Shown here: piece after piece, positions 1 to 59,642 of the stretch
How the letters are laid out: each line of letters starts with the position of its first letter
Numbering within the stretch: the first letter of the stretch is position 1
Virus record (IMG/VR): IMGVR_UViG_3300037248_000128
Location: 1 to 59,642 of that record
DNA from: a virus
Taxonomy: Duplodnaviria > Caudoviricetes
Reading direction: 5' to 3' (one strand)
DNA: 59,642 nt
Notes under the pieces: generated by a model
Database searches by the model: none
The model's input: only the letters and a program-made list of their open reading frames with translations
Told to the model about the DNA's origin: nothing
Program-made: the position numbers and the translations under genes

Positions 1-1896
1 CCTCGGGTCGATCTCCGCAGCCTCTTGCTCTTTCGATAGCAGAAACCGCGCGACCAACCCGTTTAAACTTCGGCTGTGCAAAGTGGAAGTCCCCGCTTCT
101 TCCGCACGCACGCGTTCATAAGTGAGCCCACGCGAAAGCAGCGGCCCCCGCCGCCAGTTCGTCCAAGCCCGGATCGCGAGCGCCGTCGCGATCACCCGGT
201 CGTCGTTTTCGTTGTTCGGCGCCGCGATCTGGTCGCCGTTCTGCTCGACGATCCGCATCTCCTCGAGCAGCGGCTTGGAACGAATCGCTAACTCGCGGGT
301 CGTGTAGGCCCCGCGCATGCCATACATGATCTCCTGCTTCGTGCGCCAGGTGGACTCAAAATTTGCACAATAGCCGCGCCCCATCGTGTCGGGACGGTTG
401 TACAGATACCAGCGGGCCATCTGCATGGCCGACTCCCAATCGCGCGCGCGGACAGCAGCGAAGTTGGCATCGGCTTGGAGCTGCTGCCGCAGAGTATCCC
501 ATTCCATCATGATGACGCGGCCCGCTCCGCCCGTCAGTTCGACGTTGCAAATACAGTCGACGTATGCGCCAGCGAGGTGCGCCAGAACCCACGCCGCGTG
601 CTTCACCTCGACGTTGTTCGCCGCGTACTCCGCGACTTGAACCATCTTGTCGGCGTAGCAGCGCCAGACCGACGCGACGTGGCAGTCCGAGTGCTCGTTC
701 AGACCCCACGCCGGGTCCATGCCGATCACGTACTCGCCGCCGTCGACCGGCTGCTCCCAGATCCGAAGCTCGACGGTCTCGATGTCAAAGTCCTCGTCCG
801 CCGGGTCGCACTTCTCCAGCTTCATGTCGAAGAACGTGCCGTCCAGCCGATACCGCCAGCCCGTGTACGCGAACTCGTTCTCCGCGGTCGCTCCAATGGT
901 CTCGGCGGCTTCCTCGATGGTCTGGAAGTCCTTTTGAATCATGCGGGTCTGGAAGAAGCTCGTCCCGCTCATCACGAACGCGTCTTCGGCTATCCAGGGC
1001 TGGTTCTGCTCCAGCATGCCTTCGGTGTCGGCGGTGACCGTCGCGTCCTTCCAACGACGCCACGCTAGCTGCTCGGGTGTGATTTTGTGGCCGTAGCGCT
1101 CTTGCACGGCGAGGATGCGTTCGCGCTCGGCGCCAGACGCCGGAGCGGTTCCATACTTCAAGTAGTTCGGGTCGCTGCGCGGGATACGGTTTACGTTTGA
1201 CGACCACCAACCCACAAACGCCGAGCGCTTCGAATAGACATCTTGGAACCCGGAGTACCACTTGGTTCGCCAGTGCCCGAACCCCTTGGCGGTCGATTCG
1301 TAGATGTAGAGTCGGTCAGGATTTGCCTGAGAGAACGCTTCCTCGAACGACGCGAGCGCTGCCGGGCTTCCATAGCTAGCGCATTCGGTCAGATGGGCCA
1401 TCGCATAGCCCTCGCCTTCGGCCCACGACGACCCTTTTTCTCGGGTGCCAGCAACTTTAAAATCTATGCGTGACCCATTGGAAAACCTCATGAAATTCCT
1501 GTTGTCACCGCCCTTGACGATACGAAATTCGTCTCCGAAGTAGCCCTGCGGGAACGACTCGATGTAGCGGCGCAAAATCGCCCGGTTCTTGTCACGGTTC
1601 TTCTCGTCCTCAGTGACCAGCGCGGCCGTGAGATTGTCGTGCATCGCCAGCCAAAAAAGGTCGACAGCCAAGCTGACGGTTGTGATCCCGAGTTGCCTAC
1701 TCTTGAGGAAGTAGAAGATGCGCACGCCCTGCTCGAGGCCGGTCGCTAGCTCCTCCAAAAACCGCTTCTGGCTGTCCCAGAGTTCAAGCGGCACCCCGCG
1801 TTCATCCGGACTCGAAATCTCTTTCGAACTGATGCGGAGATCGCGGATGAACTCCTCAAACAGCGGAAGCCACCGCGTCGCGGCCGAGCGCGCCAT
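1..1896 (-). CDS. terL: Terminase large subunit (3' end runs off the window)
   Basis: Absent from the ORF track (no stop in window). Manual translation from ATG at 1896: MARSAATRWLPLFEEFIRDL...FYFLKSRQLGITT (Walker A-like)...AHLTECASY (Walker B)...YIYESTAKG (motif III); both ends of the span are in the same frame down to base 1. Confidence 0.92.
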   Translation of the reverse strand, partial: MARSAATRWLPLFEEFIRDLRISSKEISSPDERGVPLELWDSQKRFLEELATGLEQGVRIFYFLKSRQLGITTVSLAVDLFWLAMHDNLTAALVTEDEKNRDKNRAILRRYIESFPQGYFGDEFRIVKGGDNRNFMRFSNGSRIDFKVAGTREKGSSWAEGEGYAMAHLTECASYGSPAALASFEEAFSQANPDRLYIYESTAKGFGHWRTKWYSGFQDVYSKRSAFVGWWSSNVNRIPRSDPNYLKYGTAPASGAERERILAVQERYGHKITPEQLAWRRWKDATVTADTEGMLEQNQPWIAEDAFVMSGTSFFQTRMIQKDFQTIEEAAETIGATAENEFAYTGWRYRLDGTFFDMKLEKCDPADEDFDIETVELRIWEQPVDGGEYVIGMDPAWGLNEHSDCHVASVWRCYADKMVQVAEYAANNVEVKHAAWVLAHLAGAYVDCICNVELTGGAGRVIMMEWDTLRQQLQADANFAAVRARDWESAMQMARWYLYNRPDTMGRGYCANFESTWRTKQEIMYGMRGAYTTRELAIRSKPLLEEMRIVEQNGDQIAAPNNENDDRVIATALAIRAWTNWRRGPLLSRGLTYERVRAEEAGTSTLHSRSLNGLVARFLLSKEQEAAEIDPR

Positions 1897-2097
1897 CTAG
1901 TGCACCGTCACCTTAACAAACGGCGCCAGCATCTCGGTCCACCGCTGATTGCGCGTCCCCGCCGTAAACGCGACCGCCTCGGCCGGGTCCTCGGTCTCGT
2001 CCCCTTCCGCGTCGTAGAGGTGCAGGATCGGCACGGTGCGGAGGTCATCGCGCACTGCATAGCCTCGCTCGAGATTCACGGCGATGATCCGCGCCAT
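1897..2097 (-). CDS. Hypothetical protein
   Basis: 66-aa ORF whose stop abuts the terL start. Confidence 0.65.
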   Translation of the reverse strand: MARIIAVNLERGYAVRDDLRTVPILHLYDAEGDETEDPAEAVAFTAGTRNQRWTEMLAPFVKVTVH

Positions 2098-2106
2098 CGC
2101 TTAGGG

Positions 2107-2388
2107 TTACAGCAAATCGGGCGTGGTGTCGTCTTTGGCTGGACTCGTCTTCAGTCCCTTCTTCAGGACGTGCTCGCGCCACGTTATCAGCCACCCGCTC
2201 GCCGCCCACATTGTCAGACCGATAGGCAGGAGCGCCGCAAGTGGTTGCGGGCCGCAACTACCGAAGCCGTGTAGGGCCACCGCTATCATCGTCGCGCCGC
2301 CGCTCAACACGGACAAAGCGATACCCGAAACGCCCATGACCACGAGCGCCTTGAGAAGCGGGTCCATCGGCGCGTCTTCGTCGCTCAC
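2107..2388 (-). CDS. Small membrane protein
   Basis: GTG start overlapping upstream TGA; two hydrophobic segments. Confidence 0.6.
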   Translation of the reverse strand: MSDEDAPMDPLLKALVVMGVSGIALSVLSGGATMIAVALHGFGSCGPQPLAALLPIGLTMWAASGWLITWREHVLKKGLKTSPAKDDTTPDLL

Positions 2389-2567
2389 AGCAATTCGCCC
2401 GCGATGTCGTCTTTGGTCAGGTTGGGGTTCTCGGCGCGGTAGCGGCGGCGGGAGTCCTCGTAGGCGCGGTTGAGCACGAGGGCTTCGGCCTGCGTCAGCG
2501 GCGCCGGTTCTGGCAGCGGTTGCTGGCAGTTGGGGCAGCGGCAGGGCGGGAAGGGGGTGTAGGTCAC
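2385..2567 (-). CDS. Hypothetical protein with CxCxxC
   Basis: Start/stop overlap with both neighbours. Confidence 0.55.
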   Translation of the reverse strand: MTYTPFPPCRCPNCQQPLPEPAPLTQAEALVLNRAYEDSRRRYRAENPNLTKDDIAGELL

Positions 2568-2770
2568 AGCCGCCGCCAGCGGTCGGGCGACCAGCGCTCA
2601 AACCCACGTTCGATGCTGCCTCGAAGCCACGCTGCATCTTCCTGCGACCAGTACATCTTAGCCGTCTGATAGCGCATCTTGCCGGTCCAGTGGTCTGCCC
2701 AGCGGCGCTGACCCATGACCCACATGCCGGACTTGGGCGCGGTTTCCATCGACTCCCACAGATATTTCAC
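2564..2770 (-). CDS. Hypothetical protein (DUF551-like WxxMETAPK)
   Basis: WESMETAPKSG...WRRL pattern common in small phage proteins. Confidence 0.6.
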   Translation of the reverse strand: MKYLWESMETAPKSGMWVMGQRRWADHWTGKMRYQTAKMYWSQEDAAWLRGSIERGFERWSPDRWRRL

Positions 2771-3318
2771 AGCCCGTAATACTCCCGCGTCCCCTCGACT
2801 GGCGGCTCGATCGGCAGCTCGTCTTCGATGTCCTCGATCGTCGGCTCTGGCGGTTCGGCCTGCGCTTCGTCTTCGGGGACGAGTCTGTGAGTCACGACGC
2901 GGCCGGCGCAGTGGGAGGTGTGCTTGATGGCGAGGGCAACAGTTTCAGCGGCGGAGCAGCCGGCGAGCAGGCAGGCGTAGGCGAACTCGTGGCAGGAACC
3001 CTCGACAGCGAACGGCGCGTCCGATCTTTCGCGTTCGTACTTGTTTCGGATCAGGAAAATCTCGCCCGCCGGATTGACGAGCACGGCGCCGAACTCGTCC
3101 TTCTTCTCGCATGGCTCGGGCTTTTTGTCGGGCGGGAAGCCCGCCAGGGCCCATTCCTTGTAAGCTTGGATGTAAACGACATCGCCTGCGCAGCCTAGGA
3201 GCGATCCGTCTGGAAGGCGGATCACCTTGTCCGTTGTCTCGTGGACCATGACGTAATCAGTCGCCCAGACGCCTGTGTCGCAGCACATCTCGCCCGCGCG
3301 CCAAACGATAATCGTCAA
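2767..3318 (-). CDS. Ntn-hydrolase / proteasome beta-subunit-like protein
   Basis: TTG start giving N-terminal Thr (M-TIIVW...CDT...KVIRLPDGSLLGCAG...EGS); HslV/beta-subunit-like pattern. Confidence 0.65.
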   Translation of the reverse strand: MTIIVWRAGEMCCDTGVWATDYVMVHETTDKVIRLPDGSLLGCAGDVVYIQAYKEWALAGFPPDKKPEPCEKKDEFGAVLVNPAGEIFLIRNKYERERSDAPFAVEGSCHEFAYACLLAGCSAAETVALAIKHTSHCAGRVVTHRLVPEDEAQAEPPEPTIEDIEDELPIEPPVEGTREYYGL

Positions 3319-3482
3319 GGCTCCACCTCCAGCACCGGCAGCAATATCTGCCGAATCACCTCTGCCTCGGAGATCCCGAGTCGCGCCGCCCGCCGCTTCA
3401 GCGCCTCCGCAGCCGCGCGCTCGACCGTCGCCTTGATCTCGGCGTCCTTGCGGTCGTCCTTGCGGGAGCCGCGGGGCGGCAT
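3315..3482 (-). CDS. Ribbon-helix-helix (CopG-like) DNA-binding protein, 55 aa
   Basis: Manual ORF MPPRGSRKDDRKDAEIKATVERAAAEALKRRAARLGISEAEVIRQILL; fills the gap between neighbours exactly. Confidence 0.65.
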   Translation of the reverse strand: MPPRGSRKDDRKDAEIKATVERAAAEALKRRAARLGISEAEVIRQILLPVLEVEP

Positions 3483-3860
3483 TCAGAACGCGAGTCCCAT
3501 CCCGAACAGCCGACCGATTGGACTCCAGCAGATTTTGCCGGTGCGCTGGTAGTAGCGGAGCATCTTCACCGCCCGCGCCGCCATCTCCTTGCCTTGCCCC
3601 GACCAGTTGAGTATCGGCCATTCGAGGTACGCGCGTCGGCTTTGTCTGCGCGACATGCCCAAGCGGGCGCCGATTTCGGTTTCTGAGTAGCGCCACCATT
3701 CCATGCCCAGCGTGCGGGCCGCCATGCCCATGACGCACACCGATGGATTGTGCATATCGAAGTGGTCGCCGTGGCGCTCGATGAACGCGATCACCTTCGG
3801 CACATTGTCCACGCGGCCGATTTCCCGCGTGTAGACGACTTCAGCCCCATCAAACGGCAT
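3483..3860 (-). CDS. Hypothetical protein
   Basis: 125-aa ORF with GGAGAG RBS. Confidence 0.65.
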   Translation of the reverse strand: MPFDGAEVVYTREIGRVDNVPKVIAFIERHGDHFDMHNPSVCVMGMAARTLGMEWWRYSETEIGARLGMSRRQSRRAYLEWPILNWSGQGKEMAARAVKMLRYYQRTGKICWSPIGRLFGMGLAF

Positions 3861-3869
3861 GTCTCTCTC

Positions 3870-4103
3870 CTATGAGAAAAGGTCTTTCAGGTTCGCGGCG
3901 TAGAACCGGCCTGCCGATGGCGCGTCTTTGAAGGCGTCCCAGAGTTCGGGCGTCATCTGGCTGGTCGAGTAGGTGCGGCCGTCGCGCAGGAAGGTCACCG
4001 TCGCCTCCCCCGTTTCAGAATTGAAACTGGCCGACGCGACGTTCGAACTGTCAAAGACGTGCAGCTCGACCTTGGAGTCGTCGCCTGAGTCGCTGTAGGT
4101 CAA
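3870..4103 (-). CDS. KTSC domain protein
   Basis: SSNVASASFN...VTFLRDGRTY...FKDAPSAGRFY matches KTSC pattern. Confidence 0.8.
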   Translation of the reverse strand: MTYSDSGDDSKVELHVFDSSNVASASFNSETGEATVTFLRDGRTYSTSQMTPELWDAFKDAPSAGRFYAANLKDLFS

Positions 4104-4333
4104 TGCACGTCCTTTCTCAGGGTCCATTCGCCGCAATAGCCCTCTTCGCTCGACATGAGCGGAAAAAAGGACATCTGGCGGGTTGAGGTTTGCGGCTGCA
4201 GCCCGTCGCGGCCGGGGACCATTTTCACGTCGCTCACGACCACCGGAGTCGGCGGAAATCTGCGGCAGATGCCCTCAGTTGGCGGGTCCTCGCTTTGGAG
4301 GAAGAACTTACAGTTGGAACACTGCTCCTTCAT
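4100..4333 (-). CDS. Small Cys-rich protein
   Basis: CSNCKFF...GICRRFPP...CGEW. Confidence 0.7.
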   Translation of the reverse strand: MKEQCSNCKFFLQSEDPPTEGICRRFPPTPVVVSDVKMVPGRDGLQPQTSTRQMSFFPLMSSEEGYCGEWTLRKDVH

Positions 4334-4953
4334 GGCCGCCCCGCTAGGCCGCAGTAGCCGTGGCGCCCACTGTTTGGGCGCGGCCCTTCGTTCAGTCGGG
4401 CATACTCCCCGTGAACATCCCTAGCCGCTGCATCGTAGGCCGCCGCTGCAGAGTCTTCGTCCGCGAAGGTCCCTAAGTGAAGGTGAACCCCCGACTTGGC
4501 TATTTGGGCCGCCCACTTACCGCTTTTGGTCATGAAAACTCCGCGATGCCTAGACCGACCTCCACGCGCCGCTGAGTTAGCTGCGTTTTGGGCGGGCGTG
4601 ACGAGTCGTAGGTTTCCGCGACGATTGTTTAGGGTGTCGCCGTCCCGGTGATCCACAAACATGCTCTTCGGGATCACGCCCCAGATGCGGCTAGCGATTT
4701 CGCGGTGCAGGTATCCCGCATCATTTTTCGCGTAGCGGCCAGACCACCAATATCCCCACCCGGCCACGTCACTATCGATCCTGTCGATGACTACCGACCG
4801 GTCGCCGCTTATCAGAAACCGCCAATCAGGCTGCCAGCGGAACGCCATGCAGGCCGACCCGATGCAAAACCCATCTGCATCGTGCGTGCCGCCGCGATAG
4901 CCCTCAACGGGACACGCCTTGGCTTTCGCTTCATCTTCGGTCATCGGGTCCAC
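4330..4953 (-). CDS. HNH endonuclease with AP2 domain, inside a small Cys-rich protein
   Basis: VDHRDGDTLNNRRGNLR (HNH_3); RGV..KWAAQI..HLGTF..AAAAYDAAA..HGEYARLN (AP2). Confidence 0.85.
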   Translation of the reverse strand: MDPMTEDEAKAKACPVEGYRGGTHDADGFCIGSACMAFRWQPDWRFLISGDRSVVIDRIDSDVAGWGYWWSGRYAKNDAGYLHREIASRIWGVIPKSMFVDHRDGDTLNNRRGNLRLVTPAQNAANSAARGGRSRHRGVFMTKSGKWAAQIAKSGVHLHLGTFADEDSAAAAYDAAARDVHGEYARLNEGPRPNSGRHGYCGLAGRP

Positions 4954-4995
4954 CTCTCGCCCATTCTTGGGCTAAATATGCGTCTGTCGCAAGGG

Positions 4996-5430
4996 CTAGA
5001 ACTCGCCGTCCGCGACCTGAAAGCAGGCGATCCCCTCGCGCCGCCACATATCCACGACCTGCTTGCGATCATCGAAGATCACGTCCGGGCGGGCATCGCA
5101 CGCCGTCAGAAACTCGCGCTTGATCACATGGTCGGGCCGATGGTCGCCGGCCTTGCGCATCCGCGTTAGGTAGGCGGGGGGAATCTTGGCGCGGCGCCAC
5201 AGCCAGCGCTCAGTCTCTTTGCGCACCGCATCGGAACGGCCAGACCAAATCTCGACCCTATGATCACCGTCCGTGAGGTTGAGCAAAAGATCGATGGCTG
5301 GCCGGATCAGTCCGTCCATACCGCACGCCGCGAAGAACCCGTCCCAGTCCTTCGTCTCGCCCTGGATGAAGTGCAAGCGGTGCGTCAGGTCGGCTAGCGT
5401 GCCGTCCAAGTCGAACACGTAGAACGCCAT
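4996..5430 (-). CDS. HAD-superfamily phosphatase (PNK 3'-phosphatase-like)
   Basis: FDLDGTLAD, SGR, IFDDRKQVVDMWR motifs. Confidence 0.85.
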   Translation of the reverse strand: MAFYVFDLDGTLADLTHRLHFIQGETKDWDGFFAACGMDGLIRPAIDLLLNLTDGDHRVEIWSGRSDAVRKETERWLWRRAKIPPAYLTRMRKAGDHRPDHVIKREFLTACDARPDVIFDDRKQVVDMWRREGIACFQVADGEF

Positions 5431-5431
5431 G

Positions 5432-6055
5432 CTAAGCTCCTAGCCTCTGGAAGCCCCAAACCTCGCCGACAGTCGGCTCCGGCTCGTCCCACTCGAACTT
5501 GTGCTCTTTCAGGAGCGAGATGGCGGCCTTGTGGATCGCCTCGCCGCGTTCCTCCGCTGAGATGGCGGCTTGGATTTGCGCGGCCTGAGCCTCGAACATC
5601 GGGCGCAGGCGATTCGGGTTTTTGCCTTTCGGCTTGAAGCGGGCCGCGATGCCCTTCACGCGCTTGAAGTCGGTCTTGAAGCCCTTCTGCTTCTCGACGT
5701 TCTGGCGGATGCGCTCGTTCAGGATGCGGACAGCATCGGCGATCAGGTCGACGGTCTCAGTCTTGCGACCACGGGCTTCGGCTTGCTGGGCGGCTTCGGT
5801 CAGAGCGCCGAACGCCGCGCTCTGGGCGCCGGACGCCAGCGTGTCGGGCTCGAGGTTGTAGACCATGCCCGTCTCGTCATAGCGCGCGCGGCGGCGGTCG
5901 CTCGAAAGCACCTCGCTCGCCAGGCACAGCAGCGCGAACGCCTCGGCGGACCCGCCAGCGTCAGGATGGAGCGTTTTTGCCTTTGCTCGGTACGCCTTGC
6001 GAATCGTCGCCTTGTCGGCGTCGCGCTTGATGCCGAGCACGTCGTAGAGGTTCAT
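5432..6055 (-). CDS. DnaJ (J-domain) protein
   Basis: LYDVLGI...IRKAYR...HPD...RRARYD. Confidence 0.9.
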   Translation of the reverse strand: MNLYDVLGIKRDADKATIRKAYRAKAKTLHPDAGGSAEAFALLCLASEVLSSDRRRARYDETGMVYNLEPDTLASGAQSAAFGALTEAAQQAEARGRKTETVDLIADAVRILNERIRQNVEKQKGFKTDFKRVKGIAARFKPKGKNPNRLRPMFEAQAAQIQAAISAEERGEAIHKAAISLLKEHKFEWDEPEPTVGEVWGFQRLGA

Positions 6056-6106
6056 GAGTCCACCTTCGCGCCATTTCTGGCCCAAAAATGAGCGGCGGGC
6101 AAGCGG

Positions 6107-6745
6107 TTAGGCGACGGGCTCGGTCTTGATGATGTGCGCGGGGTTGCCGACCACCGTGCAGCCGGGCGGAACGTCCTTCAGCACGACCGCGCCAGCGCCG
6201 ATTGTCGCCCACGCGCCGATCTTAACGTCCGGCAGGATCGTCGCCGCGGCGCCGACGTAGACGCCGTAGCCGAGCGTGACGCGCCCGCAGATCGTGGCGC
6301 GCGGCCCCACGAAGCAGCACTTGCGCACCCGCGTTTCGTGACTCAGCAGCGCGCCGGAGTGAATCGTCGTCCAGTCCCCGACTTCGCAGCCGGCTTGGAT
6401 GCGCACGTCTTCTTGGATGTAGCGTCCGCCGTTCGCCCGCTCACGCGCGGCGCCGGGCCAGATCAGATCGATCAGATAGCCGCCGAGGTCAGTGACTCGT
6501 TTCGAGGTTTCCCAGCGCGCGCGGGTCGAACCGGAAATCTCGTTCGCGAAGACGTAGCCGTCTCGGATCAGCGGCGGCACCGCGTCCCAATCGAAAACGT
6601 CGGGGCCTTGCTTCGCCGGATTGCCGTCGATCGCGCAGTTGAACGCGTACCGCGGCTCGCCGACCAGCCTGTCCGCTTCCTCGATGGCGTCGATGATCGT
6701 CCGCGTATGCGGGTTGTTAGCCCCGAGCACGCAGACCTTGATCAC
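6107..6745 (-). CDS. Hexapeptide-repeat sugar acetyltransferase (NeuD/PglD-like)
   Basis: Left-handed beta-helix repeats, IGAGAVVLKDVPPGCTVVGNPA. Confidence 0.85.
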   Translation of the reverse strand: MIKVCVLGANNPHTRTIIDAIEEADRLVGEPRYAFNCAIDGNPAKQGPDVFDWDAVPPLIRDGYVFANEISGSTRARWETSKRVTDLGGYLIDLIWPGAARERANGGRYIQEDVRIQAGCEVGDWTTIHSGALLSHETRVRKCCFVGPRATICGRVTLGYGVYVGAAATILPDVKIGAWATIGAGAVVLKDVPPGCTVVGNPAHIIKTEPVA

Positions 6746-6866
6746 GACGCCTCAGGCTTCGCTTTCTCAGCGCGCGACTGTCGGTTCAGCCAGCGCTGAA
6801 GGTTCTTCACGCTGTTGATCGGCTCCTTGCGATCCGAGTTGCCGTGTTTCGGCTTCTGGAACGTCC

Positions 6867-7139
6867 TCACGACGCAGCGATCTGCGCCGCCAAAGTCGCG
6901 TTGGCCGCCTGGAGCTTGGCCTGAAGCGCGGTGATAGCCGCCAGGTTTCCGCCCTGGATGATCGCCGCGTCGCCGCCAATCTGCGTGACGATCGTGTCGA
7001 CGGTCGAGGCGATCTGGCCGACGGCCGTTCCGATGGCGCCGGCTGCTGGGCCGCCGAGCGAGGCGAGCGGGGCGAACTCGCTGATCAGCGCGAGAGCTTG
7101 TTCGGCGGCGGATTCGATTTGGGCGAGAGTGATGGCCAT
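6867..7139 (-). CDS. Ala-rich lysis-cluster protein
   Basis: 90 aa, RBS, downstream of a lipoprotein. Confidence 0.6.
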   Translation of the reverse strand: MAITLAQIESAAEQALALISEFAPLASLGGPAAGAIGTAVGQIASTVDTIVTQIGGDAAIIQGGNLAAITALQAKLQAANATLAAQIAAS

Positions 7140-7148
7140 GAGCGTTCC

Positions 7149-7466
7149 TTACTTGAGGTCGGCGGCGATCTGGGCGGCAAGCGCCGTCACGGCCGTAAGC
7201 TGAGCGGAGACGGTCGCTGAGTCGCCTTTCGCGGCGGCGGCGTCGGCGAGCTGCACGGCGGCGTACGCCTTCACGAGCAACGGCTTGACCGTCGCCTTGG
7301 TGGCCGCCGACATGGTGGGCAGCGCCGCGAGGTAGGCTTGCGCGGCGCCGTTGTAAGCGACATCCACGGAGGTATCGCCCTCGGCAATCGCCAGCGTTGT
7401 CGATGTGCCGGATGCGCACGCGGCGAGACTCAGCGCCGCGGCGCCGATCAGGAAAAGTCGTTTCAC
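7149..7466 (-). CDS. Lipoprotein (possible spanin component)
   Basis: MKRLFLIGAAALSLAAC lipobox; follows the endolysin. Confidence 0.75.
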   Translation of the reverse strand: MKRLFLIGAAALSLAACASGTSTTLAIAEGDTSVDVAYNGAAQAYLAALPTMSAATKATVKPLLVKAYAAVQLADAAAAKGDSATVSAQLTAVTALAAQIAADLK

Positions 7467-8638
7467 GTCGTCGTTCCTCCGATTTGGCTGAGACGATTTG
7501 TCGCAAGCGCGGCCAACTGAGCCGGGGTGATGCCGGATGCGGCGATGCGACCCGGCACGGTGCTGTTCGCGTAGGAGAGCACGCTCGCAACGTAAGCGTT
7601 GTGCACGTCAGCGGTCGCGTGCGCGTCGGCGTACGTGACGCCTTGGGCTGCCAGCGCGTTCACGCCGTTCTCGATCGCCTTCACGACGATCTGCCCAGCC
7701 GCCGACTGCGTTTGTACGTGGAAGTACTGCATCGCGCGGCCTGCGAGCCAGATCGCGAGCGGCAGGACGATCCCAGTAATAATGTAAGGCGCGAGCGCGT
7801 TGATCAGCGCGGTGAAGTCGATCACATGCGTCGTGGCGCCCGTCGCTCCGGCTCCCGCGGCGGCAGCGGCCGTGGCGGCGGCGGCGATGAGCGGGCCGTG
7901 CGTCTGGATGATCGGCTGCTTCGGGGGAGAAGGCGGAACAGTCGACAGTGGCGGGTCCGGTAGGTTGGGGATGTGGACGGGTGTGGGGGTCGGTGTCGCC
8001 GGCGCCTGCACTGGCTGCGGGACTGGCTGACCGGCCGCGGCGGCCGGATCGGCTACGGTCGAGACATCGAGGTCGACGTTGAGCGTCTGGCCCGCCGCAG
8101 TGATGTTCACGCTCTGCGCGTATTGAACGATCGGCGCGATGAGCGATTGCTCGCCCCCGGAGCGGAGGTCCCAGCACCAGACGTTCGCGGCGCCGAAGAT
8201 CGCGGCCATCGCCGCTTGGTTTTCATGGCTGCAATAGACCATCGCGCGGAAGCCGCCCGCCTTCACGCCGCCGCACCACGCAGTCAGGTGGTCGGTCTGA
8301 TTCTGCGGAACCGGCGCTCCGTTCTCGGTGTCGAACGCCACCCCGAAACCGACTGGGTAGCCTTTGGCTTGGAGTTCGTTGACGCAGGAAGTCGCCTCGG
8401 CCGCGCCAGCCGGTCCGCTGACGAGGTAACTGCCGGGCCCTGTTATCTGACCGCCGACCCAAATCGGGATGACGTTCAGGCCGGATGCGGTGATTTCGGC
8501 GAATGTCGGCCAACTCGCGTTCGAGTGACTCGGGGCCTCGAGATAAGAGGCTGTCCAAGAGAAGCCCTGCGCTTTCAGATCGGCGAGCGCTGCTGCGCCT
8601 GGGTAGATGTCTGTGTCGATTCCGCGGAAGGGCATCAA
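7463..8638 (-). CDS. Endolysin (DUF1906/GH25-like glycoside hydrolase) with C-terminal membrane domain
   Basis: GIDT..YPG, VAFDTE, MVYCS, IVQYA, NVDLD; Pro-rich linker; hydrophobic C-terminal domain. Confidence 0.75.
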   Translation of the reverse strand: MMPFRGIDTDIYPGAAALADLKAQGFSWTASYLEAPSHSNASWPTFAEITASGLNVIPIWVGGQITGPGSYLVSGPAGAAEATSCVNELQAKGYPVGFGVAFDTENGAPVPQNQTDHLTAWCGGVKAGGFRAMVYCSHENQAAMAAIFGAANVWCWDLRSGGEQSLIAPIVQYAQSVNITAAGQTLNVDLDVSTVADPAAAAGQPVPQPVQAPATPTPTPVHIPNLPDPPLSTVPPSPPKQPIIQTHGPLIAAAATAAAAAGAGATGATTHVIDFTALINALAPYIITGIVLPLAIWLAGRAMQYFHVQTQSAAGQIVVKAIENGVNALAAQGVTYADAHATADVHNAYVASVLSYANSTVPGRIAASGITPAQLAALATNRLSQIGGTTT

Positions 8639-8832
8639 GGCTCCAGGTTGCGCCGTCAGAGCTTCGAGGGGTGTACAGGGTTGGGATTCTTAGGCCCCGA
8701 CGGCGCAAGCGGATGCTTAGGCCAAAAATGCGCGGCGTCAATCCGCTGTCTGGCAAAGGCGGGGCAGATATGTTGACCTTGCGGGACAGCAACCGCCCTG
8801 ACTTTCGAGGCGGAAGCCGAGATCGGGATCGT

Positions 8833-9216
8833 CTAAGCCAGCGCCGCCGCGACCGCCTGGCGGCCAGCTTCGGTCAACCGGTAGCCGCACATATGCCAGC
8901 CGTCGCCTTGGCGCTCGATGGCATCTTGGCCGAGTCGGCGCTTGAGCCTCGAGATGTAGACCGCGACGTTATTGGTGTGAGTGCTGCGGTCCTGCGTGCC
9001 CCACTTCGGCGGCATCTCCTCGTCAACTTTCCACTTCGGGATGAAGCGCTGGCAGCGGTTCAGCAGCAAGAGCACGCGCGCTTCGTTGGGCGAGATTTTC
9101 AGCCGACAGCGCAGCGTGTGAATCTGATCGTCCAGCGTTGAACCGTAGAGAATCGTTCGAAGTTCAACGATCTCCGCTTCAAGCTCGGCGCGCGTCATCT
9201 TCGCTGGCGGCTTCAT
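8833..9216 (-). CDS. Stand-alone OmpR/CtrA-type winged-helix DNA-binding protein
   Basis: EARVLLLL...NVAVYISRLKRRLG...IE...GYRL (Trans_reg_C pattern); no receiver domain. Confidence 0.7.
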   Translation of the reverse strand: MKPPAKMTRAELEAEIVELRTILYGSTLDDQIHTLRCRLKISPNEARVLLLLNRCQRFIPKWKVDEEMPPKWGTQDRSTHTNNVAVYISRLKRRLGQDAIERQGDGWHMCGYRLTEAGRQAVAAALA

Positions 9217-9464
9217 CGCCACATGACCCAGATCAGGAACAGCAGCACGCCGACGATGGTGAGCCAGACGCCCGGTTTCATGCGATCCCCCGCCACTTCG
9301 CCAGATCGGCGTTCGCCGCCTTGTCCAGCCCAAGCCGAATCAGCAGCGCGCGCTCGGCGCCGTACTTCCATACGAGGACTCTCGCGTGCAGCGACATCTT
9401 CGGAACCGGCGCGAGTTTGAAGGCAGGCGCGGTCATCCTTCGCCAGCTCCTTCTGGGCGGTTCC

Positions 9465-9656
9465 TCACTTCGCTTTCTCGCAGCCGGCGTAGGTGATCAG
9501 CATGTCCTCTATCTGCTCGGCCATGTTGTCGAGACCCGGCTGGTTGTCGATGTAGCCGTCCTCGTAGAGGTCGCGCAGCACGCGCGCGGCGGCGATAAGC
9601 TGCGAGGCTTGCGCGGGTCGGATCAGTGGTTCCCGGGATAAACTCTCATCACTCAT
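9465..9656 (-). CDS. Hypothetical protein
   Basis: 63-aa ORF with GGAG RBS. Confidence 0.6.
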   Translation of the reverse strand: MSDESLSREPLIRPAQASQLIAAARVLRDLYEDGYIDNQPGLDNMAEQIEDMLITYAGCEKAK

Positions 9657-9680
9657 TCTGGTTGTCTCCGCTTGGCTCGA

Positions 9681-9938
9681 TCATCGCGGGCCGCCGAACG
9701 TGGTCTGCGCGTCCTTCGTCAGGCGGTCGGATTGCTCTGGAGTCAGTTCCGCGGGCCGGATTTGCGCCTCAAGGTCTGCGATTTCCTTGTCGATGGCCAG
9801 ACCGCGCGCCCTGATCGCCTTCAGCATCGCGAGGCGGGCGTGCCGCTGCACGATGTCGTGCGCTTCGTAGCAGACCACGCGCTCCTCAGGCGTGGTCCAG
9901 CCGCAGTGGATGATCAGGCGGGCCTCGTCGAGAGTCAT
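9681..9938 (-). CDS. Hypothetical protein
   Basis: MTLDEARLIIHCGW..., GAGG RBS. Confidence 0.55.
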   Translation of the reverse strand: MTLDEARLIIHCGWTTPEERVVCYEAHDIVQRHARLAMLKAIRARGLAIDKEIADLEAQIRPAELTPEQSDRLTKDAQTTFGGPR

Positions 9939-10086
9939 CGCTTCCTCGCACTGAGCTGCGCGCTCACGCTCCAACAACCGCCGATGATCCACACCATCCA
10001 GCCTTCGGGCGTTATGTGAAACAGCCCATATCGTTGCCAGAACAGCACGCAGCCCGTCAGGCCGATTACGATAGCCAGCAGCATCC

Positions 10087-10362
10087 TCACGGCTCCCTCC
10101 GCTCGACAGGTGGGCGCATGAACTCGCGCCGCACCAGTTCGACGAAATGGGGGTCAATCGGAATGCGATTGTCGAGCACGAGTTTCAGCATGGGCATGGG
10201 CGTTTTCCACCGTCGCGTCCGCAAAAGGCTCCGAACCGCCGAGTCGATACGGTCCATGCGCCGCAGCGCCGCCTCGTCTTCGTCCGACATCTCCACATGG
10301 TCCGGCGTCATCCCGTGGGCATCCCAAAGGCGTCGCATCGTTGCATTCGGATGCTCGCTCAT
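10087..10362 (-). CDS. Hypothetical protein
   Basis: Start overlaps the upstream stop. Confidence 0.6.
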   Translation of the reverse strand: MSEHPNATMRRLWDAHGMTPDHVEMSDEDEAALRRMDRIDSAVRSLLRTRRWKTPMPMLKLVLDNRIPIDPHFVELVRREFMRPPVERREP

Positions 10363-10829
10363 TCCTTCGGCGCCTTCTTCTGCCAGTCGAACCAGTCCTT
10401 CGCCTCCGCGTCGACCCAGATCTCACGGTCGCCATCGTAGCCTTTGAGCTTCCGAAACACCGCCAGCGGGGCTCCCGTACGGCCGTCGGTACCCATCGTC
10501 TTCGTCACCATGCCAATAGGCCGCGTGGTACGCCCGGCTGGGCTCGAACCAGCAACCAGACCGTTATGAGCGGCCGGCTCTACCTCTTGAGCTACGGGCG
10601 CTTCGTCGACCGCATCCATCGGATCGATCTTCGGCGCGGCCTTCGCGACAGGCGGCGGCAAAATCGGCGTCTTCGATAGCGCCTTCTTCCCCGAACCCAG
10701 TCCAGCCTCAATCAACTCCACAATCGCGGCCATCCGAGAGCCAGTCCCACGCCAAACCTCAAGGCGCTCAAACACGCTCGCCGGTATCTTCACCAGAACC
10801 GAAACCCGCGCCTCCGCCATCAGGTCCAA
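10359..10829 (-). CDS. Hypothetical protein, RHH-like N-terminus; contains a nested tRNA
   Basis: VSVLVKIPASVFERLEVWRG.GSRMAAIVELIEAGL; overlaps both neighbours. Confidence 0.6.
   Translation of the reverse strand: MDLMAEARVSVLVKIPASVFERLEVWRGTGSRMAAIVELIEAGLGSGKKALSKTPILPPPVAKAAPKIDPMDAVDEAPVAQEVEPAAHNGLVAGSSPAGRTTRPIGMVTKTMGTDGRTGAPLAVFRKLKGYDGDREIWVDAEAKDWFDWQKKAPKE
10526..10601 (-). tRNA. tRNA with CAT anticodon (Ile2-like, or Met)
   Basis: GCGCCCGTAGCTCAAGAGGTAGAGCCGGCCGCTCATAACGGTCTGGTTGCTGGTTCGAGCCCAGCCGGGCGTACCA: 76-nt cloverleaf with encoded CCA. Confidence 0.88.
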
Positions 10830-11221
10830 TCCCCGTATTTGACCGGTTGCACCCGATCACCTGTCGCATATCGCGGCGTCGGGTCATGCGCTCCCGCGCT
10901 CATCGTCCTGATCCGCCCCTCGGCGTTCAGCAGCGCGCCTTCATAAATCGCCTGGATGACCCGATGATCAAAGACGAGCTTTCCCGTCCGACCGTGAGTC
11001 TCTTCGGCAAACGACCGCGACCGGTAGACCAGAACGTCGGCGATCTTTCCGAGCGACCGAAGCGCCTCGCGCGCCCACGCCCGCTCCTTTTCGGTCATCA
11101 CCACGAACGCGTCGCCGTCCTCAAGCAGCTTCATCGCCGCAGTCGAGCGACCAGTCTGACGACACGCATCCTCGTAGACCCGCATCCCCACCATCGCAGC
11201 CGCTTTGATCCCGAAGTCCAC
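10820..11221 (-). CDS. Hypothetical protein (RQTGRST P-loop-like)
   Basis: First gene after the promoter region, 133 aa. Confidence 0.65.
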   Translation of the reverse strand: MDFGIKAAAMVGMRVYEDACRQTGRSTAAMKLLEDGDAFVVMTEKERAWAREALRSLGKIADVLVYRSRSFAEETHGRTGKLVFDHRVIQAIYEGALLNAEGRIRTMSAGAHDPTPRYATGDRVQPVKYGDWT

Positions 11222-11230
11222 CCGTCTCTC

Positions 11231-11305
11231 CCATATATACGTATATACGACAGACCATATATACGGACGCCATATATACGGGTGTCAAGCGGTTTCGTAT
11301 ATACG
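11231..11305 (-). promoter_or_regulatory. Leftward promoter with clustered TATATACG operator-like repeats
   Basis: TTGACA on minus strand at 11283-11288; five TATATACG copies including palindromic CGTATATACG. Confidence 0.6.
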
Positions 11306-11903
11306 GGCGATTTTTGGGACGGGTCTAAGGTGACGCCCTCGCGCCGTTCAGGACCGCGACCCAACGCCCGGCCGATCCGCGGCGCCTGCTCGAGCCCTGC
11401 CTGGCCGCAACGCCTTGCAGAACAAGGGTTTGCGCGGTTCTGCATGCTGAGTCGCTTGTGGTCGCGTGAGCTGGCGATTAGGAATGCTTTACGCTGTAAC
11501 GGTCGCGTGAACTTCGCGTCTAATCTCGTTTATGCGCACCGTTATCAGGCATTCGCAGGCCTGCTTTGAGCCTTCGCTAAGTCGATCCGCCGCGCGTCGA
11601 TTGCTCTACGATCTAAGCGGCTTTCTGACGGCTCGGTTAGTCTTGCTCGCATTGCGGTGCAGCGACGGCGTTACTTGCTGGCGCAATGCCGATGCTAAGC
11701 GAAATGGCGACGCGTGGAAAGCCGGTGGCGTCGTACCGCTATTCCCTCGCCTCTCACACGTACGCGCGTGTACGCGTAGCTATGCGTACGAACGGCTATG
11801 CGAAACGGCTAGCGCTTCGGTTTGTTTAGGCTGAAGGGAGGTTGAGAGGTGGGAGGATAGGCCTGAAGCTCGGAGATTGCTGGTTAGGCTTACGTTTGCG
11901 GCG

Positions 11904-12362
11904 CTATGTGAGCAGGGATGCGGGCGCCTTGGGTGGTTTGGGGGTTCGGTAGCGGTCGGGTGACTGGTGCGGGATTAGCGGACCTTGAGGCGTCTCGGTT
12001 GAGGGGAGTGAGACTTCGATCGCTCGGGCTCGCCGTATGGCGTTTGTGGTCGCGGCGCCGGCTTTCTGGGCGAATTTGATATGCGTTAGCCGATTGTCGC
12101 GGGCGTGCTTGTAGGCCGCGAGCTCGGCTTGTGACGCATTGAATATGCGGAGAATCGTTTCGCGATGATGGCGCCAGGTCGGTCTATGGGCTCGAGCGAC
12201 GGCGAATAGCTGATCGTCGGCTATGGGAAGCGGTTTGCAGTCGGTTCGCCAGAAATGTTCAAAGAGGCTCCAGAGCATGCCGCGGCCGGCGACGGGAAGC
12301 GCGATATAGTCGGGATTCTCGAAGATCCCCTGAACGGGAAGCGGCCAGAGCTTTTTAGGCAT
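11904..12362 (-). CDS. YdaU/DUF1376-like replication protein
   Basis: GMLWSLFEHFWRTDCKPLPIADDQLFAVAR pattern. Confidence 0.65.
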   Translation of the reverse strand: MPKKLWPLPVQGIFENPDYIALPVAGRGMLWSLFEHFWRTDCKPLPIADDQLFAVARAHRPTWRHHRETILRIFNASQAELAAYKHARDNRLTHIKFAQKAGAATTNAIRRARAIEVSLPSTETPQGPLIPHQSPDRYRTPKPPKAPASLLT

Positions 12363-12693
12363 GGTTTTAGGTTAAATTTACGGATAGGCGTTGACAAGTT
12401 CTCGCGTCGGGCGCATGGAAAGAGCGTGGCGACGGGCCACAAACCGAAGGGAATGGACCCTATGACAAAGCCAACCAACATCCCGCCGAACGGAGCGCTG
12501 ATCCGCTTCACTCGCCAACCGCGCTGCTCTTACGCCCGCGTCGGCGGATTCGAGGTGTGCGGCAAGATCGGCGAGCAAGACATCGGCCAGCACATTTGCG
12601 ACGCGCTGACTGTGCGCTTCACTGGCCGAATGAACCCGCGCCCTTAGCGCTCCAGCGGCATCAGCCGCGCAAACAGTGGAAAGGACCACGAAA

Positions 12694-13074
12694 ATGGACA
12701 TTTACGAGCAACACGACAAAGCATTCTCGCGCGTCTCGGCATGGATCGTGCTGAAGGACGGCGAGCGCGTCGCGACGGTCGCGATTAAATATCCGGCCGA
12801 TGGCGCGGGTCGTCTCTGGGCCTACTGCCACCTGATCGGCTTGCCGATGGAACGCGGCTATTCGGGCGGGTACGGCTACGACAAGCGGTCGCCCGCAGTC
12901 GCCAGCGCGTTCGCCAAAGCGCATCGGCGCGACTCGGACTCGCGGCCGGTTGAGGCGATGGACGACACGCTTGCGAACGCTGCGGCGATCAATGCCGCGC
13001 TCGCTGGCGATAGTGGCGAGTACTGGGATCGTCGGCTCGAGAACGCCGGCTTCACCGTGCTGCAGGCGGTTTGA
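12694..13074 (+). CDS. Early hypothetical protein
   Basis: AAGGA RBS; GYSGGYGYDKRS motif. Confidence 0.7.
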   Translation: MDIYEQHDKAFSRVSAWIVLKDGERVATVAIKYPADGAGRLWAYCHLIGLPMERGYSGGYGYDKRSPAVASAFAKAHRRDSDSRPVEAMDDTLANAAAINAALAGDSGEYWDRRLENAGFTVLQAV

Positions 13075-13075
13075 C

Positions 13076-13711
13076 GTGACCGAATCCGCCTTCAATCTCT
13101 ACCGCATCGCGTGCGCCAGCCATCGAAGGGCGGACTGGCGTCGCGCTGCAATCGCCTTGGCGGACGCGCTAGAGCGGCTTGAGGCTGAACGCGCGTTGCC
13201 GCATATCCCTGAGACTGCTTATGCGGCTCCGGCCGCTTACGAGACGCTGCAAGCGCCGAATGGTAGACGGCTCGGCGCCGAACCGGTGCGGACGAATCCG
13301 GAGGGCCGTGAGAGTCGGCCCACTTCACCCGAAATGGACTTACCGGACGCGCTCGAGGCGCAAGAGCGTGCTGGCGTCGCGCCGCCGCGGCCGATCCGCA
13401 AGCCGTCGCTGATCAAGTTCCTGGCCGATACGGGCGGGATCCGTGACGACGGCGGCGAGCTCGCGAACCGCGACCTGCAGCTTTGGCATCGGTTCAAGCC
13501 GTTCCAGCGCCGACTCTTGAACCCGAACGGCCGCAGCATGGAGCACGCGGCGGAGGCGGCTTGGGAAGCCGGCTTTTGGGGCCGCGACTTGCCGGCGCGC
13601 GGCGAATGCCCGGTCGACTCGGCGATGCTTATGGATGCGATCGAGCGCGAGCTGCGATCGGACGACTTTCACGCCTTGGAGCCCGAGGAGATCGAACAAT
13701 GGAACGCCTGA
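13076..13711 (+). CDS. Hypothetical protein
   Basis: GTG start after upstream stop; SLIKFLADTGGI...AAEAAWEAGF. Confidence 0.65.
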   Translation: MTESAFNLYRIACASHRRADWRRAAIALADALERLEAERALPHIPETAYAAPAAYETLQAPNGRRLGAEPVRTNPEGRESRPTSPEMDLPDALEAQERAGVAPPRPIRKPSLIKFLADTGGIRDDGGELANRDLQLWHRFKPFQRRLLNPNGRSMEHAAEAAWEAGFWGRDLPARGECPVDSAMLMDAIERELRSDDFHALEPEEIEQWNA

Positions 13712-13896
13712 AAAGCGAACCGGTGCGCCTCGCGGACGGCGTGGCTCGCCAAATGCTTGTGCCAGGCGTCAAGCCGGTGTCGCTGACGGCGCGCGAGATT
13801 GCGCTTGAGCGTGAGCGTCGGAACGCTAGGCGCGGTCATGCGCCAGCGGGCGGCATGTTCGATGAATGCGAAACCAAGCAAGGGAGGTTGCTCTAA
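13699..13896 (+). CDS. Hypothetical protein
   Basis: Overlaps both neighbours. Confidence 0.5.
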   Translation: MERLKSEPVRLADGVARQMLVPGVKPVSLTAREIALERERRNARRGHAPAGGMFDECETKQGRLL

Positions 13897-14414
13897 TGGG
13901 ACTCGACATCACGGCCTATCGTCACATCCGCGCGGCGCCGAGGGCCGCCGTCGATAGTGAGGGCTACCCCGTCAAATGGGAGAAGTATGGCCGCCTCTTT
14001 CCGAATGATGCGGCGTTCGCCGGGCGCGAGGCGGGACTCAAGCTGGCGCCCAAGGCCGTATTCGCTTGGGCTGAAGAACTGCGGTTCCGCGCCGGTAGCT
14101 ACAGCGGTTATGGCGAATGGCGCGACGAGCTGGCGCGGCTCGCTGGATACGAACCGGTCGACGGGCTTACGCATCCATACGCTCGCGGGGCGTGGGACGC
14201 CGCTAACGGCCCATTCTGGGAGCTGATCAACTTCGCTGACTGCGAGGGCGTCATCGGCCCTGTGGTCGCGGCGAAACTGGTCGACGACTTCGACCGGTAC
14301 GCCGAGAGGGCCGCTGAGCACAAGGAAGGCTGGTTTCGCGACCTCTACAAGACATGGCGCGACGCTTTCGCGATGGCGGCTGACGGCGGCGACGGCTGCG
14401 TGGTGTTCCACTGA
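13896..14414 (+). CDS. Conserved phage protein (MGLD-type N-terminus)
   Basis: GGAGG RBS; MGLDITAY...FRAGSYSGY..WR...LINFADCEGVIG. Confidence 0.75.
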   Translation: MGLDITAYRHIRAAPRAAVDSEGYPVKWEKYGRLFPNDAAFAGREAGLKLAPKAVFAWAEELRFRAGSYSGYGEWRDELARLAGYEPVDGLTHPYARGAWDAANGPFWELINFADCEGVIGPVVAAKLVDDFDRYAERAAEHKEGWFRDLYKTWRDAFAMAADGGDGCVVFH

Positions 14415-14556
14415 TGCACGTTCATTTCGAATGGAACGCCAAGCGCGACCGGTTCGAGCGGAAGCTGTTCGACCACTACGAACTGCAGGCGATGACGATC
14501 GCCGCCGCATTGGTCGGCGCGCCGCTTGTGACGCTCGCGCTGGTCGCGCTGTTCAA

Positions 14557-14793
14557 ATGACCCCGACCCGCGCCGTTGTGACCGCCGCCGAGGCGCTGTT
14601 GCCAGGCGTCAACACCGAGGAGCTGTCGGCTATGGCACGCGTGAACCCCAGGACCGCTAGGCGGCTGCTGGCGGCGGCGAAGGGCGGGGACGACATACCA
14701 AGCGCCCGAGGCGTGGCGGCGGCGCTGCATGACCGGCTTACGGCCGCGCTGGTGTATCTTGAGCCGTTCAAGAGGGGGGCGCCGCATGCTTAA
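14557..14793 (+). CDS. Small HTH-like protein
   Basis: EELSAMARVNPRTARRL. Confidence 0.55.
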   Translation: MTPTRAVVTAAEALLPGVNTEELSAMARVNPRTARRLLAAAKGGDDIPSARGVAAALHDRLTAALVYLEPFKRGAPHA

Positions 14794-14962
14794 GTTCTGG
14801 CTCAAGGTGCTGGCCGTGCTGGTCGCGTGGCTCGTGATGGGCGGCGGCATCGGGATCGTGTCGGAGTTCTGGCTTATCGCGCAAGCGGCGACCTTTGCGC
14901 TGTCGCTTTGGGTCGCGTTCGGCGTCGCGCTTGCGATCATGGATACGGAGGGGGCGAAATGA
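14786..14962 (+). CDS. Small membrane protein
   Basis: Two hydrophobic helices. Confidence 0.55.
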   Translation: MLKFWLKVLAVLVAWLVMGGGIGIVSEFWLIAQAATFALSLWVAFGVALAIMDTEGAK

Positions 14963-15117
14963 GGCAACCACTACGACCGGACGACGCCGTGATTTTCGCG
15001 GTCGGCATTCTCGCCGGCTTCGTGATCATCGCTGCTGGCGGGCTGCTCGCTTGGGCGCTGGCGGTGCCTCTGGGCTCGCGCGCGCTATGCTCTAGCGCTC
15101 ATTCTGGCGGCGCTATC

Positions 15118-15375
15118 GTGACCTTCCGCGCCGTCTCTGGCTCCGTCATGTGGGACTCAACCACGCTGGACCGCGAGTCGGTCATGCGGCTGCTTGGGCT
15201 GTTCGAGCGCGCGGCGGGCGAGGCGGCCCGCGATGGCGACCGGCCGTCCATGCTGGTCGCGGCGAGCCTTTGGGCTGAACTGCACTGCGCAGCGGTCTCG
15301 GCTGGCGCGATTGCCCTGCGGCCCAGCCTTGACGCGCGGCTGGACGGCGCGAGCGGGTTCTACGTCATAGGGTAG
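15118..15375 (+). CDS. Hypothetical protein
   Basis: C-terminal part of ORF 14827..15375; start uncertain. Confidence 0.4.
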   Translation: MTFRAVSGSVMWDSTTLDRESVMRLLGLFERAAGEAARDGDRPSMLVAASLWAELHCAAVSAGAIALRPSLDARLDGASGFYVIG

Positions 15376-15511
15376 GCGCCGGGGCTTCTCGGCGATTGGC
15401 GGTACGATCATGGCCAAAACGCGCGCCACGCCCGCCAGAGAGACGACCTCACCGAGCCTCGCAGCGTCGCCCCGGCTGGGCGCTGTTTGAAGTGCGAGGC
15501 GCGCGAACTGG

Positions 15512-16390
15512 TTAGCTGATCGTGACCGAGACTTCGGCCGACTGAGGCGGCGTCGAGGAGTCGGTGACGGTGATGGCGCCCGTTTCCGCCGCCGCCGGCG
15601 CGCCCGCGACTTCACCAGTCGCCGTCACGGTGACGTCGCCGAGGCCCGAGGCGTACGTGTACGGGGGAGTCCCGCCGCTGGCCACGATCGGGACCGAGAT
15701 GGACTGGCCCACGCCACTTGAGATGGAGGGCGGGCTTAGCGTCAAAGGGGACGGGGCCGCGACCGCGATGGTGACCGCAACCGTCGCCGTTTGGGGCGGC
15801 GTCGAGGAATCCGTCACCGTGATCGTTCCGGTTTCGGCCGAGGTCGGCGCGCCGCTGACTTCGCCGCCAGCGTTGACGGTCACGTCCGCAAGGCTGGAAC
15901 TGAAGGTGTAGGGCGCGGTGCCGCCGCTCGGAACGAGCGTGGTGCTGATCGACTGGCCGACGCCGCTTGCGACGGACGCTGGGCTGACGGCGAGCGCGGG
16001 AGGCGGCGGCAGAGAGCTGGAAACCGAGGTCGAGGTCGACGTGGAAACGCCGCTGAGCGAACTCGACACGCCCGTAAGCGAGCTGACGGTCGACAGAAGG
16101 CTGGACACCTGAGTCGACAGGCTCGCCGTCGCGGTGGAGATCTGCGACTGCGCGTCGGCTTGGTCGGTCGCGATCTGGCTGGCCAGCGAAGACGACAGCG
16201 CCGCTTGGTCTGTGGCGACTTGCGTCGACAGCGCCGAAGACAGCGTAACCGCGTCCGCGGCCTGCGTGGTCGAAACCGCCGATGACACGGCGCTCGACAC
16301 GTCGGTCGAAATATCGCTCGCCAGCGCGGCGGCGAGTGCGTCCAGTTCGGCGCCCAGCGCCGAAAGAGCGGTGAAGTCCAAATTCAGCAT
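15512..16390 (-). CDS. Ser/Thr-rich protein with two tandem Ig-like domains
   Basis: Duplicated ~80-aa unit SGVGQSIS..SGGT.PYT...GEV.GAP..AETG.ITVTDSSTPPQ. Confidence 0.75.
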   Translation of the reverse strand: MLNLDFTALSALGAELDALAAALASDISTDVSSAVSSAVSTTQAADAVTLSSALSTQVATDQAALSSSLASQIATDQADAQSQISTATASLSTQVSSLLSTVSSLTGVSSSLSGVSTSTSTSVSSSLPPPPALAVSPASVASGVGQSISTTLVPSGGTAPYTFSSSLADVTVNAGGEVSGAPTSAETGTITVTDSSTPPQTATVAVTIAVAAPSPLTLSPPSISSGVGQSISVPIVASGGTPPYTYASGLGDVTVTATGEVAGAPAAAETGAITVTDSSTPPQSAEVSVTIS

Positions 16391-16536
16391 GTCCCAGGCC
16401 CTCGCCTCTAGATGTTCAATCATCCGAACGACGAGGCGCTCAATGTCGCGGGCGATGTGCTCGAGGCGGCGTGGCTCGTCCATGACTCCCTAATGCTCCA
16501 CTTTCATCTCAGTTTCTAGACAGCGGCGTTATGTCG

Positions 16537-17043
16537 CTAGAGCATGTCGATCAGGTCGGCGGGGTCGACGCGGCGCGGCGGCAGCGGGCGGCTTTCCGGC
16601 GCGGGCTTCGGCAGCATCGCGCGCAGCTCGGCGGAGATTCCCGTTCCATCTGTGCGGGCTTGGATGCTCGGCACGCCGCGGAACAGCTCACGATCGCGCG
16701 CCGCCTTCGCCTCGAACGCCTCGCGCATGTCGATCAGCATCCCGCGAACCATCGGCAGTTCGGCCGCTTCGATGCGCTTGCGCTCTGGCGGCCCGGCCAC
16801 CACGCGACCGTTGGGGCTGACGAGCGTGATTCCAAGCGCGCGAAGCATCGTCATCGCATCGAAGTTCTGCGCGACTCGGTCGAACGCGATGTTGGTTTTC
16901 GTGATCAGGCGACGGTTCACCAGCGTCGCGCCCGACAGGTAGCTGTCGGCGAACGCTACCGACGTTTTGCCGGCCATCTCCTGCCAGAACGGCAGCGCCA
17001 CGGTCAGCGGAAGCTTCGGTTGCAAGTCAACGTCGTCGGTCAT
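16537..17043 (-). CDS. Hypothetical protein (replication operon)
   Basis: ATGA-coupled to the initiator-like gene. Confidence 0.65.
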   Translation of the reverse strand: MTDDVDLQPKLPLTVALPFWQEMAGKTSVAFADSYLSGATLVNRRLITKTNIAFDRVAQNFDAMTMLRALGITLVSPNGRVVAGPPERKRIEAAELPMVRGMLIDMREAFEAKAARDRELFRGVPSIQARTDGTGISAELRAMLPKPAPESRPLPPRRVDPADLIDML

Positions 17044-17672
17044 GATTCATCCAGAATTGAATTGAGAAGGGCGAGTCGGTCTTCCTCTCTACCTGGCAAC
17101 GGTAGCGGCTCATGCCGGGCGCGGCTCGGCATGGTGGAGTGTTCAGCCTCGTCCAGCCAACTATCGGAGTTCAGCCAGCTCGCTGGATAAAGCACCTTGT
17201 CCCGCGGTCGGCTGGCCGTTTCCCGAGAATACCGCTCAGCAACCGCGATTAACGATTCGACGGTTGCTCCCCGGTTTAGGGCCGCCAGAAACGCCCGCTC
17301 AGCGTCTCGTGGCTTTTTGTGTATCGGGTAAACCCTGTACCACCGATCAAAATCGGGCCGGTGGCCGTTCAATTTGGAACCATGAGCCCCCGTAGGGGGC
17401 GAAGGAGGAAATGGGAGAGGTTGAGTTTTTGAAGGGGGTGTGGGGGAAACTTTTTCCTTGGGGAGGGGTCCGGCATTGTCCGCGGACAGTCCCGTGACCG
17501 TCCCGTGACCGTCCCGTGACTTCGCTCTATTACGTTGTTTTCTTTCACGTTCTATAGCGCGCTTGGATTCGATGATCGCCTCTTTTTCCTCAATCGCACG
17601 CACCGCAATCACGATTGCGGCCATAGGCGCGCCAGCTTCGGTCATCGCTTGGATGAGATCCGCGACGCTCAT
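17040..17672 (-). CDS. Replication initiator-like protein
   Basis: FDRWYRVYP...YPASWLNSDSWLDE C-terminal motif; internal direct repeats. Confidence 0.7.
   Translation of the reverse strand: MSVADLIQAMTEAGAPMAAIVIAVRAIEEKEAIIESKRAIERERKQRNRAKSRDGHGTVTGLSADNAGPLPKEKVSPTPPSKTQPLPFPPSPPTGAHGSKLNGHRPDFDRWYRVYPIHKKPRDAERAFLAALNRGATVESLIAVAERYSRETASRPRDKVLYPASWLNSDSWLDEAEHSTMPSRARHEPLPLPGREEDRLALLNSILDES
17477..17520. repeat. Palindrome plus three tandem GTCCCGTGAC(C) copies (iteron-like)
   Basis: TGTCCGCGGACA at 17477-17488; repeats at 17489, 17500, 17511. Confidence 0.7.
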
Positions 17673-18163
17673 TGCGTCGGTTTCTCCATGCCGAGCATCG
17701 CTCGAATATTGTCCTGAGTTTCAGCTTCATAGCCGGACGCCGCTAAAATCTCCTCCATAGCCCAATCAAGGGTGGGTGCGCTGTTGACCGCGCGAATGAG
17801 TCGCGTCGGGTTGAACGGGGCATTAGCGCCAACGAGTTGGAGAGCCTCAAAGATGTGACTGAGCGTAAGGCCCGCATCGTGAAAGCGAGCGATCAAATCG
17901 CAGACGATAAGTCCCTCTGCAGCCCACTCGCGGTAGCCAAAAATTGGCTGTAGTTCGTTAGCAGCTTTGCCAAGATTGCAGTCTTGGCAGGCTGTGGCGA
18001 GGTTGCGCGGTTCGTTCGTTCCGCCGGACGCTACCGGTTTTACGTGGTCGACGTGGAGTCGGACATCAGCGTCGTTCACACTGGCGCCACAGTATCGGCA
18101 TCGGAACCCGTCGCGCTCCAAGATAGCGAAGCGTAGTTGCAGCGGCACTGAGCGCCTACGCAT
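17669..18163 (-). CDS. HNH endonuclease (Zn-binding type)
   Basis: RDGFRCRYCG...LHVDHVKPVASGG..NLATACQDCNLGK. Confidence 0.9.
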   Translation of the reverse strand: MRRRSVPLQLRFAILERDGFRCRYCGASVNDADVRLHVDHVKPVASGGTNEPRNLATACQDCNLGKAANELQPIFGYREWAAEGLIVCDLIARFHDAGLTLSHIFEALQLVGANAPFNPTRLIRAVNSAPTLDWAMEEILAASGYEAETQDNIRAMLGMEKPTQ

Positions 18164-18434
18164 TGGCCCGCGCCTCGTACCGCTGGAAAGCGACAACGCA
18201 CGTCGAGTGGTCTCGGTTGAAGAACTGGCCGATCCGCGGGTAGGTCCATCCCTTGGCGCGCAGATGGGCGATGGCTTCGTCGCGGGCGCGGACGATGTGC
18301 CGGTCGCGATTGGCGGATCGAATGTCGCCGATCGTGAGCCCGTGCCAGCGGGCTATCTCAACCAGCTCTTCACACGTCCGCTCGTACGGCGTCTTGAAAA
18401 CGCAATGTTCGGAGGGTATTTCTAGGCCAGTCAT
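18156..18434 (-). CDS. DnaA C-terminal domain-like HTH protein
   Basis: IVRARDEAI..LR..TYPRIGQFFNRDHST. Confidence 0.75.
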   Translation of the reverse strand: MTGLEIPSEHCVFKTPYERTCEELVEIARWHGLTIGDIRSANRDRHIVRARDEAIAHLRAKGWTYPRIGQFFNRDHSTCVVAFQRYEARANA

Positions 18435-18526
18435 GGCGCGCTGAGGTCCAGCAAAATTAAGCGCGTCCTGTGATTAGGACGGCGGGACTGGCGCTGCTAA
18501 CGCCTCCCCCGTCCGTCACACTGCCC

Positions 18527-18772
18527 TCACGAATCGCCTAGAGCAAGCCAGCGCCGCTGGTGCGGCAAAAACGAATCTGGCGCGTGTTCCGTGCAGAACC
18601 ACGTCCGCCCAAAATCGTCGGAATAGTGTGCCGAGCCGCCGCCGACCCTACATATATGGCCACCGACCTCCGCCGCCCTCCGGCACGGCACGGGCGCCGC
18701 GTCGAATGCGTCGAGCGGATCAAGGGGCGCGGTAACGTAAATTTGATCGAACGCGTCTAGGGGGTCAGACAT
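18527..18772 (-). CDS. Hypothetical protein
   Basis: 81 aa, WFCTEH motif. Confidence 0.55.
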   Translation of the reverse strand: MSDPLDAFDQIYVTAPLDPLDAFDAAPVPCRRAAEVGGHICRVGGGSAHYSDDFGRTWFCTEHAPDSFLPHQRRWLALGDS

Positions 18773-19494
18773 AGCGGCAACAGTTCCGCAATCCGGTCAC
18801 GCGCGATTTGCGCCATCTCCGGGTCGATTTCGCAACCGACATAGCGGCGGCCCGCCATCGCTGCAGCCTCGCCCGCCGCACCTGACCCCGCGAAGAAGTC
18901 ACCGACCAGCCCGCCAGCAGGGCAAGACGTGCGAATCAGGATTTCCAGCAGCGCCGACGGCTTCTCTGTGGGGTGCAGCGCGCGACCGTGGCGCGAACGC
19001 ATGTAGATCACTGAGCGAGCGATACGCGGGCCGCCGTCAACGCTGGCGTACGGAACGGCGTCGATCTTGCCCATGTGAGTCGGGCGACCCTTGCGGCGGC
19101 GAACCTCGCGCGCCACGGCATCGGGGGTGGTCTGAACCTCGTTGAAGACATCGGCCCAAGCGGCGTCGTCGCGATAGAATTGGACTGCGTGCTCATGCAC
19201 CCGCTTGAAACGGTCAGCATGGAAGCCGGACCCGTTGTGCTTTTCCCACACGATGTCTTGGGCGAAGCGCCAGCCAGACGGCACGCCTTGCGTCAAAAAG
19301 CAACGCATGGATCCGAACACCCACATGGAACCGGTCGGCTTCAGCGCCTCGCGCGCCGCATCGGCCCACATGCTGACTTTGCGATCCCAGCCCAGCGAGG
19401 TTTCGCCGTAGGGCGGGTCGGCGATGATCATGTCAAACGGGCCATGCGCCGCCATCGCTTCGCGGCAATCGCCAACGATCAGCCGGACGCTCAC
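18757..19494 (-). CDS. DNA N6-adenine/N4-cytosine methyltransferase (beta class)
   Basis: DPPY, HPTEKP, DFFAGSG motifs. Confidence 0.92.
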   Translation of the reverse strand: MSVRLIVGDCREAMAAHGPFDMIIADPPYGETSLGWDRKVSMWADAAREALKPTGSMWVFGSMRCFLTQGVPSGWRFAQDIVWEKHNGSGFHADRFKRVHEHAVQFYRDDAAWADVFNEVQTTPDAVAREVRRRKGRPTHMGKIDAVPYASVDGGPRIARSVIYMRSRHGRALHPTEKPSALLEILIRTSCPAGGLVGDFFAGSGAAGEAAAMAGRRYVGCEIDPEMAQIARDRIAELLPLCLTP

Positions 19495-19676
19495 AGCCAG
19501 CCCTTCGCGCCTAGCCAGCAGCGCACGTAGCGCCAGCGCCACCAAGGGAAGACCTTGCGGTCTTGCATCAGAAAATAGAGCGAGACCGCGTACAGCTCAC
19601 GCTTCGTCGGGAACATCTCGTTCGGGATCGTGTACGCGTAGAAGGTCTTCATCTTCACACCGCCGTCGTCGCTCAC
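19491..19676 (-). CDS. Hypothetical protein
   Basis: Overlaps both neighbours. Confidence 0.5.
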   Translation of the reverse strand: MSDDGGVKMKTFYAYTIPNEMFPTKRELYAVSLYFLMQDRKVFPWWRWRYVRCWLGAKGWL

Positions 19677-20227
19677 TCTACCGCCTTCACGATCACGTCG
19701 ACTCCCGCTGTCTCAATCAGCGGCAAGTCGTAATCGTCCTGTCTGCGAGGCGCTGGCGTCACTCGATAGCCGTACAGCGCGATCAGCGCCGCCTCTGCGC
19801 GGCCGTCGTGCTTCTTCAGAGGCCAATTGGACGAGTGCCGCGGCAACAGCACCGAGGCGCGCGCTCGAGCCCCGTCCTTGTCCTTCGGCACCGCCAGAAG
19901 CTTCTTCCACGCCATCGGCGACACGCGCTCAATCACGAGCTTGTTGGCCGCGCAGACGCCGTAGAGAAGCCCGAACGTCTTGCCGAACGAGAACGTCGAT
20001 GCGAGCCCGCCGCCTGGCATTGGCGTCGAGTTTTCGATGAAGACGGTCGGCCGCAGCTTCGCCATCCAAAGGATCAGGTCGACCAACGCCTGAACGTCAA
20101 CCTCGCGCTTGTTCTTCGCGTTGCGCGTCAGCAAGAGCGTGGGCACGTCTCGCACGTCAAGGCGATCGGTCGCCGGGTCGTAGAGGGCGAGGGCGCCGCT
20201 CAAGCCGGGATCGATGCCGAGGATCAC
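19673..20227 (-). CDS. RuvC-like Holliday junction resolvase
   Basis: ILGIDPGLSGA, VFIE, FSFG, WKK, DGRAEAALIA. Confidence 0.85.
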   Translation of the reverse strand: MILGIDPGLSGALALYDPATDRLDVRDVPTLLLTRNAKNKREVDVQALVDLILWMAKLRPTVFIENSTPMPGGGLASTFSFGKTFGLLYGVCAANKLVIERVSPMAWKKLLAVPKDKDGARARASVLLPRHSSNWPLKKHDGRAEAALIALYGYRVTPAPRRQDDYDLPLIETAGVDVIVKAVE

Positions 20228-20520
20228 GCGGCGTCCGGCTCGGCAGCGTCGAGCATGTCGAGGATGCGCCCGCTGATGGCGACGCGATACATCGCGATCT
20301 GATCCTGTTCGGACTTTAGCGCGAGTTGGTCCTTGCGTTCCTCGGCGATGGCCTTGCGGAGAATCTTGGTCTCGAATCCCGCCTCCTTGGCCTCGTGGAA
20401 AACCTCGCGAAGGTCTTCGTTCACCGCGTCGCGATCATTGAGCAAATTCATCGCGCGCTCAGCCAGCGCCTTAAGCTGGCCGGCAGCTTGGCCGCTCAGC
20501 ACGCCCGGTTCGTCATCCAT
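20224..20520 (-). CDS. GapR/DUF2312-family DNA-binding protein
   Basis: QLKALAER...DLREVFHEAKEAGFETKILRKAI. Confidence 0.85.
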   Translation of the reverse strand: MDDEPGVLSGQAAGQLKALAERAMNLLNDRDAVNEDLREVFHEAKEAGFETKILRKAIAEERKDQLALKSEQDQIAMYRVAISGRILDMLDAAEPDAA

Positions 20521-20719
20521 TGGTCGACTCCTTGATGAAGTAGATGGTCTTGCGCTCAAGGCCGAGCGCGTCCAGCACGCGGTCTGAGGGCATCGCCTCG
20601 CCGCTCTTGATTCGGCTCAGATAGGCTGGCGAAATGCCGATTTGCGCGGCCAGCGTCGCCGCAGAGCCAACGCGGGCTTCTGCTTGTTGCAGCAAGACTA
20701 TCATCTGCTCGTGATCCAT
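20513..20719 (-). CDS. Cro-like HTH regulator
   Basis: LAAQIGISPAYLSRIKSG; next to the divergent intergenic region. Confidence 0.8.
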   Translation of the reverse strand: MDHEQMIVLLQQAEARVGSAATLAAQIGISPAYLSRIKSGEAMPSDRVLDALGLERKTIYFIKESTNG

Positions 20720-20820
20720 AGGCGCGGACGATAGGCTTAGCTAAATATTGCAGTCAATCGCAAATCGCGCTTGCAATCCACGCGAGAGGCGACTAGGTGG
20801 GGGCAGAGGTGGAGACGAGC

Positions 20821-21186
20821 ATGGGAATTTTCAGCGGGCGCGATCACGCCGAAACGACGCCAAGCGGTATGAACGTCGAGAATGTGCGGGAGGATGTGCC
20901 CGCTTTCGGTCGCCACTATTCCGCTCAGTTGGACGATGGCCGTTCGATCAAGGTCACCATGAAGACCTTCATGGGCTCGCGCATGTGCGACGGCGAGCTC
21001 GATCAGGCGTTTGGTCGATGGGTGTTGTTCGATCCCCACGCCATAGCCGACAAAATGCTCGACCCGAACCTCGTTCCGAAAGTTAAGGCGGCGTGCGAGG
21101 AAATTTTTGCGCTCGACCGCGCTTACATGGCGTCGAATCGGCCAGAGTTCGTGGATGAGCACGGCACGACATGGCGCCGAGACTGA
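20821..21186 (+). CDS. Hypothetical protein
   Basis: GGAG RBS, first gene of the rightward operon. Confidence 0.65.
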   Translation: MGIFSGRDHAETTPSGMNVENVREDVPAFGRHYSAQLDDGRSIKVTMKTFMGSRMCDGELDQAFGRWVLFDPHAIADKMLDPNLVPKVKAACEEIFALDRAYMASNRPEFVDEHGTTWRRD

Positions 21187-21410
21187 CCCCCCGCGATCAG
21201 AACCTCGCCAAGATGCAGGCGTTCGTCCGCCAGATGAGAATCAACGCGGCGAAGCAGCCCGATCCCGACGCCTTCTTGATGAGTTGGCACACGGAGTTGG
21301 GGCTGCTCATGTCGCATTTGCCTAGTGACGCGCGCGAGTTGGAAGGTCTTACAGCTTGGGACCTCGGGGAGGCGCAGATTGCGCTGATTAAGCCGCTGGT
21401 GAACGCATGA
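21171..21410 (+). CDS. Hypothetical protein
   Basis: 79 aa, coupled to next gene. Confidence 0.55.
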   Translation: MAPRLTPRDQNLAKMQAFVRQMRINAAKQPDPDAFLMSWHTELGLLMSHLPSDARELEGLTAWDLGEAQIALIKPLVNA

Positions 21411-21958
21411 GCGAGGAACGCTGGTTGCCGGTCGTCGGGTTCGAGGGTCTGTACGAGGTAAGCGACTTCGGGCGTGTGCGCAGCCTGGACCGGCTAGCGA
21501 CATACACCACGCCGAAGGGCACGGTGGTGATCCGTCGCCACAAGGGAGTCCTTCTCAAGCCGGGCATAGCGAGCAACGGCTATCCACTTGTCGTTCTCGG
21601 AAAAGGCAACAGTCGTCTTGTGCACGCCCTTGTACTGACAGCGTTTGTCGGCCCGCCCGCCCCTGGGTTCGAGGTTTGTCACGCCGACGGCACTCGCACG
21701 AATAACTGCCTAACGAACCTCCGCTGGGGCACGCGAACGGACAACATGCGAGATGCAGTTCGGCACGGGACGGCGAACGGCTACTCGTCACCCGGTTCCA
21801 CGAACGGAAGCTCGGTACTGACCGAGGGCGACATTCCCCTGATCCGACAATTGGTGCGCAGCGGGCTTCGCTACACCGAAATCGCGCCTAGGTTTGGTGT
21901 CGGGCCCGACACGATCGGGCTTATCGCCCGCGGTCGTACATGGAGCCATGTGCCGTGA
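21407..21958 (+). CDS. NUMOD4-HNH homing endonuclease
   Basis: ERWLPVVGFEGLYEVSDFGRVRS; VCHADGTRTNNCLTNLRWGT..DN. Confidence 0.92.
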   Translation: MSEERWLPVVGFEGLYEVSDFGRVRSLDRLATYTTPKGTVVIRRHKGVLLKPGIASNGYPLVVLGKGNSRLVHALVLTAFVGPPAPGFEVCHADGTRTNNCLTNLRWGTRTDNMRDAVRHGTANGYSSPGSTNGSSVLTEGDIPLIRQLVRSGLRYTEIAPRFGVGPDTIGLIARGRTWSHVP

Positions 21959-22947
21959 GCCTCAACATCATCAAGTGGAACGGTAACCCGATAAGTGAGC
22001 CGGGGATTTACTCGCACGTCCCGATCCTCACGTATCATGGCCCGGGCCTATGCGTCGGCCCCTCAATTAGCTCTTCCGGGTTGCGTACGATCTTCAGCGA
22101 CTCGCCGATGCAGTACTGGATCCGGTCGCCCTATAACCCGCAGCGCCTCACCGAAGAGGAAAGCCGCGCGTTGATTCTCGGACAAGCTGCACACCACCTC
22201 TGTTTGGGCGAGGTCAACTTTAAGAAGGTCTTCGTCGTACGCCCCGACGAGTACCCCGATCAACGAACTGGCGAACTCAAGAAGTGGACCCGGGCCGCCA
22301 ATTACTGCAAGGCGTGGGAAGCCGAGAAAGCGGCCGCAGGGCTTGCGATTCTCACGCCCGCCGAGTTGGAAACGATTAAGGGGATCGCCGGCATCTTGCC
22401 GTGGCAGAAGGGTCTTGAGGACTCCGGGCTGCTGAACAACGCCGTGGTTCGCGCGGGTGCTCTGCAGGGCCTCGTTGAGCACACGATAATCGCCTACGAC
22501 AAAGAGACCGGAGTGTATCTGCGCGCCAGGCCGGACGTGATTCCGACCGCCAGTACCGAGGCGGTCGACCTGAAAACGACGGCGGCGATTGATGACCGCA
22601 GTCTCCAACGCACCCTCGATGACTATAGGTATGATTTCCAAGCCAGTTTGATTAGCCGGTGCCTTGAACAAGCGGCCGATTTCCGCCTCACCAATTTCGC
22701 GCTCGTCTTCGCCTGCAAGAGTCCGCCATACGAAGTCGCCGTCCGCGAACTGAAGCCGTTCGACATGGACGAAGCCGCCAAGGACGTACAGGCCGCCATC
22801 CGCACGTTTGCCCTCTGCATGGAGCGCGGGAAGTGGCCAGGCGTCGGCGGCGGCGAGACAGACGCTAAGTACCTCGAACGCTCCGAATGGAGCCGACAGC
22901 GCGCCGCTGAACGGCGCACGCAGCTCGCGCGGGACATCTTCGGATGA
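21955..22947 (+). CDS. RecE/exonuclease VIII-like PD-(D/E)XK nuclease (DUF3799)
   Basis: ISSSGLR, GQAAH, RARPD, VDLKTT, YDFQA. Confidence 0.85.
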   Translation: MSLNIIKWNGNPISEPGIYSHVPILTYHGPGLCVGPSISSSGLRTIFSDSPMQYWIRSPYNPQRLTEEESRALILGQAAHHLCLGEVNFKKVFVVRPDEYPDQRTGELKKWTRAANYCKAWEAEKAAAGLAILTPAELETIKGIAGILPWQKGLEDSGLLNNAVVRAGALQGLVEHTIIAYDKETGVYLRARPDVIPTASTEAVDLKTTAAIDDRSLQRTLDDYRYDFQASLISRCLEQAADFRLTNFALVFACKSPPYEVAVRELKPFDMDEAAKDVQAAIRTFALCMERGKWPGVGGGETDAKYLERSEWSRQRAAERRTQLARDIFG

Positions 22948-23189
22948 GGATCGGTCGCTACGACCCGTCGAAGCCGCACAAGCCTCGGTCCGATAAGCAG
23001 AACGAGCAGTTCCGCCTCGCGCGTGTTCGCGGCCTTTGGTTTCACGCCTACATGCTGACAGGCGAGCGCCGCGAGGCGATGCAGCAAATCGTCGACGACG
23101 AACTGACCGCGCACGGCGGCGAAAGCCAGACTGATCGCGCTCGACGCCAGCGCGCCGAACTAGAAGCTCGATTTGGAAAGGACCACTGA
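22944..23189 (+). CDS. Hypothetical protein
   Basis: Coupled between recE-like and recT-like genes. Confidence 0.6.
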   Translation: MRIGRYDPSKPHKPRSDKQNEQFRLARVRGLWFHAYMLTGERREAMQQIVDDELTAHGGESQTDRARRQRAELEARFGKDH

Positions 23190-24727
23190 TGACCGACGCC
23201 CAACTACCCGCCGTAGCCGAGAAGCCCAAGCCGCAGATCGCTGGCGGCGGCGCCGTGGTCGCGCTCGTGCCACAGACGCTCGACGAGGCGTATCGGCTGG
23301 CGGACGCGATGTCGCGCTCCGGGCTCATGCCGAGCAGCTTCAAATCACCCGAGGCGGTGATGGTCGCGATCATGGCCGGCGCCGAACTCGGCTTCGCTCC
23401 TTTTCAATCTTGCCAGAGTCTGGCTGTGATTTCCGGGCGGCCCGTACTTTTCGGCGATGCGATCCCGGCCCTGATTTGGTCGAACGGCTTCAAGCTCAAG
23501 GAGTGGTTCGAGAACGAGGCGGCTGACTACCCCGACGAGATGGCCGCGGTCTGCGAAATCACGCGCCCTGACGGCCAAGTGATTGCGGGGCGGTTCTCGG
23601 TCGCGGACGCGAAGGAAGCGCGCCTGTGGTCCAAAGATGGGCCGTGGCAGACCGCCAAGAAGCGGATGCTAAAAATGCGAGCCCGGAGCTTTGGCGCCCG
23701 AGACGGTGCCGCCGACTTGCTCCGCGGTCTGTTTGTCGCAGAGGAAGCCCAGGACATCCCGCCCGCCGCCGACAACGGGGCCGGAACTGGCATGGTCGGC
23801 CGCCTGCAAGCCCGAGAGGTCAACGTCGATCCCGACGTACTGAACGTCCGCGAGATCGCCAACGCGGTCGACGGCCAGCCCAAGCGCCGCACCCGCCGCA
23901 CGAAGGCGCAGATCGACTTGGACGGACGAGTGGCCGCGTTCCTCAATCTACTGCCGAGCGACGAGCCCATGCCAAGTGCAGAGTACGTCGCCGAGAAGAT
24001 CGACGCGCCGCTGGCCGATGTGATCGAGTCGCTACAGCGCCAAGACATCGAAGTGGTCGGTGCGCCCGACGCTGGCTCGCACATGGAGAACGAGATCGAA
24101 GCAGAATTTGAAGCAGGAGGCGAAGATGCAACGGACGTCGGGAAAGCCGGCGAGCAGTCGACCCCGGTGGAGACGCCGGGGGAGCCTGCCCCCGCTGCGG
24201 AACCTCCCGCAGAGCCGTCGCCCCAAACGCCGTACGCTGTCGGTGACGAAGTGACCTACGCCAACGGCGAGTCTGGCACGATCGTAGGCACCATGGAGTC
24301 AGAACCCGAGCCTGCGGAGGAAGCTGAAGTCGACGAGGGGGAGCCCTCCCCTCCTACCTCCGCCGCCTCGCCGGGCCCGGTTGACCTCTACCGCATGGCC
24401 TTGGCGAATGCTGGGGACTTCGCGAGCGTGCGCGGCATCGTCACCGAGTTCCGCAAGACGACAGCGTTCGGCGACATGGACGCGAGCGAGCGGATCGAAG
24501 TGAACAGGGCTGCCGTCGAACGTCTCAACGATCCGAGCGTCATCGGCGTCCCCGGCGTCGACCAGAACGTCTGGCTGTTCTCGCTCTGGATGGCGACCGC
24601 GGACAACGAGGCGGTCGCGCAGCGGTTCGAGATGCTCAAGCAATCTGGCGACTGGCAGGCGATCCCGCCCGAGCGGCAGGCCATCATCGCCAGCGCCGTC
24701 CATGAGCGGACAGGAGCGATGCTATGA
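23189..24727 (+). CDS. RecT-like single-strand annealing protein with long acidic C-terminus
   Basis: AIMAGAELG..P.QS..ISGRP, GPWQ...RML.MRAR.F..RD...DLLRGL..EE. Confidence 0.8.
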   Translation: MTDAQLPAVAEKPKPQIAGGGAVVALVPQTLDEAYRLADAMSRSGLMPSSFKSPEAVMVAIMAGAELGFAPFQSCQSLAVISGRPVLFGDAIPALIWSNGFKLKEWFENEAADYPDEMAAVCEITRPDGQVIAGRFSVADAKEARLWSKDGPWQTAKKRMLKMRARSFGARDGAADLLRGLFVAEEAQDIPPAADNGAGTGMVGRLQAREVNVDPDVLNVREIANAVDGQPKRRTRRTKAQIDLDGRVAAFLNLLPSDEPMPSAEYVAEKIDAPLADVIESLQRQDIEVVGAPDAGSHMENEIEAEFEAGGEDATDVGKAGEQSTPVETPGEPAPAAEPPAEPSPQTPYAVGDEVTYANGESGTIVGTMESEPEPAEEAEVDEGEPSPPTSAASPGPVDLYRMALANAGDFASVRGIVTEFRKTTAFGDMDASERIEVNRAAVERLNDPSVIGVPGVDQNVWLFSLWMATADNEAVAQRFEMLKQSGDWQAIPPERQAIIASAVHERTGAML

Positions 24728-24969
24728 CGATAAGCCCAGTCGATCTCCGCGATCCCGTTGACGTGCACATCGCCGCCCGTCTTCGGGCTCGGCGCCAAGA
24801 ACTGCACATCAGCCAAGGCAAGCTCGGCGTTGTGTACGGCGTCTCCTACCAGCAGACTCAAAAACACGAGACGGGCGCGAACCGCTTGCTCGCCTCGCAG
24901 CTCTGGCTGATCGCTCAAGCGCTCGGGGTGCCGATCGACTACTTCTTCGAGGGGTTGGGCGCGCCTTGA
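24724..24969 (+). CDS. XRE-family HTH regulator
   Basis: DVHIAARLRARRQEL.ISQ.KL...VSYQQ.QKHE.G.NR. Confidence 0.85.
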   Translation: MTISPVDLRDPVDVHIAARLRARRQELHISQGKLGVVYGVSYQQTQKHETGANRLLASQLWLIAQALGVPIDYFFEGLGAP

Positions 24970-25388
24970 TTCAAGATCCCGACCTCCGCGCTGCCCGCGA
25001 CATCATCCGCGCAGACAACCGCTCTCGTGCGCGCGCGAGGAAGGCGGAGAGAGAAAAGCGGTCGGCGCCGACGGGAGAGGGCCAGCGGAGGCCGAGAGTG
25101 CGCGAGCCGGCCTATCTAGCGTGGCTCAGGAGACAGCCGTGCGTCTTCGCGTTCACCGGACAGTGCGAAGGGCCAATCCAAGCCTGCCACATCCGAACGA
25201 GTCCGCCAGGCCAGCCGCCGACCGGTCTACAGACGAAGCCTGACGATCGCCGCGCGTGGTCCGGTTGTGCGAAACATCACGCCGATCAGCACGGCATGGC
25301 AGAACTGCGCTTTTGGGCCGCCTACGGGCTGGACCCCTACGAGACGGCCGAAAGGCTGCACGCTCAATTCGAGAGAGGTGACCCATGA
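24966..25388 (+). CDS. DUF968-like protein
   Basis: YLAWLRRQPC...ACHIR...KPDD...C..HH.DQH..E..FW. Confidence 0.7.
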   Translation: MIQDPDLRAARDIIRADNRSRARARKAEREKRSAPTGEGQRRPRVREPAYLAWLRRQPCVFAFTGQCEGPIQACHIRTSPPGQPPTGLQTKPDDRRAWSGCAKHHADQHGMAELRFWAAYGLDPYETAERLHAQFERGDP

Positions 25389-25726
25389 CCGACAACGCGC
25401 GAACGGAACAGCCAGTTAGAGTGCAGCGTAAGCGTACGAAGGGCTGGCGGATGCCTGAGAACACAGTCTACGTCGGTCGTCCGACAAAATGGGGAAACCC
25501 GTTCAGAGTTGGTTGGGCCAACGCCTACACTGGCGGTCGGCCCGTGCAGGATAAGCGCCACGCCTTCGTGCTTTACCGTTCCGTCGCGCCCGACAACGAA
25601 ACGCTGGTGACCGCCGCTCGCGCGGAGCTTCGTGGCAAGAACCTCGCGTGCTGGTGTCCCGTCTCGCTCTACTCCAACGACGGCTGCCACGCCAATGTGC
25701 TCTTGGAGATCGCAAATGCCGACTGA
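25385..25726 (+). CDS. DUF4326 protein
   Basis: VYVGRPTKWGNPF...LRGKNLACWC...CHANVL. Confidence 0.88.
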   Translation: MTDNARTEQPVRVQRKRTKGWRMPENTVYVGRPTKWGNPFRVGWANAYTGGRPVQDKRHAFVLYRSVAPDNETLVTAARAELRGKNLACWCPVSLYSNDGCHANVLLEIANAD

Positions 25727-26411
25727 CCCTAACGCGCGAACGGAACAGGTGGCCACGGACGTACAGGGGATGGTGGAGGAACAGCCCCGAGATCGCGCCA
25801 TCGTCACAGAGGCGCGGCAATTCGCCCATGCGAAGTTCAACGGCAGAGTGGCCAAGGCGAAGGAACTCATCCGTCGTCTCGCTGACACCATAGAACAACA
25901 GGCCCACCGAGAGGTTCAGTGGCATAGCGGCCTCTCTAAGGCTGGGCGAACTATCCTTGATCTAACCGCGCGCGCTAACAGAGCGGAAGCAGCTCTCGAA
26001 TCCTCCCAATCCCCCAGCCCGGTGTCGGAGAAGCAGAGCGCGAACGGAGTTATCTCGATTAAGGCGGAACTGGAACGCGCCAGAAACTACATGGCGGATG
26101 CGAAGGATATGGTTGGAACCCCTGCTGGAACGCGAGCGAGTTGTTGTGATGCGCTGGGTTGTATTGAACGCGCTGAATACGCTCTCTCCGCTCAACCCCC
26201 TGTATGGACGCCAACCGACGAACAGGGCGCGATGGTGAGGGAGGCGCTCACGAAGGCCGCTGGCTGGTTTCGTGACTATCAGCGACAGCACAAGGCTAAG
26301 GGAACGTCCGAAGGTGATGTAAAGGCCGCGACGAACGCCGCCCGCGCCATCATGTGCGAGTCTGTGCTCCTCGCCCTCAACCCGCTCAGTAAGGGGAACG
26401 CAGATGCTTAG
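25716..26411 (+). CDS. Hypothetical protein
   Basis: Coupled ORF, 231 aa. Confidence 0.6.
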   Translation: MPTDPNARTEQVATDVQGMVEEQPRDRAIVTEARQFAHAKFNGRVAKAKELIRRLADTIEQQAHREVQWHSGLSKAGRTILDLTARANRAEAALESSQSPSPVSEKQSANGVISIKAELERARNYMADAKDMVGTPAGTRASCCDALGCIERAEYALSAQPPVWTPTDEQGAMVREALTKAAGWFRDYQRQHKAKGTSEGDVKAATNAARAIMCESVLLALNPLSKGNADA

Positions 26412-27075
26412 GGCGCTCGATCTGTTTTGCGGAGCGGGCGGGGCTTCAATGGGCTTGGCGAGGGCCGGGTTTGATGTGGTTGGCGTCGATCTTGTTCGGC
26501 AAGCCAACTATCCCTTTCCATTCGTCCAAGCCAATGCGCTCGAACCGCCGTTCGACCTGGGCGAGTTCGATCTTATCTGGGCGTCTCCGGTATGCAAGGG
26601 CTACAGCATTACCGCGAAGCTCTGGCCTGGCCGGGAGCACCCGATGCTGATCCCAGAGACGCGGGCCATGCTGAAAGCGTCTGGCGTGCCCTACGTGATC
26701 GAGAATGTTGTCGGAGCGCCGCTGGTCAATCCGCTCAGGCTTTGTGGGACGATGTTCGGCCTTCGGGTTTTCAGACACCGGCTGTTTGAGTCCAGCTTCT
26801 GGATGATGGAACCAAGTCACGCGGCACATCGCGGCACAACGAACTCTTCCCGCGCCTACAGCACGTTTGATAGCGGCGCGGACATGATCTGCTTGGCGGG
26901 ACACAACTTCCGCCGCACAGACGGCGCGAAGGCGATGGAGATCGATTGGCACACAACCCGCGACGAACTCGCCCAGGCCATCCCTCCCGCCTACAGCGAA
27001 TACATCGCCCGCGCCTTCATCGCCGAGAACTCTAACTCTCGCCAAGCCCTGAAGGACAACGCAGATGCCGGCTGA
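26404..27075 (+). CDS. DNA cytosine-5 methyltransferase (short form)
   Basis: LDLFCGAGG, WASPVCKGYS, IENV, RHRLFE, QAIPPAYSEYI. Confidence 0.88.
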   Translation: MLRALDLFCGAGGASMGLARAGFDVVGVDLVRQANYPFPFVQANALEPPFDLGEFDLIWASPVCKGYSITAKLWPGREHPMLIPETRAMLKASGVPYVIENVVGAPLVNPLRLCGTMFGLRVFRHRLFESSFWMMEPSHAAHRGTTNSSRAYSTFDSGADMICLAGHNFRRTDGAKAMEIDWHTTRDELAQAIPPAYSEYIARAFIAENSNSRQALKDNADAG

Positions 27076-27361
27076 CGAGAGCAAGAAAATGACAATCGAA
27101 ACCCTGGCCTACTTCAAGCACCACCCGGAAGCGTCCGACGACTTCTGCATCGAGGTCGATTGCATACGCGGCATGGCCTACGACGCGGCGAACGGCATCC
27201 GCTCTCAATGGCCCTTCTGGAGTCGCCTCTCTGCTGCTCTCGGCTGGGCGAGACGCAATCCAATGGCCGATGACTACATGGAAAGGGCTCACGCCCAGCT
27301 TGTCACGATCGAGCCTGACTACCAAGCCGGCCGCTTCGACGCAGCGAACTTTCGCCCATGA
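27065..27361 (+). CDS. Hypothetical protein
   Basis: Coupled ORF. Confidence 0.55.
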   Translation: MPADESKKMTIETLAYFKHHPEASDDFCIEVDCIRGMAYDAANGIRSQWPFWSRLSAALGWARRNPMADDYMERAHAQLVTIEPDYQAGRFDAANFRP

Positions 27362-27729
27362 CCGACCCGGCTGACGAGAGCGAGGAACTAGCGGAAGCGG
27401 TGGCGCATCTTACAATGTGGGCCTCAAGGCTTGAGGAGATACACCCGCTTGGCCACGGAGGCGCGAAGGGGATTCGCCGCCTCCTCTCCGCCCTCTCCGA
27501 CCGTGACAAGCGGATCAAGGCGCTGGAGGAAGGGCTGAGGCCGTTCGCCAAAGAACTGCCCGCGCCGTTCATTGGAACGCACGACACCGATCAGGTGTGG
27601 CTCAAACCCTGGCCCACATCTTACCTAAACGACACCCCAATCTACGCCGGCCAGCGTGTGGGCGACTTCCGCCGCGCCCGCTCCCTTCTCAAGTCTACGC
27701 CCGAAAGCATGGGGAACGCAGATGGCTAA
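27358..27729 (+). CDS. Hypothetical protein
   Basis: Shares VGDFRRAR with 28289..28582. Confidence 0.6.
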   Translation: MTDPADESEELAEAVAHLTMWASRLEEIHPLGHGGAKGIRRLLSALSDRDKRIKALEEGLRPFAKELPAPFIGTHDTDQVWLKPWPTSYLNDTPIYAGQRVGDFRRARSLLKSTPESMGNADG

Positions 27730-28036
27730 AAGAACCTACCACTGGTGTTCGGTTGGTCGGGCGCCCTTGGAGCCCTGCGCAGTTGACACAGATGTAGATA
27801 AGATGGGCCTGCCAACAAAACTGGCTTATACCTGCGGATGCGCTGATGCCTTCGATTTGAACAACCCTGACTGCAAGCTCGTATTGTATAGGTTGTTCGA
27901 CTGGGCGCATAGCGACAGTACGTCACAAGAACTATACCCGCCGGAGTTACCCGAAGGCATGGGCGGCAGGCGACAAGCAATCTCCCGTTCGCACGGTTGG
28001 AGACCCCCCCCAACGGGGAACGCAGATGGCGGGTGA
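27722..28036 (+). CDS. Hypothetical protein
   Basis: Bounded by repeated GGGGAACGCAGATG junctions; lower GC. Confidence 0.55.
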   Translation: MAKRTYHWCSVGRAPLEPCAVDTDVDKMGLPTKLAYTCGCADAFDLNNPDCKLVLYRLFDWAHSDSTSQELYPPELPEGMGGRRQAISRSHGWRPPPTGNADGG

Positions 28037-28253
28037 GGGATACGCAATCATCGATGCAAGCGGCTTGGATGTAGCGACCGTCTCGCCAGACCGACGAGGG
28101 GCCATCGTGAACTGGCTCGTCCGAAACGGGCTGTTCATCTCGGCGCGCATGTCCGACGAGGCCATAGAACTTGCGTGGGAAGATCGCAAAGGAACGGCCC
28201 GCTGCGTCATGGTCGATATCGAGGAACAGCCGTGGCCCGTCCTGAGCCGTTGA
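28026..28253 (+). CDS. Hypothetical protein
   Basis: Starts at the repeated junction. Confidence 0.55.
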   Translation: MAGEGYAIIDASGLDVATVSPDRRGAIVNWLVRNGLFISARMSDEAIELAWEDRKGTARCVMVDIEEQPWPVLSR

Positions 28254-28288
28254 GCGCGGAACTGCGGGCCGCTTTGGAGAGGGTGCCG

Positions 28289-28582
28289 ATGACCGAGCAA
28301 CCAGACTACGCGGGAGCGGTGGAGAGGGTGAGGGAAAGCCTCACGGACTACTACGGCGATATACCCAGCGTGGCGATGATCGAGCAGCAAGCCCTCGACC
28401 TCCGTCTCCTCCTGGCCCTGATCGAGAAATACGAGGAAGCGCTGAAGCCGTTCGCGGCGGTGCAAGATTGGCTGAATCTCGATACCCGAGGCGACCAAAG
28501 CATGTGCTCGCCAACCACCATAACCGTTGGCGACTTCCGCCGTGCTCGTGCTGCTTCTGCCCTTGTGAGAGGGGAGAGATAG
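28289..28582 (+). CDS. Hypothetical protein
   Basis: EEALKPFA...TVGDFRRAR. Confidence 0.55.
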   Translation: MTEQPDYAGAVERVRESLTDYYGDIPSVAMIEQQALDLRLLLALIEKYEEALKPFAAVQDWLNLDTRGDQSMCSPTTITVGDFRRARAASALVRGER

Positions 28583-28746
28583 ATGTCGCCTAGGCGCCGC
28601 CTCGCCCCGATGCCACCAGCCGGGAGGATGCTGCGGCGCTGGCGGGGGCTGATCGCTCATCGGCGCATGATGCCCGTCGCTCGCTGCTTCGGCTAGTGCT
28701 CAGGCGGCAGCTTTATGGGCGGGAAGGGATTGGGCATTCACGTCAG

Positions 28747-30591
28747 TCAGGCCACGAGCAGCGTCGTCGAGGTCAGCGCCGTTCCCGCCAAGTGGCCCGT
28801 GTTCGCCGTCGTCACCGTGCCGTCGCCGTTGTGGTAGTAAGCGAGGCCAGGCGTTAGTCCTGTGAGGTTGGCGCAGACTTGGCCCGGCGGAACGATGGTC
28901 GCCGTACCGCTGGAACTTACGGCAGAGGCGGTGAGGCCGATGGGGCCTTGGCTCAGATTCGATACTGCGGAGATGATGCGCGTGCTTATCGTGTCGTCCA
29001 CGTTCCAAAGAACGGCAAGAACTGTCGTGGAACTAACAGCAAACACCCAGTATTGAATTACGTTATGGGCGATACCCCCCGAGACGACGCCGGCTGTAAC
29101 TTGGAAGACTGTTCCATCCGTGTCGTTGAAGATAAACGATCCCGCGCCAAGAACCGCCAAGGTCATTGGCGAGCGTCCAGCTCCCCCCAGTATGTTATTG
29201 AAGTTCGTCGTACTGCCGTGCGGACTCGTCGTGGGCAGCAACGAGCCCTGCGTGATGGTTGTGCCTGATACAGTGAAGATCGGCGGCGCGTTACCGGGTT
29301 CAATCTGAACCACGGCAAACGTCGTGGCGCTCAATGTGGATAAAGCGGGAGCGCCGATTGACTGGCCACCTTTTTGAAGGGTGACTACGCCGGCATCCAG
29401 CACGGCGCCTAACGTGACGGTCGTGCCAGATATGGACCCCGCCAAAAGGCCCGTGGTGGGCGGCTGCGGATCGCCTGATGTAAAAGCAAGCACGAAACTG
29501 GTCGTGCTTAACAGCACCATCGAGAGTTGCCCATTGACAGAAGCGCCGGGGCTGACGGTGGCTGGCGTGTTCAATGTTATCGTGGCGCCCGATACGCTGG
29601 CGATGACAGCGCCCACGACGGGGGATGCGTCATAGGAAATTAGCGCCTCGCTGGAGGAGATAGGCGCAACATTGACTGATAGTCCACCAGTGACGACGGT
29701 TACTGCCGCACCAAGCGTGATGGTTGTACCTGATACAGTTCCTGCAATAGCATAGGTGTTGGTGTCATTAGAGCCAGTGTAGACGATGATGAAGCTGGTG
29801 GCGCTCAGACTGGCAACGCCGATACAGTTGAAACCATTGGTATTTGTATTGAGGCCCTGTGCCGCATCAACAACCGCAGGCGTTCCGGCGGTGATTGTGC
29901 CGCCTGAGACGGAAGCGGCGACGGCCGTGAGGAATCCGCTGTTGGTCGGATCGTTGTAGGCGCAGACAAAAAGTGAAGCGGAGAGGGCGGCTGCGCTTGG
30001 AGAGCCAAAGGGTATATTTCCGGCGGGTCTCACATTGGCCATGCCGGTCGTCGTGTTCGGCGTTCCGTAGGTGATTGATGTGCCCGACACCGTTCCGACG
30101 ACAGCGCCTATGATCCCCGCGTTCGTGAAAAAGTTGGCCGCACCGTTGCCAGCGAACAGGACGAAGTGGGTAGCATCGAGCTGGAGGTAACTGATTCCTA
30201 CCGCGTCGTACCAAAGCAGGGAGCCAAACGGATTGACGACGCCCGCTACATTCGGAGCCGGCCCCCATGTCTGCACCGCATCTCCTGAGGAATTGACAGA
30301 GACAGAAGTTCCAGCGGCGAGGTTGGTTGCGGCGGTGAGGGTGATGGAGGGCGAGCCGCCGCTGATCGTCAGCGTCGCATCAGGCGTAGAGCCGCCGACC
30401 GTGCCGCCGGTGACAGTGATCTGCTCGACGCCATTGACGGTGTGCGTGCCGTCCGTGAGCGAGAGGTTGCCCAAGCCAAGCAGGCTCGTCGCGTTCGCGT
30501 TCAGGGCCGTCGTGTTGCCGGGCCGCGCAAAGGGGAAAAGGTCGGTTCCTAGCGGCGTAACCGTCGTAGCGGCTGAGATTTTAGTGTTCAC
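28747..30591 (-). CDS. Tail fibre / receptor-binding protein
   Basis: 614 aa, G/T/S-rich; repeated blade-like units (VSGTTITLG); GLTPGLAYY C-terminus; atypical codon use in the centre. Confidence 0.7.
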   Translation of the reverse strand: MNTKISAATTVTPLGTDLFPFARPGNTTALNANATSLLGLGNLSLTDGTHTVNGVEQITVTGGTVGGSTPDATLTISGGSPSITLTAATNLAAGTSVSVNSSGDAVQTWGPAPNVAGVVNPFGSLLWYDAVGISYLQLDATHFVLFAGNGAANFFTNAGIIGAVVGTVSGTSITYGTPNTTTGMANVRPAGNIPFGSPSAAALSASLFVCAYNDPTNSGFLTAVAASVSGGTITAGTPAVVDAAQGLNTNTNGFNCIGVASLSATSFIIVYTGSNDTNTYAIAGTVSGTTITLGAAVTVVTGGLSVNVAPISSSEALISYDASPVVGAVIASVSGATITLNTPATVSPGASVNGQLSMVLLSTTSFVLAFTSGDPQPPTTGLLAGSISGTTVTLGAVLDAGVVTLQKGGQSIGAPALSTLSATTFAVVQIEPGNAPPIFTVSGTTITQGSLLPTTSPHGSTTNFNNILGGAGRSPMTLAVLGAGSFIFNDTDGTVFQVTAGVVSGGIAHNVIQYWVFAVSSTTVLAVLWNVDDTISTRIISAVSNLSQGPIGLTASAVSSSGTATIVPPGQVCANLTGLTPGLAYYHNGDGTVTTANTGHLAGTALTSTTLLVA

Positions 30592-30594
30592 GGC

Positions 30595-30777
30595 CTATCC
30601 CCATTGCCAACTGCCAGAGCCGTCTTCTAGCTCCCAAGTGCCGGATGCGTCTTCGAGCTCTATAAGATTCGGCGTCGGCGGTGGCGGGCCGCTACCGGCA
30701 GAGCCGCCCATGATCAGGCCGAGGCCAAGTCCGCCGGCTTGGTTCTCGGGCCAGAGGGTCTGCTGCTCTGTCGGCAT
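30595..30777 (-). CDS. Small virion-associated protein
   Basis: ELEDASG/ELEDGSG repeat preceding the fibre gene. Confidence 0.55.
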   Translation of the reverse strand: MPTEQQTLWPENQAGGLGLGLIMGGSAGSGPPPPTPNLIELEDASGTWELEDGSGSWQWG

Positions 30778-31425
30778 CTACGGCGCCCACTTACAGGCCA
30801 GCACATCGCTGGACGTGCCTATGACCGAGATGCTGTCAGTACTGCAGAACGTCCCGTTGAATGCTAATGGCCCCGTCCCCGAGGCCAAAATCAGCCCAGC
30901 GCTCGTCAGCGCAGGTGTCGCGCAGCCGTAAGGGTCCAGATCACTGTTGGTGATGAACACGTACGGCGCGCAGGCGTAGCCCGAGCCGCCATCGTCGACA
31001 GTGATCGACGCGACGGTCAGCGCCCCTGGCGATCCGCTCATCACGCAGTGCGCCTCGGCGAGATGCGACGGCGCGGGGCCGTTCGGCTGGTTCAGGCCGA
31101 GATAGGACGTATTCAGCCCGCCCTGCCCGACGCCAGTGCTCGTCTGCGGATAGCCGCCCCCAAGGAACCTCACCACGGGCGGCTTGGTGAAGTTGAACCC
31201 CGCGTTGGTCACGGCGATGCTGCTGACCGCGCCGTTGGTCAGCGTCGCCGTCGCGCGCGCCGAGCCAAACTCGATCGCCATCGAATTCGCGCCGAGGTTC
31301 TGAAGGATCAAGCACGAACGCGCCAACGACTGAGCGAGCACGAGCTGCGCTGAACCGCTGAGCGTCAGCGTCGCGTCGAAAAGGGGGCTGCGGATTTGCT
31401 GGTTCGAACTGCCTACAAGGTTCAT
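30778..31425 (-). CDS. Virion structural protein
   Basis: VSSIAVTNAG/ITVDDGGSGY repeats shared with other tail genes. Confidence 0.7.
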   Translation of the reverse strand: MNLVGSSNQQIRSPLFDATLTLSGSAQLVLAQSLARSCLILQNLGANSMAIEFGSARATATLTNGAVSSIAVTNAGFNFTKPPVVRFLGGGYPQTSTGVGQGGLNTSYLGLNQPNGPAPSHLAEAHCVMSGSPGALTVASITVDDGGSGYACAPYVFITNSDLDPYGCATPALTSAGLILASGTGPLAFNGTFCSTDSISVIGTSSDVLACKWAP

Positions 31426-31625
31426 GTCGCTCTCCCCGCCTTACGGCCGCGGCGCTTGTGGCGGTCCTTGTTTCGACTGACCACAGCGTTTGCGGCGCGG
31501 ATCGCCGCGCCCTCTGATGCCCCGCGCTCAAGCATGGAATTCGAGACGTGAGCAAATTGCCTGCGCTTCTTTGCAGTGTTCGCCTTGCGGGTGAACCGCC
31601 GCGCGTCTGAAGGCTTCCAGGGCAT
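31422..31625 (-). CDS. Small basic protein
   Basis: MPWKPSDARRFTRKA...EGAAIRAANA. Confidence 0.7.
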   Translation of the reverse strand: MPWKPSDARRFTRKANTAKKRRQFAHVSNSMLERGASEGAAIRAANAVVSRNKDRHKRRGRKAGRAT

Positions 31626-33046
31626 CAGGCGGCCTCCTGCCGTTGCTCAGCGCTAGCGACGAGCGCCGACATCCAATCGCCTTCCCAAATCCAGCGGCCC
31701 GCGTGCTGCAACGACACCCACGGGGCCACGAGCACCTTGCCGCCGAGCTGCCGCCAGCGGTGACACATCGCGAAATCTTCAGCCAAGTACCGCTTGTTGA
31801 AGATGATCGGGTTGAAGACGCCGAAGTCGTCTTGGCCATTCGGCCCAGAGAACGCCAAATCCGCGTACGACTGACTCATCCGAACCGCGCAGTGGTGCGA
31901 GATCAGCGTGAACGCCATGCCGACGCCGGTCACTTCGATCAAACCAGCCGAGGCATCCGAGAAGATCGGCATCGTCTGCCCGCGGTCGTCGGCGTTGTTG
32001 ACCGCGAACGACGGGTCCTTGCGGGGATCGGTCTTCCGCGGTCCCGCCGCAGCCACGAAGTCCTTGTTCGCAAGCAGCAAGCGGACGACATCGTGGGGAT
32101 CCCACCCCATGTCGTCGTCGATCATCATCATGTGCGTGTCGGACGAGCGCAGGAACGCGCCGAACAGATGATTGCGCGCCAGTACGATGTCGCTCGAGCC
32201 CGGAAGCTCGCTCCGATGCACCTTGGCGCCGAGACTGCGCAGAAGCTCCATCGTGCCCATCATGGAGGCGACGAACACGCGGTCGTAGCTGCTCGAGCCA
32301 CAAGGAGTCGCGAGCATGATCGAATACGGCGAGAGGTCTGGCCGGCTAAACTCGAGCCCGCTCTTGGCCTGAAGCGCCTGAATCCTCTCGACCGTGGCCG
32401 GGAACTCGTCGCGCTGCCAGCGCTCCCAGACGAGGGTGTCGTGCGCCCAGCTTGAGTTCGTCCGCTTGGCGGTGTCGTCCGTGACTCCCGTCTTCAGCGC
32501 GTGATTGTGTCGAACGACGATGGAGAGGTCGCAGGTCCAGCACTTCGTCGCGCGGCCAAGCATCTCCCAAGCGTCGTCGCTGAACATATGATTTACGCCC
32601 GGCAGGTTCATCCAACCGACCGCTTCAAGCAGCGGCGCCGAGAAGACCCAGCACGTTCCGCCCTTCTCTGGAGCGTTCAGGCGATCGTCGCAGGTCGCGA
32701 ACGACCAGCCGTTCAGATGCGCGATGAGCTTGCGGTCCCAATCTGCGGTTTCGCAGATAGCGTCGTCAGCGAGCCACCCGAACCACGTGGCGTCGGGATG
32801 CGCGTTGCGAAGTTGGTCATACGCCCAATCGGATTTGGAGAGCGCGCCGTCGAGCTCGGTGACCATGATCGACCAGTCGGCGGGCAGGGTCAGTGCGTCG
32901 TAGGCGTCCTTATTCTCAGCGTAGTCTCGGTCGTTGAGCACGAGTACGCCGGGCGTCGAGATGCCCGTCTTGATCGCTGAAGCGAGGAACCGCGGCAGAT
33001 GTGTCGCCACCCGGCCTCTCGTGGGCAAAATCCACCAGCCAGTCAT
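31625..33046 (-). CDS. Two-domain glycosyltransferase-like protein
   Basis: LPTRGR, WLADD, FSDD; second domain ARNHL..F, MIDDDMGW, VGMAFTLI, EDFAMC.RW. Confidence 0.8.
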   Translation of the reverse strand: MTGWWILPTRGRVATHLPRFLASAIKTGISTPGVLVLNDRDYAENKDAYDALTLPADWSIMVTELDGALSKSDWAYDQLRNAHPDATWFGWLADDAICETADWDRKLIAHLNGWSFATCDDRLNAPEKGGTCWVFSAPLLEAVGWMNLPGVNHMFSDDAWEMLGRATKCWTCDLSIVVRHNHALKTGVTDDTAKRTNSSWAHDTLVWERWQRDEFPATVERIQALQAKSGLEFSRPDLSPYSIMLATPCGSSSYDRVFVASMMGTMELLRSLGAKVHRSELPGSSDIVLARNHLFGAFLRSSDTHMMMIDDDMGWDPHDVVRLLLANKDFVAAAGPRKTDPRKDPSFAVNNADDRGQTMPIFSDASAGLIEVTGVGMAFTLISHHCAVRMSQSYADLAFSGPNGQDDFGVFNPIIFNKRYLAEDFAMCHRWRQLGGKVLVAPWVSLQHAGRWIWEGDWMSALVASAEQRQEAA

Positions 33047-33423
33047 TGCCGCTTCCGAACCTCTAGGACCGTAGCCGGGATCACGGTCAGACAGGCGTAC
33101 GCGATCAGCACCAGCAGCGGCATGTACCCCTGTCGCAGCATCGCCATCACGGCGAGGGCGAAGGCACCCAGAAGGGCCACCAGAAGCAGCGCGCGGGCGC
33201 TCAGGGCGAACGCCAAGCCTCCGAAGGCAGCGACGATCACTTCAAGGGTCTCCGCCTTGTACGGCGCCGGCTGCGGGTCAGTCGGCTCCGAAGGCGTCGA
33301 GGGGATCGGCGTCTCCTGCGGGGTCGGGTCCGCTATCGTGTCCATTTGGACGATCTTCGGTCGCGGCCGTTCCTCGACCTCTTCGACCGCCAGCCTCACG
33401 GAGCTGAGATTTGAGTCCGCCAA
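33043..33423 (-). CDS. Membrane protein
   Basis: C-terminal hydrophobic helices; start uncertain. Confidence 0.6.
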   Translation of the reverse strand: MADSNLSSVRLAVEEVEERPRPKIVQMDTIADPTPQETPIPSTPSEPTDPQPAPYKAETLEVIVAAFGGLAFALSARALLLVALLGAFALAVMAMLRQGYMPLLVLIAYACLTVIPATVLEVRKRQ

Positions 33424-33622
33424 ACTTCGAGCCCTCTTTCCCGTCTGGGACGATGCGGGAGCGCATCTCAGCCCACTTCATCGCCGACTCCAGCGCAGCG
33501 ATCCGATCGCGTGCTGAAGGCGGGTCTGCGCCTTCGACGGTAACCTCGCCATCGACTGTCTTCAAGACAGCCACCACGGCCGCGTCGATCGCGGAAATCA
33601 GGGGGTCGTTCTTGGCCATCAC
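33278..33622 (-). CDS. Hypothetical protein
   Basis: GTGA-coupled to the 920-aa gene. Confidence 0.6.
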   Translation of the reverse strand: MMAKNDPLISAIDAAVVAVLKTVDGEVTVEGADPPSARDRIAALESAMKWAEMRSRIVPDGKEGSKFGGLKSQLREAGGRRGRGTAATEDRPNGHDSGPDPAGDADPLDAFGAD

Positions 33623-36381
33623 TTGTTCTCGAGGTCGGCCATTTCGGACAACGCGGACGAGGCGTCGCCAGCGGGCGCGTCATCGGGCGCCCGGGCTTCC
33701 CGCTCAGACGGTCCTCGCATCGGCGCGGTCTTGCCAGCAGTGCCTTCCACGCCGATCTGCGCGAGCGCGATCCGGCGAAGCAATTGCCGGTCGTCCATGT
33801 TCAGATGCGCCGAAGGGTCGATGCCGAGCGTCTTGCCGATGGTCTCCGCGTAGGCTTTCGGGTCGTTCGAACCATCTCCTGCCGGCGCCCAGCGGTCGGT
33901 GATGCCGTAGAGCGTATCGATCCCGTGCTTCGTGTAGTAGGCGTGCAGATTCTCGACCGACGCCTGCAAGCCGTGCTCAGGGGTGTCGAAGACCGCAAAC
34001 CGCCCATTCACGCCCGTCTGGCCGACGTAAGACTTTCCATCCTCGCGCGGCTGAAGGTTCGTCGGATTGTTGTTCTCGAACTCGCCCGTGAGCGGCGCGG
34101 TGACGAACGCGGCGTACTGGGTCGGAACGGGGGTCGGGGCTGGCGCGGCCTGCGCTGCTGGCTGCGACGGCGTGTCGCCGCCCTTCTGGCTGTCGAACTG
34201 ATCGAACGGGTTCGCTTCCTTCGGGCCCTTGTCGGCGTCGTCAGCGGCAGGCCCGCTCTGCGCTCCCTTCCCAGCCGCGACCGAGGCGGGCCAGATTGCC
34301 TTCAGTTCAGGCGGCAATCCCTTGGGTACGTTCCCCTTTTCGGCCGCGTCGGCGATCTCGTGCAAAGTCGCTTCCACGTCCTTTTGCTGCACGGCCCACT
34401 CGGCGATCTGCCGCGCCTCGTCCTCGCCCATGCCGAAGTGGTGACGGGCCAGGAACCGCATTCCCTGAACAACGGCTTGGTGATAGCGCCCGCTGATCAC
34501 GTCGAGGAACGTGCGCGTCGCCGTGTCCTTCACGTCCTGATCAATCATCCGGGTCTGCGAGCCGGTGCGAGAGCCGACGAAGTTAGCCTTGTCGACGCTC
34601 TGCCCGATCAAGTCGACGGCGCGCAGATAGCGGTCCGCGACTTCCTTGCCGAGCAGCTCGGTCAGGTTGGCTTTGGCGTTGTAGCCGGTGGTCAGCACGT
34701 CCTCGAGCCCTTGAGCGCCGCGGCTGCTGGTCCCGAACCGGCTAGAGAGCCGCTCGACGACCGCGTGCTGAAACTCCGCCCGCTGCTCGGGCGTCAAGTC
34801 CTTCAGCATCGCCTTGAACTGCTCCGGCCGCATCGTCGACACGTCCTTGTCGAACTCCGCTTGGCGGATGCGCGTGGAGTAGTCGCGATAGCTGGCGCGG
34901 GCCTCTTGCAGATGCGGCGCCTTGTCCAAGTGCTCGTCGATGGCGTCCATGCGCGAGCGGACCGCCGAAGCATTGTCCATATCGCCTCTGTCGGCGAACT
35001 GAGACGCACGGTCTCGGAGTCGGATGCGAACGCGATCTAGAGCTCCGCCAGATATGGTCGGGGGCTGTGGCTCAGGCGGTACGGGTGCCTGTTTCTCAAT
35101 GGCCGCGAGCACCTGTTGTCGAGCAGCGGGTCCGAGATTTGCTGGAATGGCGTCGACAAGGCTCTGATGCTTTGCCGAATCCGCTTTGTATTTGGCACGC
35201 GCAATGGCGTAGCGGTCGAGCGCGTCGAGCTCATGATACTGCTGCGCGGCTTGGGGGTCGGAGATCATCCGCTCTCGCGCGGTGGCCCGAGCAGAACGAA
35301 TTGCTCTGCCCGACTCGGGGCTATCGAGCGCCTCGAACAGCGATGGCTCTGTCTCAATGGGATGAGAGTAGGGCGTTTGATACTTAGTCTCCGCGAGAGA
35401 ATCTCGCTCCTTCTTGAGCGCCGCGACCCGTTGCTCGGCCGAACCTTGTTTTGTCGAGAGGGCTTCGGTCCGCTGCGTCGCCCGTGCACCGACATCCGCT
35501 CGCGCGCGCCGACGGTGTTCCTCGAGGATCGTGTCGGCATCGCCCGCCCGCGTCGCCGCCGTGCGCACGACGCGCTGTGCGGGCGTTTCCATCACGTCAA
35601 GCAGTCGAGGGTCACCCGCATCGACATCGCGGTGTTCCTGAGCCGCCTGACGGGCTTGGCGAGAGTTTAGCTTGCCTTGGCCGATGAGCCTGCGCGCGGC
35701 GCCAGTACGGGCGGTGTCGGCGGGCGTCGGCGGCTCGCGTACAGGAAGGCGCGCGGTTAGCGGCTCGCTGGCCTGCGGCGGGCCCATGACGGGCTCACCC
35801 TTGGGCCCCGCCAAGTAGAGGTCCGACCAGATGTCCTTTTCCAGATCCTCGACGGACGGGACCTGACCGAAATCTTTGTCTTGCTCCGGGGTTACGTCCT
35901 GCCCGCCCGGCAGAAGCGCGCCAAGGCCACGCTCAGCGACGATCCGGCGCCGACGCTCCTTGTCGGACAGCCGCGCCGCCCTCTGATTCGTCGGCATGGC
36001 TGACAGAAGCGCATGCTCGCCTTCAGCCAGCGGCCTCACGACAGCCGTATGCAGCGGAGCCCCGACGATGGCGGTCATCGGCACGTTCGCCGCGTCCGCC
36101 GCCAGGTGGTAGGCGTCGACATAGATGCCCGCGGCCTCTTTGGCCAACGCGAGCGCGTCCATTGGATCGCCGGTTTTCTGGAACCTCGTCAGAGCGTCGC
36201 TGATGCCTTGCGCGCGAGCGGCTGGCTGTTGGGTTACGTCTTTGCCCAACCGCTGCGCCGCGCTAGCGACATCAGCCCCGTAGGTTGAGCCGAGATAGCC
36301 TGTCACGGGATTTCCCGTGTCCAGACCGCTCGCCGGACCGCTAGGCGCGTCGAATTGGTCGAACGGATTTGCGGCGGGCAT
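33619..36381 (-). CDS. Internal virion/DNA-ejection protein with C-terminal lysozyme-like domain
   Basis: 920 aa helical; NPFDQFD twice; NNNPTNL..FAVFDTPEHGLQA..TLYGITDRWAP. Confidence 0.75.
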   Translation of the reverse strand: MPAANPFDQFDAPSGPASGLDTGNPVTGYLGSTYGADVASAAQRLGKDVTQQPAARAQGISDALTRFQKTGDPMDALALAKEAAGIYVDAYHLAADAANVPMTAIVGAPLHTAVVRPLAEGEHALLSAMPTNQRAARLSDKERRRRIVAERGLGALLPGGQDVTPEQDKDFGQVPSVEDLEKDIWSDLYLAGPKGEPVMGPPQASEPLTARLPVREPPTPADTARTGAARRLIGQGKLNSRQARQAAQEHRDVDAGDPRLLDVMETPAQRVVRTAATRAGDADTILEEHRRRARADVGARATQRTEALSTKQGSAEQRVAALKKERDSLAETKYQTPYSHPIETEPSLFEALDSPESGRAIRSARATARERMISDPQAAQQYHELDALDRYAIARAKYKADSAKHQSLVDAIPANLGPAARQQVLAAIEKQAPVPPEPQPPTISGGALDRVRIRLRDRASQFADRGDMDNASAVRSRMDAIDEHLDKAPHLQEARASYRDYSTRIRQAEFDKDVSTMRPEQFKAMLKDLTPEQRAEFQHAVVERLSSRFGTSSRGAQGLEDVLTTGYNAKANLTELLGKEVADRYLRAVDLIGQSVDKANFVGSRTGSQTRMIDQDVKDTATRTFLDVISGRYHQAVVQGMRFLARHHFGMGEDEARQIAEWAVQQKDVEATLHEIADAAEKGNVPKGLPPELKAIWPASVAAGKGAQSGPAADDADKGPKEANPFDQFDSQKGGDTPSQPAAQAAPAPTPVPTQYAAFVTAPLTGEFENNNPTNLQPREDGKSYVGQTGVNGRFAVFDTPEHGLQASVENLHAYYTKHGIDTLYGITDRWAPAGDGSNDPKAYAETIGKTLGIDPSAHLNMDDRQLLRRIALAQIGVEGTAGKTAPMRGPSEREARAPDDAPAGDASSALSEMADLENK

Positions 36382-37779
36382 CTACTGCCCCAGCACCTTC
36401 GCCGCAGCGCCGGGCCCGTACTTCTGGTCGTATTGATCGCGGAGGTCGGGATGCTGCTTCAGGTGATCGACGGCAGCGGGCGGCGGCGCCTCGTAGTTCT
36501 GCGTCAGAGACGGCACAAGATCGGGGTCGTACTCAGGCGGCGTCAGCACGGACGTATCGGGAATCCCGAGCTTCTCTCCGCGCGCTTGAAGCGCCTCGAT
36601 CTGCTTGTCGTAGGCGGCGTCGATTTCCTTCGCGACCGACCCCGCGATCTGGATCATGTCGTTCGCCATCTTCGGCGAGAGTTGCCCCCCGCCGGCCGCC
36701 ACGCGATTTGCCGCCACCAAGAGCGAGTCGACGTAACTCTTGTGCTCGGTGAGCATCTCCATCTGGAAACCGCGGATCGCACGACCGCCGTTGATGATCT
36801 GCGTGAACGCGTCGGCAAGTGAGGCTTGGCTTACGACGCCCGGAGGCGAGGTGGCGTACTCGTGAATCGTGAACAGCTTTTGCGCCACGGTGTTATAGGC
36901 GGCTCCGACAGTGTTCGGCCGCTGCAGGGCCGCGATCTCGCGGTCTGCCATCGAGGCGACCTCTGACGGCGACCATTCATGAGACGGGGCCAGCCTCGCG
37001 CGGCCCGTCGCAAACGCGTCCAAGCGCTCCTCTGGCGTCGCGTGCGGGTGCTGCTTGTCCCAGTCGGCCATGTACGAGGTGAGCGCATGCTCCTCCTCGG
37101 CCTTGCCTTGGGCGATCTGCGCTTGGCTGACCTTCAGCGCGTAGTCCTCGGTGAAGTTGAAGATCGAGCGGATGTCGCCCGACTGAGCGACTTGTAGCGC
37201 GAGGTCGTTGTGCATCGCGGCCGCGACGCCCTGGAACTTCGCCACGGCCTCACGAACCTGCGCCGCGCCCTCTCGATCGAGAGAATTCGTGCGGCGATCG
37301 ATGCTCGCCAGCGCTTCGTCGTAGGCCTTCTGTTCGAAGTCGGCGGCCTTGACGGCGTTGTCGCTGGCGACCTTCCACGTCTGGAACGCCTGATTCGCCG
37401 CCGCTTGGTCGTTCGCCTGATAGGCTTTGATGACTCCCGCAGCCGCGTTCAGCGCCGTCGTCATCGGTTGACGTGTGAGAAGCCCTCCGAACGCCGCGAT
37501 GAACATCGCAGCCGAGCCCCAGATTTGCTTCGGGTCGGTCGGCTGCACCGTCGGCGGCGGGATGGGCTGGAACTTCGGCGGCGTCAGCTTGCCCGCTTCG
37601 TCCTGAAGCCGCGCCTCGCCAGCCGCGGTTCGGCCCTCGATGCCGGCGATGTCCTGCGATTCCTGGCCCGCCGCGTCGTAAAGCTGGCCCTCCTCGCCCT
37701 TCTCGCGCTTGGCGATGCCAACGATCGCCGAGGAAGCCGACGAAAGAGGATCGGCCGGTGTGAGTTGAGCGTCAGGCAT
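36382..37779 (-). CDS. Internal virion/ejection protein
   Basis: Ala/Gln-rich; C-terminal AVDHLKQHP.LRDQYDQKYG. Confidence 0.7.
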   Translation of the reverse strand: MPDAQLTPADPLSSASSAIVGIAKREKGEEGQLYDAAGQESQDIAGIEGRTAAGEARLQDEAGKLTPPKFQPIPPPTVQPTDPKQIWGSAAMFIAAFGGLLTRQPMTTALNAAAGVIKAYQANDQAAANQAFQTWKVASDNAVKAADFEQKAYDEALASIDRRTNSLDREGAAQVREAVAKFQGVAAAMHNDLALQVAQSGDIRSIFNFTEDYALKVSQAQIAQGKAEEEHALTSYMADWDKQHPHATPEERLDAFATGRARLAPSHEWSPSEVASMADREIAALQRPNTVGAAYNTVAQKLFTIHEYATSPPGVVSQASLADAFTQIINGGRAIRGFQMEMLTEHKSYVDSLLVAANRVAAGGGQLSPKMANDMIQIAGSVAKEIDAAYDKQIEALQARGEKLGIPDTSVLTPPEYDPDLVPSLTQNYEAPPPAAVDHLKQHPDLRDQYDQKYGPGAAAKVLGQ

Positions 37780-39226
37780 TGGGGGTCACCGCGCGGCCCA
37801 TCCCAGCAAGCGCCGTGGCGAAGTTGCCGAACGCTTGGTTCAACTGGTTGTCTTGGTTGATCTGCTCCTGCATCAATTGCACGTAGAGCTGGTCGCCCGC
37901 GTTCGTCTCTTGGACCCCTTGGGCGAACAGTTGCGTGGCGATCTGCGCTTGGGCGGCGACCTTACGCTCCTGCACCGCCTGCTGGTCCTGCGCTTCGGCG
38001 CTTGAGGCGGTCATTCCGCGCGAGGCGTATTCCGAGGCGATGGAAGCGTCGGCGCCCGCCGCCTGCGCGTTCAGCGCCTCTTGCTCCCCAGGGGGTAGCG
38101 TGCCGTTCTCGAGATAGCCGCGGAGCTGCGCGCCCTGTTGGCTGAGCGCACCCGCTTCTGAGCCCAAGATGCCCGAGTACGGCGTCTTTGGCTTGTTCAG
38201 CGCGTCCAGCGCCAAGCCGGCGAGCGGTAGGAACGGGGCGGCCTCTTTCAGGAACCCGCCAACGCCGCCTGTGGATGCAGCCCCAGCCGCCGGGGCGTTG
38301 AGCGTGATGCCCGGATCAAAAGCGCTTACTGGACCTGTCACGGTCGGCGCCGCCGTCGCACTCGGCACGCTAGCCGTGGTGTCGAACGGGACCGGGCCAG
38401 CAACGCTGGACAAATCAGCCGGACCGGCCGCGCCGACATCGCCGCCCGCGCCCACCGTCCCGCTGGTCAGCGACAGCGTGCTCGGCACGCCGACGTTCGT
38501 AGCGCCAGCCGCGCCCGTCCCGACATCGCCCGGAAGCTGCGCGCTTGCAGCGCTGGTCGGAGCAGTGATGTCGCTCGGCGAACTGAGCGCGACAGTCCCC
38601 GTGCCGCCGGTCAGCGTCGGGAAACTCGGCTGCGTCAGCGTCGCGTCGACCGTCGGCGCCGCGATAGCTGACGGCACGCCGCCAACATCGGCGCCCGTCG
38701 CAACGCTTGCCGGCGGCGGAGCAGATACGCTCGGCGACAGTCCGCCCGGAGCGGCAGAGGGACCGCCAGCGGGAGCAGCGCCTCCACCCCCGCTTGGTGT
38801 GGTGAAGCCTGTCACGCCGCCAGCGAGCGCGCCGAACGCAGCGCCTTCCAGCGGGTTCTGGTGCGTAAGCTCGGCACCGAGCGCACCGCCGGCCCCACCG
38901 GCCAGCACGTCGCCCGCCGTGGTCCCCAGGCCCGTCGCAGCGCCGATAGCCGGCCCGAAGCCGCCGATGGCCCCGCCAGTGACAGCGCCGCCCAGCGCGC
39001 CCTCCCAGAGCGGCTCGTGCGTCAGCGCAGCCTCGCCGGTCCCTAGCAGCGCGCCTGTGGCCGCGCCCTCAAGGCCGGTGCCGATGGCTGAAGCGACGCC
39101 AGCCGGCAGCGTCGCGCCGAACAGGGCCGCCGCGTCTGTGGCCGCAGTCGCGCCGAATGTAGCTACAGCCGTACCTGCGGCTTCAAAGCCAGCGATCAAA
39201 CTACCGATGATTGCACTAATTCCGAT
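37772..39226 (-). CDS. Internal virion/ejection (pilot-like) protein; start may be ATC at 39226 or TTG at 39199
   Basis: Gly/Ala-rich N-terminus, Gln-rich C-terminus; AGGAGG 5 nt before ATC. Confidence 0.7.
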   Translation of the reverse strand: MGISAIIGSLIAGFEAAGTAVATFGATAATDAAALFGATLPAGVASAIGTGLEGAATGALLGTGEAALTHEPLWEGALGGAVTGGAIGGFGPAIGAATGLGTTAGDVLAGGAGGALGAELTHQNPLEGAAFGALAGGVTGFTTPSGGGGAAPAGGPSAAPGGLSPSVSAPPPASVATGADVGGVPSAIAAPTVDATLTQPSFPTLTGGTGTVALSSPSDITAPTSAASAQLPGDVGTGAAGATNVGVPSTLSLTSGTVGAGGDVGAAGPADLSSVAGPVPFDTTASVPSATAAPTVTGPVSAFDPGITLNAPAAGAASTGGVGGFLKEAAPFLPLAGLALDALNKPKTPYSGILGSEAGALSQQGAQLRGYLENGTLPPGEQEALNAQAAGADASIASEYASRGMTASSAEAQDQQAVQERKVAAQAQIATQLFAQGVQETNAGDQLYVQLMQEQINQDNQLNQAFGNFATALAGMGRAVTPNA

Positions 39227-39288
39227 GGTCGCCTCCTGGTAGTTTCCGGGGCCAGCCGACTACATCGGAACGTCTCACAGCGCGGTCA

Positions 39289-39316
39289 GGCGGGCAAGAT
39301 AGCCATCCTGCCTGCC
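39289..39316 (-). terminator. Hairpin closing the minus-strand pentamer unit
   Basis: GGCGGGCAAGAT-AGCC-ATCCTGCCTGCC imperfect 12-bp inverted repeat; no U-tract. Confidence 0.5.
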
Positions 39317-39391
39317 TCGCCGTGCCGGGCTATTCTTCTGCGCGCCATGCCATCACGGGCTTCTCCATGCCATTCGAGGCCGCGCCTTGCC
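39312..39391 (-). ncRNA. Single GGY-NN pentamer unit (putative guide RNA)
   Basis: 16 in-register pentamers ggcaa ggcgc ggcct cgaat ggcat ggaga agccc gtgat ggcat ggcgc gcaga agaat agccc ggcac ggcga ggcag. Confidence 0.8.
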
Positions 39392-39395
39392 AAAC

Positions 39396-39572
39396 TCAGG
39401 GCGAAAGTAACCTCTCGCGAAGTATGTGCCGCGCAGCCTGTGGCCGCGTAGCGATTCCTCGATAGGCGTCTAGCGCCGCCAACTCTTCAGGACGCAGGCG
39501 AACTTCAACCACAGTCGCATGGACGGGCGGTCTGCCCGTCTTTTTGCCTGTGTTATCTGTTGACGCCTGCAT
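39396..39572 (-). CDS. Small RHH-like regulator of the cassette
   Basis: KKTGRPP...VVEVRLRPEELAALDAYR...TRPQAARHIL. Confidence 0.7.
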   Translation of the reverse strand: MQASTDNTGKKTGRPPVHATVVEVRLRPEELAALDAYRGIATRPQAARHILRERLLSP

Positions 39573-39602
39573 TAAGCCAATGATACAGGTGGAAACTGTC
39601 AA
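39560..39602. promoter_or_regulatory. Candidate promoters for the two arms of the cassette
   Basis: TTGACG on plus strand (39560) and TTGACA on minus strand (39602) in an AT-rich stretch. Confidence 0.4.
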
Positions 39603-39648
39603 AAGGCAAGCCTGATTGTCGGGCACAGGGCCATGACAGGAGAACGAA

Positions 39649-40380
39649 ATGACGAAAACTGACCGAGAGAGCCTTGCCGGCGCATTGTCGTCCAAGGCAA
39701 CCTTCAAGGGCTTCAGCGTTTGGCTGGTCGGCGATACGCCGGTCATCACTCACGCGTGGAGCGAAAAAGCGCGGCGCGAGATGCTGCAGAAGCAGGTCAA
39801 GGCGACCAAGGGCGGGAAAGAGGCCCGCGATCCCGAGGCCGATTTTGTGTCGAGTCTCTACGAGATGGGCGACGGTGCCTACGGCTTCCCGGCGATGGGC
39901 GTGAAGAACTGCATTCTCAGCTCGGCGCACAAGGACAAGGGCATCCCAAGGTCGGCGGTGATGGCCGGTCTGTGGATCGACGCCGACATGGTGCGCACTC
40001 GACCGGCGCTCGCCGGCGCGGTCTGCGACATGCCGCTGATCCGCATCTACGGCACCGATCCGGAGATGCGGGAGGACATGGTGAAAATCGGCTCTGGCCT
40101 GAACAAGATCGCCAATCTGAGCTACCGCGCGCAGTTCACCGTGTGGGCGATGAAGGTGACCGGCCGGTTCAACACCACGATCCTGACGCCTGAGGCGCTG
40201 GCGTTCCTCATCCAAGAAGCTGGACTCGCGTCTGGCCTCGGCGAGTGGCGCAACGAGCGCCGCGGCATGTTCGGCGCCTTCCACCTCGCCGACGTGGACG
40301 AAGAGGCCGCATGGGAAGCCTACGCCGACGGCAAGGGCGACCTTCCGGTTCCGGCGTCCTATCGGCAAGCGGCGGAGTAA
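39649..40380 (+). CDS. Stand-alone Cas7/RAMP-like protein (VIPR-type effector candidate)
   Basis: N-terminal beta strand + G.TP.I.H; YGFPAMGVKNCI (P...K helix); C-terminal Gly-rich loop AGLASGLGEWRNERRGMFGAF; AGGAG RBS. Confidence 0.78.
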   Translation: MTKTDRESLAGALSSKATFKGFSVWLVGDTPVITHAWSEKARREMLQKQVKATKGGKEARDPEADFVSSLYEMGDGAYGFPAMGVKNCILSSAHKDKGIPRSAVMAGLWIDADMVRTRPALAGAVCDMPLIRIYGTDPEMREDMVKIGSGLNKIANLSYRAQFTVWAMKVTGRFNTTILTPEALAFLIQEAGLASGLGEWRNERRGMFGAFHLADVDEEAAWEAYADGKGDLPVPASYRQAAE

Positions 40381-40386
40381 CCAACC

Positions 40387-40890
40387 ATGAACTACGTGTT
40401 CAAGGACGCACCCGTCACGATCTTGAACGCCAAGCGCGCCGATCCCAACCGGATCGGCGCTGCCTTGGCGAAGATCGCCGAAGACGGGCACGGGCGCCTG
40501 ACGCCGAACGCCGTCGTGGAGGCCGCCCGGAATCCGCGTTCGCCGTTGCACCGGCACTTCGAATGGGACGACGCAAAGGCGGCCGAAGCATACCGGCTCG
40601 ACCAAGCTCGCGAAATCATCCGAGTTGTCCGTATCGAGGGCAACGACAATGAAGAACCCGTCCGAGCTTTCCTGTCCGTCAAGGACGCCGCTGGCGTCAG
40701 CTATCGAACGGCCGAAGACGTGCAGGGAAGCCTCGAACTTCAGCTTGCCGTCCTAAGGCAGGCTGAAGCCGATCTCGAGGCGTGGACGAAGCGCTACCGC
40801 GAACTCAGCGAAATCTGCGACGACGTGCTCAAGGCGCGCGACAAGATCAGGACGCGGCGCGAAGCGGCGGAAAGTCGTCTTCACGCCTAG
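40387..40890 (+). CDS. Partner protein of the RAMP-like gene
   Basis: LTPNAVVEAARNPRSPLHRHFEWDDAKAAEAYRLDQAREII; sits between the RAMP gene and the array. Confidence 0.75.
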   Translation: MNYVFKDAPVTILNAKRADPNRIGAALAKIAEDGHGRLTPNAVVEAARNPRSPLHRHFEWDDAKAAEAYRLDQAREIIRVVRIEGNDNEEPVRAFLSVKDAAGVSYRTAEDVQGSLELQLAVLRQAEADLEAWTKRYRELSEICDDVLKARDKIRTRREAAESRLHA

Positions 40891-40897
40891 ACGATTT

Positions 40898-41600
40898 GGC
40901 TGGGACCGGCGGCGCTTTGTCTGAGTGTCGGGCCGGGGCAGGGAAAAGCAGGCGCGGCCACGAAATGTGACGCAAGTCGGCGCGTGTCGCGAACGGGCAT
41001 GGCCGGATGGGCTGGGCTTGGTGGAGCCAGTCAGCGGAGGGAATGGCAGGTCTTTGCTCGGCAGGCGGGGCATCGAAGGTGATGGCGCATTGCGGAGCGG
41101 GAAGGTCATGTTTTGAGCGTCTCGTGTCGGCTCGTGATGGCAAGGCAGGCAGTGCTCGGGGGAGCGGGGCAGAGATCGTTGATGCAGCGCTCGGCCCAGT
41201 TAGGTGAGGCAGGCTCGGAACGGCCAGTCCCAGCAAGTGACGGAACGGCTCGGGCAGGTCGGCTTGGCAGGCGTGGACGGGCTTTGTCCGGCAGAGGCGA
41301 GCTAGTCGCGTAACGCCATGTCTCAGCTTGGCTCGGCAGGAATGGATATGCGAGGCCCGTTGTCGCCCGTCCCGGTAGGGACCGTGATGGCATCTCGCGG
41401 AACGGCGAGGCTGGATAGGAACGGCTGTGCCCGTAGCGGATTGGCTCGGTTGGGCAGGCTGGGAACGGTCGTGAGGGGCGAGCGTCGGCAATGCCCGGAC
41501 GGGAGGTGTTAGGCAAGGCTGGCGGGGTTGGGAAAGGCAAGTAGTCGATAGGACAGTCTCGTCTTCGCATCGCCCGGGCAGTCGTGGCCCAGTAGGGCTG
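40898..41600 (+). ncRNA. Array of about 11 GGY-NN pentamer units (putative guide RNAs)
   Basis: 5-nt periodicity; junction pentamers (mostly GGCAG/GGCTG) + 4-mer at 40947, 41001, 41060, 41144, 41208, 41266, 41335, 41409, 41453, 41517, 41596; no credible ORF. Confidence 0.85.
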
Positions 41601-41603
41601 GCC

Positions 41604-42059
41604 CTATGCGAACCGGCGCGCGTAAAGCGAACCGGTTATCGAGTAGCCCCGCGCTTGGAGCAAGTATTCGAGCGCGGGGTGACCGATACGACTCTCGATC
41701 ACGATGACGCACGGCTCGTCTTTCGACAAGTCCGCCTCCATGAAGTCGAACAGACCGCCCGCCGCGCCGACGTTTCGGTGCTCAGGCGCCACCCAGATCG
41801 TATCGTCGCGGGCGAACTTATGGTTATAGTGGGCGTGCCTCGGCACAACCGTCATGATGCAGTAGCCGATCAATCGACCGTTGAGGCGTGCGGTGTAGGC
41901 GAACAGCAGTCCAGCGCGGTTCGCTCTCTCGTAAAATCCGAAGTCAGGGTCAAGCGGCGTCTCGACAAGCCGCAACCCAAGTTCCGCCCAGTGCACGGGC
42001 AGCAGCGGACGCAACTCGTCGATCACGTCGCTATAGTTTTCGCGGCGGTATTCGATCAT
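41604..42059 (-). CDS. GNAT-family acetyltransferase
   Basis: GRLIGY...IWVAPEHRNVGAAGGLF...RGY. Confidence 0.8.
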   Translation of the reverse strand: MIEYRRENYSDVIDELRPLLPVHWAELGLRLVETPLDPDFGFYERANRAGLLFAYTARLNGRLIGYCIMTVVPRHAHYNHKFARDDTIWVAPEHRNVGAAGGLFDFMEADLSKDEPCVIVIESRIGHPALEYLLQARGYSITGSLYARRFA

Positions 42060-42394
42060 GAGGCGACTCCCGCAGCGGCTTCCTCCGCTTCGTGGATTTG
42101 CCAGTGAGTGTAGACGAATCCGCGAAGGCTGTTCGGGTTGGTGTAGTCCACATCCTGAAGATCGAACAGCGTCGTGCCGAGGAAGCTGGATTCGTCGATG
42201 TGGCTCTGATTGTTGCGCTGCAAGAACCCGGGGAAGTCGCGCAGGTCTATAGGGTCGAGCACATACTCGATGAGTTGCGGCCCGCCTTTGGCGACGATGC
42301 CCTGCCGGATCACGTTGTGGCTGACGCGGTGATGGAACGACCAGCGCAGCCAGTCTTCGGGCGTCTGCGGGACCTCAAGCAGGACCGGGAGCAA
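42056..42394 (-). CDS. Hypothetical virion-module protein
   Basis: Coupled ORF, His-rich. Confidence 0.65.
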   Translation of the reverse strand: MLPVLLEVPQTPEDWLRWSFHHRVSHNVIRQGIVAKGGPQLIEYVLDPIDLRDFPGFLQRNNQSHIDESSFLGTTLFDLQDVDYTNPNSLRGFVYTHWQIHEAEEAAAGVAS

Positions 42395-42397
42395 GGC

Positions 42398-42709
42398 TCA
42401 CTCGGAAGTGCGATTTGACCGTCCGCCCGGCCGCGTCGAGTCCTCGGGCAATTCGCCCATCGAGAACGGGTAAACTTTGTTGAAGCCTGTTCCAACGTCG
42501 TGTCCGGTGCCGTTCGGCGTCTGGCTGGTGAAGCCGTTCGGGTTCTGCCCCTTCGCGTACAGCCCCTCAAGGTCCCACTGACGGCTCATGTTGCCGCCGC
42601 GGGTCGCTGGCATCATCGGCACGCCGGGACTGTGGCCGGCCATGATCTCTGGCTGTCGGCCGAAGCCCACGTCGATCGCGGCTGTCGGAACGTCTCGGCG
42701 GCGGGCCAT
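42398..42709 (-). CDS. Hypothetical protein
   Basis: AGGAG RBS. Confidence 0.65.
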   Translation of the reverse strand: MARRRDVPTAAIDVGFGRQPEIMAGHSPGVPMMPATRGGNMSRQWDLEGLYAKGQNPNGFTSQTPNGTGHDVGTGFNKVYPFSMGELPEDSTRPGGRSNRTSE

Positions 42710-42718
42710 GCGTGTCTC

Positions 42719-44119
42719 CTAGATTCCGACGGCGTTACTGTCCGTGTATCCAATGACCAGATCGCCGACCGTGAAGTCCGGGCTCGTGCTGGTGAACGTA
42801 AGCTGAGCGGCGTTGAAATAAAAGCCCTCGCTGCCTGAGCCCCAGACCGACCAGTAGGGCTGCGGCGCCGGGAGGCTGGGGTTCTGATCCACGAGCGCGC
42901 CCGTCGACAGCGTGAGGTTCTGCATCTCCGCGTAGGTCGGGTCTGCGGGCTGCAGCGCGACGCCTGAGCCGGTGAACGTCAGATCCACCGTCACGCCAGA
43001 TTGGGCCGCGGTGTTGTCCTGCATGGCCGTCCAGAGGCCGCGGAGCTGCTTGGTCACCAGCATCGTGTCGATGCCGTACGTCTTGGTGGTGAGCGTCTTG
43101 GTGAGGTTGCCCGAGGCTTGCTGGAACAGCGGGAACAGATTGGTCCCGTCGGTGCCCCAGGCGGTGAATTTGCTCTCGACCTTCTGCTGGGCGATGCGCG
43201 TCAGGTTCACCGACTGGCTTGTGACTACCCAGTCCTTTTCGTTCCACGTCAGCATGACGTTGCGCGGGTTGTTGCCGAACTGATCTTGGACGCTCAGCAG
43301 CAGCATGTAGTGCTTGATGTTGAAGAGATGCGCGAGCGCCGAGGACGGCGTGATTCCACCGTTCGGCGGGAAGACCACGTTGATCGGGCCCGGATAGGTC
43401 GGCGTCGGCGTGGCGACCGCCGTCCACGTCAGATTTCCCGTTCCCGTCCAAGTTGCCGCAGGATTCGGCGGCGGTGGCGGGGCCATCGAACCGCCGCTGA
43501 TCGGCGGAAAGTCGGTCTGCGGAATATCATTCAGGCCGTAGAAGGCGAGAAACCGTAGACGGAACAGTTCAGGCGGGCCGCCGAAGGTCGAGTTGACGAC
43601 ACCGGGCTCTTGAATAAAGACGGTCTGCACGCCGTCCCCGAGAAAAACGCCGCTGCCGTTGAATGAGATGTACTGCTGCGGCAGCGATGGGTCCCAACTA
43701 CAGACCGCCGTTCCTTGGTAATCGCCGAAGGCGGCCGGATCACCGCCAGCAGCGTAGAAGTTTACCGTCGCGGGAAAGGAGGGAGGGACCGGACCGATGT
43801 ACCCCAGCCCCCGGGTTCCGACGCTATCCAGCAGAAAGACATTGCTTGACGGCTCCTCCGCCGGAACGCCGGGCGTTGCGTAAGCATCGGTCCACGTCGC
43901 CACCATGACGCCGCCGGGGATGAGCGTTCTTCCTCGCAGCAAGCCAACGGCTAGGGCGGTGAAAAATGGGCCCCCGGGACTACCCGGAAAGTTGGGCAGC
44001 AACCCCCCGCCATCCACCGTCGGAGTGTCAAAAATATCGGTTATCGCACAGTAGCCAGTGTCCGCGTTGTAGTAGGTCCCGGCGATGAAGTCGCAGTAGA
44101 TGATGGGAACGACGGTCAT
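42719..44119 (-). CDS. Tail protein
   Basis: ATGA-coupled to the upstream tail gene; beta-rich. Confidence 0.65.
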   Translation of the reverse strand: MTVVPIIYCDFIAGTYYNADTGYCAITDIFDTPTVDGGGLLPNFPGSPGGPFFTALAVGLLRGRTLIPGGVMVATWTDAYATPGVPAEEPSSNVFLLDSVGTRGLGYIGPVPPSFPATVNFYAAGGDPAAFGDYQGTAVCSWDPSLPQQYISFNGSGVFLGDGVQTVFIQEPGVVNSTFGGPPELFRLRFLAFYGLNDIPQTDFPPISGGSMAPPPPPNPAATWTGTGNLTWTAVATPTPTYPGPINVVFPPNGGITPSSALAHLFNIKHYMLLLSVQDQFGNNPRNVMLTWNEKDWVVTSQSVNLTRIAQQKVESKFTAWGTDGTNLFPLFQQASGNLTKTLTTKTYGIDTMLVTKQLRGLWTAMQDNTAAQSGVTVDLTFTGSGVALQPADPTYAEMQNLTLSTGALVDQNPSLPAPQPYWSVWGSGSEGFYFNAAQLTFTSTSPDFTVGDLVIGYTDSNAVGI

Positions 44120-46272
44120 CCGAAAATCTGGTCCAGCTTGGCGCTGATCTTCGTGGCGCCGCCGGCGTATAGACCGAAAATCCCCGTCTCGTTGGCGAAG
44201 ATGATGGAGCGGCCGAAGTCCTGCATCGAATCGCGCCACGAGTTGCCGGTCTGCGGGTCGATGTTCTGGTAGTTGAACGTCGTCGTCGGGGGATTTCCCG
44301 AGGTGGTGACGCTCGAGACGACCGAGGCCGAGCCATCGCCGAAGAAGTAGAGGTAGCCGTTCGACTGGCGAATCTGCGTGTAGTGCGTTTGCAAGAAGTT
44401 GTCGGAGTTGGTGAACAGCACCCCGCCATCCGAGGTCGCGTAGTCGGTGAAGCCGCCGGGAGCCGAGACCTGCCAATTGCCTCCGGCCGGCAGCGTCGCG
44501 TAGTTGGCCTGCTTCGGGTTGGCGATCCAGAGGCGAGAGGCGAAGGTCTCCATTGCCGAGCCTGAGACTCCGAACGGCATCAGTGTCACGGTCGCGTAGG
44601 CCGCATTGTTGGCGCCTGCGGAAATCTCGATAGCCGGCGCCGAGGTATAGCCCTCGCCGTAGCTCTCCATGATCGCGCCAGAGAGCGTGGTCGGCGTGTA
44701 GACCACCGTGGCCCCCGCTCCCGTTCCTGGGTCGCCGGAGACGGGCGCGATGAGCACTTGGCTGTTCTGCGTGAAGCCGGAGCCGGGGTTGGTCACGTTG
44801 ATCTGCACGACGCCGCCGCCCTGCAGGACAGGAACGGCCACGCACCCGCCGGAGCCGAAGACCACGATGGGCGGGACGACGTTGTTGTAGCCGGTGCCCC
44901 CGTTGGTGATCGTGACGCCTGTGACAGCGCCACCGGAGACCGTTGCGACGCCTGTGGCCCCCTTACCCCCGCCTCCGACGAAAGCCACCGTCGGAGCTGT
45001 CGTGTAGCCTGACCCGCCCTCGAAGATGATCACCGCGATGAGAGCGCTCGTGCTGTCGGAAGCCGTGGGGCTGGCGATGGCGCCCTGGCCGTTTCCGCCG
45101 CCGATGATGATGATCTGCGGAGGCTCGATATAGTTCTGGCCGGGCGCGGTCACGTTGATGTGGGCGACCGTCGTCGGGGTCAGGGTCGAGATCGCCGTCG
45201 CTCCGGCCCCCCCACCGCTCACGAAGGTCAGAAGCGGAGCCTCCGTGAAGTTCGAGCCCGGATTCACCACGGTCACATTCGCAACCGTTGTGGCGTTCAG
45301 GATCGCCTGCGCGAGCGCGCCTGAGCCGTCACCTGTAATCGTGACCGCCGGAGCCCCAGTGTACCCCGACCCCTCCACGGTCACGTTGATGGCGGTGATC
45401 ATGCCGCTGTTGATGACGGTGGCCGCCGCAGCTCCGGTTCCGCCTCCACCGGAGAAGGCCACGGTCGCGGTCGAATAGCCGGTCCCCTGCGCGATCACCT
45501 CGACCGCGGCCACTGCCGTCGCTGTCAGATTGGCCGTCAGGATCGCGCTCGTATCCGAGCCCCCGCCCGTGAAGGCGAGCTGCACGATGTCGCCGATCTT
45601 GTAGCCTTGGCCTGGATTGGTGATCTCGACGTTCACGATGCCGCCGTTGAGCACCGTTGGGCTGAGCACGAGTCCCGTGCCCCCGCCTCCGAACGGAACC
45701 ACCGTGGGCACGCCCTGGTAGTCAGATCCGACCGACTGAAGAACCACCCCGTTCGGAGCCGCGGAGCCTGACAGATAGAGCAGCGCCCCGTCCCACGCCC
45801 AGAAGTCGTTGGTCGTGTTGTTGTTTGAAATCAATAGGTACTGGACGCCCCATTGCGTGCAGTCGGGCACGTTTCCTGTCGCGGTTTGATAGAACGTCCC
45901 CGGCGGGCCGATGGTGACCGGGCTACCGATTGGAGCCAGCGTCGTCGGGTCGATCTGAACTTGGACCGCCGACCCGTCCGACAGGAACACCGCGACGTAG
46001 TAGTTCGAGGCGATCGTGTAGAAGTAGAAATAGACGATCGTCAGCCCGCCGGTGGCGGTATAGGCGGCCGTGCCGAGGTCCCACGCCGTCCGAAGATACC
46101 CCTTGCCGAGGTGCAGATAGTTCTCGCAGTACGCCAACTCGGTGTTGTCGATCGCGATGTTGGCGTCTTGGAGATTGATGCCCGCCCACGGGAACGGCGA
46201 GTAGGTCTTGAACCCCGGAGGAAGCCCAAGCTGGCGCTGCGCGGCGGTTGAGAGGTCGGCGCCCCGGGCCAT
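44116..46272 (-). CDS. Tail (nozzle/tubular B-like) protein with Gly/Thr-rich repeats
   Basis: 718 aa; multiple V..I.V...G.GYT..P.V...GGGG.GA repeats. Confidence 0.7.
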   Translation of the reverse strand: MARGADLSTAAQRQLGLPPGFKTYSPFPWAGINLQDANIAIDNTELAYCENYLHLGKGYLRTAWDLGTAAYTATGGLTIVYFYFYTIASNYYVAVFLSDGSAVQVQIDPTTLAPIGSPVTIGPPGTFYQTATGNVPDCTQWGVQYLLISNNNTTNDFWAWDGALLYLSGSAAPNGVVLQSVGSDYQGVPTVVPFGGGGTGLVLSPTVLNGGIVNVEITNPGQGYKIGDIVQLAFTGGGSDTSAILTANLTATAVAAVEVIAQGTGYSTATVAFSGGGGTGAAAATVINSGMITAINVTVEGSGYTGAPAVTITGDGSGALAQAILNATTVANVTVVNPGSNFTEAPLLTFVSGGGAGATAISTLTPTTVAHINVTAPGQNYIEPPQIIIIGGGNGQGAIASPTASDSTSALIAVIIFEGGSGYTTAPTVAFVGGGGKGATGVATVSGGAVTGVTITNGGTGYNNVVPPIVVFGSGGCVAVPVLQGGGVVQINVTNPGSGFTQNSQVLIAPVSGDPGTGAGATVVYTPTTLSGAIMESYGEGYTSAPAIEISAGANNAAYATVTLMPFGVSGSAMETFASRLWIANPKQANYATLPAGGNWQVSAPGGFTDYATSDGGVLFTNSDNFLQTHYTQIRQSNGYLYFFGDGSASVVSSVTTSGNPPTTTFNYQNIDPQTGNSWRDSMQDFGRSIIFANETGIFGLYAGGATKISAKLDQIFG

Positions 46273-46517
46273 TAGACCCTCGCCCGCTCAGCGTCCTCGG
46301 CCGCAAATCTCTGTTCGAGCTCGACCTTCCCGATGTGGTCCTCGACGGCTTTCTCTGCGGCCACTCCAAGCGCCTTCGTCTGCGCCGGGGTGCCGTAGTC
46401 GATCAGCGTGTCGAGGATCAGCCGAAGTTGCGCGGTGTCGACTTCGGTCCTGAGCCCCGAAAGGCTCATCCGCATCGCGCGCGCGAGGCTGATCGTGCTG
46501 GCGAGTTCGTCGATCAA
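46272..46517 (-). CDS. Hypothetical protein
   Basis: Coupled ORF. Confidence 0.55.
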   Translation of the reverse strand: MIDELASTISLARAMRMSLSGLRTEVDTAQLRLILDTLIDYGTPAQTKALGVAAEKAVEDHIGKVELEQRFAAEDAERARV

Positions 46518-46798
46518 GTCAGTCGTATCCAGCGTCCCATAGCGCCAGCGCCGTCCGGCGTGACCGTCGTCACGCCATTGTCGTCAGCAGCGGTTGAGGT
46601 CGGGTTCCAGTAGAAAAAGCCCTGCCCGCCATCGTTTGGCGTCGCCGTGCCGCTGATCTGCGCGACTTGGCCGTTCACGTTGGTTAGGAAGCCGCGCAGG
46701 CCAGGGACCGAACCCGCCCATTGGATGAACGTGTTGTACGCATCGGCCGAGACCGACCCCTGGCCTTGGATGAACTGCTGATTCTGTGGAGCGCCCAT
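46514..46798 (-). CDS. Tailspike N-terminal-like small protein
   Basis: DGGQGFFYWNPTSTAADDNG...GRWIRL. Confidence 0.65.
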   Translation of the reverse strand: MGAPQNQQFIQGQGSVSADAYNTFIQWAGSVPGLRGFLTNVNGQVAQISGTATPNDGGQGFFYWNPTSTAADDNGVTTVTPDGAGAMGRWIRLT

Positions 46799-46804
46799 GA
46801 TTCC

Positions 46805-47608
46805 CTACACGTTCTGATAGTAGTAGCTGCCCGGTTTCCCATGATCCCGAGCGACGCTCGACACGCCGATGCTGCTGTTGAACCGGTTCTCCATGATCTC
46901 GGCATCGGCAAAGCGGTTCTTACCAAGATAGGCAAGACTCGCAGCGTAGTATTTGATCGCGTTCTGAAAACCGGGCGGAATTGCGTCGTGGTCGGCGTCC
47001 GAATAGATGTCCTTCGGGACGCAGTAGGCCATCGCCTCCATGTCCCCTGTGGTCGAGGGAGCCGGGAACAGCCACGTCTCGCCGTTCTCGCCATCGTCCA
47101 AGACGCTCCAGAAGTACGGATAGGATTCAACCAGCGTCGCGTACGCCCGCGCGTAGGCTTGCAGCTCGTCCCACGGCATCCATGTGATCGAAGGCCGCAG
47201 CGCCCCGCCCCAGTTGATCGACAGGTTCGCCACGTCGATGATGCCCTTGATTCCCGCATACTGGGCCGCCGCGTAGGGGTTCCAGAAGCCCTGGAACGGG
47301 TAGCGCTCGACGCCGGGGATGGTCTGTAGGCTGTTCGTGGCCGCGTTGGCGACCAAGATGCCCGCGCCCGCGGGGAAAGCTCCCGGCAACGCCCCTGGCT
47401 GGGTAGCGCCCGGTATGGCCTGTCCGGGCTGCGCGCTCGCGCCGAACGCCGACTGGCCGCTGATGAGGCGCATGATGCAGCCGGACCGGAGAGCGCACTG
47501 GCGTCTCGCCTCGTTTATCCATCGCGTTAGCTGAGGCTGGCTAACGAATTGATAATTCAAATCATTCAGGAGCGCAGATGTATCTTGCTGGTAGGTGCTC
47601 CAACCCAT
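46805..47608 (-). CDS. Head-tail adaptor-like protein
   Basis: LTRWINEARRQ, LFPAPS, IP..FQNAIKYYAA.LAY. Confidence 0.65.
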   Translation of the reverse strand: MGWSTYQQDTSALLNDLNYQFVSQPQLTRWINEARRQCALRSGCIMRLISGQSAFGASAQPGQAIPGATQPGALPGAFPAGAGILVANAATNSLQTIPGVERYPFQGFWNPYAAAQYAGIKGIIDVANLSINWGGALRPSITWMPWDELQAYARAYATLVESYPYFWSVLDDGENGETWLFPAPSTTGDMEAMAYCVPKDIYSDADHDAIPPGFQNAIKYYAASLAYLGKNRFADAEIMENRFNSSIGVSSVARDHGKPGSYYYQNV

Positions 47609-47684
47609 CAGGGCTGCTCCAAAATGAAAGAGGCGACGGCCTGTTTTAGCCGCCGCCTCCAAGGCTTCGTCAAGTGTCTTGCGG

Positions 47685-48770
47685 CTACGTCGGCCAGATA
47701 AGCGACACGTCGGTTTGCCCGCCGAGCGCGGTGATCAGCGTGGCCGCCGAGGCGCTGCCGCCCTGGATGAAGCCGTAGGTGAACAGCGTCGGCGCGGCTG
47801 GATAGACGCCGCCGTCCTGAATGACGATGCCGGTCGATGTCAGGCCCGTGCCGGAGACGGCGCCGATGATGAAGGCGTTGCGCCCCCGCACCAGCTTCGA
47901 GGTGATCTGCGGGTTGGTCAGAACCGAACCGGCGACTCCGGTCGAGTAGCCGGAGATGATCACCGGGGCGGCGTAGCCGGAGCCAACCGTCGTCGAGGAG
48001 ACGGTGACCGCGGTGATCGACCAGCACATGATCGCCGTCGCGGCCGCGGAGCCGGACGAGAAGGTCAGGGTCGGAACCGCCGTCTGGCCGCCCGTCCCGT
48101 GGTCGAGGCAGAGCAGCGCTGTCACGGTGCCCGAACCAGTGAGCGTGGCGACCGCCGCCGCTCCCGAGCCGACGCCGACGCCATTGACGCCCTCGCGGGG
48201 GTCGTTGGTGAAGATCACCGTCGGCGGGGTGTTGTAGCCCGCGCCCTGGTCGTCGACCGTGATCGTGGAGACCGCGCCGGCCGACAGCGTGCAGTGGCCG
48301 CTGGCCGGAACACCGCCCACCGGCGGAGGCGAGAAGGTCACTTGCGGCGGATAGCTGTAGTTCGACCCGCCGTTGGAAACGGTGACAGAGGTGTTGATCG
48401 CCCCGCCGACAATCGCCTTCCAGACCGAGCCCCCGGCGCTCGCCGAGACGGTCGGAGGAGTCGCGGACGAGTAGCCGGTCCCTGCCGTGGTGACCACCGC
48501 GCCCACCGGGCAACCGGTCTGGTTGGCGAATCGGTAGTTCTCGCCATCGGACACGATCCGAAGGTTCGTGCCGTCGGTCGTGCCGGCGCCGATCGAGCGC
48601 CAGATCGTCGTGATCGGGTCGTACTCTTGGATCGTGGTGTAGATCCCCGGCTTGCACTCCCAACGACCGCTGGGAATGATCGCGACCTCGCCCGACTGCA
48701 GGCTGATCGTGGTCGAGTTGAGGGCGCCTAGACTTGGGACAACCCCGGGTCCTCCGATATTTACGGGCAC
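47685..48770 (-). CDS. Virion structural protein
   Basis: 361 aa, strong codon bias, G/T/S-rich repeats. Confidence 0.7.
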   Translation of the reverse strand: MPVNIGGPGVVPSLGALNSTTISLQSGEVAIIPSGRWECKPGIYTTIQEYDPITTIWRSIGAGTTDGTNLRIVSDGENYRFANQTGCPVGAVVTTAGTGYSSATPPTVSASAGGSVWKAIVGGAINTSVTVSNGGSNYSYPPQVTFSPPPVGGVPASGHCTLSAGAVSTITVDDQGAGYNTPPTVIFTNDPREGVNGVGVGSGAAAVATLTGSGTVTALLCLDHGTGGQTAVPTLTFSSGSAAATAIMCWSITAVTVSSTTVGSGYAAPVIISGYSTGVAGSVLTNPQITSKLVRGRNAFIIGAVSGTGLTSTGIVIQDGGVYPAAPTLFTYGFIQGGSASAATLITALGGQTDVSLIWPT

Positions 48771-48771
48771 G

Positions 48772-49476
48772 TTAGTTGCTCCTTATGTAGCAGTCGCCCT
48801 CAGCGACTGTATGCAGGGGGACGCTCTCGAAGTATTCGGTTGCTTCCTGGCTTTCGAGCGCGAGCAACCGATGGCCTTCTTCGGCGACGAGTTCGGGGTA
48901 GTCCTTAAGCAGGGCGATGGCTGCTCTAACCCGGTCAACTGCGCGCTGACCCGGCGGCTGGCGTTTCACCCAAAGCTCTAGATTGCTGGGTTCGTTGTTC
49001 AGCCTGTCACCGTCCTTGTGGTGGACATTCTCGTTGGGACGGAGAGCGCGGCCAATCATCAACTCCATGACGAGGCGGTGCTCCGCAACGGATTTTCCAC
49101 CGTACTGGATGTAGCGATAACCGCTGTGGTGAATCGCGCCCTTGCCCATCTTGGTTTCGGCGCCACCGACGTGGCCGGTGTCCATCATTCGATCGTAGTG
49201 CATCCCGCACAGTCCCCGCGCGCTTATCGCGCGCGAGCACCCAGGGACACTGCAAAGGCCGACCCGCGGCTGCTTCATGCTCACGAGAGAGATCGCGGTG
49301 CCGTACTTTCTGATTCGCTGGTCGTGCATGGAGCAATAGTGTTCGCGGTGCTGCGGCTTGCGATCACATCCGTCCACCAAGCACCGCCCCCTGTGTTCCA
49401 AGCAAAAGCGCTCGTTCGGGGATTTAACCTCGAACGGTGTGTTGCAAAAACGGCAGAGGCGCGGTGCTACGGTCAT
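48772..49476 (-). CDS. HNH homing endonuclease with Zn-finger repeats
   Basis: AEHRLVME..IGR.L..NENVHHKDGDRLNN...NLELW. Confidence 0.9.
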   Translation of the reverse strand: MTVAPRLCRFCNTPFEVKSPNERFCLEHRGRCLVDGCDRKPQHREHYCSMHDQRIRKYGTAISLVSMKQPRVGLCSVPGCSRAISARGLCGMHYDRMMDTGHVGGAETKMGKGAIHHSGYRYIQYGGKSVAEHRLVMELMIGRALRPNENVHHKDGDRLNNEPSNLELWVKRQPPGQRAVDRVRAAIALLKDYPELVAEEGHRLLALESQEATEYFESVPLHTVAEGDCYIRSN

Positions 49477-49488
49477 GTTTTCCTTATA

Positions 49489-50559
49489 CTATACGACGGC
49501 GGGTTGAGTCCCGGGCAGAGAGGGCCAGGCCGCGCCAGTGATGCCAGTGACTTGCGCACCGCTCGACGGCTTCGAGCACACGAGGTCGGCGGCGCTGATC
49601 AGAACGCCGATGTCCGCGATCTGCCCGACCGGGATCTGGCTCTCGAAGCCAGAGAAGGTCAGCGGCGCGAACTCGCTCATGAACAGGCCCATGTAGCGCG
49701 AGTTGATGAAGAACGCCGACCCCAGCGGACAGAACGGGTCGGGGAAGATCGGCGTGTCCAGCACCATGATGCCGCGGAAGCCCGCGTTCACCACGTCGTC
49801 GGCGCCGTAAATCGACCGCGGCCGCGTCGTGAACATCTCGAGGTTCATGAAGTCGCCCATGAGCGCCGCCCAGTTGGCCGGGTTCATGGTGACGAAATCG
49901 ACCGCCTCGCCGCCCGCACCGTTCTGGATGCGGGTCAAGAGCTGCGCCATCCCGACCCGCGTGGTCGGAACCGCGCCCGCCGAGGTGATCAGTTGGCCGT
50001 TGAAGAAGTTGTTCCCCGCCCGCGTGATCCCGCCGTACGCCGGAACGTTCGTCCCGTCGTCGTACGCCTGCGTCAGCGAGTCCCACGCCTGCGCATTCGC
50101 GTAGTTGTTCGAGTAGATCGTCTGCGCGAACGCCTGCTTGATCACCACCGCCGCGTCGCTCATCACCGCGCGCAGCTTCGGAATCACCACCTCGCTCGAC
50201 TGCAGAATCGCTTCCATCCCGAAGAAGCCGATCGGCACCATGCCCAGCTTCAGATTGAACTGCGCGTCCTGAATGGCCGCCGCATCCGTCGGGATCGGGA
50301 AGTCGCCAGCGAACGAGCCCCACGAGAAGGACACGAACGAGCTGCCCTGGATCGGGATCGTGATCTGCGAGACGCCGCCGCGGGCTGCTTTGGCATTGGC
50401 CAGAAGCAGGCTCAATAAGGGGTGTGACTGGTATATCTGGACGTAAACACTCGGTAAAAACGCCCTCCTGGTTATGGCGGCTAATTGCGACCCAAGAGCA
50501 CCCCCAGGCACCAGTCCAGAGCCAGTGATCGGGCCTACAGGCGTGTTAGGATAAGCCAT
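49489..50559 (-). CDS. Major capsid protein
   Basis: 356 aa, strongest codon bias, downstream of the scaffold-like gene; YGGITR, IFPDPFCP, FFINSRY. Confidence 0.8.
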   Translation of the reverse strand: MAYPNTPVGPITGSGLVPGGALGSQLAAITRRAFLPSVYVQIYQSHPLLSLLLANAKAARGGVSQITIPIQGSSFVSFSWGSFAGDFPIPTDAAAIQDAQFNLKLGMVPIGFFGMEAILQSSEVVIPKLRAVMSDAAVVIKQAFAQTIYSNNYANAQAWDSLTQAYDDGTNVPAYGGITRAGNNFFNGQLITSAGAVPTTRVGMAQLLTRIQNGAGGEAVDFVTMNPANWAALMGDFMNLEMFTTRPRSIYGADDVVNAGFRGIMVLDTPIFPDPFCPLGSAFFINSRYMGLFMSEFAPLTFSGFESQIPVGQIADIGVLISAADLVCSKPSSGAQVTGITGAAWPSLPGTQPAVV

Positions 50560-50646
50560 TCGTCAGGCCCCCATTGCGAAAGTCGTTGCGGAGCGCAGTG
50601 GTGTGTGGCACTGTCTAATCGTCACAACCAAACGGAGCCACACACC

Positions 50647-51435
50647 ATGCGTTTCACGCCAATCGACGTGCCGTGCCAGCATTGCGGCACCAACATGCAC
50701 ATCACGCACAAGCGCGATGCTACGAAGAAGTTCTGCAGCCCGACCTGCTACCACGCCTACGAGGCGGAGCACGGCGGCCACGGCGTTGTGGAGGCGGTCA
50801 CCTTCCACTGCAAGCGCTGCGGAAAGCCCTTTACCCGAAAGCCGGGCTCCCTGCGACAGTACCGAAAGACGTTCGGTCGCGACCCGCTTTACTGCTCCCG
50901 CGCGTGCGGCTGGATCGGCAAGCGGAAGACTGAGGGTAGGCCGTGTATCGTCTGCGGCAAACCTGTACCGACCGTTTGGGTTGCCCGCAGCGGGCGCACC
51001 CCGCGCACCGAAGGTCGCCGCAACACCATCTGCAGTCCTGAGTGCCGATCGGCCTTCAAGGTCGCCGAACTGGCGCGCCTCAAGCCCATTGACAGTCGGC
51101 AGATCACCAAGCGTGTCGAACGACGCACTGGCTACATTCGTCTGCACATTCCGCGGACGCCAGATCGGAAGGGGTACGACATCCTCGAGCATCGCTACGT
51201 CATGGAGCAGATGCTCGGCCGACCGCTCACGAGCGAGGAAACGGTGCACCACGTCAACGGGCAAAGGACCGATAATAGGCCGACCAATCTCAGCCTCCGT
51301 TCGGGACGACACGGCCCCGGCGGCGACGTTCCCGGCATGATCCGCTGGGCGCACGAGTTCATCGCGCGCTACCCTCAGTTCGACGCCGAGGGCAACTTCC
51401 ATCCGGTCAATGCTGGCGAGGTGGTTGATCACTAG
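50647..51435 (+). CDS. HNH homing endonuclease (antisense to head operon)
   Basis: CxxC/CSxxC repeats; LEHRYVMEQMLGRPL...ETVHHVNGQRTDNR..NL. Confidence 0.9.
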   Translation: MRFTPIDVPCQHCGTNMHITHKRDATKKFCSPTCYHAYEAEHGGHGVVEAVTFHCKRCGKPFTRKPGSLRQYRKTFGRDPLYCSRACGWIGKRKTEGRPCIVCGKPVPTVWVARSGRTPRTEGRRNTICSPECRSAFKVAELARLKPIDSRQITKRVERRTGYIRLHIPRTPDRKGYDILEHRYVMEQMLGRPLTSEETVHHVNGQRTDNRPTNLSLRSGRHGPGGDVPGMIRWAHEFIARYPQFDAEGNFHPVNAGEVVDH

Positions 51436-52049
51436 CGATCGGGGTCGAACCCGGCCTCCTGAATGTACTGCCGCGGATTGTCCATGAACGCTGTGAACTC
51501 GGCGTCCAAGAATGAACCGGCAGGGTCGCGCCACAGGGTCGCGTACTGCTCGTCCTTGTTCTTCGAACCGAAGAGGTCGAGCGACTGCGGCCCGAGATAG
51601 GGTCCGGGCTGCACGGGCTTCGGCATTTGGCCGGCGACCCAGGCGGCGGCGCCCTCGAAGTCGGTGTAGTTCTGCGTCTCCTTCATGTGTTCGATCATCT
51701 TGTCGAACCCTTCGGGAGTAAGGGCGTAGGCGTTACGTGCGGCGGCGGCGCGTTCCTCGAAGTTGCGCGCGGCGGCGGCCTCGGCGGCCTCGGCCTCCTT
51801 CTTCGTCCGCTCCTCGCGTTCGGCGGCGAGCGTCGAGGTCAGTTCCTCGATCTGCGCCTTCAGTGGCGCGATGACCGGCGCGAACTGCTCGTCGGGCAGC
51901 GTGATGTCCGGGTAGACCTCTTTGGCCTTCGCGCGGACGGCGGCGCCGAGCTTGTCGTCGTTCCAGAGCTTCTGGAACAGCTCGCGGGTGCGCTGCTCGC
52001 TTTGGCTAGGAGCGGGCGCGGCGGGAGGTGTGTTGGGCGCTTCGGGCAT
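51432..52049 (-). CDS. Scaffold-like protein
   Basis: Coiled-coil, upstream of the capsid gene. Confidence 0.6.
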   Translation of the reverse strand: MPEAPNTPPAAPAPSQSEQRTRELFQKLWNDDKLGAAVRAKAKEVYPDITLPDEQFAPVIAPLKAQIEELTSTLAAEREERTKKEAEAAEAAAARNFEERAAAARNAYALTPEGFDKMIEHMKETQNYTDFEGAAAWVAGQMPKPVQPGPYLGPQSLDLFGSKNKDEQYATLWRDPAGSFLDAEFTAFMDNPRQYIQEAGFDPDR

Positions 52050-52258
52050 CAGGAGTGATTCACGCCCTTAGCGGCGGAGCCGCCGGCGTTTCCGCCCACG
52101 TGGGACAGGCTCTTGATATTGTTGGCCCCGCCCTTGGGCATGGCCGACTTGCGCGCGCCGATCGATAGGTTATCGAAAGGCACGTATTCCATCATCGATT
52201 CAGTTCCCTCCTTGCCAACCGTGTTCTGGTAAGCGCGGGGGAAGTTGCCTTCGGCCAT
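52049..52258 (-). CDS. Hypothetical head-module protein
   Basis: AGGAG RBS. Confidence 0.65.
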   Translation of the reverse strand: MAEGNFPRAYQNTVGKEGTESMMEYVPFDNLSIGARKSAMPKGGANNIKSLSHVGGNAGGSAAKGVNHS

Positions 52259-52268
52259 CTGACTCTCC

Positions 52269-52682
52269 TTACGCCGCCATGCCGCCGCCCGCTTGAGCGG
52301 GTGCCGGTGCTGGCGCGTTCTGGTTGGCGGGGAACGCCCGCATCATTGCTTGCTGCTGCGGCTGTTGCTGCGCGGATCGCGCCATCGCAACGAGCTGCTG
52401 CATCTTGGCGGACTGGTCCTGGGCCGCGCCAGCTTCGGCGACGGCCTTGGACAAGTCCTGCACGGCCTTGAGAACCTTCGTGTGGAGTTCGGAGCCCATC
52501 GGCAGGCCCGGAAGGGCTTTCTGCATCGCTTCGAGGCCGACCTGCAGCGCCGTCATGGCCATCTGCTGGCCGCCCATTTGCGGCGCCGGAGCCGCAGCCG
52601 CGCCTGTCCCACCCGGAAAGCCGGGCGGTGGTCCGCCGGCCCCTTGAGGCGGTGTCATCATTGGCGCGCCCGGCATGGGCAT
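52269..52682 (-). CDS. Pro/Gln-rich head-module protein
   Basis: ALPGLPMGSELHTKVLKAV. Confidence 0.65.
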   Translation of the reverse strand: MPMPGAPMMTPPQGAGGPPPGFPGGTGAAAAPAPQMGGQQMAMTALQVGLEAMQKALPGLPMGSELHTKVLKAVQDLSKAVAEAGAAQDQSAKMQQLVAMARSAQQQPQQQAMMRAFPANQNAPAPAPAQAGGGMAA

Positions 52683-52743
52683 TCAGTCTTCTCCGGTCAT
52701 CGGCGGCCGGGCGAGAGGTGGACCCGCGCCCGGCCGTGCCCGA

Positions 52744-52785
52744 CTACTTGCGGCCCTTGCGGCCCTTGTGCCGACGATGAGTCAT
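52744..52785 (-). CDS. 13-aa basic peptide MTHRRHKGRKGRK
   Basis: AAGGGAG RBS, ATG..TAG, first ORF of the head operon. Confidence 0.5.
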   Translation of the reverse strand: MTHRRHKGRKGRK

Positions 52786-52923
52786 CGGGGGGTCTCCCTT
52801 GCGGTTGATGGGACGACCTGGGGACCATTACCAACCCAAGCCGTTGCAGTCCGCGAAACTAGGGTTCACAAACTCGCTGTGTCAATATAGCCCCATCGCT
52901 CCATTATTGGGCCGAAAACGATC

Positions 52924-54693
52924 ATGCGGATACCCGGGCGCGGCAAAGAGAAGTTCGTTCGCGAAATCGTAGACAGTTGCACCGTTTCTCAAACAGAGCG
53001 AGTGCAACGCGGGAGCTATTTCAAGAATTACTTTCTGTTCGGCTCGCAAAACCCGCAGGGCGCGGCGATTTATAACAAGACCTTCTCGTATCTCGACGAC
53101 CTCGAATCTCTACTTTATTCGCCCGTCTCATTGCGCTTCCACATCGGCGACCCGGATTTGCCCAATGTGGTCGAGCGCGCGAAGGGCCAGGCGGCGGCGG
53201 CGAAGCTGCGCCAGTTGTGCCGCTCGACCGAGACCGACACGGTTATCTCGTCCGCGGTGTGCTGGGCGCTGGTCAAGGGCAAGACCTTCACGAAGGAGCT
53301 TCCGCGCGGGAATGAGCTGAAGTCGATCCTCGTGCAGCCGGAAACGATAGGCGTCCTGCATGAGAATCACGGATGCCTCGACGAGGACATGGAGGCGTTC
53401 ACGCACTCCATGTACATCACGCTCAACCAACTAGAGCGGCTGGTCTGGGCGCATCCCGAGCGGGACAAGATCGTCGCCAGGGCAAAGCGCCACGCGATCA
53501 TCACCCGCGATTCTCTCGGCGAGCTGAGCGGCGCGCAGAGACAGGTCGTCGTCGGCGGTCTCTATCCGTTCCAGGCTGGCGGCGGGACGCCGACGAATCA
53601 GCGCGGAATCGTCGACTGGATGGGCGGGGCGACGCCTCAGATCGCACCTGCGGTCATCAACGAGGTCGTGCGGCTGGACGAGGTGTGGGTCTGGGATACC
53701 GAGCGCGGCGACTGGTCGACGTTCCAGCAGATCGGCGACGACATCCTGCTGATCGGGAAATACCAGATTTACAATGCCTTCGCGTGGGACCCTCAGACGC
53801 AGCAGGAAAACCCGGAGCTGAAGGGCAAGCATCCATTCACCGAGTTCTGCCCCTCGCCCCTTGATGGCTACTTCTGGGCCCAATCGGAGATCATGCACGT
53901 CGCGCTCTTGCAGGAAGCGATCAACGCGCGGGTCAACGGGATCAACGCGCTGCTCCGCCGGCAGGAAGACCCGCCCGTGCGGTTCATCGGCGGCTCCGGC
54001 GTCAACCAACTGGCGCTGTCCAAGTTCCGCAAGCCGGGCGGGCACATCGTCGACACAAACCCCGGCGCCAAGATCGAGCCGATGCCGCCGCAGATCAGCG
54101 AGGACCTGTGGAACTCTCTGCACGAATACGAGCGGATGTTCGACGACATGGGCGGGCTTCCGCCGATCGCTCGAGGACGGGGTGAAGCAGGTGTCCGCAG
54201 TCAGGCGCACGCCGAGACGCTCGTTCGGATGTTCTCGCCCAGGTTCAAGGACCGGGCCCTCTTGATCGAGCGGTCAGTCGAGCGCCTTGCTTCTCTCAAG
54301 CTGGACCTCGCCAAGGCGTACATCCCGCAGAAGCTAACGGCATGGGTTCCGGAAGCGATGGCGGGTGCAGAGGCGGAGGTCGTGAAGAACCCGTTCCTCG
54401 TCCCACCCGCGCCCGGCATGGTCGCGATCAACTTCATGTACGGCGACCTCGACGACGACATGACGCTGACAGTCGATGCGCACTCCTCGTCGCCGGCGTT
54501 CGCCGCCGAGGCGCGCGCGCTGCTGTTCGATCTGTTCAAGATTCAGGCGATCGGCCAGGAAGACGTGCTGGTCCGCTCAGAGGTCGACGATCCCGAAGAC
54601 CTCATCGCTGGACTGGAACGCAGGCGAGCCGCGCAGGCTGAAGCCGCGGCGAAAGACCAGCAGCTCAAGCTGATCTCAGGCGGGAAGCGCTAG
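52924..54693 (+). CDS. Portal protein (opposite orientation to other virion genes)
   Basis: 589 aa, next to head genes; YNK...LYSP, P.DGYFW.QSE...LQ..IN, GRGEAGVRS. Confidence 0.75.
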   Translation: MRIPGRGKEKFVREIVDSCTVSQTERVQRGSYFKNYFLFGSQNPQGAAIYNKTFSYLDDLESLLYSPVSLRFHIGDPDLPNVVERAKGQAAAAKLRQLCRSTETDTVISSAVCWALVKGKTFTKELPRGNELKSILVQPETIGVLHENHGCLDEDMEAFTHSMYITLNQLERLVWAHPERDKIVARAKRHAIITRDSLGELSGAQRQVVVGGLYPFQAGGGTPTNQRGIVDWMGGATPQIAPAVINEVVRLDEVWVWDTERGDWSTFQQIGDDILLIGKYQIYNAFAWDPQTQQENPELKGKHPFTEFCPSPLDGYFWAQSEIMHVALLQEAINARVNGINALLRRQEDPPVRFIGGSGVNQLALSKFRKPGGHIVDTNPGAKIEPMPPQISEDLWNSLHEYERMFDDMGGLPPIARGRGEAGVRSQAHAETLVRMFSPRFKDRALLIERSVERLASLKLDLAKAYIPQKLTAWVPEAMAGAEAEVVKNPFLVPPAPGMVAINFMYGDLDDDMTLTVDAHSSSPAFAAEARALLFDLFKIQAIGQEDVLVRSEVDDPEDLIAGLERRRAAQAEAAAKDQQLKLISGGKR

Positions 54694-54881
54694 GCGTGTC
54701 CGCAGCCTGAGCCGGCGCCGAACACCAGCCACAGGATTTCGCAGGCTAGGACGAACAGCCCCAATCCGTTGGCGAACGGCGCGTAGGGCGCGACCGTCGG
54801 CGCTCGCATCCAGCCCCAACCGCCACCGGTCAGGATGCAGTAGACGAGGGTCGCAAGAATCAGGAAGGGTAGGAAGGACAT
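54690..54881 (-). CDS. Small membrane protein
   Basis: Two hydrophobic helices, GAGG RBS. Confidence 0.6.
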   Translation of the reverse strand: MSFLPFLILATLVYCILTGGGWGWMRAPTVAPYAPFANGLGLFVLACEILWLVFGAGSGCGHA

Positions 54882-54894
54882 TTGGCGTTTCCTC

Positions 54895-55473
54895 TTAGTG
54901 GGCCGGCGTTGGGGTCGCTTGTGACGGCGGCGCGACAAGGCCAGCGGGCCCCGGAAATCCACCGGGAATATAGGTGACAGGGTTAGAGACAGGCAGCGCG
55001 CGTGTGCCCGAGAAGAAGGTCGACGCGCCGAACAAGAGCGATCCTATAACCCCAGCGGCCAGCAACAGTTGCATGATGGTCGCGCCGGTTAGGCCAAGCC
55101 CCTCGGACTTGCCGGTCTGGATGTTGGTCGCACGCTGCGTCGACTCCTTGTAGGCGTTGAACGTCGCTTCGGAGAGCGTCTTACCTAAGCGCTCCTCGGT
55201 GGTGCGGCGCCACTCCTCGCCGGATTTCCTATCGGCGTCGTAGAGTTCGCGCGGCACGCTGGCGGCGTTCGCTGCGAGAAGGCGCTGACCTTCGTGGTTG
55301 AGCGAGTCGAAGTGGACCTTGTTCGCCTCTGCTTGCAGCTTCAGCGCCTCGTCGGCCGCGTCCAGCCGCGCCTTGAGCAGATCAACCGCAGCCTCGCGCG
55401 CAGCGACCTCGGCGTCGATCTTCGCTTGGAAGAACTCCTTCAGAGTGTCGATGGTCCACTGACTCTCGGCCAT
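54895..55473 (-). CDS. Coiled-coil protein with C-terminal TM helix
   Basis: MAESQWTIDTLKEFF...; hydrophobic segment near the C-terminus. Confidence 0.65.
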   Translation of the reverse strand: MAESQWTIDTLKEFFQAKIDAEVAAREAAVDLLKARLDAADEALKLQAEANKVHFDSLNHEGQRLLAANAASVPRELYDADRKSGEEWRRTTEERLGKTLSEATFNAYKESTQRATNIQTGKSEGLGLTGATIMQLLLAAGVIGSLLFGASTFFSGTRALPVSNPVTYIPGGFPGPAGLVAPPSQATPTPAH

Positions 55474-55543
55474 GCTGGAAAATGACGGGCGGAGCGGCGC
55501 TTTGGCAAGACGGCCCCTTGCGCGTGGGCTACGGTGATCACCG

Positions 55544-56096
55544 ATGGCCCGAAAGAACAAGACTGCTGTCGCCGGCATCCCGAAGTCGACTCTGCTGACG
55601 CTCGCTAATGAGATGTGCCGCGAGCGGGGCGAACGGCCCAATCGCGGAGTCGTTGCGACCGTTCAGCTAATGACCGGTAGGACTAGGGCGCGCTCTGCCG
55701 CGTGGAAGTGGCTGGCGAGTGAGTATCGCCGGCGAAACACGATTGCCGAGCCGCCCCGGCAGAAGCGGCGGCCCGCGTCCCGTCCAGCCGAGTCGTTCTA
55801 CAACTCGAAAGAATGGCGGGCGGTTCGGTTTAAGGCGTTGAAGGGCTCTAACGGATGCTGCGCCCTATGTGGGCGCTCACCCCGCGAGCATGGCATCGTT
55901 CTGCACGTCGACCACATCAAGCCCCGCTCAAAGCGGCCCGACCTCGAACTCGCCCTGAGCAACCTTCAGGTTCTCTGTCAGGACTGCAACATGGGCAAGT
56001 CGAACCGAGACGATACCCGATTGGCGGCCAGCGCCGTCAGCGGAGTCAGACGACGACTTCCTAACCGTCCTCGCGATTGCGGCAAACGACCGCTAG
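55544..56096 (+). CDS. HNH endonuclease with a probable +1 frameshift near its 3' end
   Basis: FYNSKEWRAVR..CALCG..LHVDHIKP..NLQVLCQDCNMGKSN; extra C at 56016-56018. Confidence 0.8.
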
Positions 56097-56596
56097 ACCG
56101 CCTGATCAATCCTCGCCTGGATCGCCGCCGGGTTGTTCAGGTAGGCGGTGAGCGAGTCGATGTACGGCTGCGCGTTGCCGATCTGCGTCAGCCAGAAGAT
56201 TTGGTCCTGCGTGAGCATCTGCTCGACGGGGACGCCGGTCGAAACCTGTCCTTGGCGGGACAACCAAGCATGGCCGCCGTCGTGGATGATGCAGCCGGCC
56301 CACCAGAGCGGGTCGCTGTTGATCTGCAGATCCTCGACGCCGATGTAGAAGTTGTAGTCGCCCGCCTGTTGATCGGCCGTCCCCGCGCAGGGCGTGAAGC
56401 TGCGGTTGGGCGCGATCCCGAGTCCCGCGAGCGCGCCGATGTAGCTGATCATCCCCGGCGTCAGCGTCTTGGAGTTGCTCTGCAGGAACGTCGTCGCGCC
56501 GATCAGAACCGCGAGCGCATGGGTCGCGTCGTTCGGCTGCACGGCGGGGTCGACGATCACCGGGACGAGCCGGCCGAGTAGGGCGAGTTGGGTCAT
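56093..56596 (-). CDS. Hypothetical protein with HDGGH (HExxH-like) motif
   Basis: 167 aa in the virion operon. Confidence 0.65.
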   Translation of the reverse strand: MTQLALLGRLVPVIVDPAVQPNDATHALAVLIGATTFLQSNSKTLTPGMISYIGALAGLGIAPNRSFTPCAGTADQQAGDYNFYIGVEDLQINSDPLWWAGCIIHDGGHAWLSRQGQVSTGVPVEQMLTQDQIFWLTQIGNAQPYIDSLTAYLNNPAAIQARIDQAV

Positions 56597-57235
56597 CTAA
56601 CCTCCGTACGACGCGACTAGCGCCAGCACCATCGCTTCGGCGTTCGGCGCCGCGGTGCGGATCTGAGTCGCCGCACCCAAGCCGATGTTGTCCAGCAGGG
56701 TGAAGCTCTGATCCTCGTAGCCGACGAACATCTGCCGCGTGACCCAGTTGTAGGCGACGAAGGCCACGATGTCGCCGTTGATCGGGACGGACCAGAACGG
56801 GTTGATCTGCGGGACGTTGAACTCGCCGAGCGCCTCGAGCTTGCCTTCGCCGGTCATGCTGAAGGCGGCGGGAGCGTTAGCGAACTTGTCCCAGGCGAGA
56901 GTGCCGGAACTGGTCATGGTGGCGACACTGGCGGCCGTGAGGGCGCCAGAAGCGGCAAACGCCCCAGAGCCCGCCCATGCAGCTACGCCGGGCGGTGCGC
57001 CAGTGGCATCGCCCGCGAAGACGCCCTGGCCCGTCAGAGACGCAACCACAGTCGTCACCGCGCTGCCGACGAACGAGAGCGAGCCGATCCCCGTCAGCGC
57101 GCCAACGGTTGGGCCCACCGGGGTCGAGACGTTGCCGACGAATGCGCCGGCGCCAGCCCACGTCGCGACCGCTTGATTCGATTCGCCGACCGCGGCGAGC
57201 GCGCCTGAGCCAGCCCATACGGCGACAGAGGCCAT
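56597..57235 (-). CDS. Virion protein, Ala/Gly-rich repeats
   Basis: WAGSGA-type repeats. Confidence 0.65.
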   Translation of the reverse strand: MASVAVWAGSGALAAVGESNQAVATWAGAGAFVGNVSTPVGPTVGALTGIGSLSFVGSAVTTVVASLTGQGVFAGDATGAPPGVAAWAGSGAFAASGALTAASVATMTSSGTLAWDKFANAPAAFSMTGEGKLEALGEFNVPQINPFWSVPINGDIVAFVAYNWVTRQMFVGYEDQSFTLLDNIGLGAATQIRTAAPNAEAMVLALVASYGG

Positions 57236-57421
57236 CTAGGCTCCGATCACGGCATCCCGGGCGGCGAACATGCGGGCCTTGATCGCGGCGGGGTCGGTCA
57301 CGCCTTCGGCCTGCGCTCTTTGGAGCTCGGCGAGCATCGCCTGTTCGATCACCCTGTCCTGCGGGGTCATCTCGCCGGAAAGCGGCCCGACCATGACGAA
57401 AGCGGCTTCGACGACGGGCAT
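57236..57421 (-). CDS. Hypothetical protein
   Basis: Packed tightly between neighbours. Confidence 0.6.
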   Translation of the reverse strand: MPVVEAAFVMVGPLSGEMTPQDRVIEQAMLAELQRAQAEGVTDPAAIKARMFAARDAVIGA

Positions 57422-57422
57422 C

Positions 57423-57851
57423 TCAGGTGATCGTCAGCGCCGATGCGGTGGTGAGAGCCGGCGTCACGCCGTTCCCGGTCACGATCGAGGGGCTGATCGG
57501 GCCGCTCCACAGGATGATACCTGCGCCGCTCGACAGCATGCCGATCGAGGCGAAGGTCGCCGTACCGGAACCGCCCGTGCCGGTCGGGAAAGTGACGTTG
57601 GCGGCAGGGCTGACGGCGTTCGAGGTCACGGTCCAGCCGACGTTCGAACGCGCGACAGCTACACGGGCGTAGCCGGTGTACGTGACCTCGCTGGTCGCCT
57701 GAGTACCGCCGGCGCCTGGGTCGGCGGTGTGCAAAGCAACGTAGAGATTAGTTGCCGGGCTTGAAGTAGCGTTTATCGCTATTGAAGTCCATGTCGTTGC
57801 ATTGAAGACCAATAACAAGAGCGAATTCGCTGTGGCGGTGGATGTGCCCAT
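57423..57851 (-). CDS. Virion structural protein
   Basis: LYVALHTADPG...EVTYTGYARVAV...VTFP. Confidence 0.75.
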   Translation of the reverse strand: MGTSTATANSLLLLVFNATTWTSIAINATSSPATNLYVALHTADPGAGGTQATSEVTYTGYARVAVARSNVGWTVTSNAVSPAANVTFPTGTGGSGTATFASIGMLSSGAGIILWSGPISPSIVTGNGVTPALTTASALTIT

Positions 57852-57962
57852 CTATACTTCCCCATTGACTAGGGCGCAGCGTCGCGCCAAATTCGGGCGG
57901 CGTGAGAACCTGTTCCGAGGTTCGCCACGCCTAACCGATGAACGACTGACAGGAGTCGCGTC

Positions 57963-58568
57963 ATGGCTGAGAAGCCTCGTACCACAAAAATCTGCGCGGT
58001 GTCGGGATGCGAGAAGCCAGTCCGAACCGCTGGCCTCTGCGTTGCGCACTATAGCCGCTGGTATCGCGGCAAGCCGCTGGAGGGCCCGCTTCGCCTCGTA
58101 GGCGTGCCCGTACAGCAACGATTCGATAGTAAGGTCAGGCGAGGCGCGCCCGACGAGTGCTGGCCGTGGCTCGGCGCCACGAGTCCCAAAGGGTACGGTG
58201 TTCTTCAGCTCGGTACCGCCGTTGAGAGTGACACCCGGTTCGCTCATAGGCTTGCGTGGGAGTACGCGAACGGCCCGATCCCAGAAGGCCAGCGCGTCCT
58301 GCACCGCTGCGACAATCCGCCGTGCTGCAATCCCGGTCACCTGTTCCTTGGAACGGACACCGACAATCAGCGCGACAAGGTGGAGAAAGGGCGACAAGCA
58401 AAGGGGCAGGATTTGCCGCAAACCGTGCTGACGCCCGCCGACGTGCGAGCAATCAGGCGGTCGCTCGCAGCGGGACAAACGCAGGAACTCATCGGCCTCC
58501 GCTACGGTGTCTCCCGGGCGACTATCGGACAGATAAAGCGCGGCGAGACGTGGCGGCATGTCGTCTAA
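57963..58568 (+). CDS. HNH homing endonuclease (antisense)
   Basis: ECWPWLGA...GYG...AHRLAWE...VLHRCDNPPCCNPGHLFLGT..DN. Confidence 0.92.
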   Translation: MAEKPRTTKICAVSGCEKPVRTAGLCVAHYSRWYRGKPLEGPLRLVGVPVQQRFDSKVRRGAPDECWPWLGATSPKGYGVLQLGTAVESDTRFAHRLAWEYANGPIPEGQRVLHRCDNPPCCNPGHLFLGTDTDNQRDKVEKGRQAKGQDLPQTVLTPADVRAIRRSLAAGQTQELIGLRYGVSRATIGQIKRGETWRHVV

Positions 58569-59170
58569 CTGATCTTGCCCAGCGAGCGCAGCGCCTTCTC
58601 GCCCGGCTGACGGCCGACGCCGGCCACGTTCGGGCTGATCGCCATGTTGCGGTAGCGGCCATGGATGGCGCGCATGCCCATCATCTGAGCCTGGCGAGCG
58701 TGCAGACCACCAGCGTCCGCGACCGCCTTGCCCGAGAAGAACTCGTCGGCGGCCTTCTGAAGGTTCATCGGGTTGCCGGCCATGTCGCGGCCGACGCCCA
58801 GCCGCGGCGCCATCGTCTCGCCCTCGCGGATGTTGTCCTTCAGGTCGGTCAAATGATGGTCTTCCATGACGATGTTCGCCGTGGTGTCGATCGCCTTGAC
58901 CACAGGCTTGTCGCCGATCACTCCCGGCGCGCGCTGTTCCTCGAACATCTTCGTGCGGTTGGCGACTTCGCGCTGAATCTGTTCCTCGATCGCCGCAGCC
59001 TTACACGCTTTTCGGGGACAGGGGCGGTCGTCGTCGGTGATGCGCGAAGTGACGTAGCTGTACGGCTGATTGCACCTCAAGCACTGGCAGCGAATGCGAT
59101 AGCGCTTAGGCTTCAAATATCCGTCCGGCGGCAGAGTGTCGCGGCCCTCGTAGGCGAAGAAGTCGGTCAC
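58565..59170 (-). CDS. Hypothetical protein with Zn-ribbon
   Basis: CQCLRC...CPRKAC; LTDLKDNIREGE. Confidence 0.7.
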   Translation of the reverse strand: MTDFFAYEGRDTLPPDGYLKPKRYRIRCQCLRCNQPYSYVTSRITDDDRPCPRKACKAAAIEEQIQREVANRTKMFEEQRAPGVIGDKPVVKAIDTTANIVMEDHHLTDLKDNIREGETMAPRLGVGRDMAGNPMNLQKAADEFFSGKAVADAGGLHARQAQMMGMRAIHGRYRNMAISPNVAGVGRQPGEKALRSLGKIS

Positions 59171-59325
59171 TTAAGCCTCGCGTTCCGGGCTGCGCGACGG
59201 ATGATCGCCATCGCATCGGGAATGCCACACCAGTTGACCAGCCCTTCTTTCAGGGCCAGCGAGGAAGCGGCAATGAGAACCTCGCGGTCGACGTAATCAG
59301 CGCGGCGTTGCTCAGCGGGGGTCAT
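59167..59325 (-). CDS. Hypothetical protein
   Basis: Start/stop overlaps on both sides. Confidence 0.5.
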   Translation of the reverse strand: MTPAEQRRADYVDREVLIAASSLALKEGLVNWCGIPDAMAIIRRAARNARLK

Positions 59326-59642
59326 TGCGCTGGGCGCCACGCCACAGGCTGAGTCGGTAGCTTCGTCCCACCAGCGTTGCGAACGGCCCAGAAGCCCCCC
59401 TGCTGCCATTGGCCACAGACCATGAACCGCGTGTGCCGCCATACCGTCTCTATCGGTAGCCACCCGTTGCGATCGAGGTGCAGCGTCCAGATCGGCTTTC
59501 CATCGTCGGGGGCTGAGTCCATATTGAGGTCCCAGCCCTCGGGCAGACGCGGCGGGAACTTGATCAGCGCGAGGTGACCGTTTGCCTTGGCCGCGACCTT
59601 CGCCGGCTTCGCATCCTCGGGCGCTTTGACGCGATGTTCCGT
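59322..59642 (-). CDS. Hypothetical protein, 5' end outside the window (DUF551-like)
   Basis: Frame open to the right edge; WDLNMDSAPDDG...PVAWRP. Confidence 0.55.
   Translation of the reverse strand, partial: TEHRVKAPEDAKPAKVAAKANGHLALIKFPPRLPEGWDLNMDSAPDDGKPIWTLHLDRNGWLPIETVWRHTRFMVCGQWQQGGFWAVRNAGGTKLPTQPVAWRPAQ

What the first reader, a model, noticed from the sequence alone, without database searches (positions are those of the whole stretch)
41340..41413. Unit decodes to a ThiF/E1 Rossmann motif SVAIIGLGGTGSYI
The NNs at ta ga cc gt cc cc ag cc at at gc ac ga give, in reverse complement, tcN gtN gcN atN atN ggN ctN ggN ggN acN ggN tcN taN atN = S-V-A-I-I-G-L-G-G-T-G-S-Y-I. This is the GxGGxGS nucleotide-binding motif of ThiF/MoeB/E1-like enzymes. 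I see no such gene in this phage. Established: E1-like domains occur in anti-phage systems (e.g. CBASS Cap2, Bil). Inference: the guide targets a host or prophage defence gene, making this a programmable anti-defence weapon.
Basis: partly seen in the sequence, partly recalled or inferred. Interest (0 to 1): 0.9.

Follow-up and report, generated by a model that had tools for sequence, protein, structure and literature searches.

The report
Phage VIPR guide aimed at Bub operon
One unit of this soil phage's five-base-repeat guide RNA array spells, two letters out of every five, the conserved nucleotide-binding motif of a bacterial ubiquitin-like conjugation enzyme (BubBD), so the phage probably silences that suspected defence operon with an RNA-guided repressor.

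Summary
The stated dinucleotides sit at period 5 from 41342/41347. They lie in a 137-pentamer GGY/NN array (40926-41605) downstream of a Cas7-like gene whose only PDB sequence match is the SUSP1 Vipr protein.

This is a VIPR system, described in 2026 preprints, with a 'staggered' array of vrRNAs that overlap by 1 nt. This scan had already noted VIPR on this genome and on one other.

Read by the published rule (NN, one base skipped), unit 41339-41413 gives [H/Q]SVAIIGLGGTGSYI.
- The 26-base gapped pattern has 0 hits in the phage.
- It has 4 exact hits in metagenome contigs, all in frame in the same gene.
- It matches at 21/26 or better in 69 of 80 independently fetched relatives, always at the same codons.
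- Shuffled guides reach at most 23/32, against 30/32 observed.
- Only the 1-nt skip and the NN register give matches.

The target is not Cap2, Bil or housekeeping ThiF/MoeB. It is BubBD, the E2-E1 fusion of Type II Bub (6E.2) operons (multiubiquitin, DUF6791+ThiF, DUF6527).

Published Bub operons are damage-induced and sit in mobile or defence loci, and none has been shown to protect against phage. The anti-defence reading is therefore plausible but inferred. The host is unknown, expression is untested, and no other unit converges on the same loci.

The parts
39649..40380 (+). vipr gene (243 aa, Cas7-like RAMP)
   Evidence: ORF. The only PDB sequence hit at E<=10 is 'SUSP1 Vipr protein' 36pp_D, E 9.3e-4. 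The alignment pairs SYR with SYR and GLGEWR with GVGDWR. By their numbering these appear to be the stretches that hold the published GGY-contact residues R138, D177, W178 and R179; that assignment is my inference. AlphaFold model: pLDDT 78.4, pTM 0.76. Foldseek top hits are Csm3/Cmr4/type VII Cas7, with 25 hits at E<=0.001. No Pfam family; PHROG 4652, unknown function. 37 related loci in IMG/VR.
40387..40890 (+). vap-like accessory gene (167 aa), function unknown
   Evidence: ORF directly after vipr on the same strand. No Pfam family; PHROG 15946, unknown function. Called vap only by its position, as in the published two-gene VIPR loci.
40926..41605 (+). staggered vrRNA array, about 10 units of GGY/NN pentamers with 1-nt overlaps
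   Evidence: Dynamic-programming parse. Position frequencies over 137 pentamers. GC skew +0.18 to +0.36. No Rfam family. Seven of the ten units I defined end in GGCAG or GGCTG; at most junctions the next unit starts on the last G of the unit before (-1 phase jump). This fits the legend of Fig. S18 of 10.64898/2026.04.26.720920.
41339..41413 (+). the unit in question: vrRNA guide with NN = AT TA GA CC GT CC CC AG CC AT AT GC AC GA (TG), complementary to the sense strand of bubBD codons for S-V-A-I-I-G-L-G-G-T-G-S-Y-I
   Evidence: An equally scoring parse runs on to 41418 (16 pentamers). Only 5 of those 16 triplets are strict GGY, and 9 of 16 are GGN.
41604..42059 (-). convergent GNAT acetyltransferase gene that bounds the array (not part of the system)
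   Evidence: Pfam Acetyltransf_1, E 8e-6.

Best explanation
The unit at 41339-41413 is one guide (vrRNA) of a phage VIPR system. SHOWN: the grammar and the staggered layout of the array; a Vipr-like RAMP gene just upstream; and the match of the guide's NN code, under the published one-base-skip rule, to one site of one gene family, with the skipped base on the codon wobble position. That site encodes the glycine-rich nucleotide-binding loop (residues about 180-193 of about 393) of BubBD. [quoted passage not shown] INFERRED from the published mechanism for SUSP1 and P. fulva VIPR: Vipr protomers coat the RNA, one per pentamer, hide the GGY bases and present the NN pairs. The filament pairs with the sense strand of bubBD, forms the R-loop triplex inside the gene and blocks transcription of bubBD and of bubE downstream. 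INFERRED from the Bub literature: many Bub operons stay off until DNA damage releases CapW, CapH+CapP or CapK+CapS control. A transcriptional roadblock made early in infection could therefore stop the operon from being switched on. The phage would thereby disarm a plasmid- or island-borne pathway that harms it, which is RNA-guided counter-defence. Because only codon positions 1-2 of an almost invariant motif are read, one guide fits most family members.
For: VIPR membership. GGY/NN grammar. Staggered 1-nt overlaps as in the Fig. S18 legend. vipr homology to SUSP1 Vipr by sequence and a Cas7-like fold. The vipr plus second gene plus downstream array layout.

Target. 4 of 4 exact 26/26 metagenome hits lie in frame at SVAIIGLGGTGSY[VIL]LD..AKT[PS] of one protein. 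For the three of them scanned (L002-L004; L001 is a 3'-cut piece), that protein carries DUF6791+ThiF, with NCBIfam NF004805 at 478-540 bits against a cut-off of 352.

Family-wide fit. Relatives were fetched through peptide patterns that lie elsewhere in the protein. In them the best site in each roughly 20-kb locus is always this one, and 69 of 80 reach 21/26 or better. Best scores over 16 NN are 30/32.

Controls. Shuffled guides reach at most 23/32. Only skip 1 and the NN register give matches. There is one hit per genome in 5 of 5 whole genomes, and the backwards control gives 0. 3 of 401 alphaproteobacterial genomes are hit, control 0.

Operon. DUF6527 was found downstream of bubBD in 4 of 4 loci tested, and Multi_ubiq upstream in 2 of the 3 where an upstream ORF was tested, plus L002 and L003. 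This equals Type II Bub as defined in 10.1101/2024.11.21.623953 (passages).

Accessory or mobile character. BubBD is in 0 of 50,697 phage records and in 127 of 72,556 plasmid records, 96 of which are mobilizable or conjugative. Only 1 IMG/VR contig was confirmed as encoding a relative. Among 142 neighbouring ORFs of 21 loci, matches include capP, reverse transcriptase/DRT, a CBASS cyclase, AbiE, DrmD, transposase and ParA.

Regulation. Passages of PMC13373217 state that 219 of 544 Bub operons sit next to CapW or CapH+CapP, that others sit next to CapK+CapS, and that a reporter is undetectable until DNA damage.

No self-target.
Against: - No expression or processing data. No RNA run holds the locus, so whether the vrRNA is made is untested.
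- The host is unknown, so co-occurrence of the phage with a Bub-bearing cell is not shown.
- Bub has not been shown to protect against any phage.
- No exact 26/26 hit in 185,579 species genomes or in IMG/VR. The four exact hits are unclassified metagenome contigs.
- No other unit of the array reaches 80% on any of the 84 loci, apart from the 8-NN unit U8, which is too short to separate from shuffles (18 sites against a shuffle mean of 18.9). So there is no convergence of several guides on one element such as the VIPR authors saw. On exact-target contig L002 the neighbouring Peptidase_M78 gene matches unit U3 at only 17/34.
- None of 37 related VIPR loci carries this guide (best 18/26; shuffle maximum 20) or any other guide against these loci above the control level (18 seed hits against 24 control hits).
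- The scaffold of this unit is loose, with 5 of 16 triplets strict GGY.
- The site is conserved but not the most conserved window of the gene: rank 34 of 377. The top windows overlap the retrieval peptides, which biases that rank.
- No codon-box escape signal at the site. Leu TTR is 23% against 18% in the background (p 0.25). Ser AGY is 14% against 36%.
Confidence: 0.55

Rival explanations
1. Inter-element competition rather than counter-defence. The guide is aimed at a rival mobile element (conjugative or mobilizable plasmid, integrative island, satellite) that happens to carry Bub as cargo. Silencing serves the contest between mobile elements, as in the published SUSP1 and P. fulva cases.
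For: Published VIPR targets are satellites, prophages and other VIPR systems (abstract and passages of 10.64898/2026.10.15.759431). BubBD is often plasmid-borne: 127 plasmid records, 96 of them mobilizable or conjugative. [quoted passage not shown] Transposase, ParA and replication-initiator families occur among neighbours.
Against: A guide meant to cripple a rival element would be expected on its recombinase, replication or switch genes, as in the published cases, not on a cargo enzyme. BubBD is absent from 50,697 phage records, and only one IMG/VR contig was confirmed as encoding a relative, so the rival would not be a phage. The neighbourhoods are heterogeneous, with no single conserved element. 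If the cargo excludes the phage, this rival merges with the main reading.
Confidence: 0.27
2. Host-physiology takeover. Bub is a DNA-damage stress-response pathway, not an immune system. The phage shuts it off to prevent Ubl conjugation to host or phage proteins during the damage response that its own replication provokes.
For: [quoted passage not shown] Induction is by DNA damage in general. No phage protection has been found in E. coli.
Against: The patchy, cross-phylum, plasmid-rich distribution and the defence-type regulators and neighbours are typical of accessory conflict systems rather than of core stress physiology.
Confidence: 0.1
3. Inactive or accidental unit. The stretch is a decayed or never-processed part of the array, or the motif match has no function.
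For: The scaffold is loose (5 of 16 strict GGY). There are no expression data. The guide is unique to this phage among 38 loci compared.
Against: A chance match is excluded by the shuffle, skip, register and backwards-pattern controls. A perfect 26 of 26 match to natural alleles argues for recent selection. The unit has the same ends and overlaps as its neighbours. Hypervariable guides between relatives are the published norm.
Confidence: 0.08

Closest known systems
VIPR systems with staggered vrRNA arrays (bioRxiv 10.64898/2026.04.26.720920, main text and Fig. S18 legend; structures in 10.64898/2026.04.26.720927)
   Same: A phage-borne RAMP (Vipr) gene plus a second small gene. A downstream non-coding array of GGY/NN pentamers. 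Units that overlap by 1 nt. A target read as NN plus one skipped base that falls on the codon wobble position. The target lies inside a coding sequence. No self-target.
   Different: The predicted target is a cellular or plasmid-borne ubiquitination-like enzyme gene. The targets named in the main texts are a satellite, prophage regulators and other VIPR systems. 'Ubiquitin', 'anti-defense' and 'counter-defense' occur 0 times in the two main texts searched, and the listing shows 0 for all three VIPR papers. The supplementary target tables could not be read. The scaffold is looser than the SUSP1 GGY. Which of the seven VIPR types this is could not be determined.
SUSP1 VIPR against the F5 satellite recombinase (bioRxiv 10.64898/2026.10.15.759431)
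   Same: The guide register matches the codon periodicity of a conserved gene, so synonymous drift does not free the target. The action is transcriptional silencing by a phage-encoded guide during infection.
   Different: There, several guides converge on one satellite and the effect was shown in infections. Here a single guide hits the loci, nothing is shown experimentally, and the target family spans many phyla instead of one satellite family.
Type II Bub (6E.2) operon: BubA, BubBD, BubE (bioRxiv 10.1101/2024.11.21.623953; PMC13373217)
   Same: The target gene has the defining E2-like (DUF6791) plus E1 (ThiF) fusion of about 393 aa. It is flanked by a multiubiquitin-domain gene and a DUF6527 gene. 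An invariant FSxKP serine stretch is present in the 3-sequence alignment. Some copies sit next to capP-type regulators.
   Different: This is the target, not the thing in the window; the phage has no Bub gene. The biological role of Bub is unknown, and a phage guide against it has not been reported in the papers I searched.
Phage RNA-based anti-CRISPRs and CRISPR-carrying phages that target host islands
   Same: A phage uses a guide-RNA system or guide-like RNAs in its conflict with host immunity or host islands.
   Different: Those use contiguous CRISPR guides or decoy repeats. Here the effector is a VIPR filament with a gapped code, and the predicted action is repression of an immune-type operon.

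Membership tests
VIPR system | Vipr protein: minimal RAMP/Cas7-like fold with G-loop and thumb | tested here: met
   PDB phmmer: the single hit is the SUSP1 Vipr protein, E 9.3e-4, with SYR and G-x-G-[DE]-W-R aligned. Foldseek: Csm3/Cmr4/Cas7 at E 4e-5 to 1e-3, TM about 0.4.
VIPR system | vrRNA made of tandem pentamers with conserved GGY and hypervariable NN, at least 4 units | tested here: met
   137 pentamers: G 74%, G 77%, Y 70%, then two near-uniform positions. Unit score 35/48, exceeded nowhere else in the genome. The scaffold is degenerate: 5 of 16 strict GGY in this unit.
VIPR system | Target recognised by NN with one skipped base (1-nt skip rule) | tested here: met
   Skip 1 gives 30/32 and 31 sites at 80% or better. 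Skips 0, 2 and 3 give 22, 20 and 21 of 32 and no such site. This is a sequence test only; binding was not tested.
VIPR system | vrRNA is expressed, processed and bound by Vipr; target transcription is repressed | not testable with these tools
   No RNA run holds the locus. The promoter and terminator scan found nothing above the shuffle level on the + strand.
VIPR staggered array | Adjacent vrRNAs share 1 nt, so the end of one marks the start of the next | tested here: met
   Seven phase jumps of -1 in the parse, at ...AG|G or ...TG|G junctions; seven of the ten units defined end in GGC[AT]G. Compared with the legend of Fig. S18 only; the figure itself is not held.
Type II Bub (6E.2) operon, for the target | E2-E1 fusion BubBD | tested here: met
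   DUF6791 at E 1e-46 to 1e-58 plus ThiF on the same roughly 393-aa protein. NF004805 scores above its cut-off. That DUF6791 is the E2-like half is my inference from the paper's description; the term DUF6791 occurs in no paper searched.
Type II Bub (6E.2) operon, for the target | Ubl gene (BubA) upstream and DUF6527 peptidase gene (BubE) downstream, with no JAB peptidase | tested here: met
   Multi_ubiq upstream in L016, L036, L002 and L003; the ORF tested upstream in L005 gave only a weak HAD match. DUF6527 downstream in L005, L016, L036 and L004. The RefSeq annotation of the R. etli plasmid shows the same order. Absence of a JAB peptidase was not searched for specifically.
   PADLOC E1-E2 models give only weak partial hits, E 4e-8 at best, covering about 50-140 residues around the Rossmann loop. 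NCBIfam 6A-MBL cap2_3 scores 24 bits against a cut-off of 320.
Housekeeping ThiF/MoeB | The guide matches thiF or moeB of ordinary genomes | tested here: not met
   398 of 401 alphaproteobacterial genomes have no site at 23/26 or better. TIGR02356 thiF scores 22-29 bits against a cut-off of 275 for the target proteins.
Anti-phage defence system, for the target | Demonstrated protection against phage | not testable with these tools
   Reported as not yet shown (10.1101/2024.11.21.623953 Discussion; PMC13373217 passage).

The most novel reading that the evidence does not exclude
Phage VIPR arrays are also programmable anti-defence weapons. This guide reads codon positions 1-2 of the near-invariant nucleotide-binding loop of BubBD, so it can shut down damage-induced Type II Bub operons in many lineages. 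If so, Bub is a real anti-phage system that at least this soil phage lineage has to silence. That would be the first phage-side evidence for the function of Bub, and the first RNA-guided transcriptional counter-defence.
Probability: 0.4. Interest if true: 0.85.

Novelty: new variant of a known kind. Interest (0 to 1): 0.68.

Why it matters
This matters for two reasons. First, VIPR has been presented as a tool of conflict between mobile elements. A guide aimed at a cellular or plasmid-borne immune-type operon would extend it to counter-defence. It would also show that transcriptional silencing can work against defences that are induced only after infection. Second, the role of Bub operons is an open question: their authors found no phage that they restrict. 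A natural phage guide against bubBD names a candidate phage-defence pair. It also suggests a direct experiment: compare the phage with and without this unit on hosts with and without Bub. Finally, the case shows that vrRNA decoding can assign targets at the level of protein motifs across phyla. That makes it possible to survey VIPR arrays for the defences that phages care about.

Tried and rejected
Host assignment failed.
- tblastn of a 465-aa virion-region protein found no phage relative. blastn of the locus found none.
- The ESM Atlas gave only viral RecT clusters.
- A 920-aa tail protein found nothing in 5 Bub-bearing genomes.
- Vipr homologues in the phage database are from Gordonia and Mycobacterium phages at 31-36% identity. 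This is a weak hint only.

Exact-pattern scans. There were 0 hits in genome contigs and 0 in viral contigs. A 9-NN core found 1 viral contig, L130. That hit is a fragment at a contig edge with stops upstream.

Convergence of guides.
- Units U1-U5b and U9-U10 have no site at 80% or better on the 84 loci. U8, with 8 NN, is too short to tell from shuffles.
- U3 peaks at 25/34 on ImmA/IrrE (CapP-like) genes next to Bub, against a shuffle maximum of 24. It scores only 17/34 on the Peptidase_M78 gene of exact-target contig L002. I rejected this as evidence of convergence.

Related phages. None of 37 related VIPR loci has this guide or seed hits above the control level.

Escape signature. Codon-box switching is not enriched at the site.

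RNA evidence. No RNA holder is listed; two soil-metagenome DNA runs hold the stretch, one of which may be the source.

Other negative results. Rfam has no family for the array. The literature term DUF6791 occurs in 0 papers. No tyrosine integrase was found in the phage; serine recombinases were not searched. I did not run complex prediction, because no protein-protein claim is made.

Supplementary files of the VIPR and Bub papers were not read. Target lists (data S3) and operon tables (Table S1) may bear on the novelty claim.
Full report
WHAT IS THERE. The window is a complete 59,642-bp virus record. Two soil-metagenome DNA runs hold this stretch. The finding lies in a 710-bp non-coding stretch (40891-41603). 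This stretch sits between the stop of a 167-aa ORF (40387-40890, +) and the stop of a convergent GNAT gene (41604-42059, -). It has a strong G-over-C skew (+0.18 to +0.36) and matches no Rfam family.

THE ARRAY. A dynamic-programming parse shows that the whole stretch 40926-41605 consists of pentamers. Their first three bases are GGY-like and their last two are free. Over 137 pentamers, position 1 is G in 74%, position 2 is G in 77%, and position 3 is C/T in 70%; positions 4-5 are near uniform. The pentamers are grouped into about ten units. Seven of the ten end in GGCAG or GGCTG, and at most junctions a unit overlaps the next by one base. The unit in question is 41339-41413. An equally scoring parse runs on to 41418. 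Its conformity to GGY is 35 of 48. None of 113,766 other positions in the phage reaches that value.

WHAT KIND OF THING IT IS. I read that literature and tested its rules here. VIPR systems (10.64898/2026.04.26.720920, Results and two Methods sections read) consist of three parts:
- a minimal RAMP protein (Vipr);
- an accessory gene (vap);
- vrRNAs of alternating GGY/NN, whose NN pairs recognise double-stranded DNA with one base skipped between pairs.

The skipped base usually falls on the codon wobble position. 'Staggered arrays' in which vrRNAs overlap by 1 nt are described in the legend of Fig. S18.

The 243-aa ORF at 39649-40380 has as its only PDB sequence match, at E<=10, the 'SUSP1 Vipr protein'. 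The E-value is 9.3e-4, and SYR and G-x-G-[DE]-W-R are aligned. By their numbering these appear to be the stretches that hold the residues reported to hold G1, G2 and Y3 (R138, D177, W178, R179; 10.64898/2026.04.26.720927 Results); that assignment is my inference. Its AlphaFold model (pLDDT 78.4) finds Csm3, Cmr4 and type VII Cas7 as best folds. Thirty-seven related loci exist in IMG/VR. So the locus is a VIPR system with a staggered array. That part is a new member of a known kind, and this scan had already noted it here and on one other genome.

WHAT THE UNIT POINTS AT. Read by the published rule, the reverse complement is [H/Q]-S-V-A-I-I-G-L-G-G-T-G-S-Y-I. I searched with the 13 central NN as a 26-base gapped pattern.
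- The phage itself: 0 hits at 3 or fewer mismatches, and no ThiF domain.
- 185,579 species genomes: 0 exact hits.
- IMG/VR: 0 exact hits.
- Metagenome contigs: 4 exact hits.

All four lie in frame at SVAIIGLGGTGSY[VIL]LD..AKT[PS] of one protein, and the wobble bases differ between them. In the three contigs scanned (L002-L004; L001 holds only a 3'-cut piece), that protein of about 393 aa carries DUF6791 plus ThiF. It scores above the cut-off of NCBIfam NF004805.

THE TARGET FAMILY. I fetched 80 relatives from species genomes through peptide patterns that lie elsewhere in the protein. They come from many bacterial phyla and some archaea. In every locus the best match to the guide within about 20 kb is at the same codons. 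Over the 26 bases, 69 of these 80 reach 21 or more (73 of 84 if the four exact contigs are included). Over 16 NN the best scores are 30/32.

CONTROLS.
- Twenty shuffles of the NN order reach at most 23/32 and give no site at 80% or better, against 31 observed.
- Skips of 0, 2 and 3 bases give 20-22 of 32. The other four pentamer registers give 22-27 of 32, and one of them gives a single site at 80% or better.
- Five whole genomes that hold the gene have exactly one hit each and none with the backwards pattern.
- In 401 alphaproteobacterial genomes, 3 have a hit. All 3 show the BubBD-type motif; the two other than the Ensifer centre genome were checked by translation. The backwards control gave 0.

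Housekeeping ThiF and MoeB are therefore not hit.

WHAT THE TARGET IS. DUF6527 lies downstream in all four loci tested. A multiubiquitin-domain gene lies upstream in L016, L036, L002 and L003; the upstream ORF tested in L005 gave only a weak HAD match. The RefSeq annotation of a conjugative Rhizobium etli plasmid shows the same order. This is the Type II Bub (6E.2) operon: BubA (Ubl), BubBD (E2-E1 fusion) and BubE (DUF6527 serine peptidase) (10.1101/2024.11.21.623953, passages and Discussion read).

BubBD is found in 0 of 50,697 phage records and in 127 of 72,556 plasmid records, 96 of which are mobilizable or conjugative. Only 1 IMG/VR contig was confirmed as encoding a relative. Among 142 ORFs flanking 21 loci, matches include capP (3), reverse transcriptase/DRT, a CBASS cyclase, AbiE, DrmD, transposases, ParA and a plasmid replication initiator, alongside ordinary metabolic genes.

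The Bub authors report three things. The operons tend to lie in mobile elements or defence loci. 219 of 544 are next to CapW or CapH+CapP, and others are next to CapK+CapS. A reporter under such control is silent until DNA damage. They have found no phage that Bub restricts.

HOW IT MOST LIKELY WORKS. The grammar, the Vipr homology, the one-base-skip match and the target family are shown. The rest is inferred from the published mechanism. Vipr protomers coat the roughly 75-nt RNA, one per pentamer, and hide the GGY bases. The NN pairs bind the sense strand of bubBD at codons about 180-193. The R-loop triplex then blocks transcription of bubBD and bubE.

Many Bub operons are switched on only after damage signals. 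A roadblock made early in infection could therefore keep the pathway from appearing at all. This is a rationale for why silencing could serve as counter-defence.

I give 0.55 to this reading. I give 0.27 to the neighbouring reading that the real opponent is the plasmid or island carrying Bub. I give 0.10 to takeover of a stress pathway, and 0.08 to an inactive unit.

WHAT SPEAKS AGAINST IT.
- The host is unknown. The 'alphaproteobacterial' assumption is unsupported.
- No RNA evidence could be obtained, so whether the vrRNA is made is untested.
- The exact targets are unclassified metagenome contigs.
- No second guide converges on these loci, leaving aside the 8-NN unit U8, which cannot be told from shuffles. 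Unit U3 (41064-41148) has its best hits on ImmA/IrrE (CapP-like) genes beside Bub, but only at 25/34. On exact-target contig L002 it scores 17/34.
- Related phages lack this guide.
- The scaffold of this unit is loose.
- There is no codon-box escape signal at the site.
- The site ranks 34th of 377 windows for conservation of codon positions 1-2. The top windows coincide with the peptides used to retrieve the loci, which biases that rank.

NOVELTY. VIPR and its code are in print, as three preprints. In the main texts of two of them, 'ubiquitin', 'anti-defense' and 'counter-defense' occur 0 times. The listing shows 0 occurrences in all three. The supplements could not be read. A guide against a Bub operon is thus, as far as these searches show, a target class that has not been described. 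What is new is the target and the implied role, not the machinery. I therefore rate it a new variant of a known kind, with interest 0.68.

Noticed in passing
window 41064-41148 (unit U3): The best matches of this unit in the Bub loci all fall on ImmA/IrrE (CapP-like) metallopeptidase genes about 1.1-1.6 kb upstream of bubBD, at the E-x-E-A-N-x-F-A-A-x-L-L-M-P motif. The best score is 25/34, against a shuffle maximum of 24. On exact-target contig L002 the homologous site scores only 17/34. The unit is family-level aimed at ImmA/IrrE genes; whether it is aimed at Bub-linked CapP is open.
   Followed up: partly
L086:5502-5561 (closest related VIPR locus, 82% Vipr identity): One guide of this related phage matches 10 of 12 NN, 9 of them consecutive, at the HEXXH motif (FTIAHELGH) of an ImmA/IrrE-type gene that sits beside a Bub operon in L035. 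ImmA/IrrE genes may be a recurrent target of this VIPR clade. The seed-hit count overall was at control level.
   Followed up: partly
L131 (Rhizobium etli plasmid pRetNXC12d, locus 788-11158): The Bub operon here is flanked by a 1134-aa UvrD-helicase-domain gene on one side, and on the other by a PD-(D/E)XK nuclease gene plus a second UvrD-helicase gene. Similar 1116-1134-aa ORFs lie upstream in L036 and L056. This may be a conserved partner module.
   Followed up: no
L130:1-700 (IMG/VR contig edge): A BubBD-like fragment (..PIIGLGGTGSYLLDFVMKTP..) has stop codons just upstream and a stop soon after. It is probably a remnant or a misassembled end. It was the only viral hit of the 9-NN core pattern.
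   Followed up: partly
window 10526-10601: A tRNA-Met (CAT) gene on the minus strand is the only tRNA in the phage.
   Followed up: no
window, whole record: Most large proteins of this phage have no PHROG or Pfam family, and a 465-aa virion-region protein has no tblastn relative among 50,697 phage records. No tyrosine integrase was found. The phage is very distant from cultured phages.
   Followed up: partly
bubBD target site in 86 family members: The conserved Ser codons at the site are TCN in 86% of cases, against 64% for Ser elsewhere in the same genes (Fisher p 6e-6). This is the opposite of an escape signature, and it favours the guide.
   Followed up: yes

Follow-up and report, generated by a model that had tools for sequence, protein, structure and literature searches.

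A divergent VIPR locus in a soil phage and a guide unit probably directed at foreign HNH nuclease genes

What is encoded by a G-rich array with a period of nearly five bases that follows two small genes in an uncultured soil phage, and against which genes would its units be directed? The window, by which we mean the whole stretch of DNA analysed here, is the complete 59,642-bp virus record of this phage. An earlier note had singled out one unit of the array, proposing that its dinucleotides spell, in reverse complement, the active-site motif of an HNH nuclease foreign to the phage. We examined the locus, its relatives and the genes that this unit matches.

The locus and its relatives

VIPR is an RNA-guided silencing system reported in 2026 preprints on its discovery (10.64898/2026.04.26.720920), its structure (10.64898/2026.04.26.720927) and satellites (10.64898/2026.10.15.759431), and treated also in a language-model survey (10.64898/2026.10.21.760802). 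As described in these preprints, the vrRNA consists of 9-16 YNNGG repeats, each pentamer is bound by one Vipr protomer, and Vipr polymerises on the vrRNA. The GGY bases are held by Vipr and the NN bases pair with dsDNA under a "1 nt skip rule", by which every third target base, usually the codon wobble, goes unread; binding of Vipr-vrRNA to DNA represses transcription (10.64898/2026.04.26.720920). The natural targets presented in the discovery and satellite preprints are satellites, prophage regulators and other VIPR systems, including the vipr genes of rivals (10.64898/2026.04.26.720920; 10.64898/2026.10.15.759431).

The first gene of the locus (39649..40380, + strand) encodes a RAMP protein of 243 aa (phrog_4652) that is homologous to the Vipr protein of SUSP1. 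A profile of 26 homologues of this product matches PDB 36pp_D, "SUSP1 Vipr protein", at E 1.9e-15, and the single sequence matches the same chain at E 9e-4. The AF2 model of the protein (pLDDT 78.7) has Foldseek matches to type VII Cas7, Csm3, Cmr4 and Cas7-11 (E 2e-4 to 1e-3, probability 1.00). In SUSP1 Vipr, the residues reported by the structure preprint to contact GG are R138 of the thumb and D177, W178 and R179 of the G-loop (10.64898/2026.04.26.720927). In our alignment, R160 falls on R138 and E199-W200-R201 on D177-W178-R179; the glycine-rich stretch G..GEWR....G.FG is nearly invariant among the 26 homologues, and H35 is invariant in the family. The gene is intact and its contact residues are retained. 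Searched by tblastn against phage records at E<=1e-5, the product recovered actinophage homologues only, SUSP1 not being among them, and no phage record was matched by 39600-42100 in a blastn search.

The second gene (40387..40890, + strand) encodes a vap-like accessory protein of 167 aa (phrog_15946), which is a neighbour of the vipr homologue in the relatives as well. Its AF2 model (pLDDT 92.2) comprises an N-terminal alpha/beta domain and a C-terminal helix of 50 residues. Structural comparison gives weak winged-helix matches (best Foldseek E 0.085), and a wide VIA search returned coiled-coil matches to the C-terminal helix alone. A GNAT gene on the - strand (41604-42059) lies about 700 bp beyond these two + strand genes.

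The array fills the space before the GNAT gene. The sequence from 40891 to 41600 is coherently periodic at 4.91 nt, its spectral power being 21.6, against a genome median of 0.63 (period 5, 200-nt windows); it shows no coding periodicity (no period 3) and has a GC skew of about +0.3. Parsing the window by dynamic programming divides 40951-41600 on the + strand into about ten guide units, which are staggered, consist of degenerate GGY/NN pentamers and have 4-nt junctions. Units meet at GGCAG/GC, as at 41060..41066 (+ strand), and share one G there, which closes the first unit and opens the second. Between units the array has no conserved structured 3' tail, a type II feature; the abutting of tailless units fits the staggered variant, with a 1-nt overlap, that the discovery preprint names in its fig. 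S18 legend (10.64898/2026.04.26.720920), and not type II. An Rfam search returned no match.

Homologues of vipr were gathered from IMG/VR and from GenBank actinophages, giving 45 sources, namely the window and 44 loci, some of which are near-duplicates. The module of vipr, vap-like gene and array is present in 42 of the 45 sources, actinobacterial phages included, at protein identities of 29-82%, and the vap-like gene adjoins the vipr homologue in all sources (44/45) except L022. In the 42 sources the arrays are G-skewed, have a period of 4.86-4.96 and always lie on the gene strand. They are usually found past both genes, with some placed between them (L025, L026, L041, L042 and L044) or before them (L027, L037 and L043). 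The three sources that have no array are L022, with a truncated gene and no second gene, L036, where the locus ends just past the second gene, and L024.

The related arrays (35 of them) show how such units are built. The spacing from one GGCAGGC to the next equals 4 mod 5 in 84 of 115 cases, and the commonest unit lengths are 54 nt (20 cases), 59 nt (19) and 49 nt (18), that is, 11, 12 and 10 pentamers. The period of 4.91 nt is accounted for by the 54-nt units of 11 pentamers (54/11 = 4.91). In phase, these units carry G (96%), G (90%) and C or T (92%), followed by two variable positions. The array of the window is far less clean than those of its relatives: its period-5 power of 21.6 was measured over 670 nt, and relatives reach 35 in windows of 400 nt. 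In every one of its units the degeneracy is concentrated in the interior, and the unit ends stay GGC.

Judged by its sequence, this locus is a VIPR system, a divergent member with a staggered array, and it adds to VIPR an uncultured soil phage with a long array of this type. Several other candidates for a G-rich period-5 array were dropped once the module proved to be VIPR, namely a TRAP- or CsrA-like protein sponge, a Chi-site cluster, a pac or origin site, an R-loop or G-quadruplex element, and an opposite-strand Rho loading site. Two minus-strand ORFs within the region (40847-41491 and 41106-41570) are taken as spurious, because they have no family matches and the region has no period 3.

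The second guide and its matches

The second unit of the parse, g2 (41005..41064, + strand), has a length of 59 nt, one of the three modal lengths of the relatives, and 12 pentamers, a number within the published range of 9-16. Its 11 variable NN occupy positions 4-5 of the pentamers, and positions 1-3 approximate GGY. At a step of five bases, from 41008-9 and 41013-14 to 41058-59, the NN are tg tg tt gg ca ag ag at ag tt tc, all in the places at which the earlier note had listed them. The same note had bounded the unit at 41006..41064: its right end holds, being set by the GGCAG/GC junction at 41060-41066, and its start has to be corrected to the shared G at 41005, the true first base. Leaving the twelfth pentamer, GGCAG (41060-41064), outside the guide was also right, since this pentamer is the constant junction.

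In reverse complement, the NN give gaN aaN ctN atN ctN ctN tgN ccN aaN caN caN, and the decoded codons permit (D/E)(N/K)L(I/M)LL(C/W/*)P(N/K)(H/Q)(H/Q). The unit is thus antisense to codon positions 1-2 of (D/E)NL(I/M)LLCP(N/K)HH, and the gapped pattern formed by its 11 NN is GANAANCTNATNCTNCTNTGNCCNAANCANCA. Such a decoding applies the published 1-nt skip rule and is not numerology, because the locus has been identified as VIPR with its GG-contact residues kept. The scaffold of g2 is poor: counted by eye from the pentamer parse, strict GGY is found in five of the 12 pentamers and GGA in two, and the others read AGC, GTC, CGG, GTC and TGC, compared with a conformity of 90-96% in the relatives.

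Exact matches to GANAANCTNATNCTNCTNTGNCCNAANCANCA number 75, of which three are in viral contigs, 23 in a one-genome-per-species collection and 49 in metagenome contigs. Every one of the 75 lies in frame, the unread base falling on the codon wobble, and reads ENLILLCPNHH, DNLILLCPNHH or I-to-M and N-to-K variants of these, so that the decoding to an HNH active-site motif is borne out in every match. The target ORFs share an upstream context, ...AHI...GPR...(Y/F). The 75 matches are not 75 independent events, because several of the proteins are near-identical. Among the 26 ORFs of the viral and genome matches, Pfam HNH or HNH_2 is found in 24 at E<=0.01 (18 of the 24 above the curated cut-off), the exceptions being an ORF of 650 aa (L057) and a fragment of 54 aa (L070). 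The matched motif lies inside the HNH domain stretch, where it forms the C-terminal catalytic (metal-binding) end of an HNH_2-type domain.

The target ORFs were then compared with the defence models of PADLOC. The input comprised 51 of the 75 ORFs; left out were two short ones of the first 26 and 22 from metagenomes that were short, cut at an end or apparently duplicate, these being picked by hand. At E<=1e-5, defence models match 41 of the 51. SAVED-HNH, CBASS "Effector Endonuclease", PDC-M68A or Shedu SduA models account for 36 ORFs, the mREase_IV model (type IV methyl-directed restriction) alone for three and PtuB (Septu) alone for two; the ten ORFs with no match include all three viral-contig targets, which are HNH proteins of 161-372 aa. 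Most of the matches span just the HNH domain of about 100 aa. Full-length matches were obtained for one SAVED-HNH protein (L071) and five PDC-M68A proteins (L048, L064, L083, L093 and L117), and some target ORFs are fused to PIN-TPR-GreABC, nSTAND or ABC-3C CTD10 modules. The earlier note had expected a gapped search to be enriched in HNH genes and had suggested SAVED-HNH and type IV restriction as classes among the hits; HNH genes indeed prevail, and both classes are represented among the 41. As an observation in its own right, the exact targets of g2 carry a defence-type HNH nuclease motif that is spread over many phyla.

In viral contigs, neither the reversed g2 pattern nor a pattern of g2 with a 2-nt skip has a match. 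With the NN of g2 in shuffled order, matches at >=80% averaged 0.1, against 26 for the true order, in the loci fetched to that point; since the 26 loci had themselves been retrieved by the pattern, this control shows the background rate only. Within about 5-6 kb of the HNH targets there is neither a match to a Vipr or Vap profile nor a period-5 array, and the notion that these targets are Vap nucleases of other VIPR types was rejected.

The phage itself offers no site for g2. Its genome contains no target at <=3 mismatches, and the best score outside the array is 15/22 (68%), below the NN match of at least 80% that serves as the self-target threshold in the discovery preprint (10.64898/2026.04.26.720920). 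The phage has seven HNH genes, five of PF13392 and two of PF01844, and the Zn-type strings NLQVLCQDCN (55961-55990, + strand) and NLATACQDCN (17975-18004, - strand) are both present; the gene count, the two strings and the claim built on them, that the target is foreign, all hold in the window. Five contigs of related phages likewise lack a g2 target at <=3 mismatches. In the relatives, the best score for g2 itself over 44 loci is 16/22, at a site outside any array.

The neighbouring unit g1 (40951..41005, + strand; 11 pentamers, 10 NN) reads, in the sense direction, A-H-K-D-K-G-V-A-R-(I/M). It has 18 matches at >=16/20 in the 44 related loci, against a mean of 0.85 and a maximum of 5 for a shuffled-NN null, and 17 of the 18 fall, in frame, on vipr genes of the relatives, at the site that encodes (A/S/T)HKDKG; L017 has the highest score, 19/20. 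The corresponding site in the phage's own vipr gene (39925-39954) scores 15/20, partly because its arginine codon is AGG, not CGN. Since g1 decodes to the vipr genes of 17 relatives, a published target class, the skip rule gives sensible targets elsewhere in the array.

Scored on the related loci, the phage's own genome and the 75 HNH loci, the other eight of the ten guides yielded no identified targets. Exact scans of viral contigs gave no match for g7 (11-unit stretch) or g1 (10 units). A self-target at >=80% NN match is absent for g1 and g2; g8 (8 units) is the only guide to attain such a score, and its 13/16 is at the chance level of the null. Against the 75 HNH loci, none of the other nine guides scores above the shuffled null, which argues that the guides do not converge on one element. 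A 9-unit match between a guide of L019 and the HNH locus L106, met among 35 related arrays, was rejected because its register is wrong, a fixed C standing at an "NN" position.

What g2 would silence

Taken together, we put at roughly 70% the probability that 41005-41064 is one vrRNA guide of a staggered VIPR array directed against foreign HNH nuclease genes. By homology with the SUSP1 system, the array would be transcribed with or next to vipr and vap, its RNA would be cut at the GGCAG/G junctions, and each pentamer would be bound by one Vipr protomer that holds GGY and presents NN. The resulting Vipr-vrRNA filament would bind the HNH gene of a foreign element, possibly a defence island of the host or of a prophage, or else a competing phage or satellite, and presumably repress transcription of that gene. 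Because it reads only the codon-determining positions of an active-site motif, such a guide would cover many members of the family and resist synonymous escape. Several points weigh against this reading: the degenerate scaffold of g2, given that perturbing GGY is reported to abolish silencing in SUSP1; the lack of a g2 target in the five related phage contigs; the failure of the other guides to converge on the HNH loci, with eight of the ten lacking an identified target; the absence of alphaproteobacteria, the host class hinted at by a GapR-like gene, from the 23 genome matches; the fact that no RNA sequencing run is listed with the locus; and the likelihood that silencing a constitutively expressed nuclease after infection would leave in place the protein already made.

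That a random NN string happens to equal a conserved motif is a very remote prospect. About ten guides and several registers were open to inspection, and by our own arithmetic a random gapped pattern of 22 bases, expected to match about 0.07 times in the 596-Gb genome collection if all bases are equally frequent, has a chance of about 7% of at least one exact match there. However, the search returned 75 matches to one catalytic motif, all in the wobble-skipping frame, four other gapped patterns of 20-22 bases gave none in viral contigs, and the register was set beforehand by the GGY scaffold and the junction. It is also improbable, if less so, that g2 is a relic, which once targeted an HNH gene and whose scaffold has since decayed to the point that Vipr no longer assembles on it. 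Seven of the 12 g2 pentamers are not strict GGY, the array is more degenerate than those of the relatives, and the discovery preprint reports that silencing by SUSP1 was abolished when GGY was perturbed (10.64898/2026.04.26.720920). Against such decay, all 22 guide bases match the motif exactly, even in pentamers with a poor scaffold, whereas drift should have spoiled the NN too. The degeneracy is moreover concentrated in unit interiors, with ends that stay GGC, and internal degeneracy of the vrRNA scaffold is called frequent in the discovery preprint (10.64898/2026.04.26.720920). In addition, vipr is intact with its contact residues kept, and contigs from two DNA runs on soil carry the identical array sequence, the window itself possibly stemming from one of these runs.

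Who owns the targeted gene is a separate matter, on which the evidence is divided. The guide could serve competition between viruses, its real target being an HNH gene of a rival phage or satellite, such as a homing or packaging nuclease; this is a minority view in our estimate, and it is a variant of the guide reading, not a contradiction of it. It draws on the three exact matches in viral contigs, whose HNH proteins have no PADLOC match, on the published targets, which in the discovery and satellite preprints are satellites, prophages and other VIPR systems (10.64898/2026.04.26.720920; 10.64898/2026.10.15.759431), and on the adjacent g1, aimed at the vipr of rival phages. Conversely, 41 of the 51 scanned ORFs have defence-type domains, several of them fused to defence modules, and the five related phage contigs are without a g2 target.

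Directed at immune nucleases instead, the guide against foreign HNH genes would turn VIPR into an anti-defence weapon, a pan-family silencer of HNH immune nucleases across hosts, which we consider a tentative idea with the odds against it. Its targets might then be Cap5-like CBASS effectors, PDC-M68A, HNH-type Shedu and type IV restriction enzymes, a set that we propose with equal reserve. In the main texts of the discovery and satellite preprints and in one supplementary file, HNH is mentioned for Vap proteins only (10.64898/2026.04.26.720920; 10.64898/2026.10.15.759431). The main texts of both preprints do not contain the term "CBASS", and that of the satellite preprint does not contain "anti-defense". 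The kind of system is already known from the 2026 preprints, and HNH defence nucleases as a target class were not found in these two main texts.

If the anti-defence idea is true, the reach of VIPR grows from conflict between viruses to conflict between virus and host immunity, and g2 would be a natural guide aimed at a protein motif instead of a single gene. An active guide would mean that phages can silence immune genes by guides that work at the level of a motif.

Known systems, host and recognition of related arrays

The closest known systems are the type II VIPR systems of Escherichia phage SUSP1 and a Pseudomonas fulva prophage, as presented in the discovery and structure preprints (10.64898/2026.04.26.720920; 10.64898/2026.04.26.720927; PDB 36pp). 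Shared with them are a Vipr RAMP protein, the RNA-contact residues of which align, a small adjacent accessory gene, guides of GGY/NN pentamers and wobble-skipping targets, as well as guides against foreign elements and other vipr genes without a self-target. The differences are several. The protein is distant from that of SUSP1, and the array of about 650 nt carries about ten guides, compared with four vrRNAs in SUSP1. Unlike type II units, those of the window lack a conserved 3' tail, overlap by 1 nt at GGCAG/GC and have a more degenerate scaffold. The target in type II is a satellite recombinase or a prophage regulator, whereas here it would be the motif of an HNH nuclease. With the staggered vrRNA arrays of the fig. 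S18 legend (10.64898/2026.04.26.720920), the relatives share the 5n-1 spacing of 49, 54 and 59 nt.

Beyond VIPR, the protein resembles the Cas7 backbones of class 1 CRISPR systems (Csm3, Cmr4 and type VII Cas7) in its RAMP fold, in the use of one protomer per fixed step of RNA and in periodically unpaired bases. The step, however, is 5 nt with two paired in VIPR and 6 nt with five paired in Cas7, and the locus lacks a repeat-spacer array, Cas1/Cas2 and a nuclease partner. A functional parallel is the CRISPR-Cas system of phage ICP1, which acts against PLE by cleavage with contiguous spacers. Both are phage-borne sets of guides against a foreign element that would block the phage; in contrast to ICP1, binding and silencing would be expected here, with a gapped code and with the motif of a protein family in place of the sequence of one element.

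Some features of the phage bear on its host. The matches of its large terminase, to uncultured and Hydrogenobaculum phages, are about 30% identical. The phage encodes a GapR-like domain, a DnaA C-terminal HTH and an N6/N4 methylase. GapR is alphaproteobacterial, and the three features together hint at an alphaproteobacterial host. None of the 23 genome matches of g2 is of alphaproteobacterial origin.

The comparison of related arrays also yields a recognition rule for staggered arrays, namely a period of 4.9 nt combined with GGCAGGC junctions 5n-1 nt apart. Some coding sequences annotated as "hypothetical protein" in actinophages overlie such arrays.

A probable guide against vipr genes

The first unit of the array, guide g1 (window 40951-41005), has target-reading NN bases that decode to AHKDKGVAR(I/M); in 17 related phage loci it finds a match in the vipr gene, with scores of 16-19/20. 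The site in the phage's own vipr gene (window 39925-39954) scores lower, at 15/20, in part because its arginine codon is AGG and not CGN. Judged from sequence, g1 looks like a guide aimed at rival VIPR systems, with self-avoidance included.

Soil runs X1 and X2, in which the phage itself was found, also contain short contigs that match solely the most conserved vipr stretches (window 40003-40044 and 40234-40290), with 3-7 differences. The phage thus probably shares its habitat with relatives bearing the system, in keeping with what its anti-vipr guide would predict.

Putative targets of g2 and g7

Seven HNH endonuclease genes are present in the 59.6-kb phage, five of the HNH_3 homing type and two classical HNH (window 4579-4713, 17966-18100, 21614-21751, 48961-49080, 51190-51303, 55859-56008 and 58236-58373). 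As the earlier note had claimed, the HNH motif (D/E)NL(I/M)LLCP(N/K)HH read by guide g2 (window 41005-41064) is absent from the phage's own HNH genes, being carried by none of the seven.

The reverse complement of guide g7 (window 41339-41413) decodes to S-V-A-(I/M)-(I/M)-G-L-G-G-T-G-S-Y, a string that resembles the GxGGxGS nucleotide-binding loop of ThiF/E1-like enzymes. An exact scan with 11 units of g7 returned no matches in viral contigs.

Array scaffold and related arrays in actinophages

Within each unit of the array (window 40951-41600), the GGY scaffold is well preserved over two to four pentamers at either end, and degeneracy is confined to the interior. The arrays of relatives, in contrast, are far cleaner in GGY, and the interior degeneracy may be either tolerated or a mark of decay.

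Two long minus-strand ORFs overlap the array, one of 214 aa (window 40847-41491) and one of 154 aa (window 41106-41570). Neither has family matches or codon periodicity, and we reject both as genes, regarding them as by-products of the C-rich complement.

GGY/NN arrays also lie beside vipr homologues in GenBank actinophage records. In Gordonia phage UmaThurman (3616-3939 of locus L042) and Mycobacterium phage Donkeykong (2456-2842 of locus L043) the array has been given a CDS labelled "hypothetical protein", gp40 and gp48, respectively, calls that are probably not real proteins; in Gordonia phage ODay (3573-3787 of locus L044) it occupies an unannotated gap. Module order varies among the three, with the Donkeykong array lying upstream.

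Possible host of the phage

Genes for a GapR-like DNA-binding domain protein (window 20224-20559), a DnaA C-terminal HTH protein (window 18156-18434) and an N6/N4 DNA methylase (window 18757-19545) together hint at an alphaproteobacterial host.

Follow-up and report, generated by a model that had tools for sequence, protein, structure and literature searches.

Five orphan guide units in the distal part of a probable VIPR array of a soil phage

What do the G-rich repeats in an intergenic gap of a soil phage spell out, and to what do they point? The DNA under study is a virus record of 59,642 nt (the window, by which we mean this whole stretch), which is complete and whose sequence is present in two soil metagenome DNA runs. 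The gap, at 40891-41603 (713 nt), is flanked by phage structural genes and lies between a + strand gene that ends at 40890 on the left and a - strand GNAT acetyltransferase gene that ends at 41604 on the right. A sequence-only reading had divided its distal part, 41149-41600, into guide-like units written in a dinucleotide code with a skipped wobble base, had decoded five of them into short peptides, and had suggested that, should the other guides hit defence genes, these may point to unknown defence systems and to the identity of the host.

The pentamer pattern itself is real and specific to the gap region. When the whole 59,642-nt record was scanned by Fourier analysis in 60-nt windows, 28 of the 40 strongest period-5 windows started inside 40891-41603, while another 8 fell into a second spot at 39311-39346 and 4 lay elsewhere. 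Over the gap as a whole the signal cancels, since its phase is displaced by a single base after each 45-85 nt or so. The GC skew of the gap is +0.18 to +0.36, such that the + strand is G-rich. Tandem Repeats Finder and a repeat finder left the array undetected and returned only short degenerate families in 40800-41700, and Rfam has no family in the gap. The sole Rfam match at gathering threshold in the record is a tRNA gene at 10529-10601 on the - strand (RF00005, 57.7 bits).

Arrays of G-rich pentamers are the hallmark of the VIPR (Viral Interference Programmable Repeat) systems, which are described in three 2026 preprints and have been characterised in enterobacterial and Pseudomonas phages; what is said of them here follows the available portions of these preprints. 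Vipr is a minimal RAMP protein, with an RRM core, a glycine-rich loop and a thumb, that binds vrRNAs made of GGY/NN pentamers. Double-stranded DNA is recognised by the NN pairs, and between one pair and the next a single base of the target is passed over, usually at the codon wobble position (10.64898/2026.04.26.720920). In these systems the vrRNAs are expressed, processed and co-purified with Vipr, the complex represses transcription, and the adjacent vap gene encodes a DNA-interacting fold. The published criteria are YNNGG pentamers, at least four in a row beside vipr, and 9-16 repeats per vrRNA (10.64898/2026.04.26.720920). The locus studied here comprises the following features:

39313..39391, - strand: extra vrRNA-like unit upstream of vipr, with 15 NN pairs and the end GGCga GGCa/GGC (the slash marks the junction), from the period-5 windows and reading of the sequence
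39649..40380, + strand: vipr gene (243 aa), putatively for an ancestral RAMP/Cas7-like protein, from a profile match to SUSP1 Vipr and the model fold
40387..40890, + strand: vap-like accessory gene (167 aa, phrog_15946), from its conserved position after vipr
40891..41603, + strand: whole putative vrRNA array of nGY-NN pentamers, G-rich, beginning right after the vap stop codon

No cas family was found among 18 neighbouring ORFs scanned, and blastn of 39600-42400 against phage records gave no match. A promoter-like site lies at 39609-39580 on the - strand, which is the strand of the upstream unit at 39313-39391, and none was found between vap and the array. Two relatives (L002 and L003) likewise have tracts of opposite skew on the upstream side.

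A profile built from the 243-aa protein and 25 homologues matches PDB entry 36pp_D, 'SUSP1 Vipr protein', with an E value of 4.5e-10. The alignment pairs the thumb arginine (of a YR motif) and the loop motif G(D/E)WR, and the sequence similarity spans about 80 residues only. According to the available part of the cryo-EM study of SUSP1 Vipr, the GGY triplet is held by H17, R138, D177, W178 and R179 (10.64898/2026.04.26.720927). R138, W178 and R179 align to the invariant residues R160, W200 and R201 of the family studied here, and the counterpart of D177 is E199; H17 is not covered by the alignment, and the family has an invariant H35 as a candidate equivalent. Invariant G196, G198, W200, R201, G206, F208 and G209 make up a glycine-rich loop. 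An AF2 model of the product (pLDDT 75.8) points, with modest scores, to a Cas7-like fold: among the Foldseek matches listed from the PDB, all are CRISPR RAMPs (Csm3, Cmr, Cas7-11, type VII), the best with an E value of 8e-4, at TM scores of 0.30-0.43.

The family is large, with 1760 Vipr homologues at E<=1e-5, and the association with pentamers is not confined to this phage. Of 29 genome loci, 27 have a period-5 G-rich tract beside the vipr homologue, as do 18 of 20 closer relatives, and a search of IMG/VR with the phrog_15946-type protein gave four distant relatives, all four with such a tract directly downstream. The vap homologue follows vipr directly in 45 of 46 loci examined. Its AF2 model has a pLDDT of 95 and weak winged-helix matches only (E 0.06-0.8); it ends in a long C-terminal helix, and a wide VIA-align search matched only this coiled-coil tail. 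Pfam has no match for the vap-like protein. Adjacent pairs of vipr and vap-like genes also occur in 27 Mycobacterium phage and 5 Gordonia phage records, where they are annotated as hypothetical proteins.

For the units themselves, the array was parsed by dynamic programming into pentamers, with penalised steps of 4 or 6 nt allowed. Since the parse is fitted to GGY it leans towards GGY, and any degenerate stretch read in the wrong register would yield other NN pairs; the period-5 signal described above is independent of it. From 40951 onward 133 pentamers were parsed, with G at position 1 in 75%, G at position 2 in 79% and C or T at position 3 in 70%, whereas positions 4 and 5 are near-uniform. 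Steps of 4 nt occur at GGCA/GGC junctions at 40947, 41001, 41060, 41144, 41208, 41266, 41335, 41409, 41453 and 41517, and one more 4-nt register shift is found at 41257. The distal part thereby resolves into units at 41148-41211, 41212-41260 (followed by a stub of two pentamers at 41261-41269), 41270-41338, 41339-41412, 41413-41456, 41457-41520 and 41521-c.41600, in agreement within 1 nt with the five unit borders proposed from the sequence alone. The unit lengths are irregular (44-85 nt), and the ten units from 40951 onward carry 8-16 usable NN pairs, the five in question having 12, 9, 13, 8 and 15, of which the 8 lies slightly under the published 9-16. No conserved 3′ tail was found in the array: the units abut directly, and the sole conserved end is GGCnn GGCa, after which the next unit begins.

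Relatives display the same unit plan with crisper GGC triplets and the end motif GGCaa GGCa before the junction; L003 and L004, for example, have crisp GGCNN runs that end in GGCAAGGCAAGGCAGTT. The triplets of the phage studied here are looser, with C at the third position in 57-60% as compared to 76% in the relatives, and the pentamer logo of the five units is the same as that of the rest of the array. Some relatives have long arrays (L048, 3480-4780; L049, 2920-4780), which at about 1.2-1.9 kb and dozens of units compare with about 0.7 kb here. The L001 contig ends inside its own pentamer array (4520-4990), which suggests that such arrays break assemblies.

Two units upstream of the five have targets, and they allow the code to be seen at work:

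40951..41004, + strand: unit directed against the vipr gene of rival phages (19 of 20 NN positions in the vipr of relative L048)
41064..41147, + strand: unit directed against the EANWFAAALLMP motif of ImmA/IrrE (Peptidase_M78) genes (metagenome matches)

Unit 40951 matches the vipr gene of L048 at 19 of 20 NN positions, in frame (AHKDKGVARS), and that of five further relatives at 18 of 20, where the maximum for shuffled NN strings is 17-18. Against the vipr of its own phage (site 39925, AHKDKGIPRS) it scores only 15 of 20. Guides against rivals' vipr with a lower self-match are likewise reported for SUSP1-family phages in the available part of a preprint (10.64898/2026.10.15.759431). An exact scan of IMG/VR with 9 pairs found three places, two of them in vipr genes; a match in L113, which is without vipr homology, was set aside as chance. 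The triplets of this unit are poor (GGC GGC CGA TGT CGC GTC CGC GTC GAA GGC).

Unit 41064, whose reverse decode is ...EANWFAAA(I/M)LMP, was found by an exact 11-pair metagenome scan at 11 places, all 11 of them in open frames of the form HExxH...EANWFAAALLMP, in frame and with the skipped base at the wobble position. The matches cover 24-28 of the 32 NN positions; the first pair, which was not part of the scan, agrees as well in 11 of 11. All five matches tested belong to Pfam PF06114 (Peptidase_M78/IrrE), and the contigs that carry the matches range from 44 to 69% GC. In likely-host-family genomes a 12-pair pattern of this unit matched 2 of 61 at up to 3 mismatches, versus 0 for the reversed control, and an exact 12-NN scan of IMG/VR gave 0 matches. 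Furthermore, provirus L049, whose Vipr is 61% identical, has a unit (3774-3902) that agrees with unit 41064 at 30 of 32 NN positions but, by manual count from the parse, at only about 24 of 48 triplet positions. That the NN pairs were kept while the triplets diverged is as expected from selection on the NN information alone.

A third target was found elsewhere in the clade, where an 8-pair unit of L045 (11283-11328) matches the SF2 (ResIII/DEAD) helicase gene of rival L043 (5217-5239) at 16 of 16 positions and in frame. The matched site lies just upstream of a SQIIGRGLR motif. All three targets found in the clade are in frame in genes. When 91 units from 17 arrays were compared with 1.2 Mb of sequence in which the arrays were masked, best matches with at most one mismatch appeared only under a skip of 1 (2 units), with 0 units for skips of 0, 2 and 3. 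An excess at skip 3 in an earlier unmasked search was due to duplicate arrays and was gone after masking. Judged by these matches, the 1-nt-skip code does work in this array, for units 40951 and 41064. The guide-like character and skipped wobble base that had been read from the sequence alone are thus borne out: the proposed code equals the VIPR 1-nt-skip rule as given in the available published text, and two sister units of the five find in-frame targets.

Four other explanations of the array had been considered, namely an RNA of the form (GGC NN)x12 wrapped around a TRAP-like ring protein, a terminase pac site (suggested by the L001 contig that ends in its array), an R-loop origin, and two-tetrad G-quadruplexes. 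All four were dropped after the vipr homology and the in-frame targets had been found. We consider it highly probable that 41149-41600 is the distal part of a VIPR vrRNA array, with the five units being guide tracts whose targets are most likely competing mobile elements. The identity of the locus is supported by the profile match to SUSP1 Vipr, the Cas7-like model, the adjoining period-5 tracts and the unit plan common to the relatives.

By the parse, the five units in question are:

41148..41211, + strand: first unit, 12 NN pairs (ag tc gg gg ag tc ga ag tc cc ta ga)
41212..41269, + strand: second unit, 9 NN pairs (tc ac ca cc aa ac ac tc ca), followed by a 4-nt slip (GGTc) and a stub (GGCtt GGCa)
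41270..41338, + strand: third unit, 13 NN pairs, with the reverse decode D/E K/N D/E I/M V A Y R L G K/N R T
41413..41456, + strand: fourth unit, 8 NN pairs (ta ac tg cc gc tt tc tg)
41521..41600, + strand: fifth and last unit, 15-17 NN pairs, without the GGCA/GGC end motif and with triplets that decay towards the 3′ end

As the end motif is absent from the last unit, its 3′ portion perhaps lies outside the guide. With the variable bases read as codon positions 1 and 2, we could reproduce all five peptide decodes of the sequence-only reading in the orientations given there; for unit 41148 the reverse decode is S Y G D/E L S D/E L P P D/E L. For unit 41212, which had been decoded as KDWEVVFGWVD with a 1-nt slip, the slip is indeed seen at 41257, but the K and D across it are probably end motif and not part of the message. 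To the ambiguities already listed by that reading AG (S/R), TA (Y/stop) and TG (C/W/stop) must be added.

Whether the units resemble coding sequence was assessed with a score built from codon positions 1-2 of the long ORFs of the phage, which gets the orientation right for the two units whose targets are known. Four units score better in reverse than in the forward direction, namely unit 41148 (+2.5 vs -3.7), unit 41212 (+2.4 vs -1.3), unit 41270 (+4.7 vs -2.6) and unit 41413 (+4.0 vs -3.7), whereas unit 41521 is near a tie (+1.4 vs +1.2). Summed over 11 units, the score is 39.9 as compared to 23.5+-6.1 for a composition-matched null, a value reached in 7 of 2000 trials. For the five units alone it is 15.0 as compared to 10.2+-4.1, which was reached in 234 of 2000 trials and is not significant.

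Unit 41521 with its missing preference raises the question whether some units address non-coding sites, such as promoters, other vrRNA loci or repeated decoys, in which case a peptide decode would be meaningless for them. There is precedent for this, since vrRNAs directed against other phages' vrRNAs and satellite vrRNAs directed against repeated host decoy sites are reported in the available text of one preprint (10.64898/2026.10.15.759431). However, in four of the five units one coding orientation clearly outscores the other, and all of the clade's targets named above lie in frame in genes. Moreover, apart from unit 40951, no unit in the window rose above shuffled strings in the related loci, with the period-5 tracts either masked or unmasked. 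We therefore regard this reading as distinctly unlikely and retain coding sequences of competing elements as the most likely targets.

Where, then, are the targets of the five units? In the phage's own genome their best matches are 13/16, 14/18, 16/24, 18/26 and 20/30, and all ten units of the window stay within the range of shuffled NN strings. Self-targeting by natural vrRNAs, with a limit of 80% of NN positions, is described as not seen in the available part of the main preprint (10.64898/2026.04.26.720920); the match of 13/16 corresponds to 81%, above this limit yet at chance for 16 positions. Among the related loci, searched over 744 kb and then over 1.2 Mb after addition of the rest of 15 related virus records, the five units gave nothing above chance. 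Nor did a search of the surroundings of the ImmA matches, where matches of 15/18 and 17/26 near ImmA genes were set aside as out of frame. The NN strings of the five units are not common to any of 165 units in relatives. For the upstream unit at 39313-39391 no target above chance was found, and a match of 22/30 was set aside.

Larger collections gave the same picture. Exact scans of IMG/VR with the first 10 pairs of unit 41148 and of unit 41270 returned 0 matches each, and 0 matches were found for the first 11 pairs of unit 41148 in an exact metagenome scan. All 9 pairs of unit 41212 gave five exact IMG/VR matches, which represent three distinct sequences of 37-47% GC and look like chance. The first 10 pairs of unit 41521 gave one, in which 0 of the remaining 10 positions agree, such that it too was taken as chance. 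Matches in L073-L077 and L078 were set aside for low GC, stop codons or lack of extension. Unit 41413, with its 16 specified bases, is too short for an informative collection scan and was searched for locally, as were units 41339 and 41457, which lie inside the span but were not on the list of the sequence-only reading.

Nothing above chance was thus found in the databases, which is the outcome that the sequence-only reading had named as telling against its own claim. As a negative it is weak, because the collection scans accepted exact matches only and unit 41413-41456 stood outside them; even the known target of unit 40951, with its mismatch in the tenth pair, would have escaped a 10-pair exact scan. 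The targets of the five units would most likely be either absent from the searched collections or a few bases off the exact patterns scanned.

The lack of matches for any of the five units would also be expected if they were decaying or inactive remnants, i.e., former guides that have outlived their targets and now drift in sequence. Looser triplets than in the relatives, irregular lengths, the slip at 41257 and a last unit without an end motif would be consistent with such decay, as would the non-significant codon-likeness of the five alone and the absence of their NN strings from the relatives' 165 units. Unit 40951, however, has equally poor triplets and still reaches 19 of 20 on its target. 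Furthermore, a visible target exists in 1.2 Mb for only 2 of the 91 units from 17 arrays, so that most guides of the clade are without one whatever their state, and lack of a target is common. Four of the five units also retain one positive-scoring coding orientation. Decay of these units is for these reasons unlikely in our estimate, and we continue to view them as guides.

Another possibility, put forward by the sequence-only reading, is that the units target host defence genes, including those of unknown systems, and hence reveal the host. VIPR types III and V sit in defence islands, and some systems are repurposed, according to the available part of the main preprint (10.64898/2026.04.26.720920). 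In searches that allowed up to 3 mismatches, unit 41148 gave a single match (L035, 3 mismatches) in 401 likely-host-family genomes as compared to 2 for the control, and unit 41270 was matched neither in 151 such genomes nor in 15 related virus records, whereas the positive-control guide (unit 41064) gave 2 in 61. The two identified targets of the array are a rival vipr and a peptidase family. ImmA/IrrE-type peptidase domains, to which the target of unit 41064 belongs, occur also in some defence and toxin-antitoxin modules, which would speak for defence genes as targets. As far as the available portions of the preprints go, the natural targets of VIPR are satellites, prophage regulators, competing phages and other VIPR systems (10.64898/2026.04.26.720920; 10.64898/2026.10.15.759431), which speaks against defence genes. 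We consider it very improbable that the five units are directed at host defence; the suggestion found no support, and competing mobile elements are the likelier targets.

Nor did the guides give any indication of the host. The sole lead comes from a Tianweitania genome with a related prophage, the Vipr of which is 76% identical, and the host is probably a soil alphaproteobacterium.

If the system works by analogy to that of SUSP1, the array would be transcribed together with vipr and vap and cut at the junctions. Each pentamer would then be covered by one Vipr protomer, with its nGY triplet buried and its NN pair exposed, and the NN pairs would base-pair with double-stranded DNA, with every third target base skipped. 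Binding would silence transcription of the target gene. For the five units, the natural targets would most likely be coding sequences of competing phages, prophages and other mobile elements.

The locus thus brings the VIPR code to a soil phage with a tail-less, abutting array. One of its guides is directed against the vipr of rivals and would spare the phage's own allele, while another is directed against a protein motif common to a whole peptidase family, and an NN string has been retained in two distant phages although the intervening triplets diverged. With the skip at the wobble position, a guide would in effect specify a short protein motif and not one particular DNA allele, as unit 41064 does for the EANWFAAALLMP motif of ImmA/IrrE peptidases in contigs of 44-69% GC. 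At present the five units add little to this, as they are correctly decoded guides in a clade where lack of a target is common; their value lies in the concrete patterns that they provide for a mismatch-tolerant search of soil viromes. We tentatively suggest, while holding it to be rather doubtful, that these orphan guides name conserved motifs of gene families which this phage group must silence, in soil mobile elements that are unsampled or unrecognised. If this were true, the orphan guides across the loci of the 1760 Vipr homologues could serve as an inventory of conflict genes, with novel ones among them.

How does this locus compare with known systems? By analogy, it resembles the Cas7 filaments of class 1 CRISPR in that a RAMP protein would polymerise on a guide RNA, with pairing broken at fixed intervals, and it likewise has a guide array with conserved junctions and avoidance of self-targets. 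In contrast, class 1 CRISPR has direct repeats of 20 nt or more, contiguous spacers and cas1, cas2 and other cas genes, none of which were found here, with cas genes looked for among 18 neighbouring ORFs. The phage-borne system also differs in how information is laid out, with 2 of every 5 guide bases read against 2 of every 3 target bases.

Closer parallels are found within VIPR, as far as the available portions of the preprints allow the comparison. The solo vrRNAs of SUSP1-family phages that are directed against vipr (10.64898/2026.10.15.759431) are alike in that the guide fits the rival better than the carrier, as unit 40951 does with 19/20 vs 15/20. Unlike those, the guide described here resides in a vipr-carrying, unrelated phage and addresses a site in the middle of the gene (AHKDKGVARS).

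Type II VIPR, as described for Escherichia phage SUSP1 and a Pseudomonas fulva prophage, shares with this locus the aligned thumb arginine and the WR of the G-loop in Vipr, a two-gene cassette of vipr and a vap or vap-like gene, and pentamer guides downstream of the genes with one more upstream. It is also alike in the wobble-aligned 1-nt-skip rule, as seen here for units 40951 and 41064, the lack of self-targets and a guide against rivals' vipr. Type II, however, has strict GGY triplets and an Asp (D177) where this phage has nGY triplets and a Glu at the matching residue, and its vrRNAs end in a conserved 3′ tail of about 40 nt with a pseudoknot, whereas here the units abut via the 4-nt GGCA/GGC step. 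Furthermore, the upstream unit here is on the opposite strand, and the likely host is different, probably being a soil alphaproteobacterium. Lacking a conserved 3′ tail, the array is therefore not of the SUSP1-type (type II) architecture.

Seven VIPR types are distinguished in the available text, and they include 'staggered arrays', in which vrRNAs overlap by 1 nt (10.64898/2026.04.26.720920, fig. S18 legend). Compared by this figure legend only, the tail-less array of the soil phage fits the 'staggered' kind: in both, units follow each other with neither spacer nor tail between them, and every junction costs the register one base, as it would if that base were common to adjacent vrRNAs.
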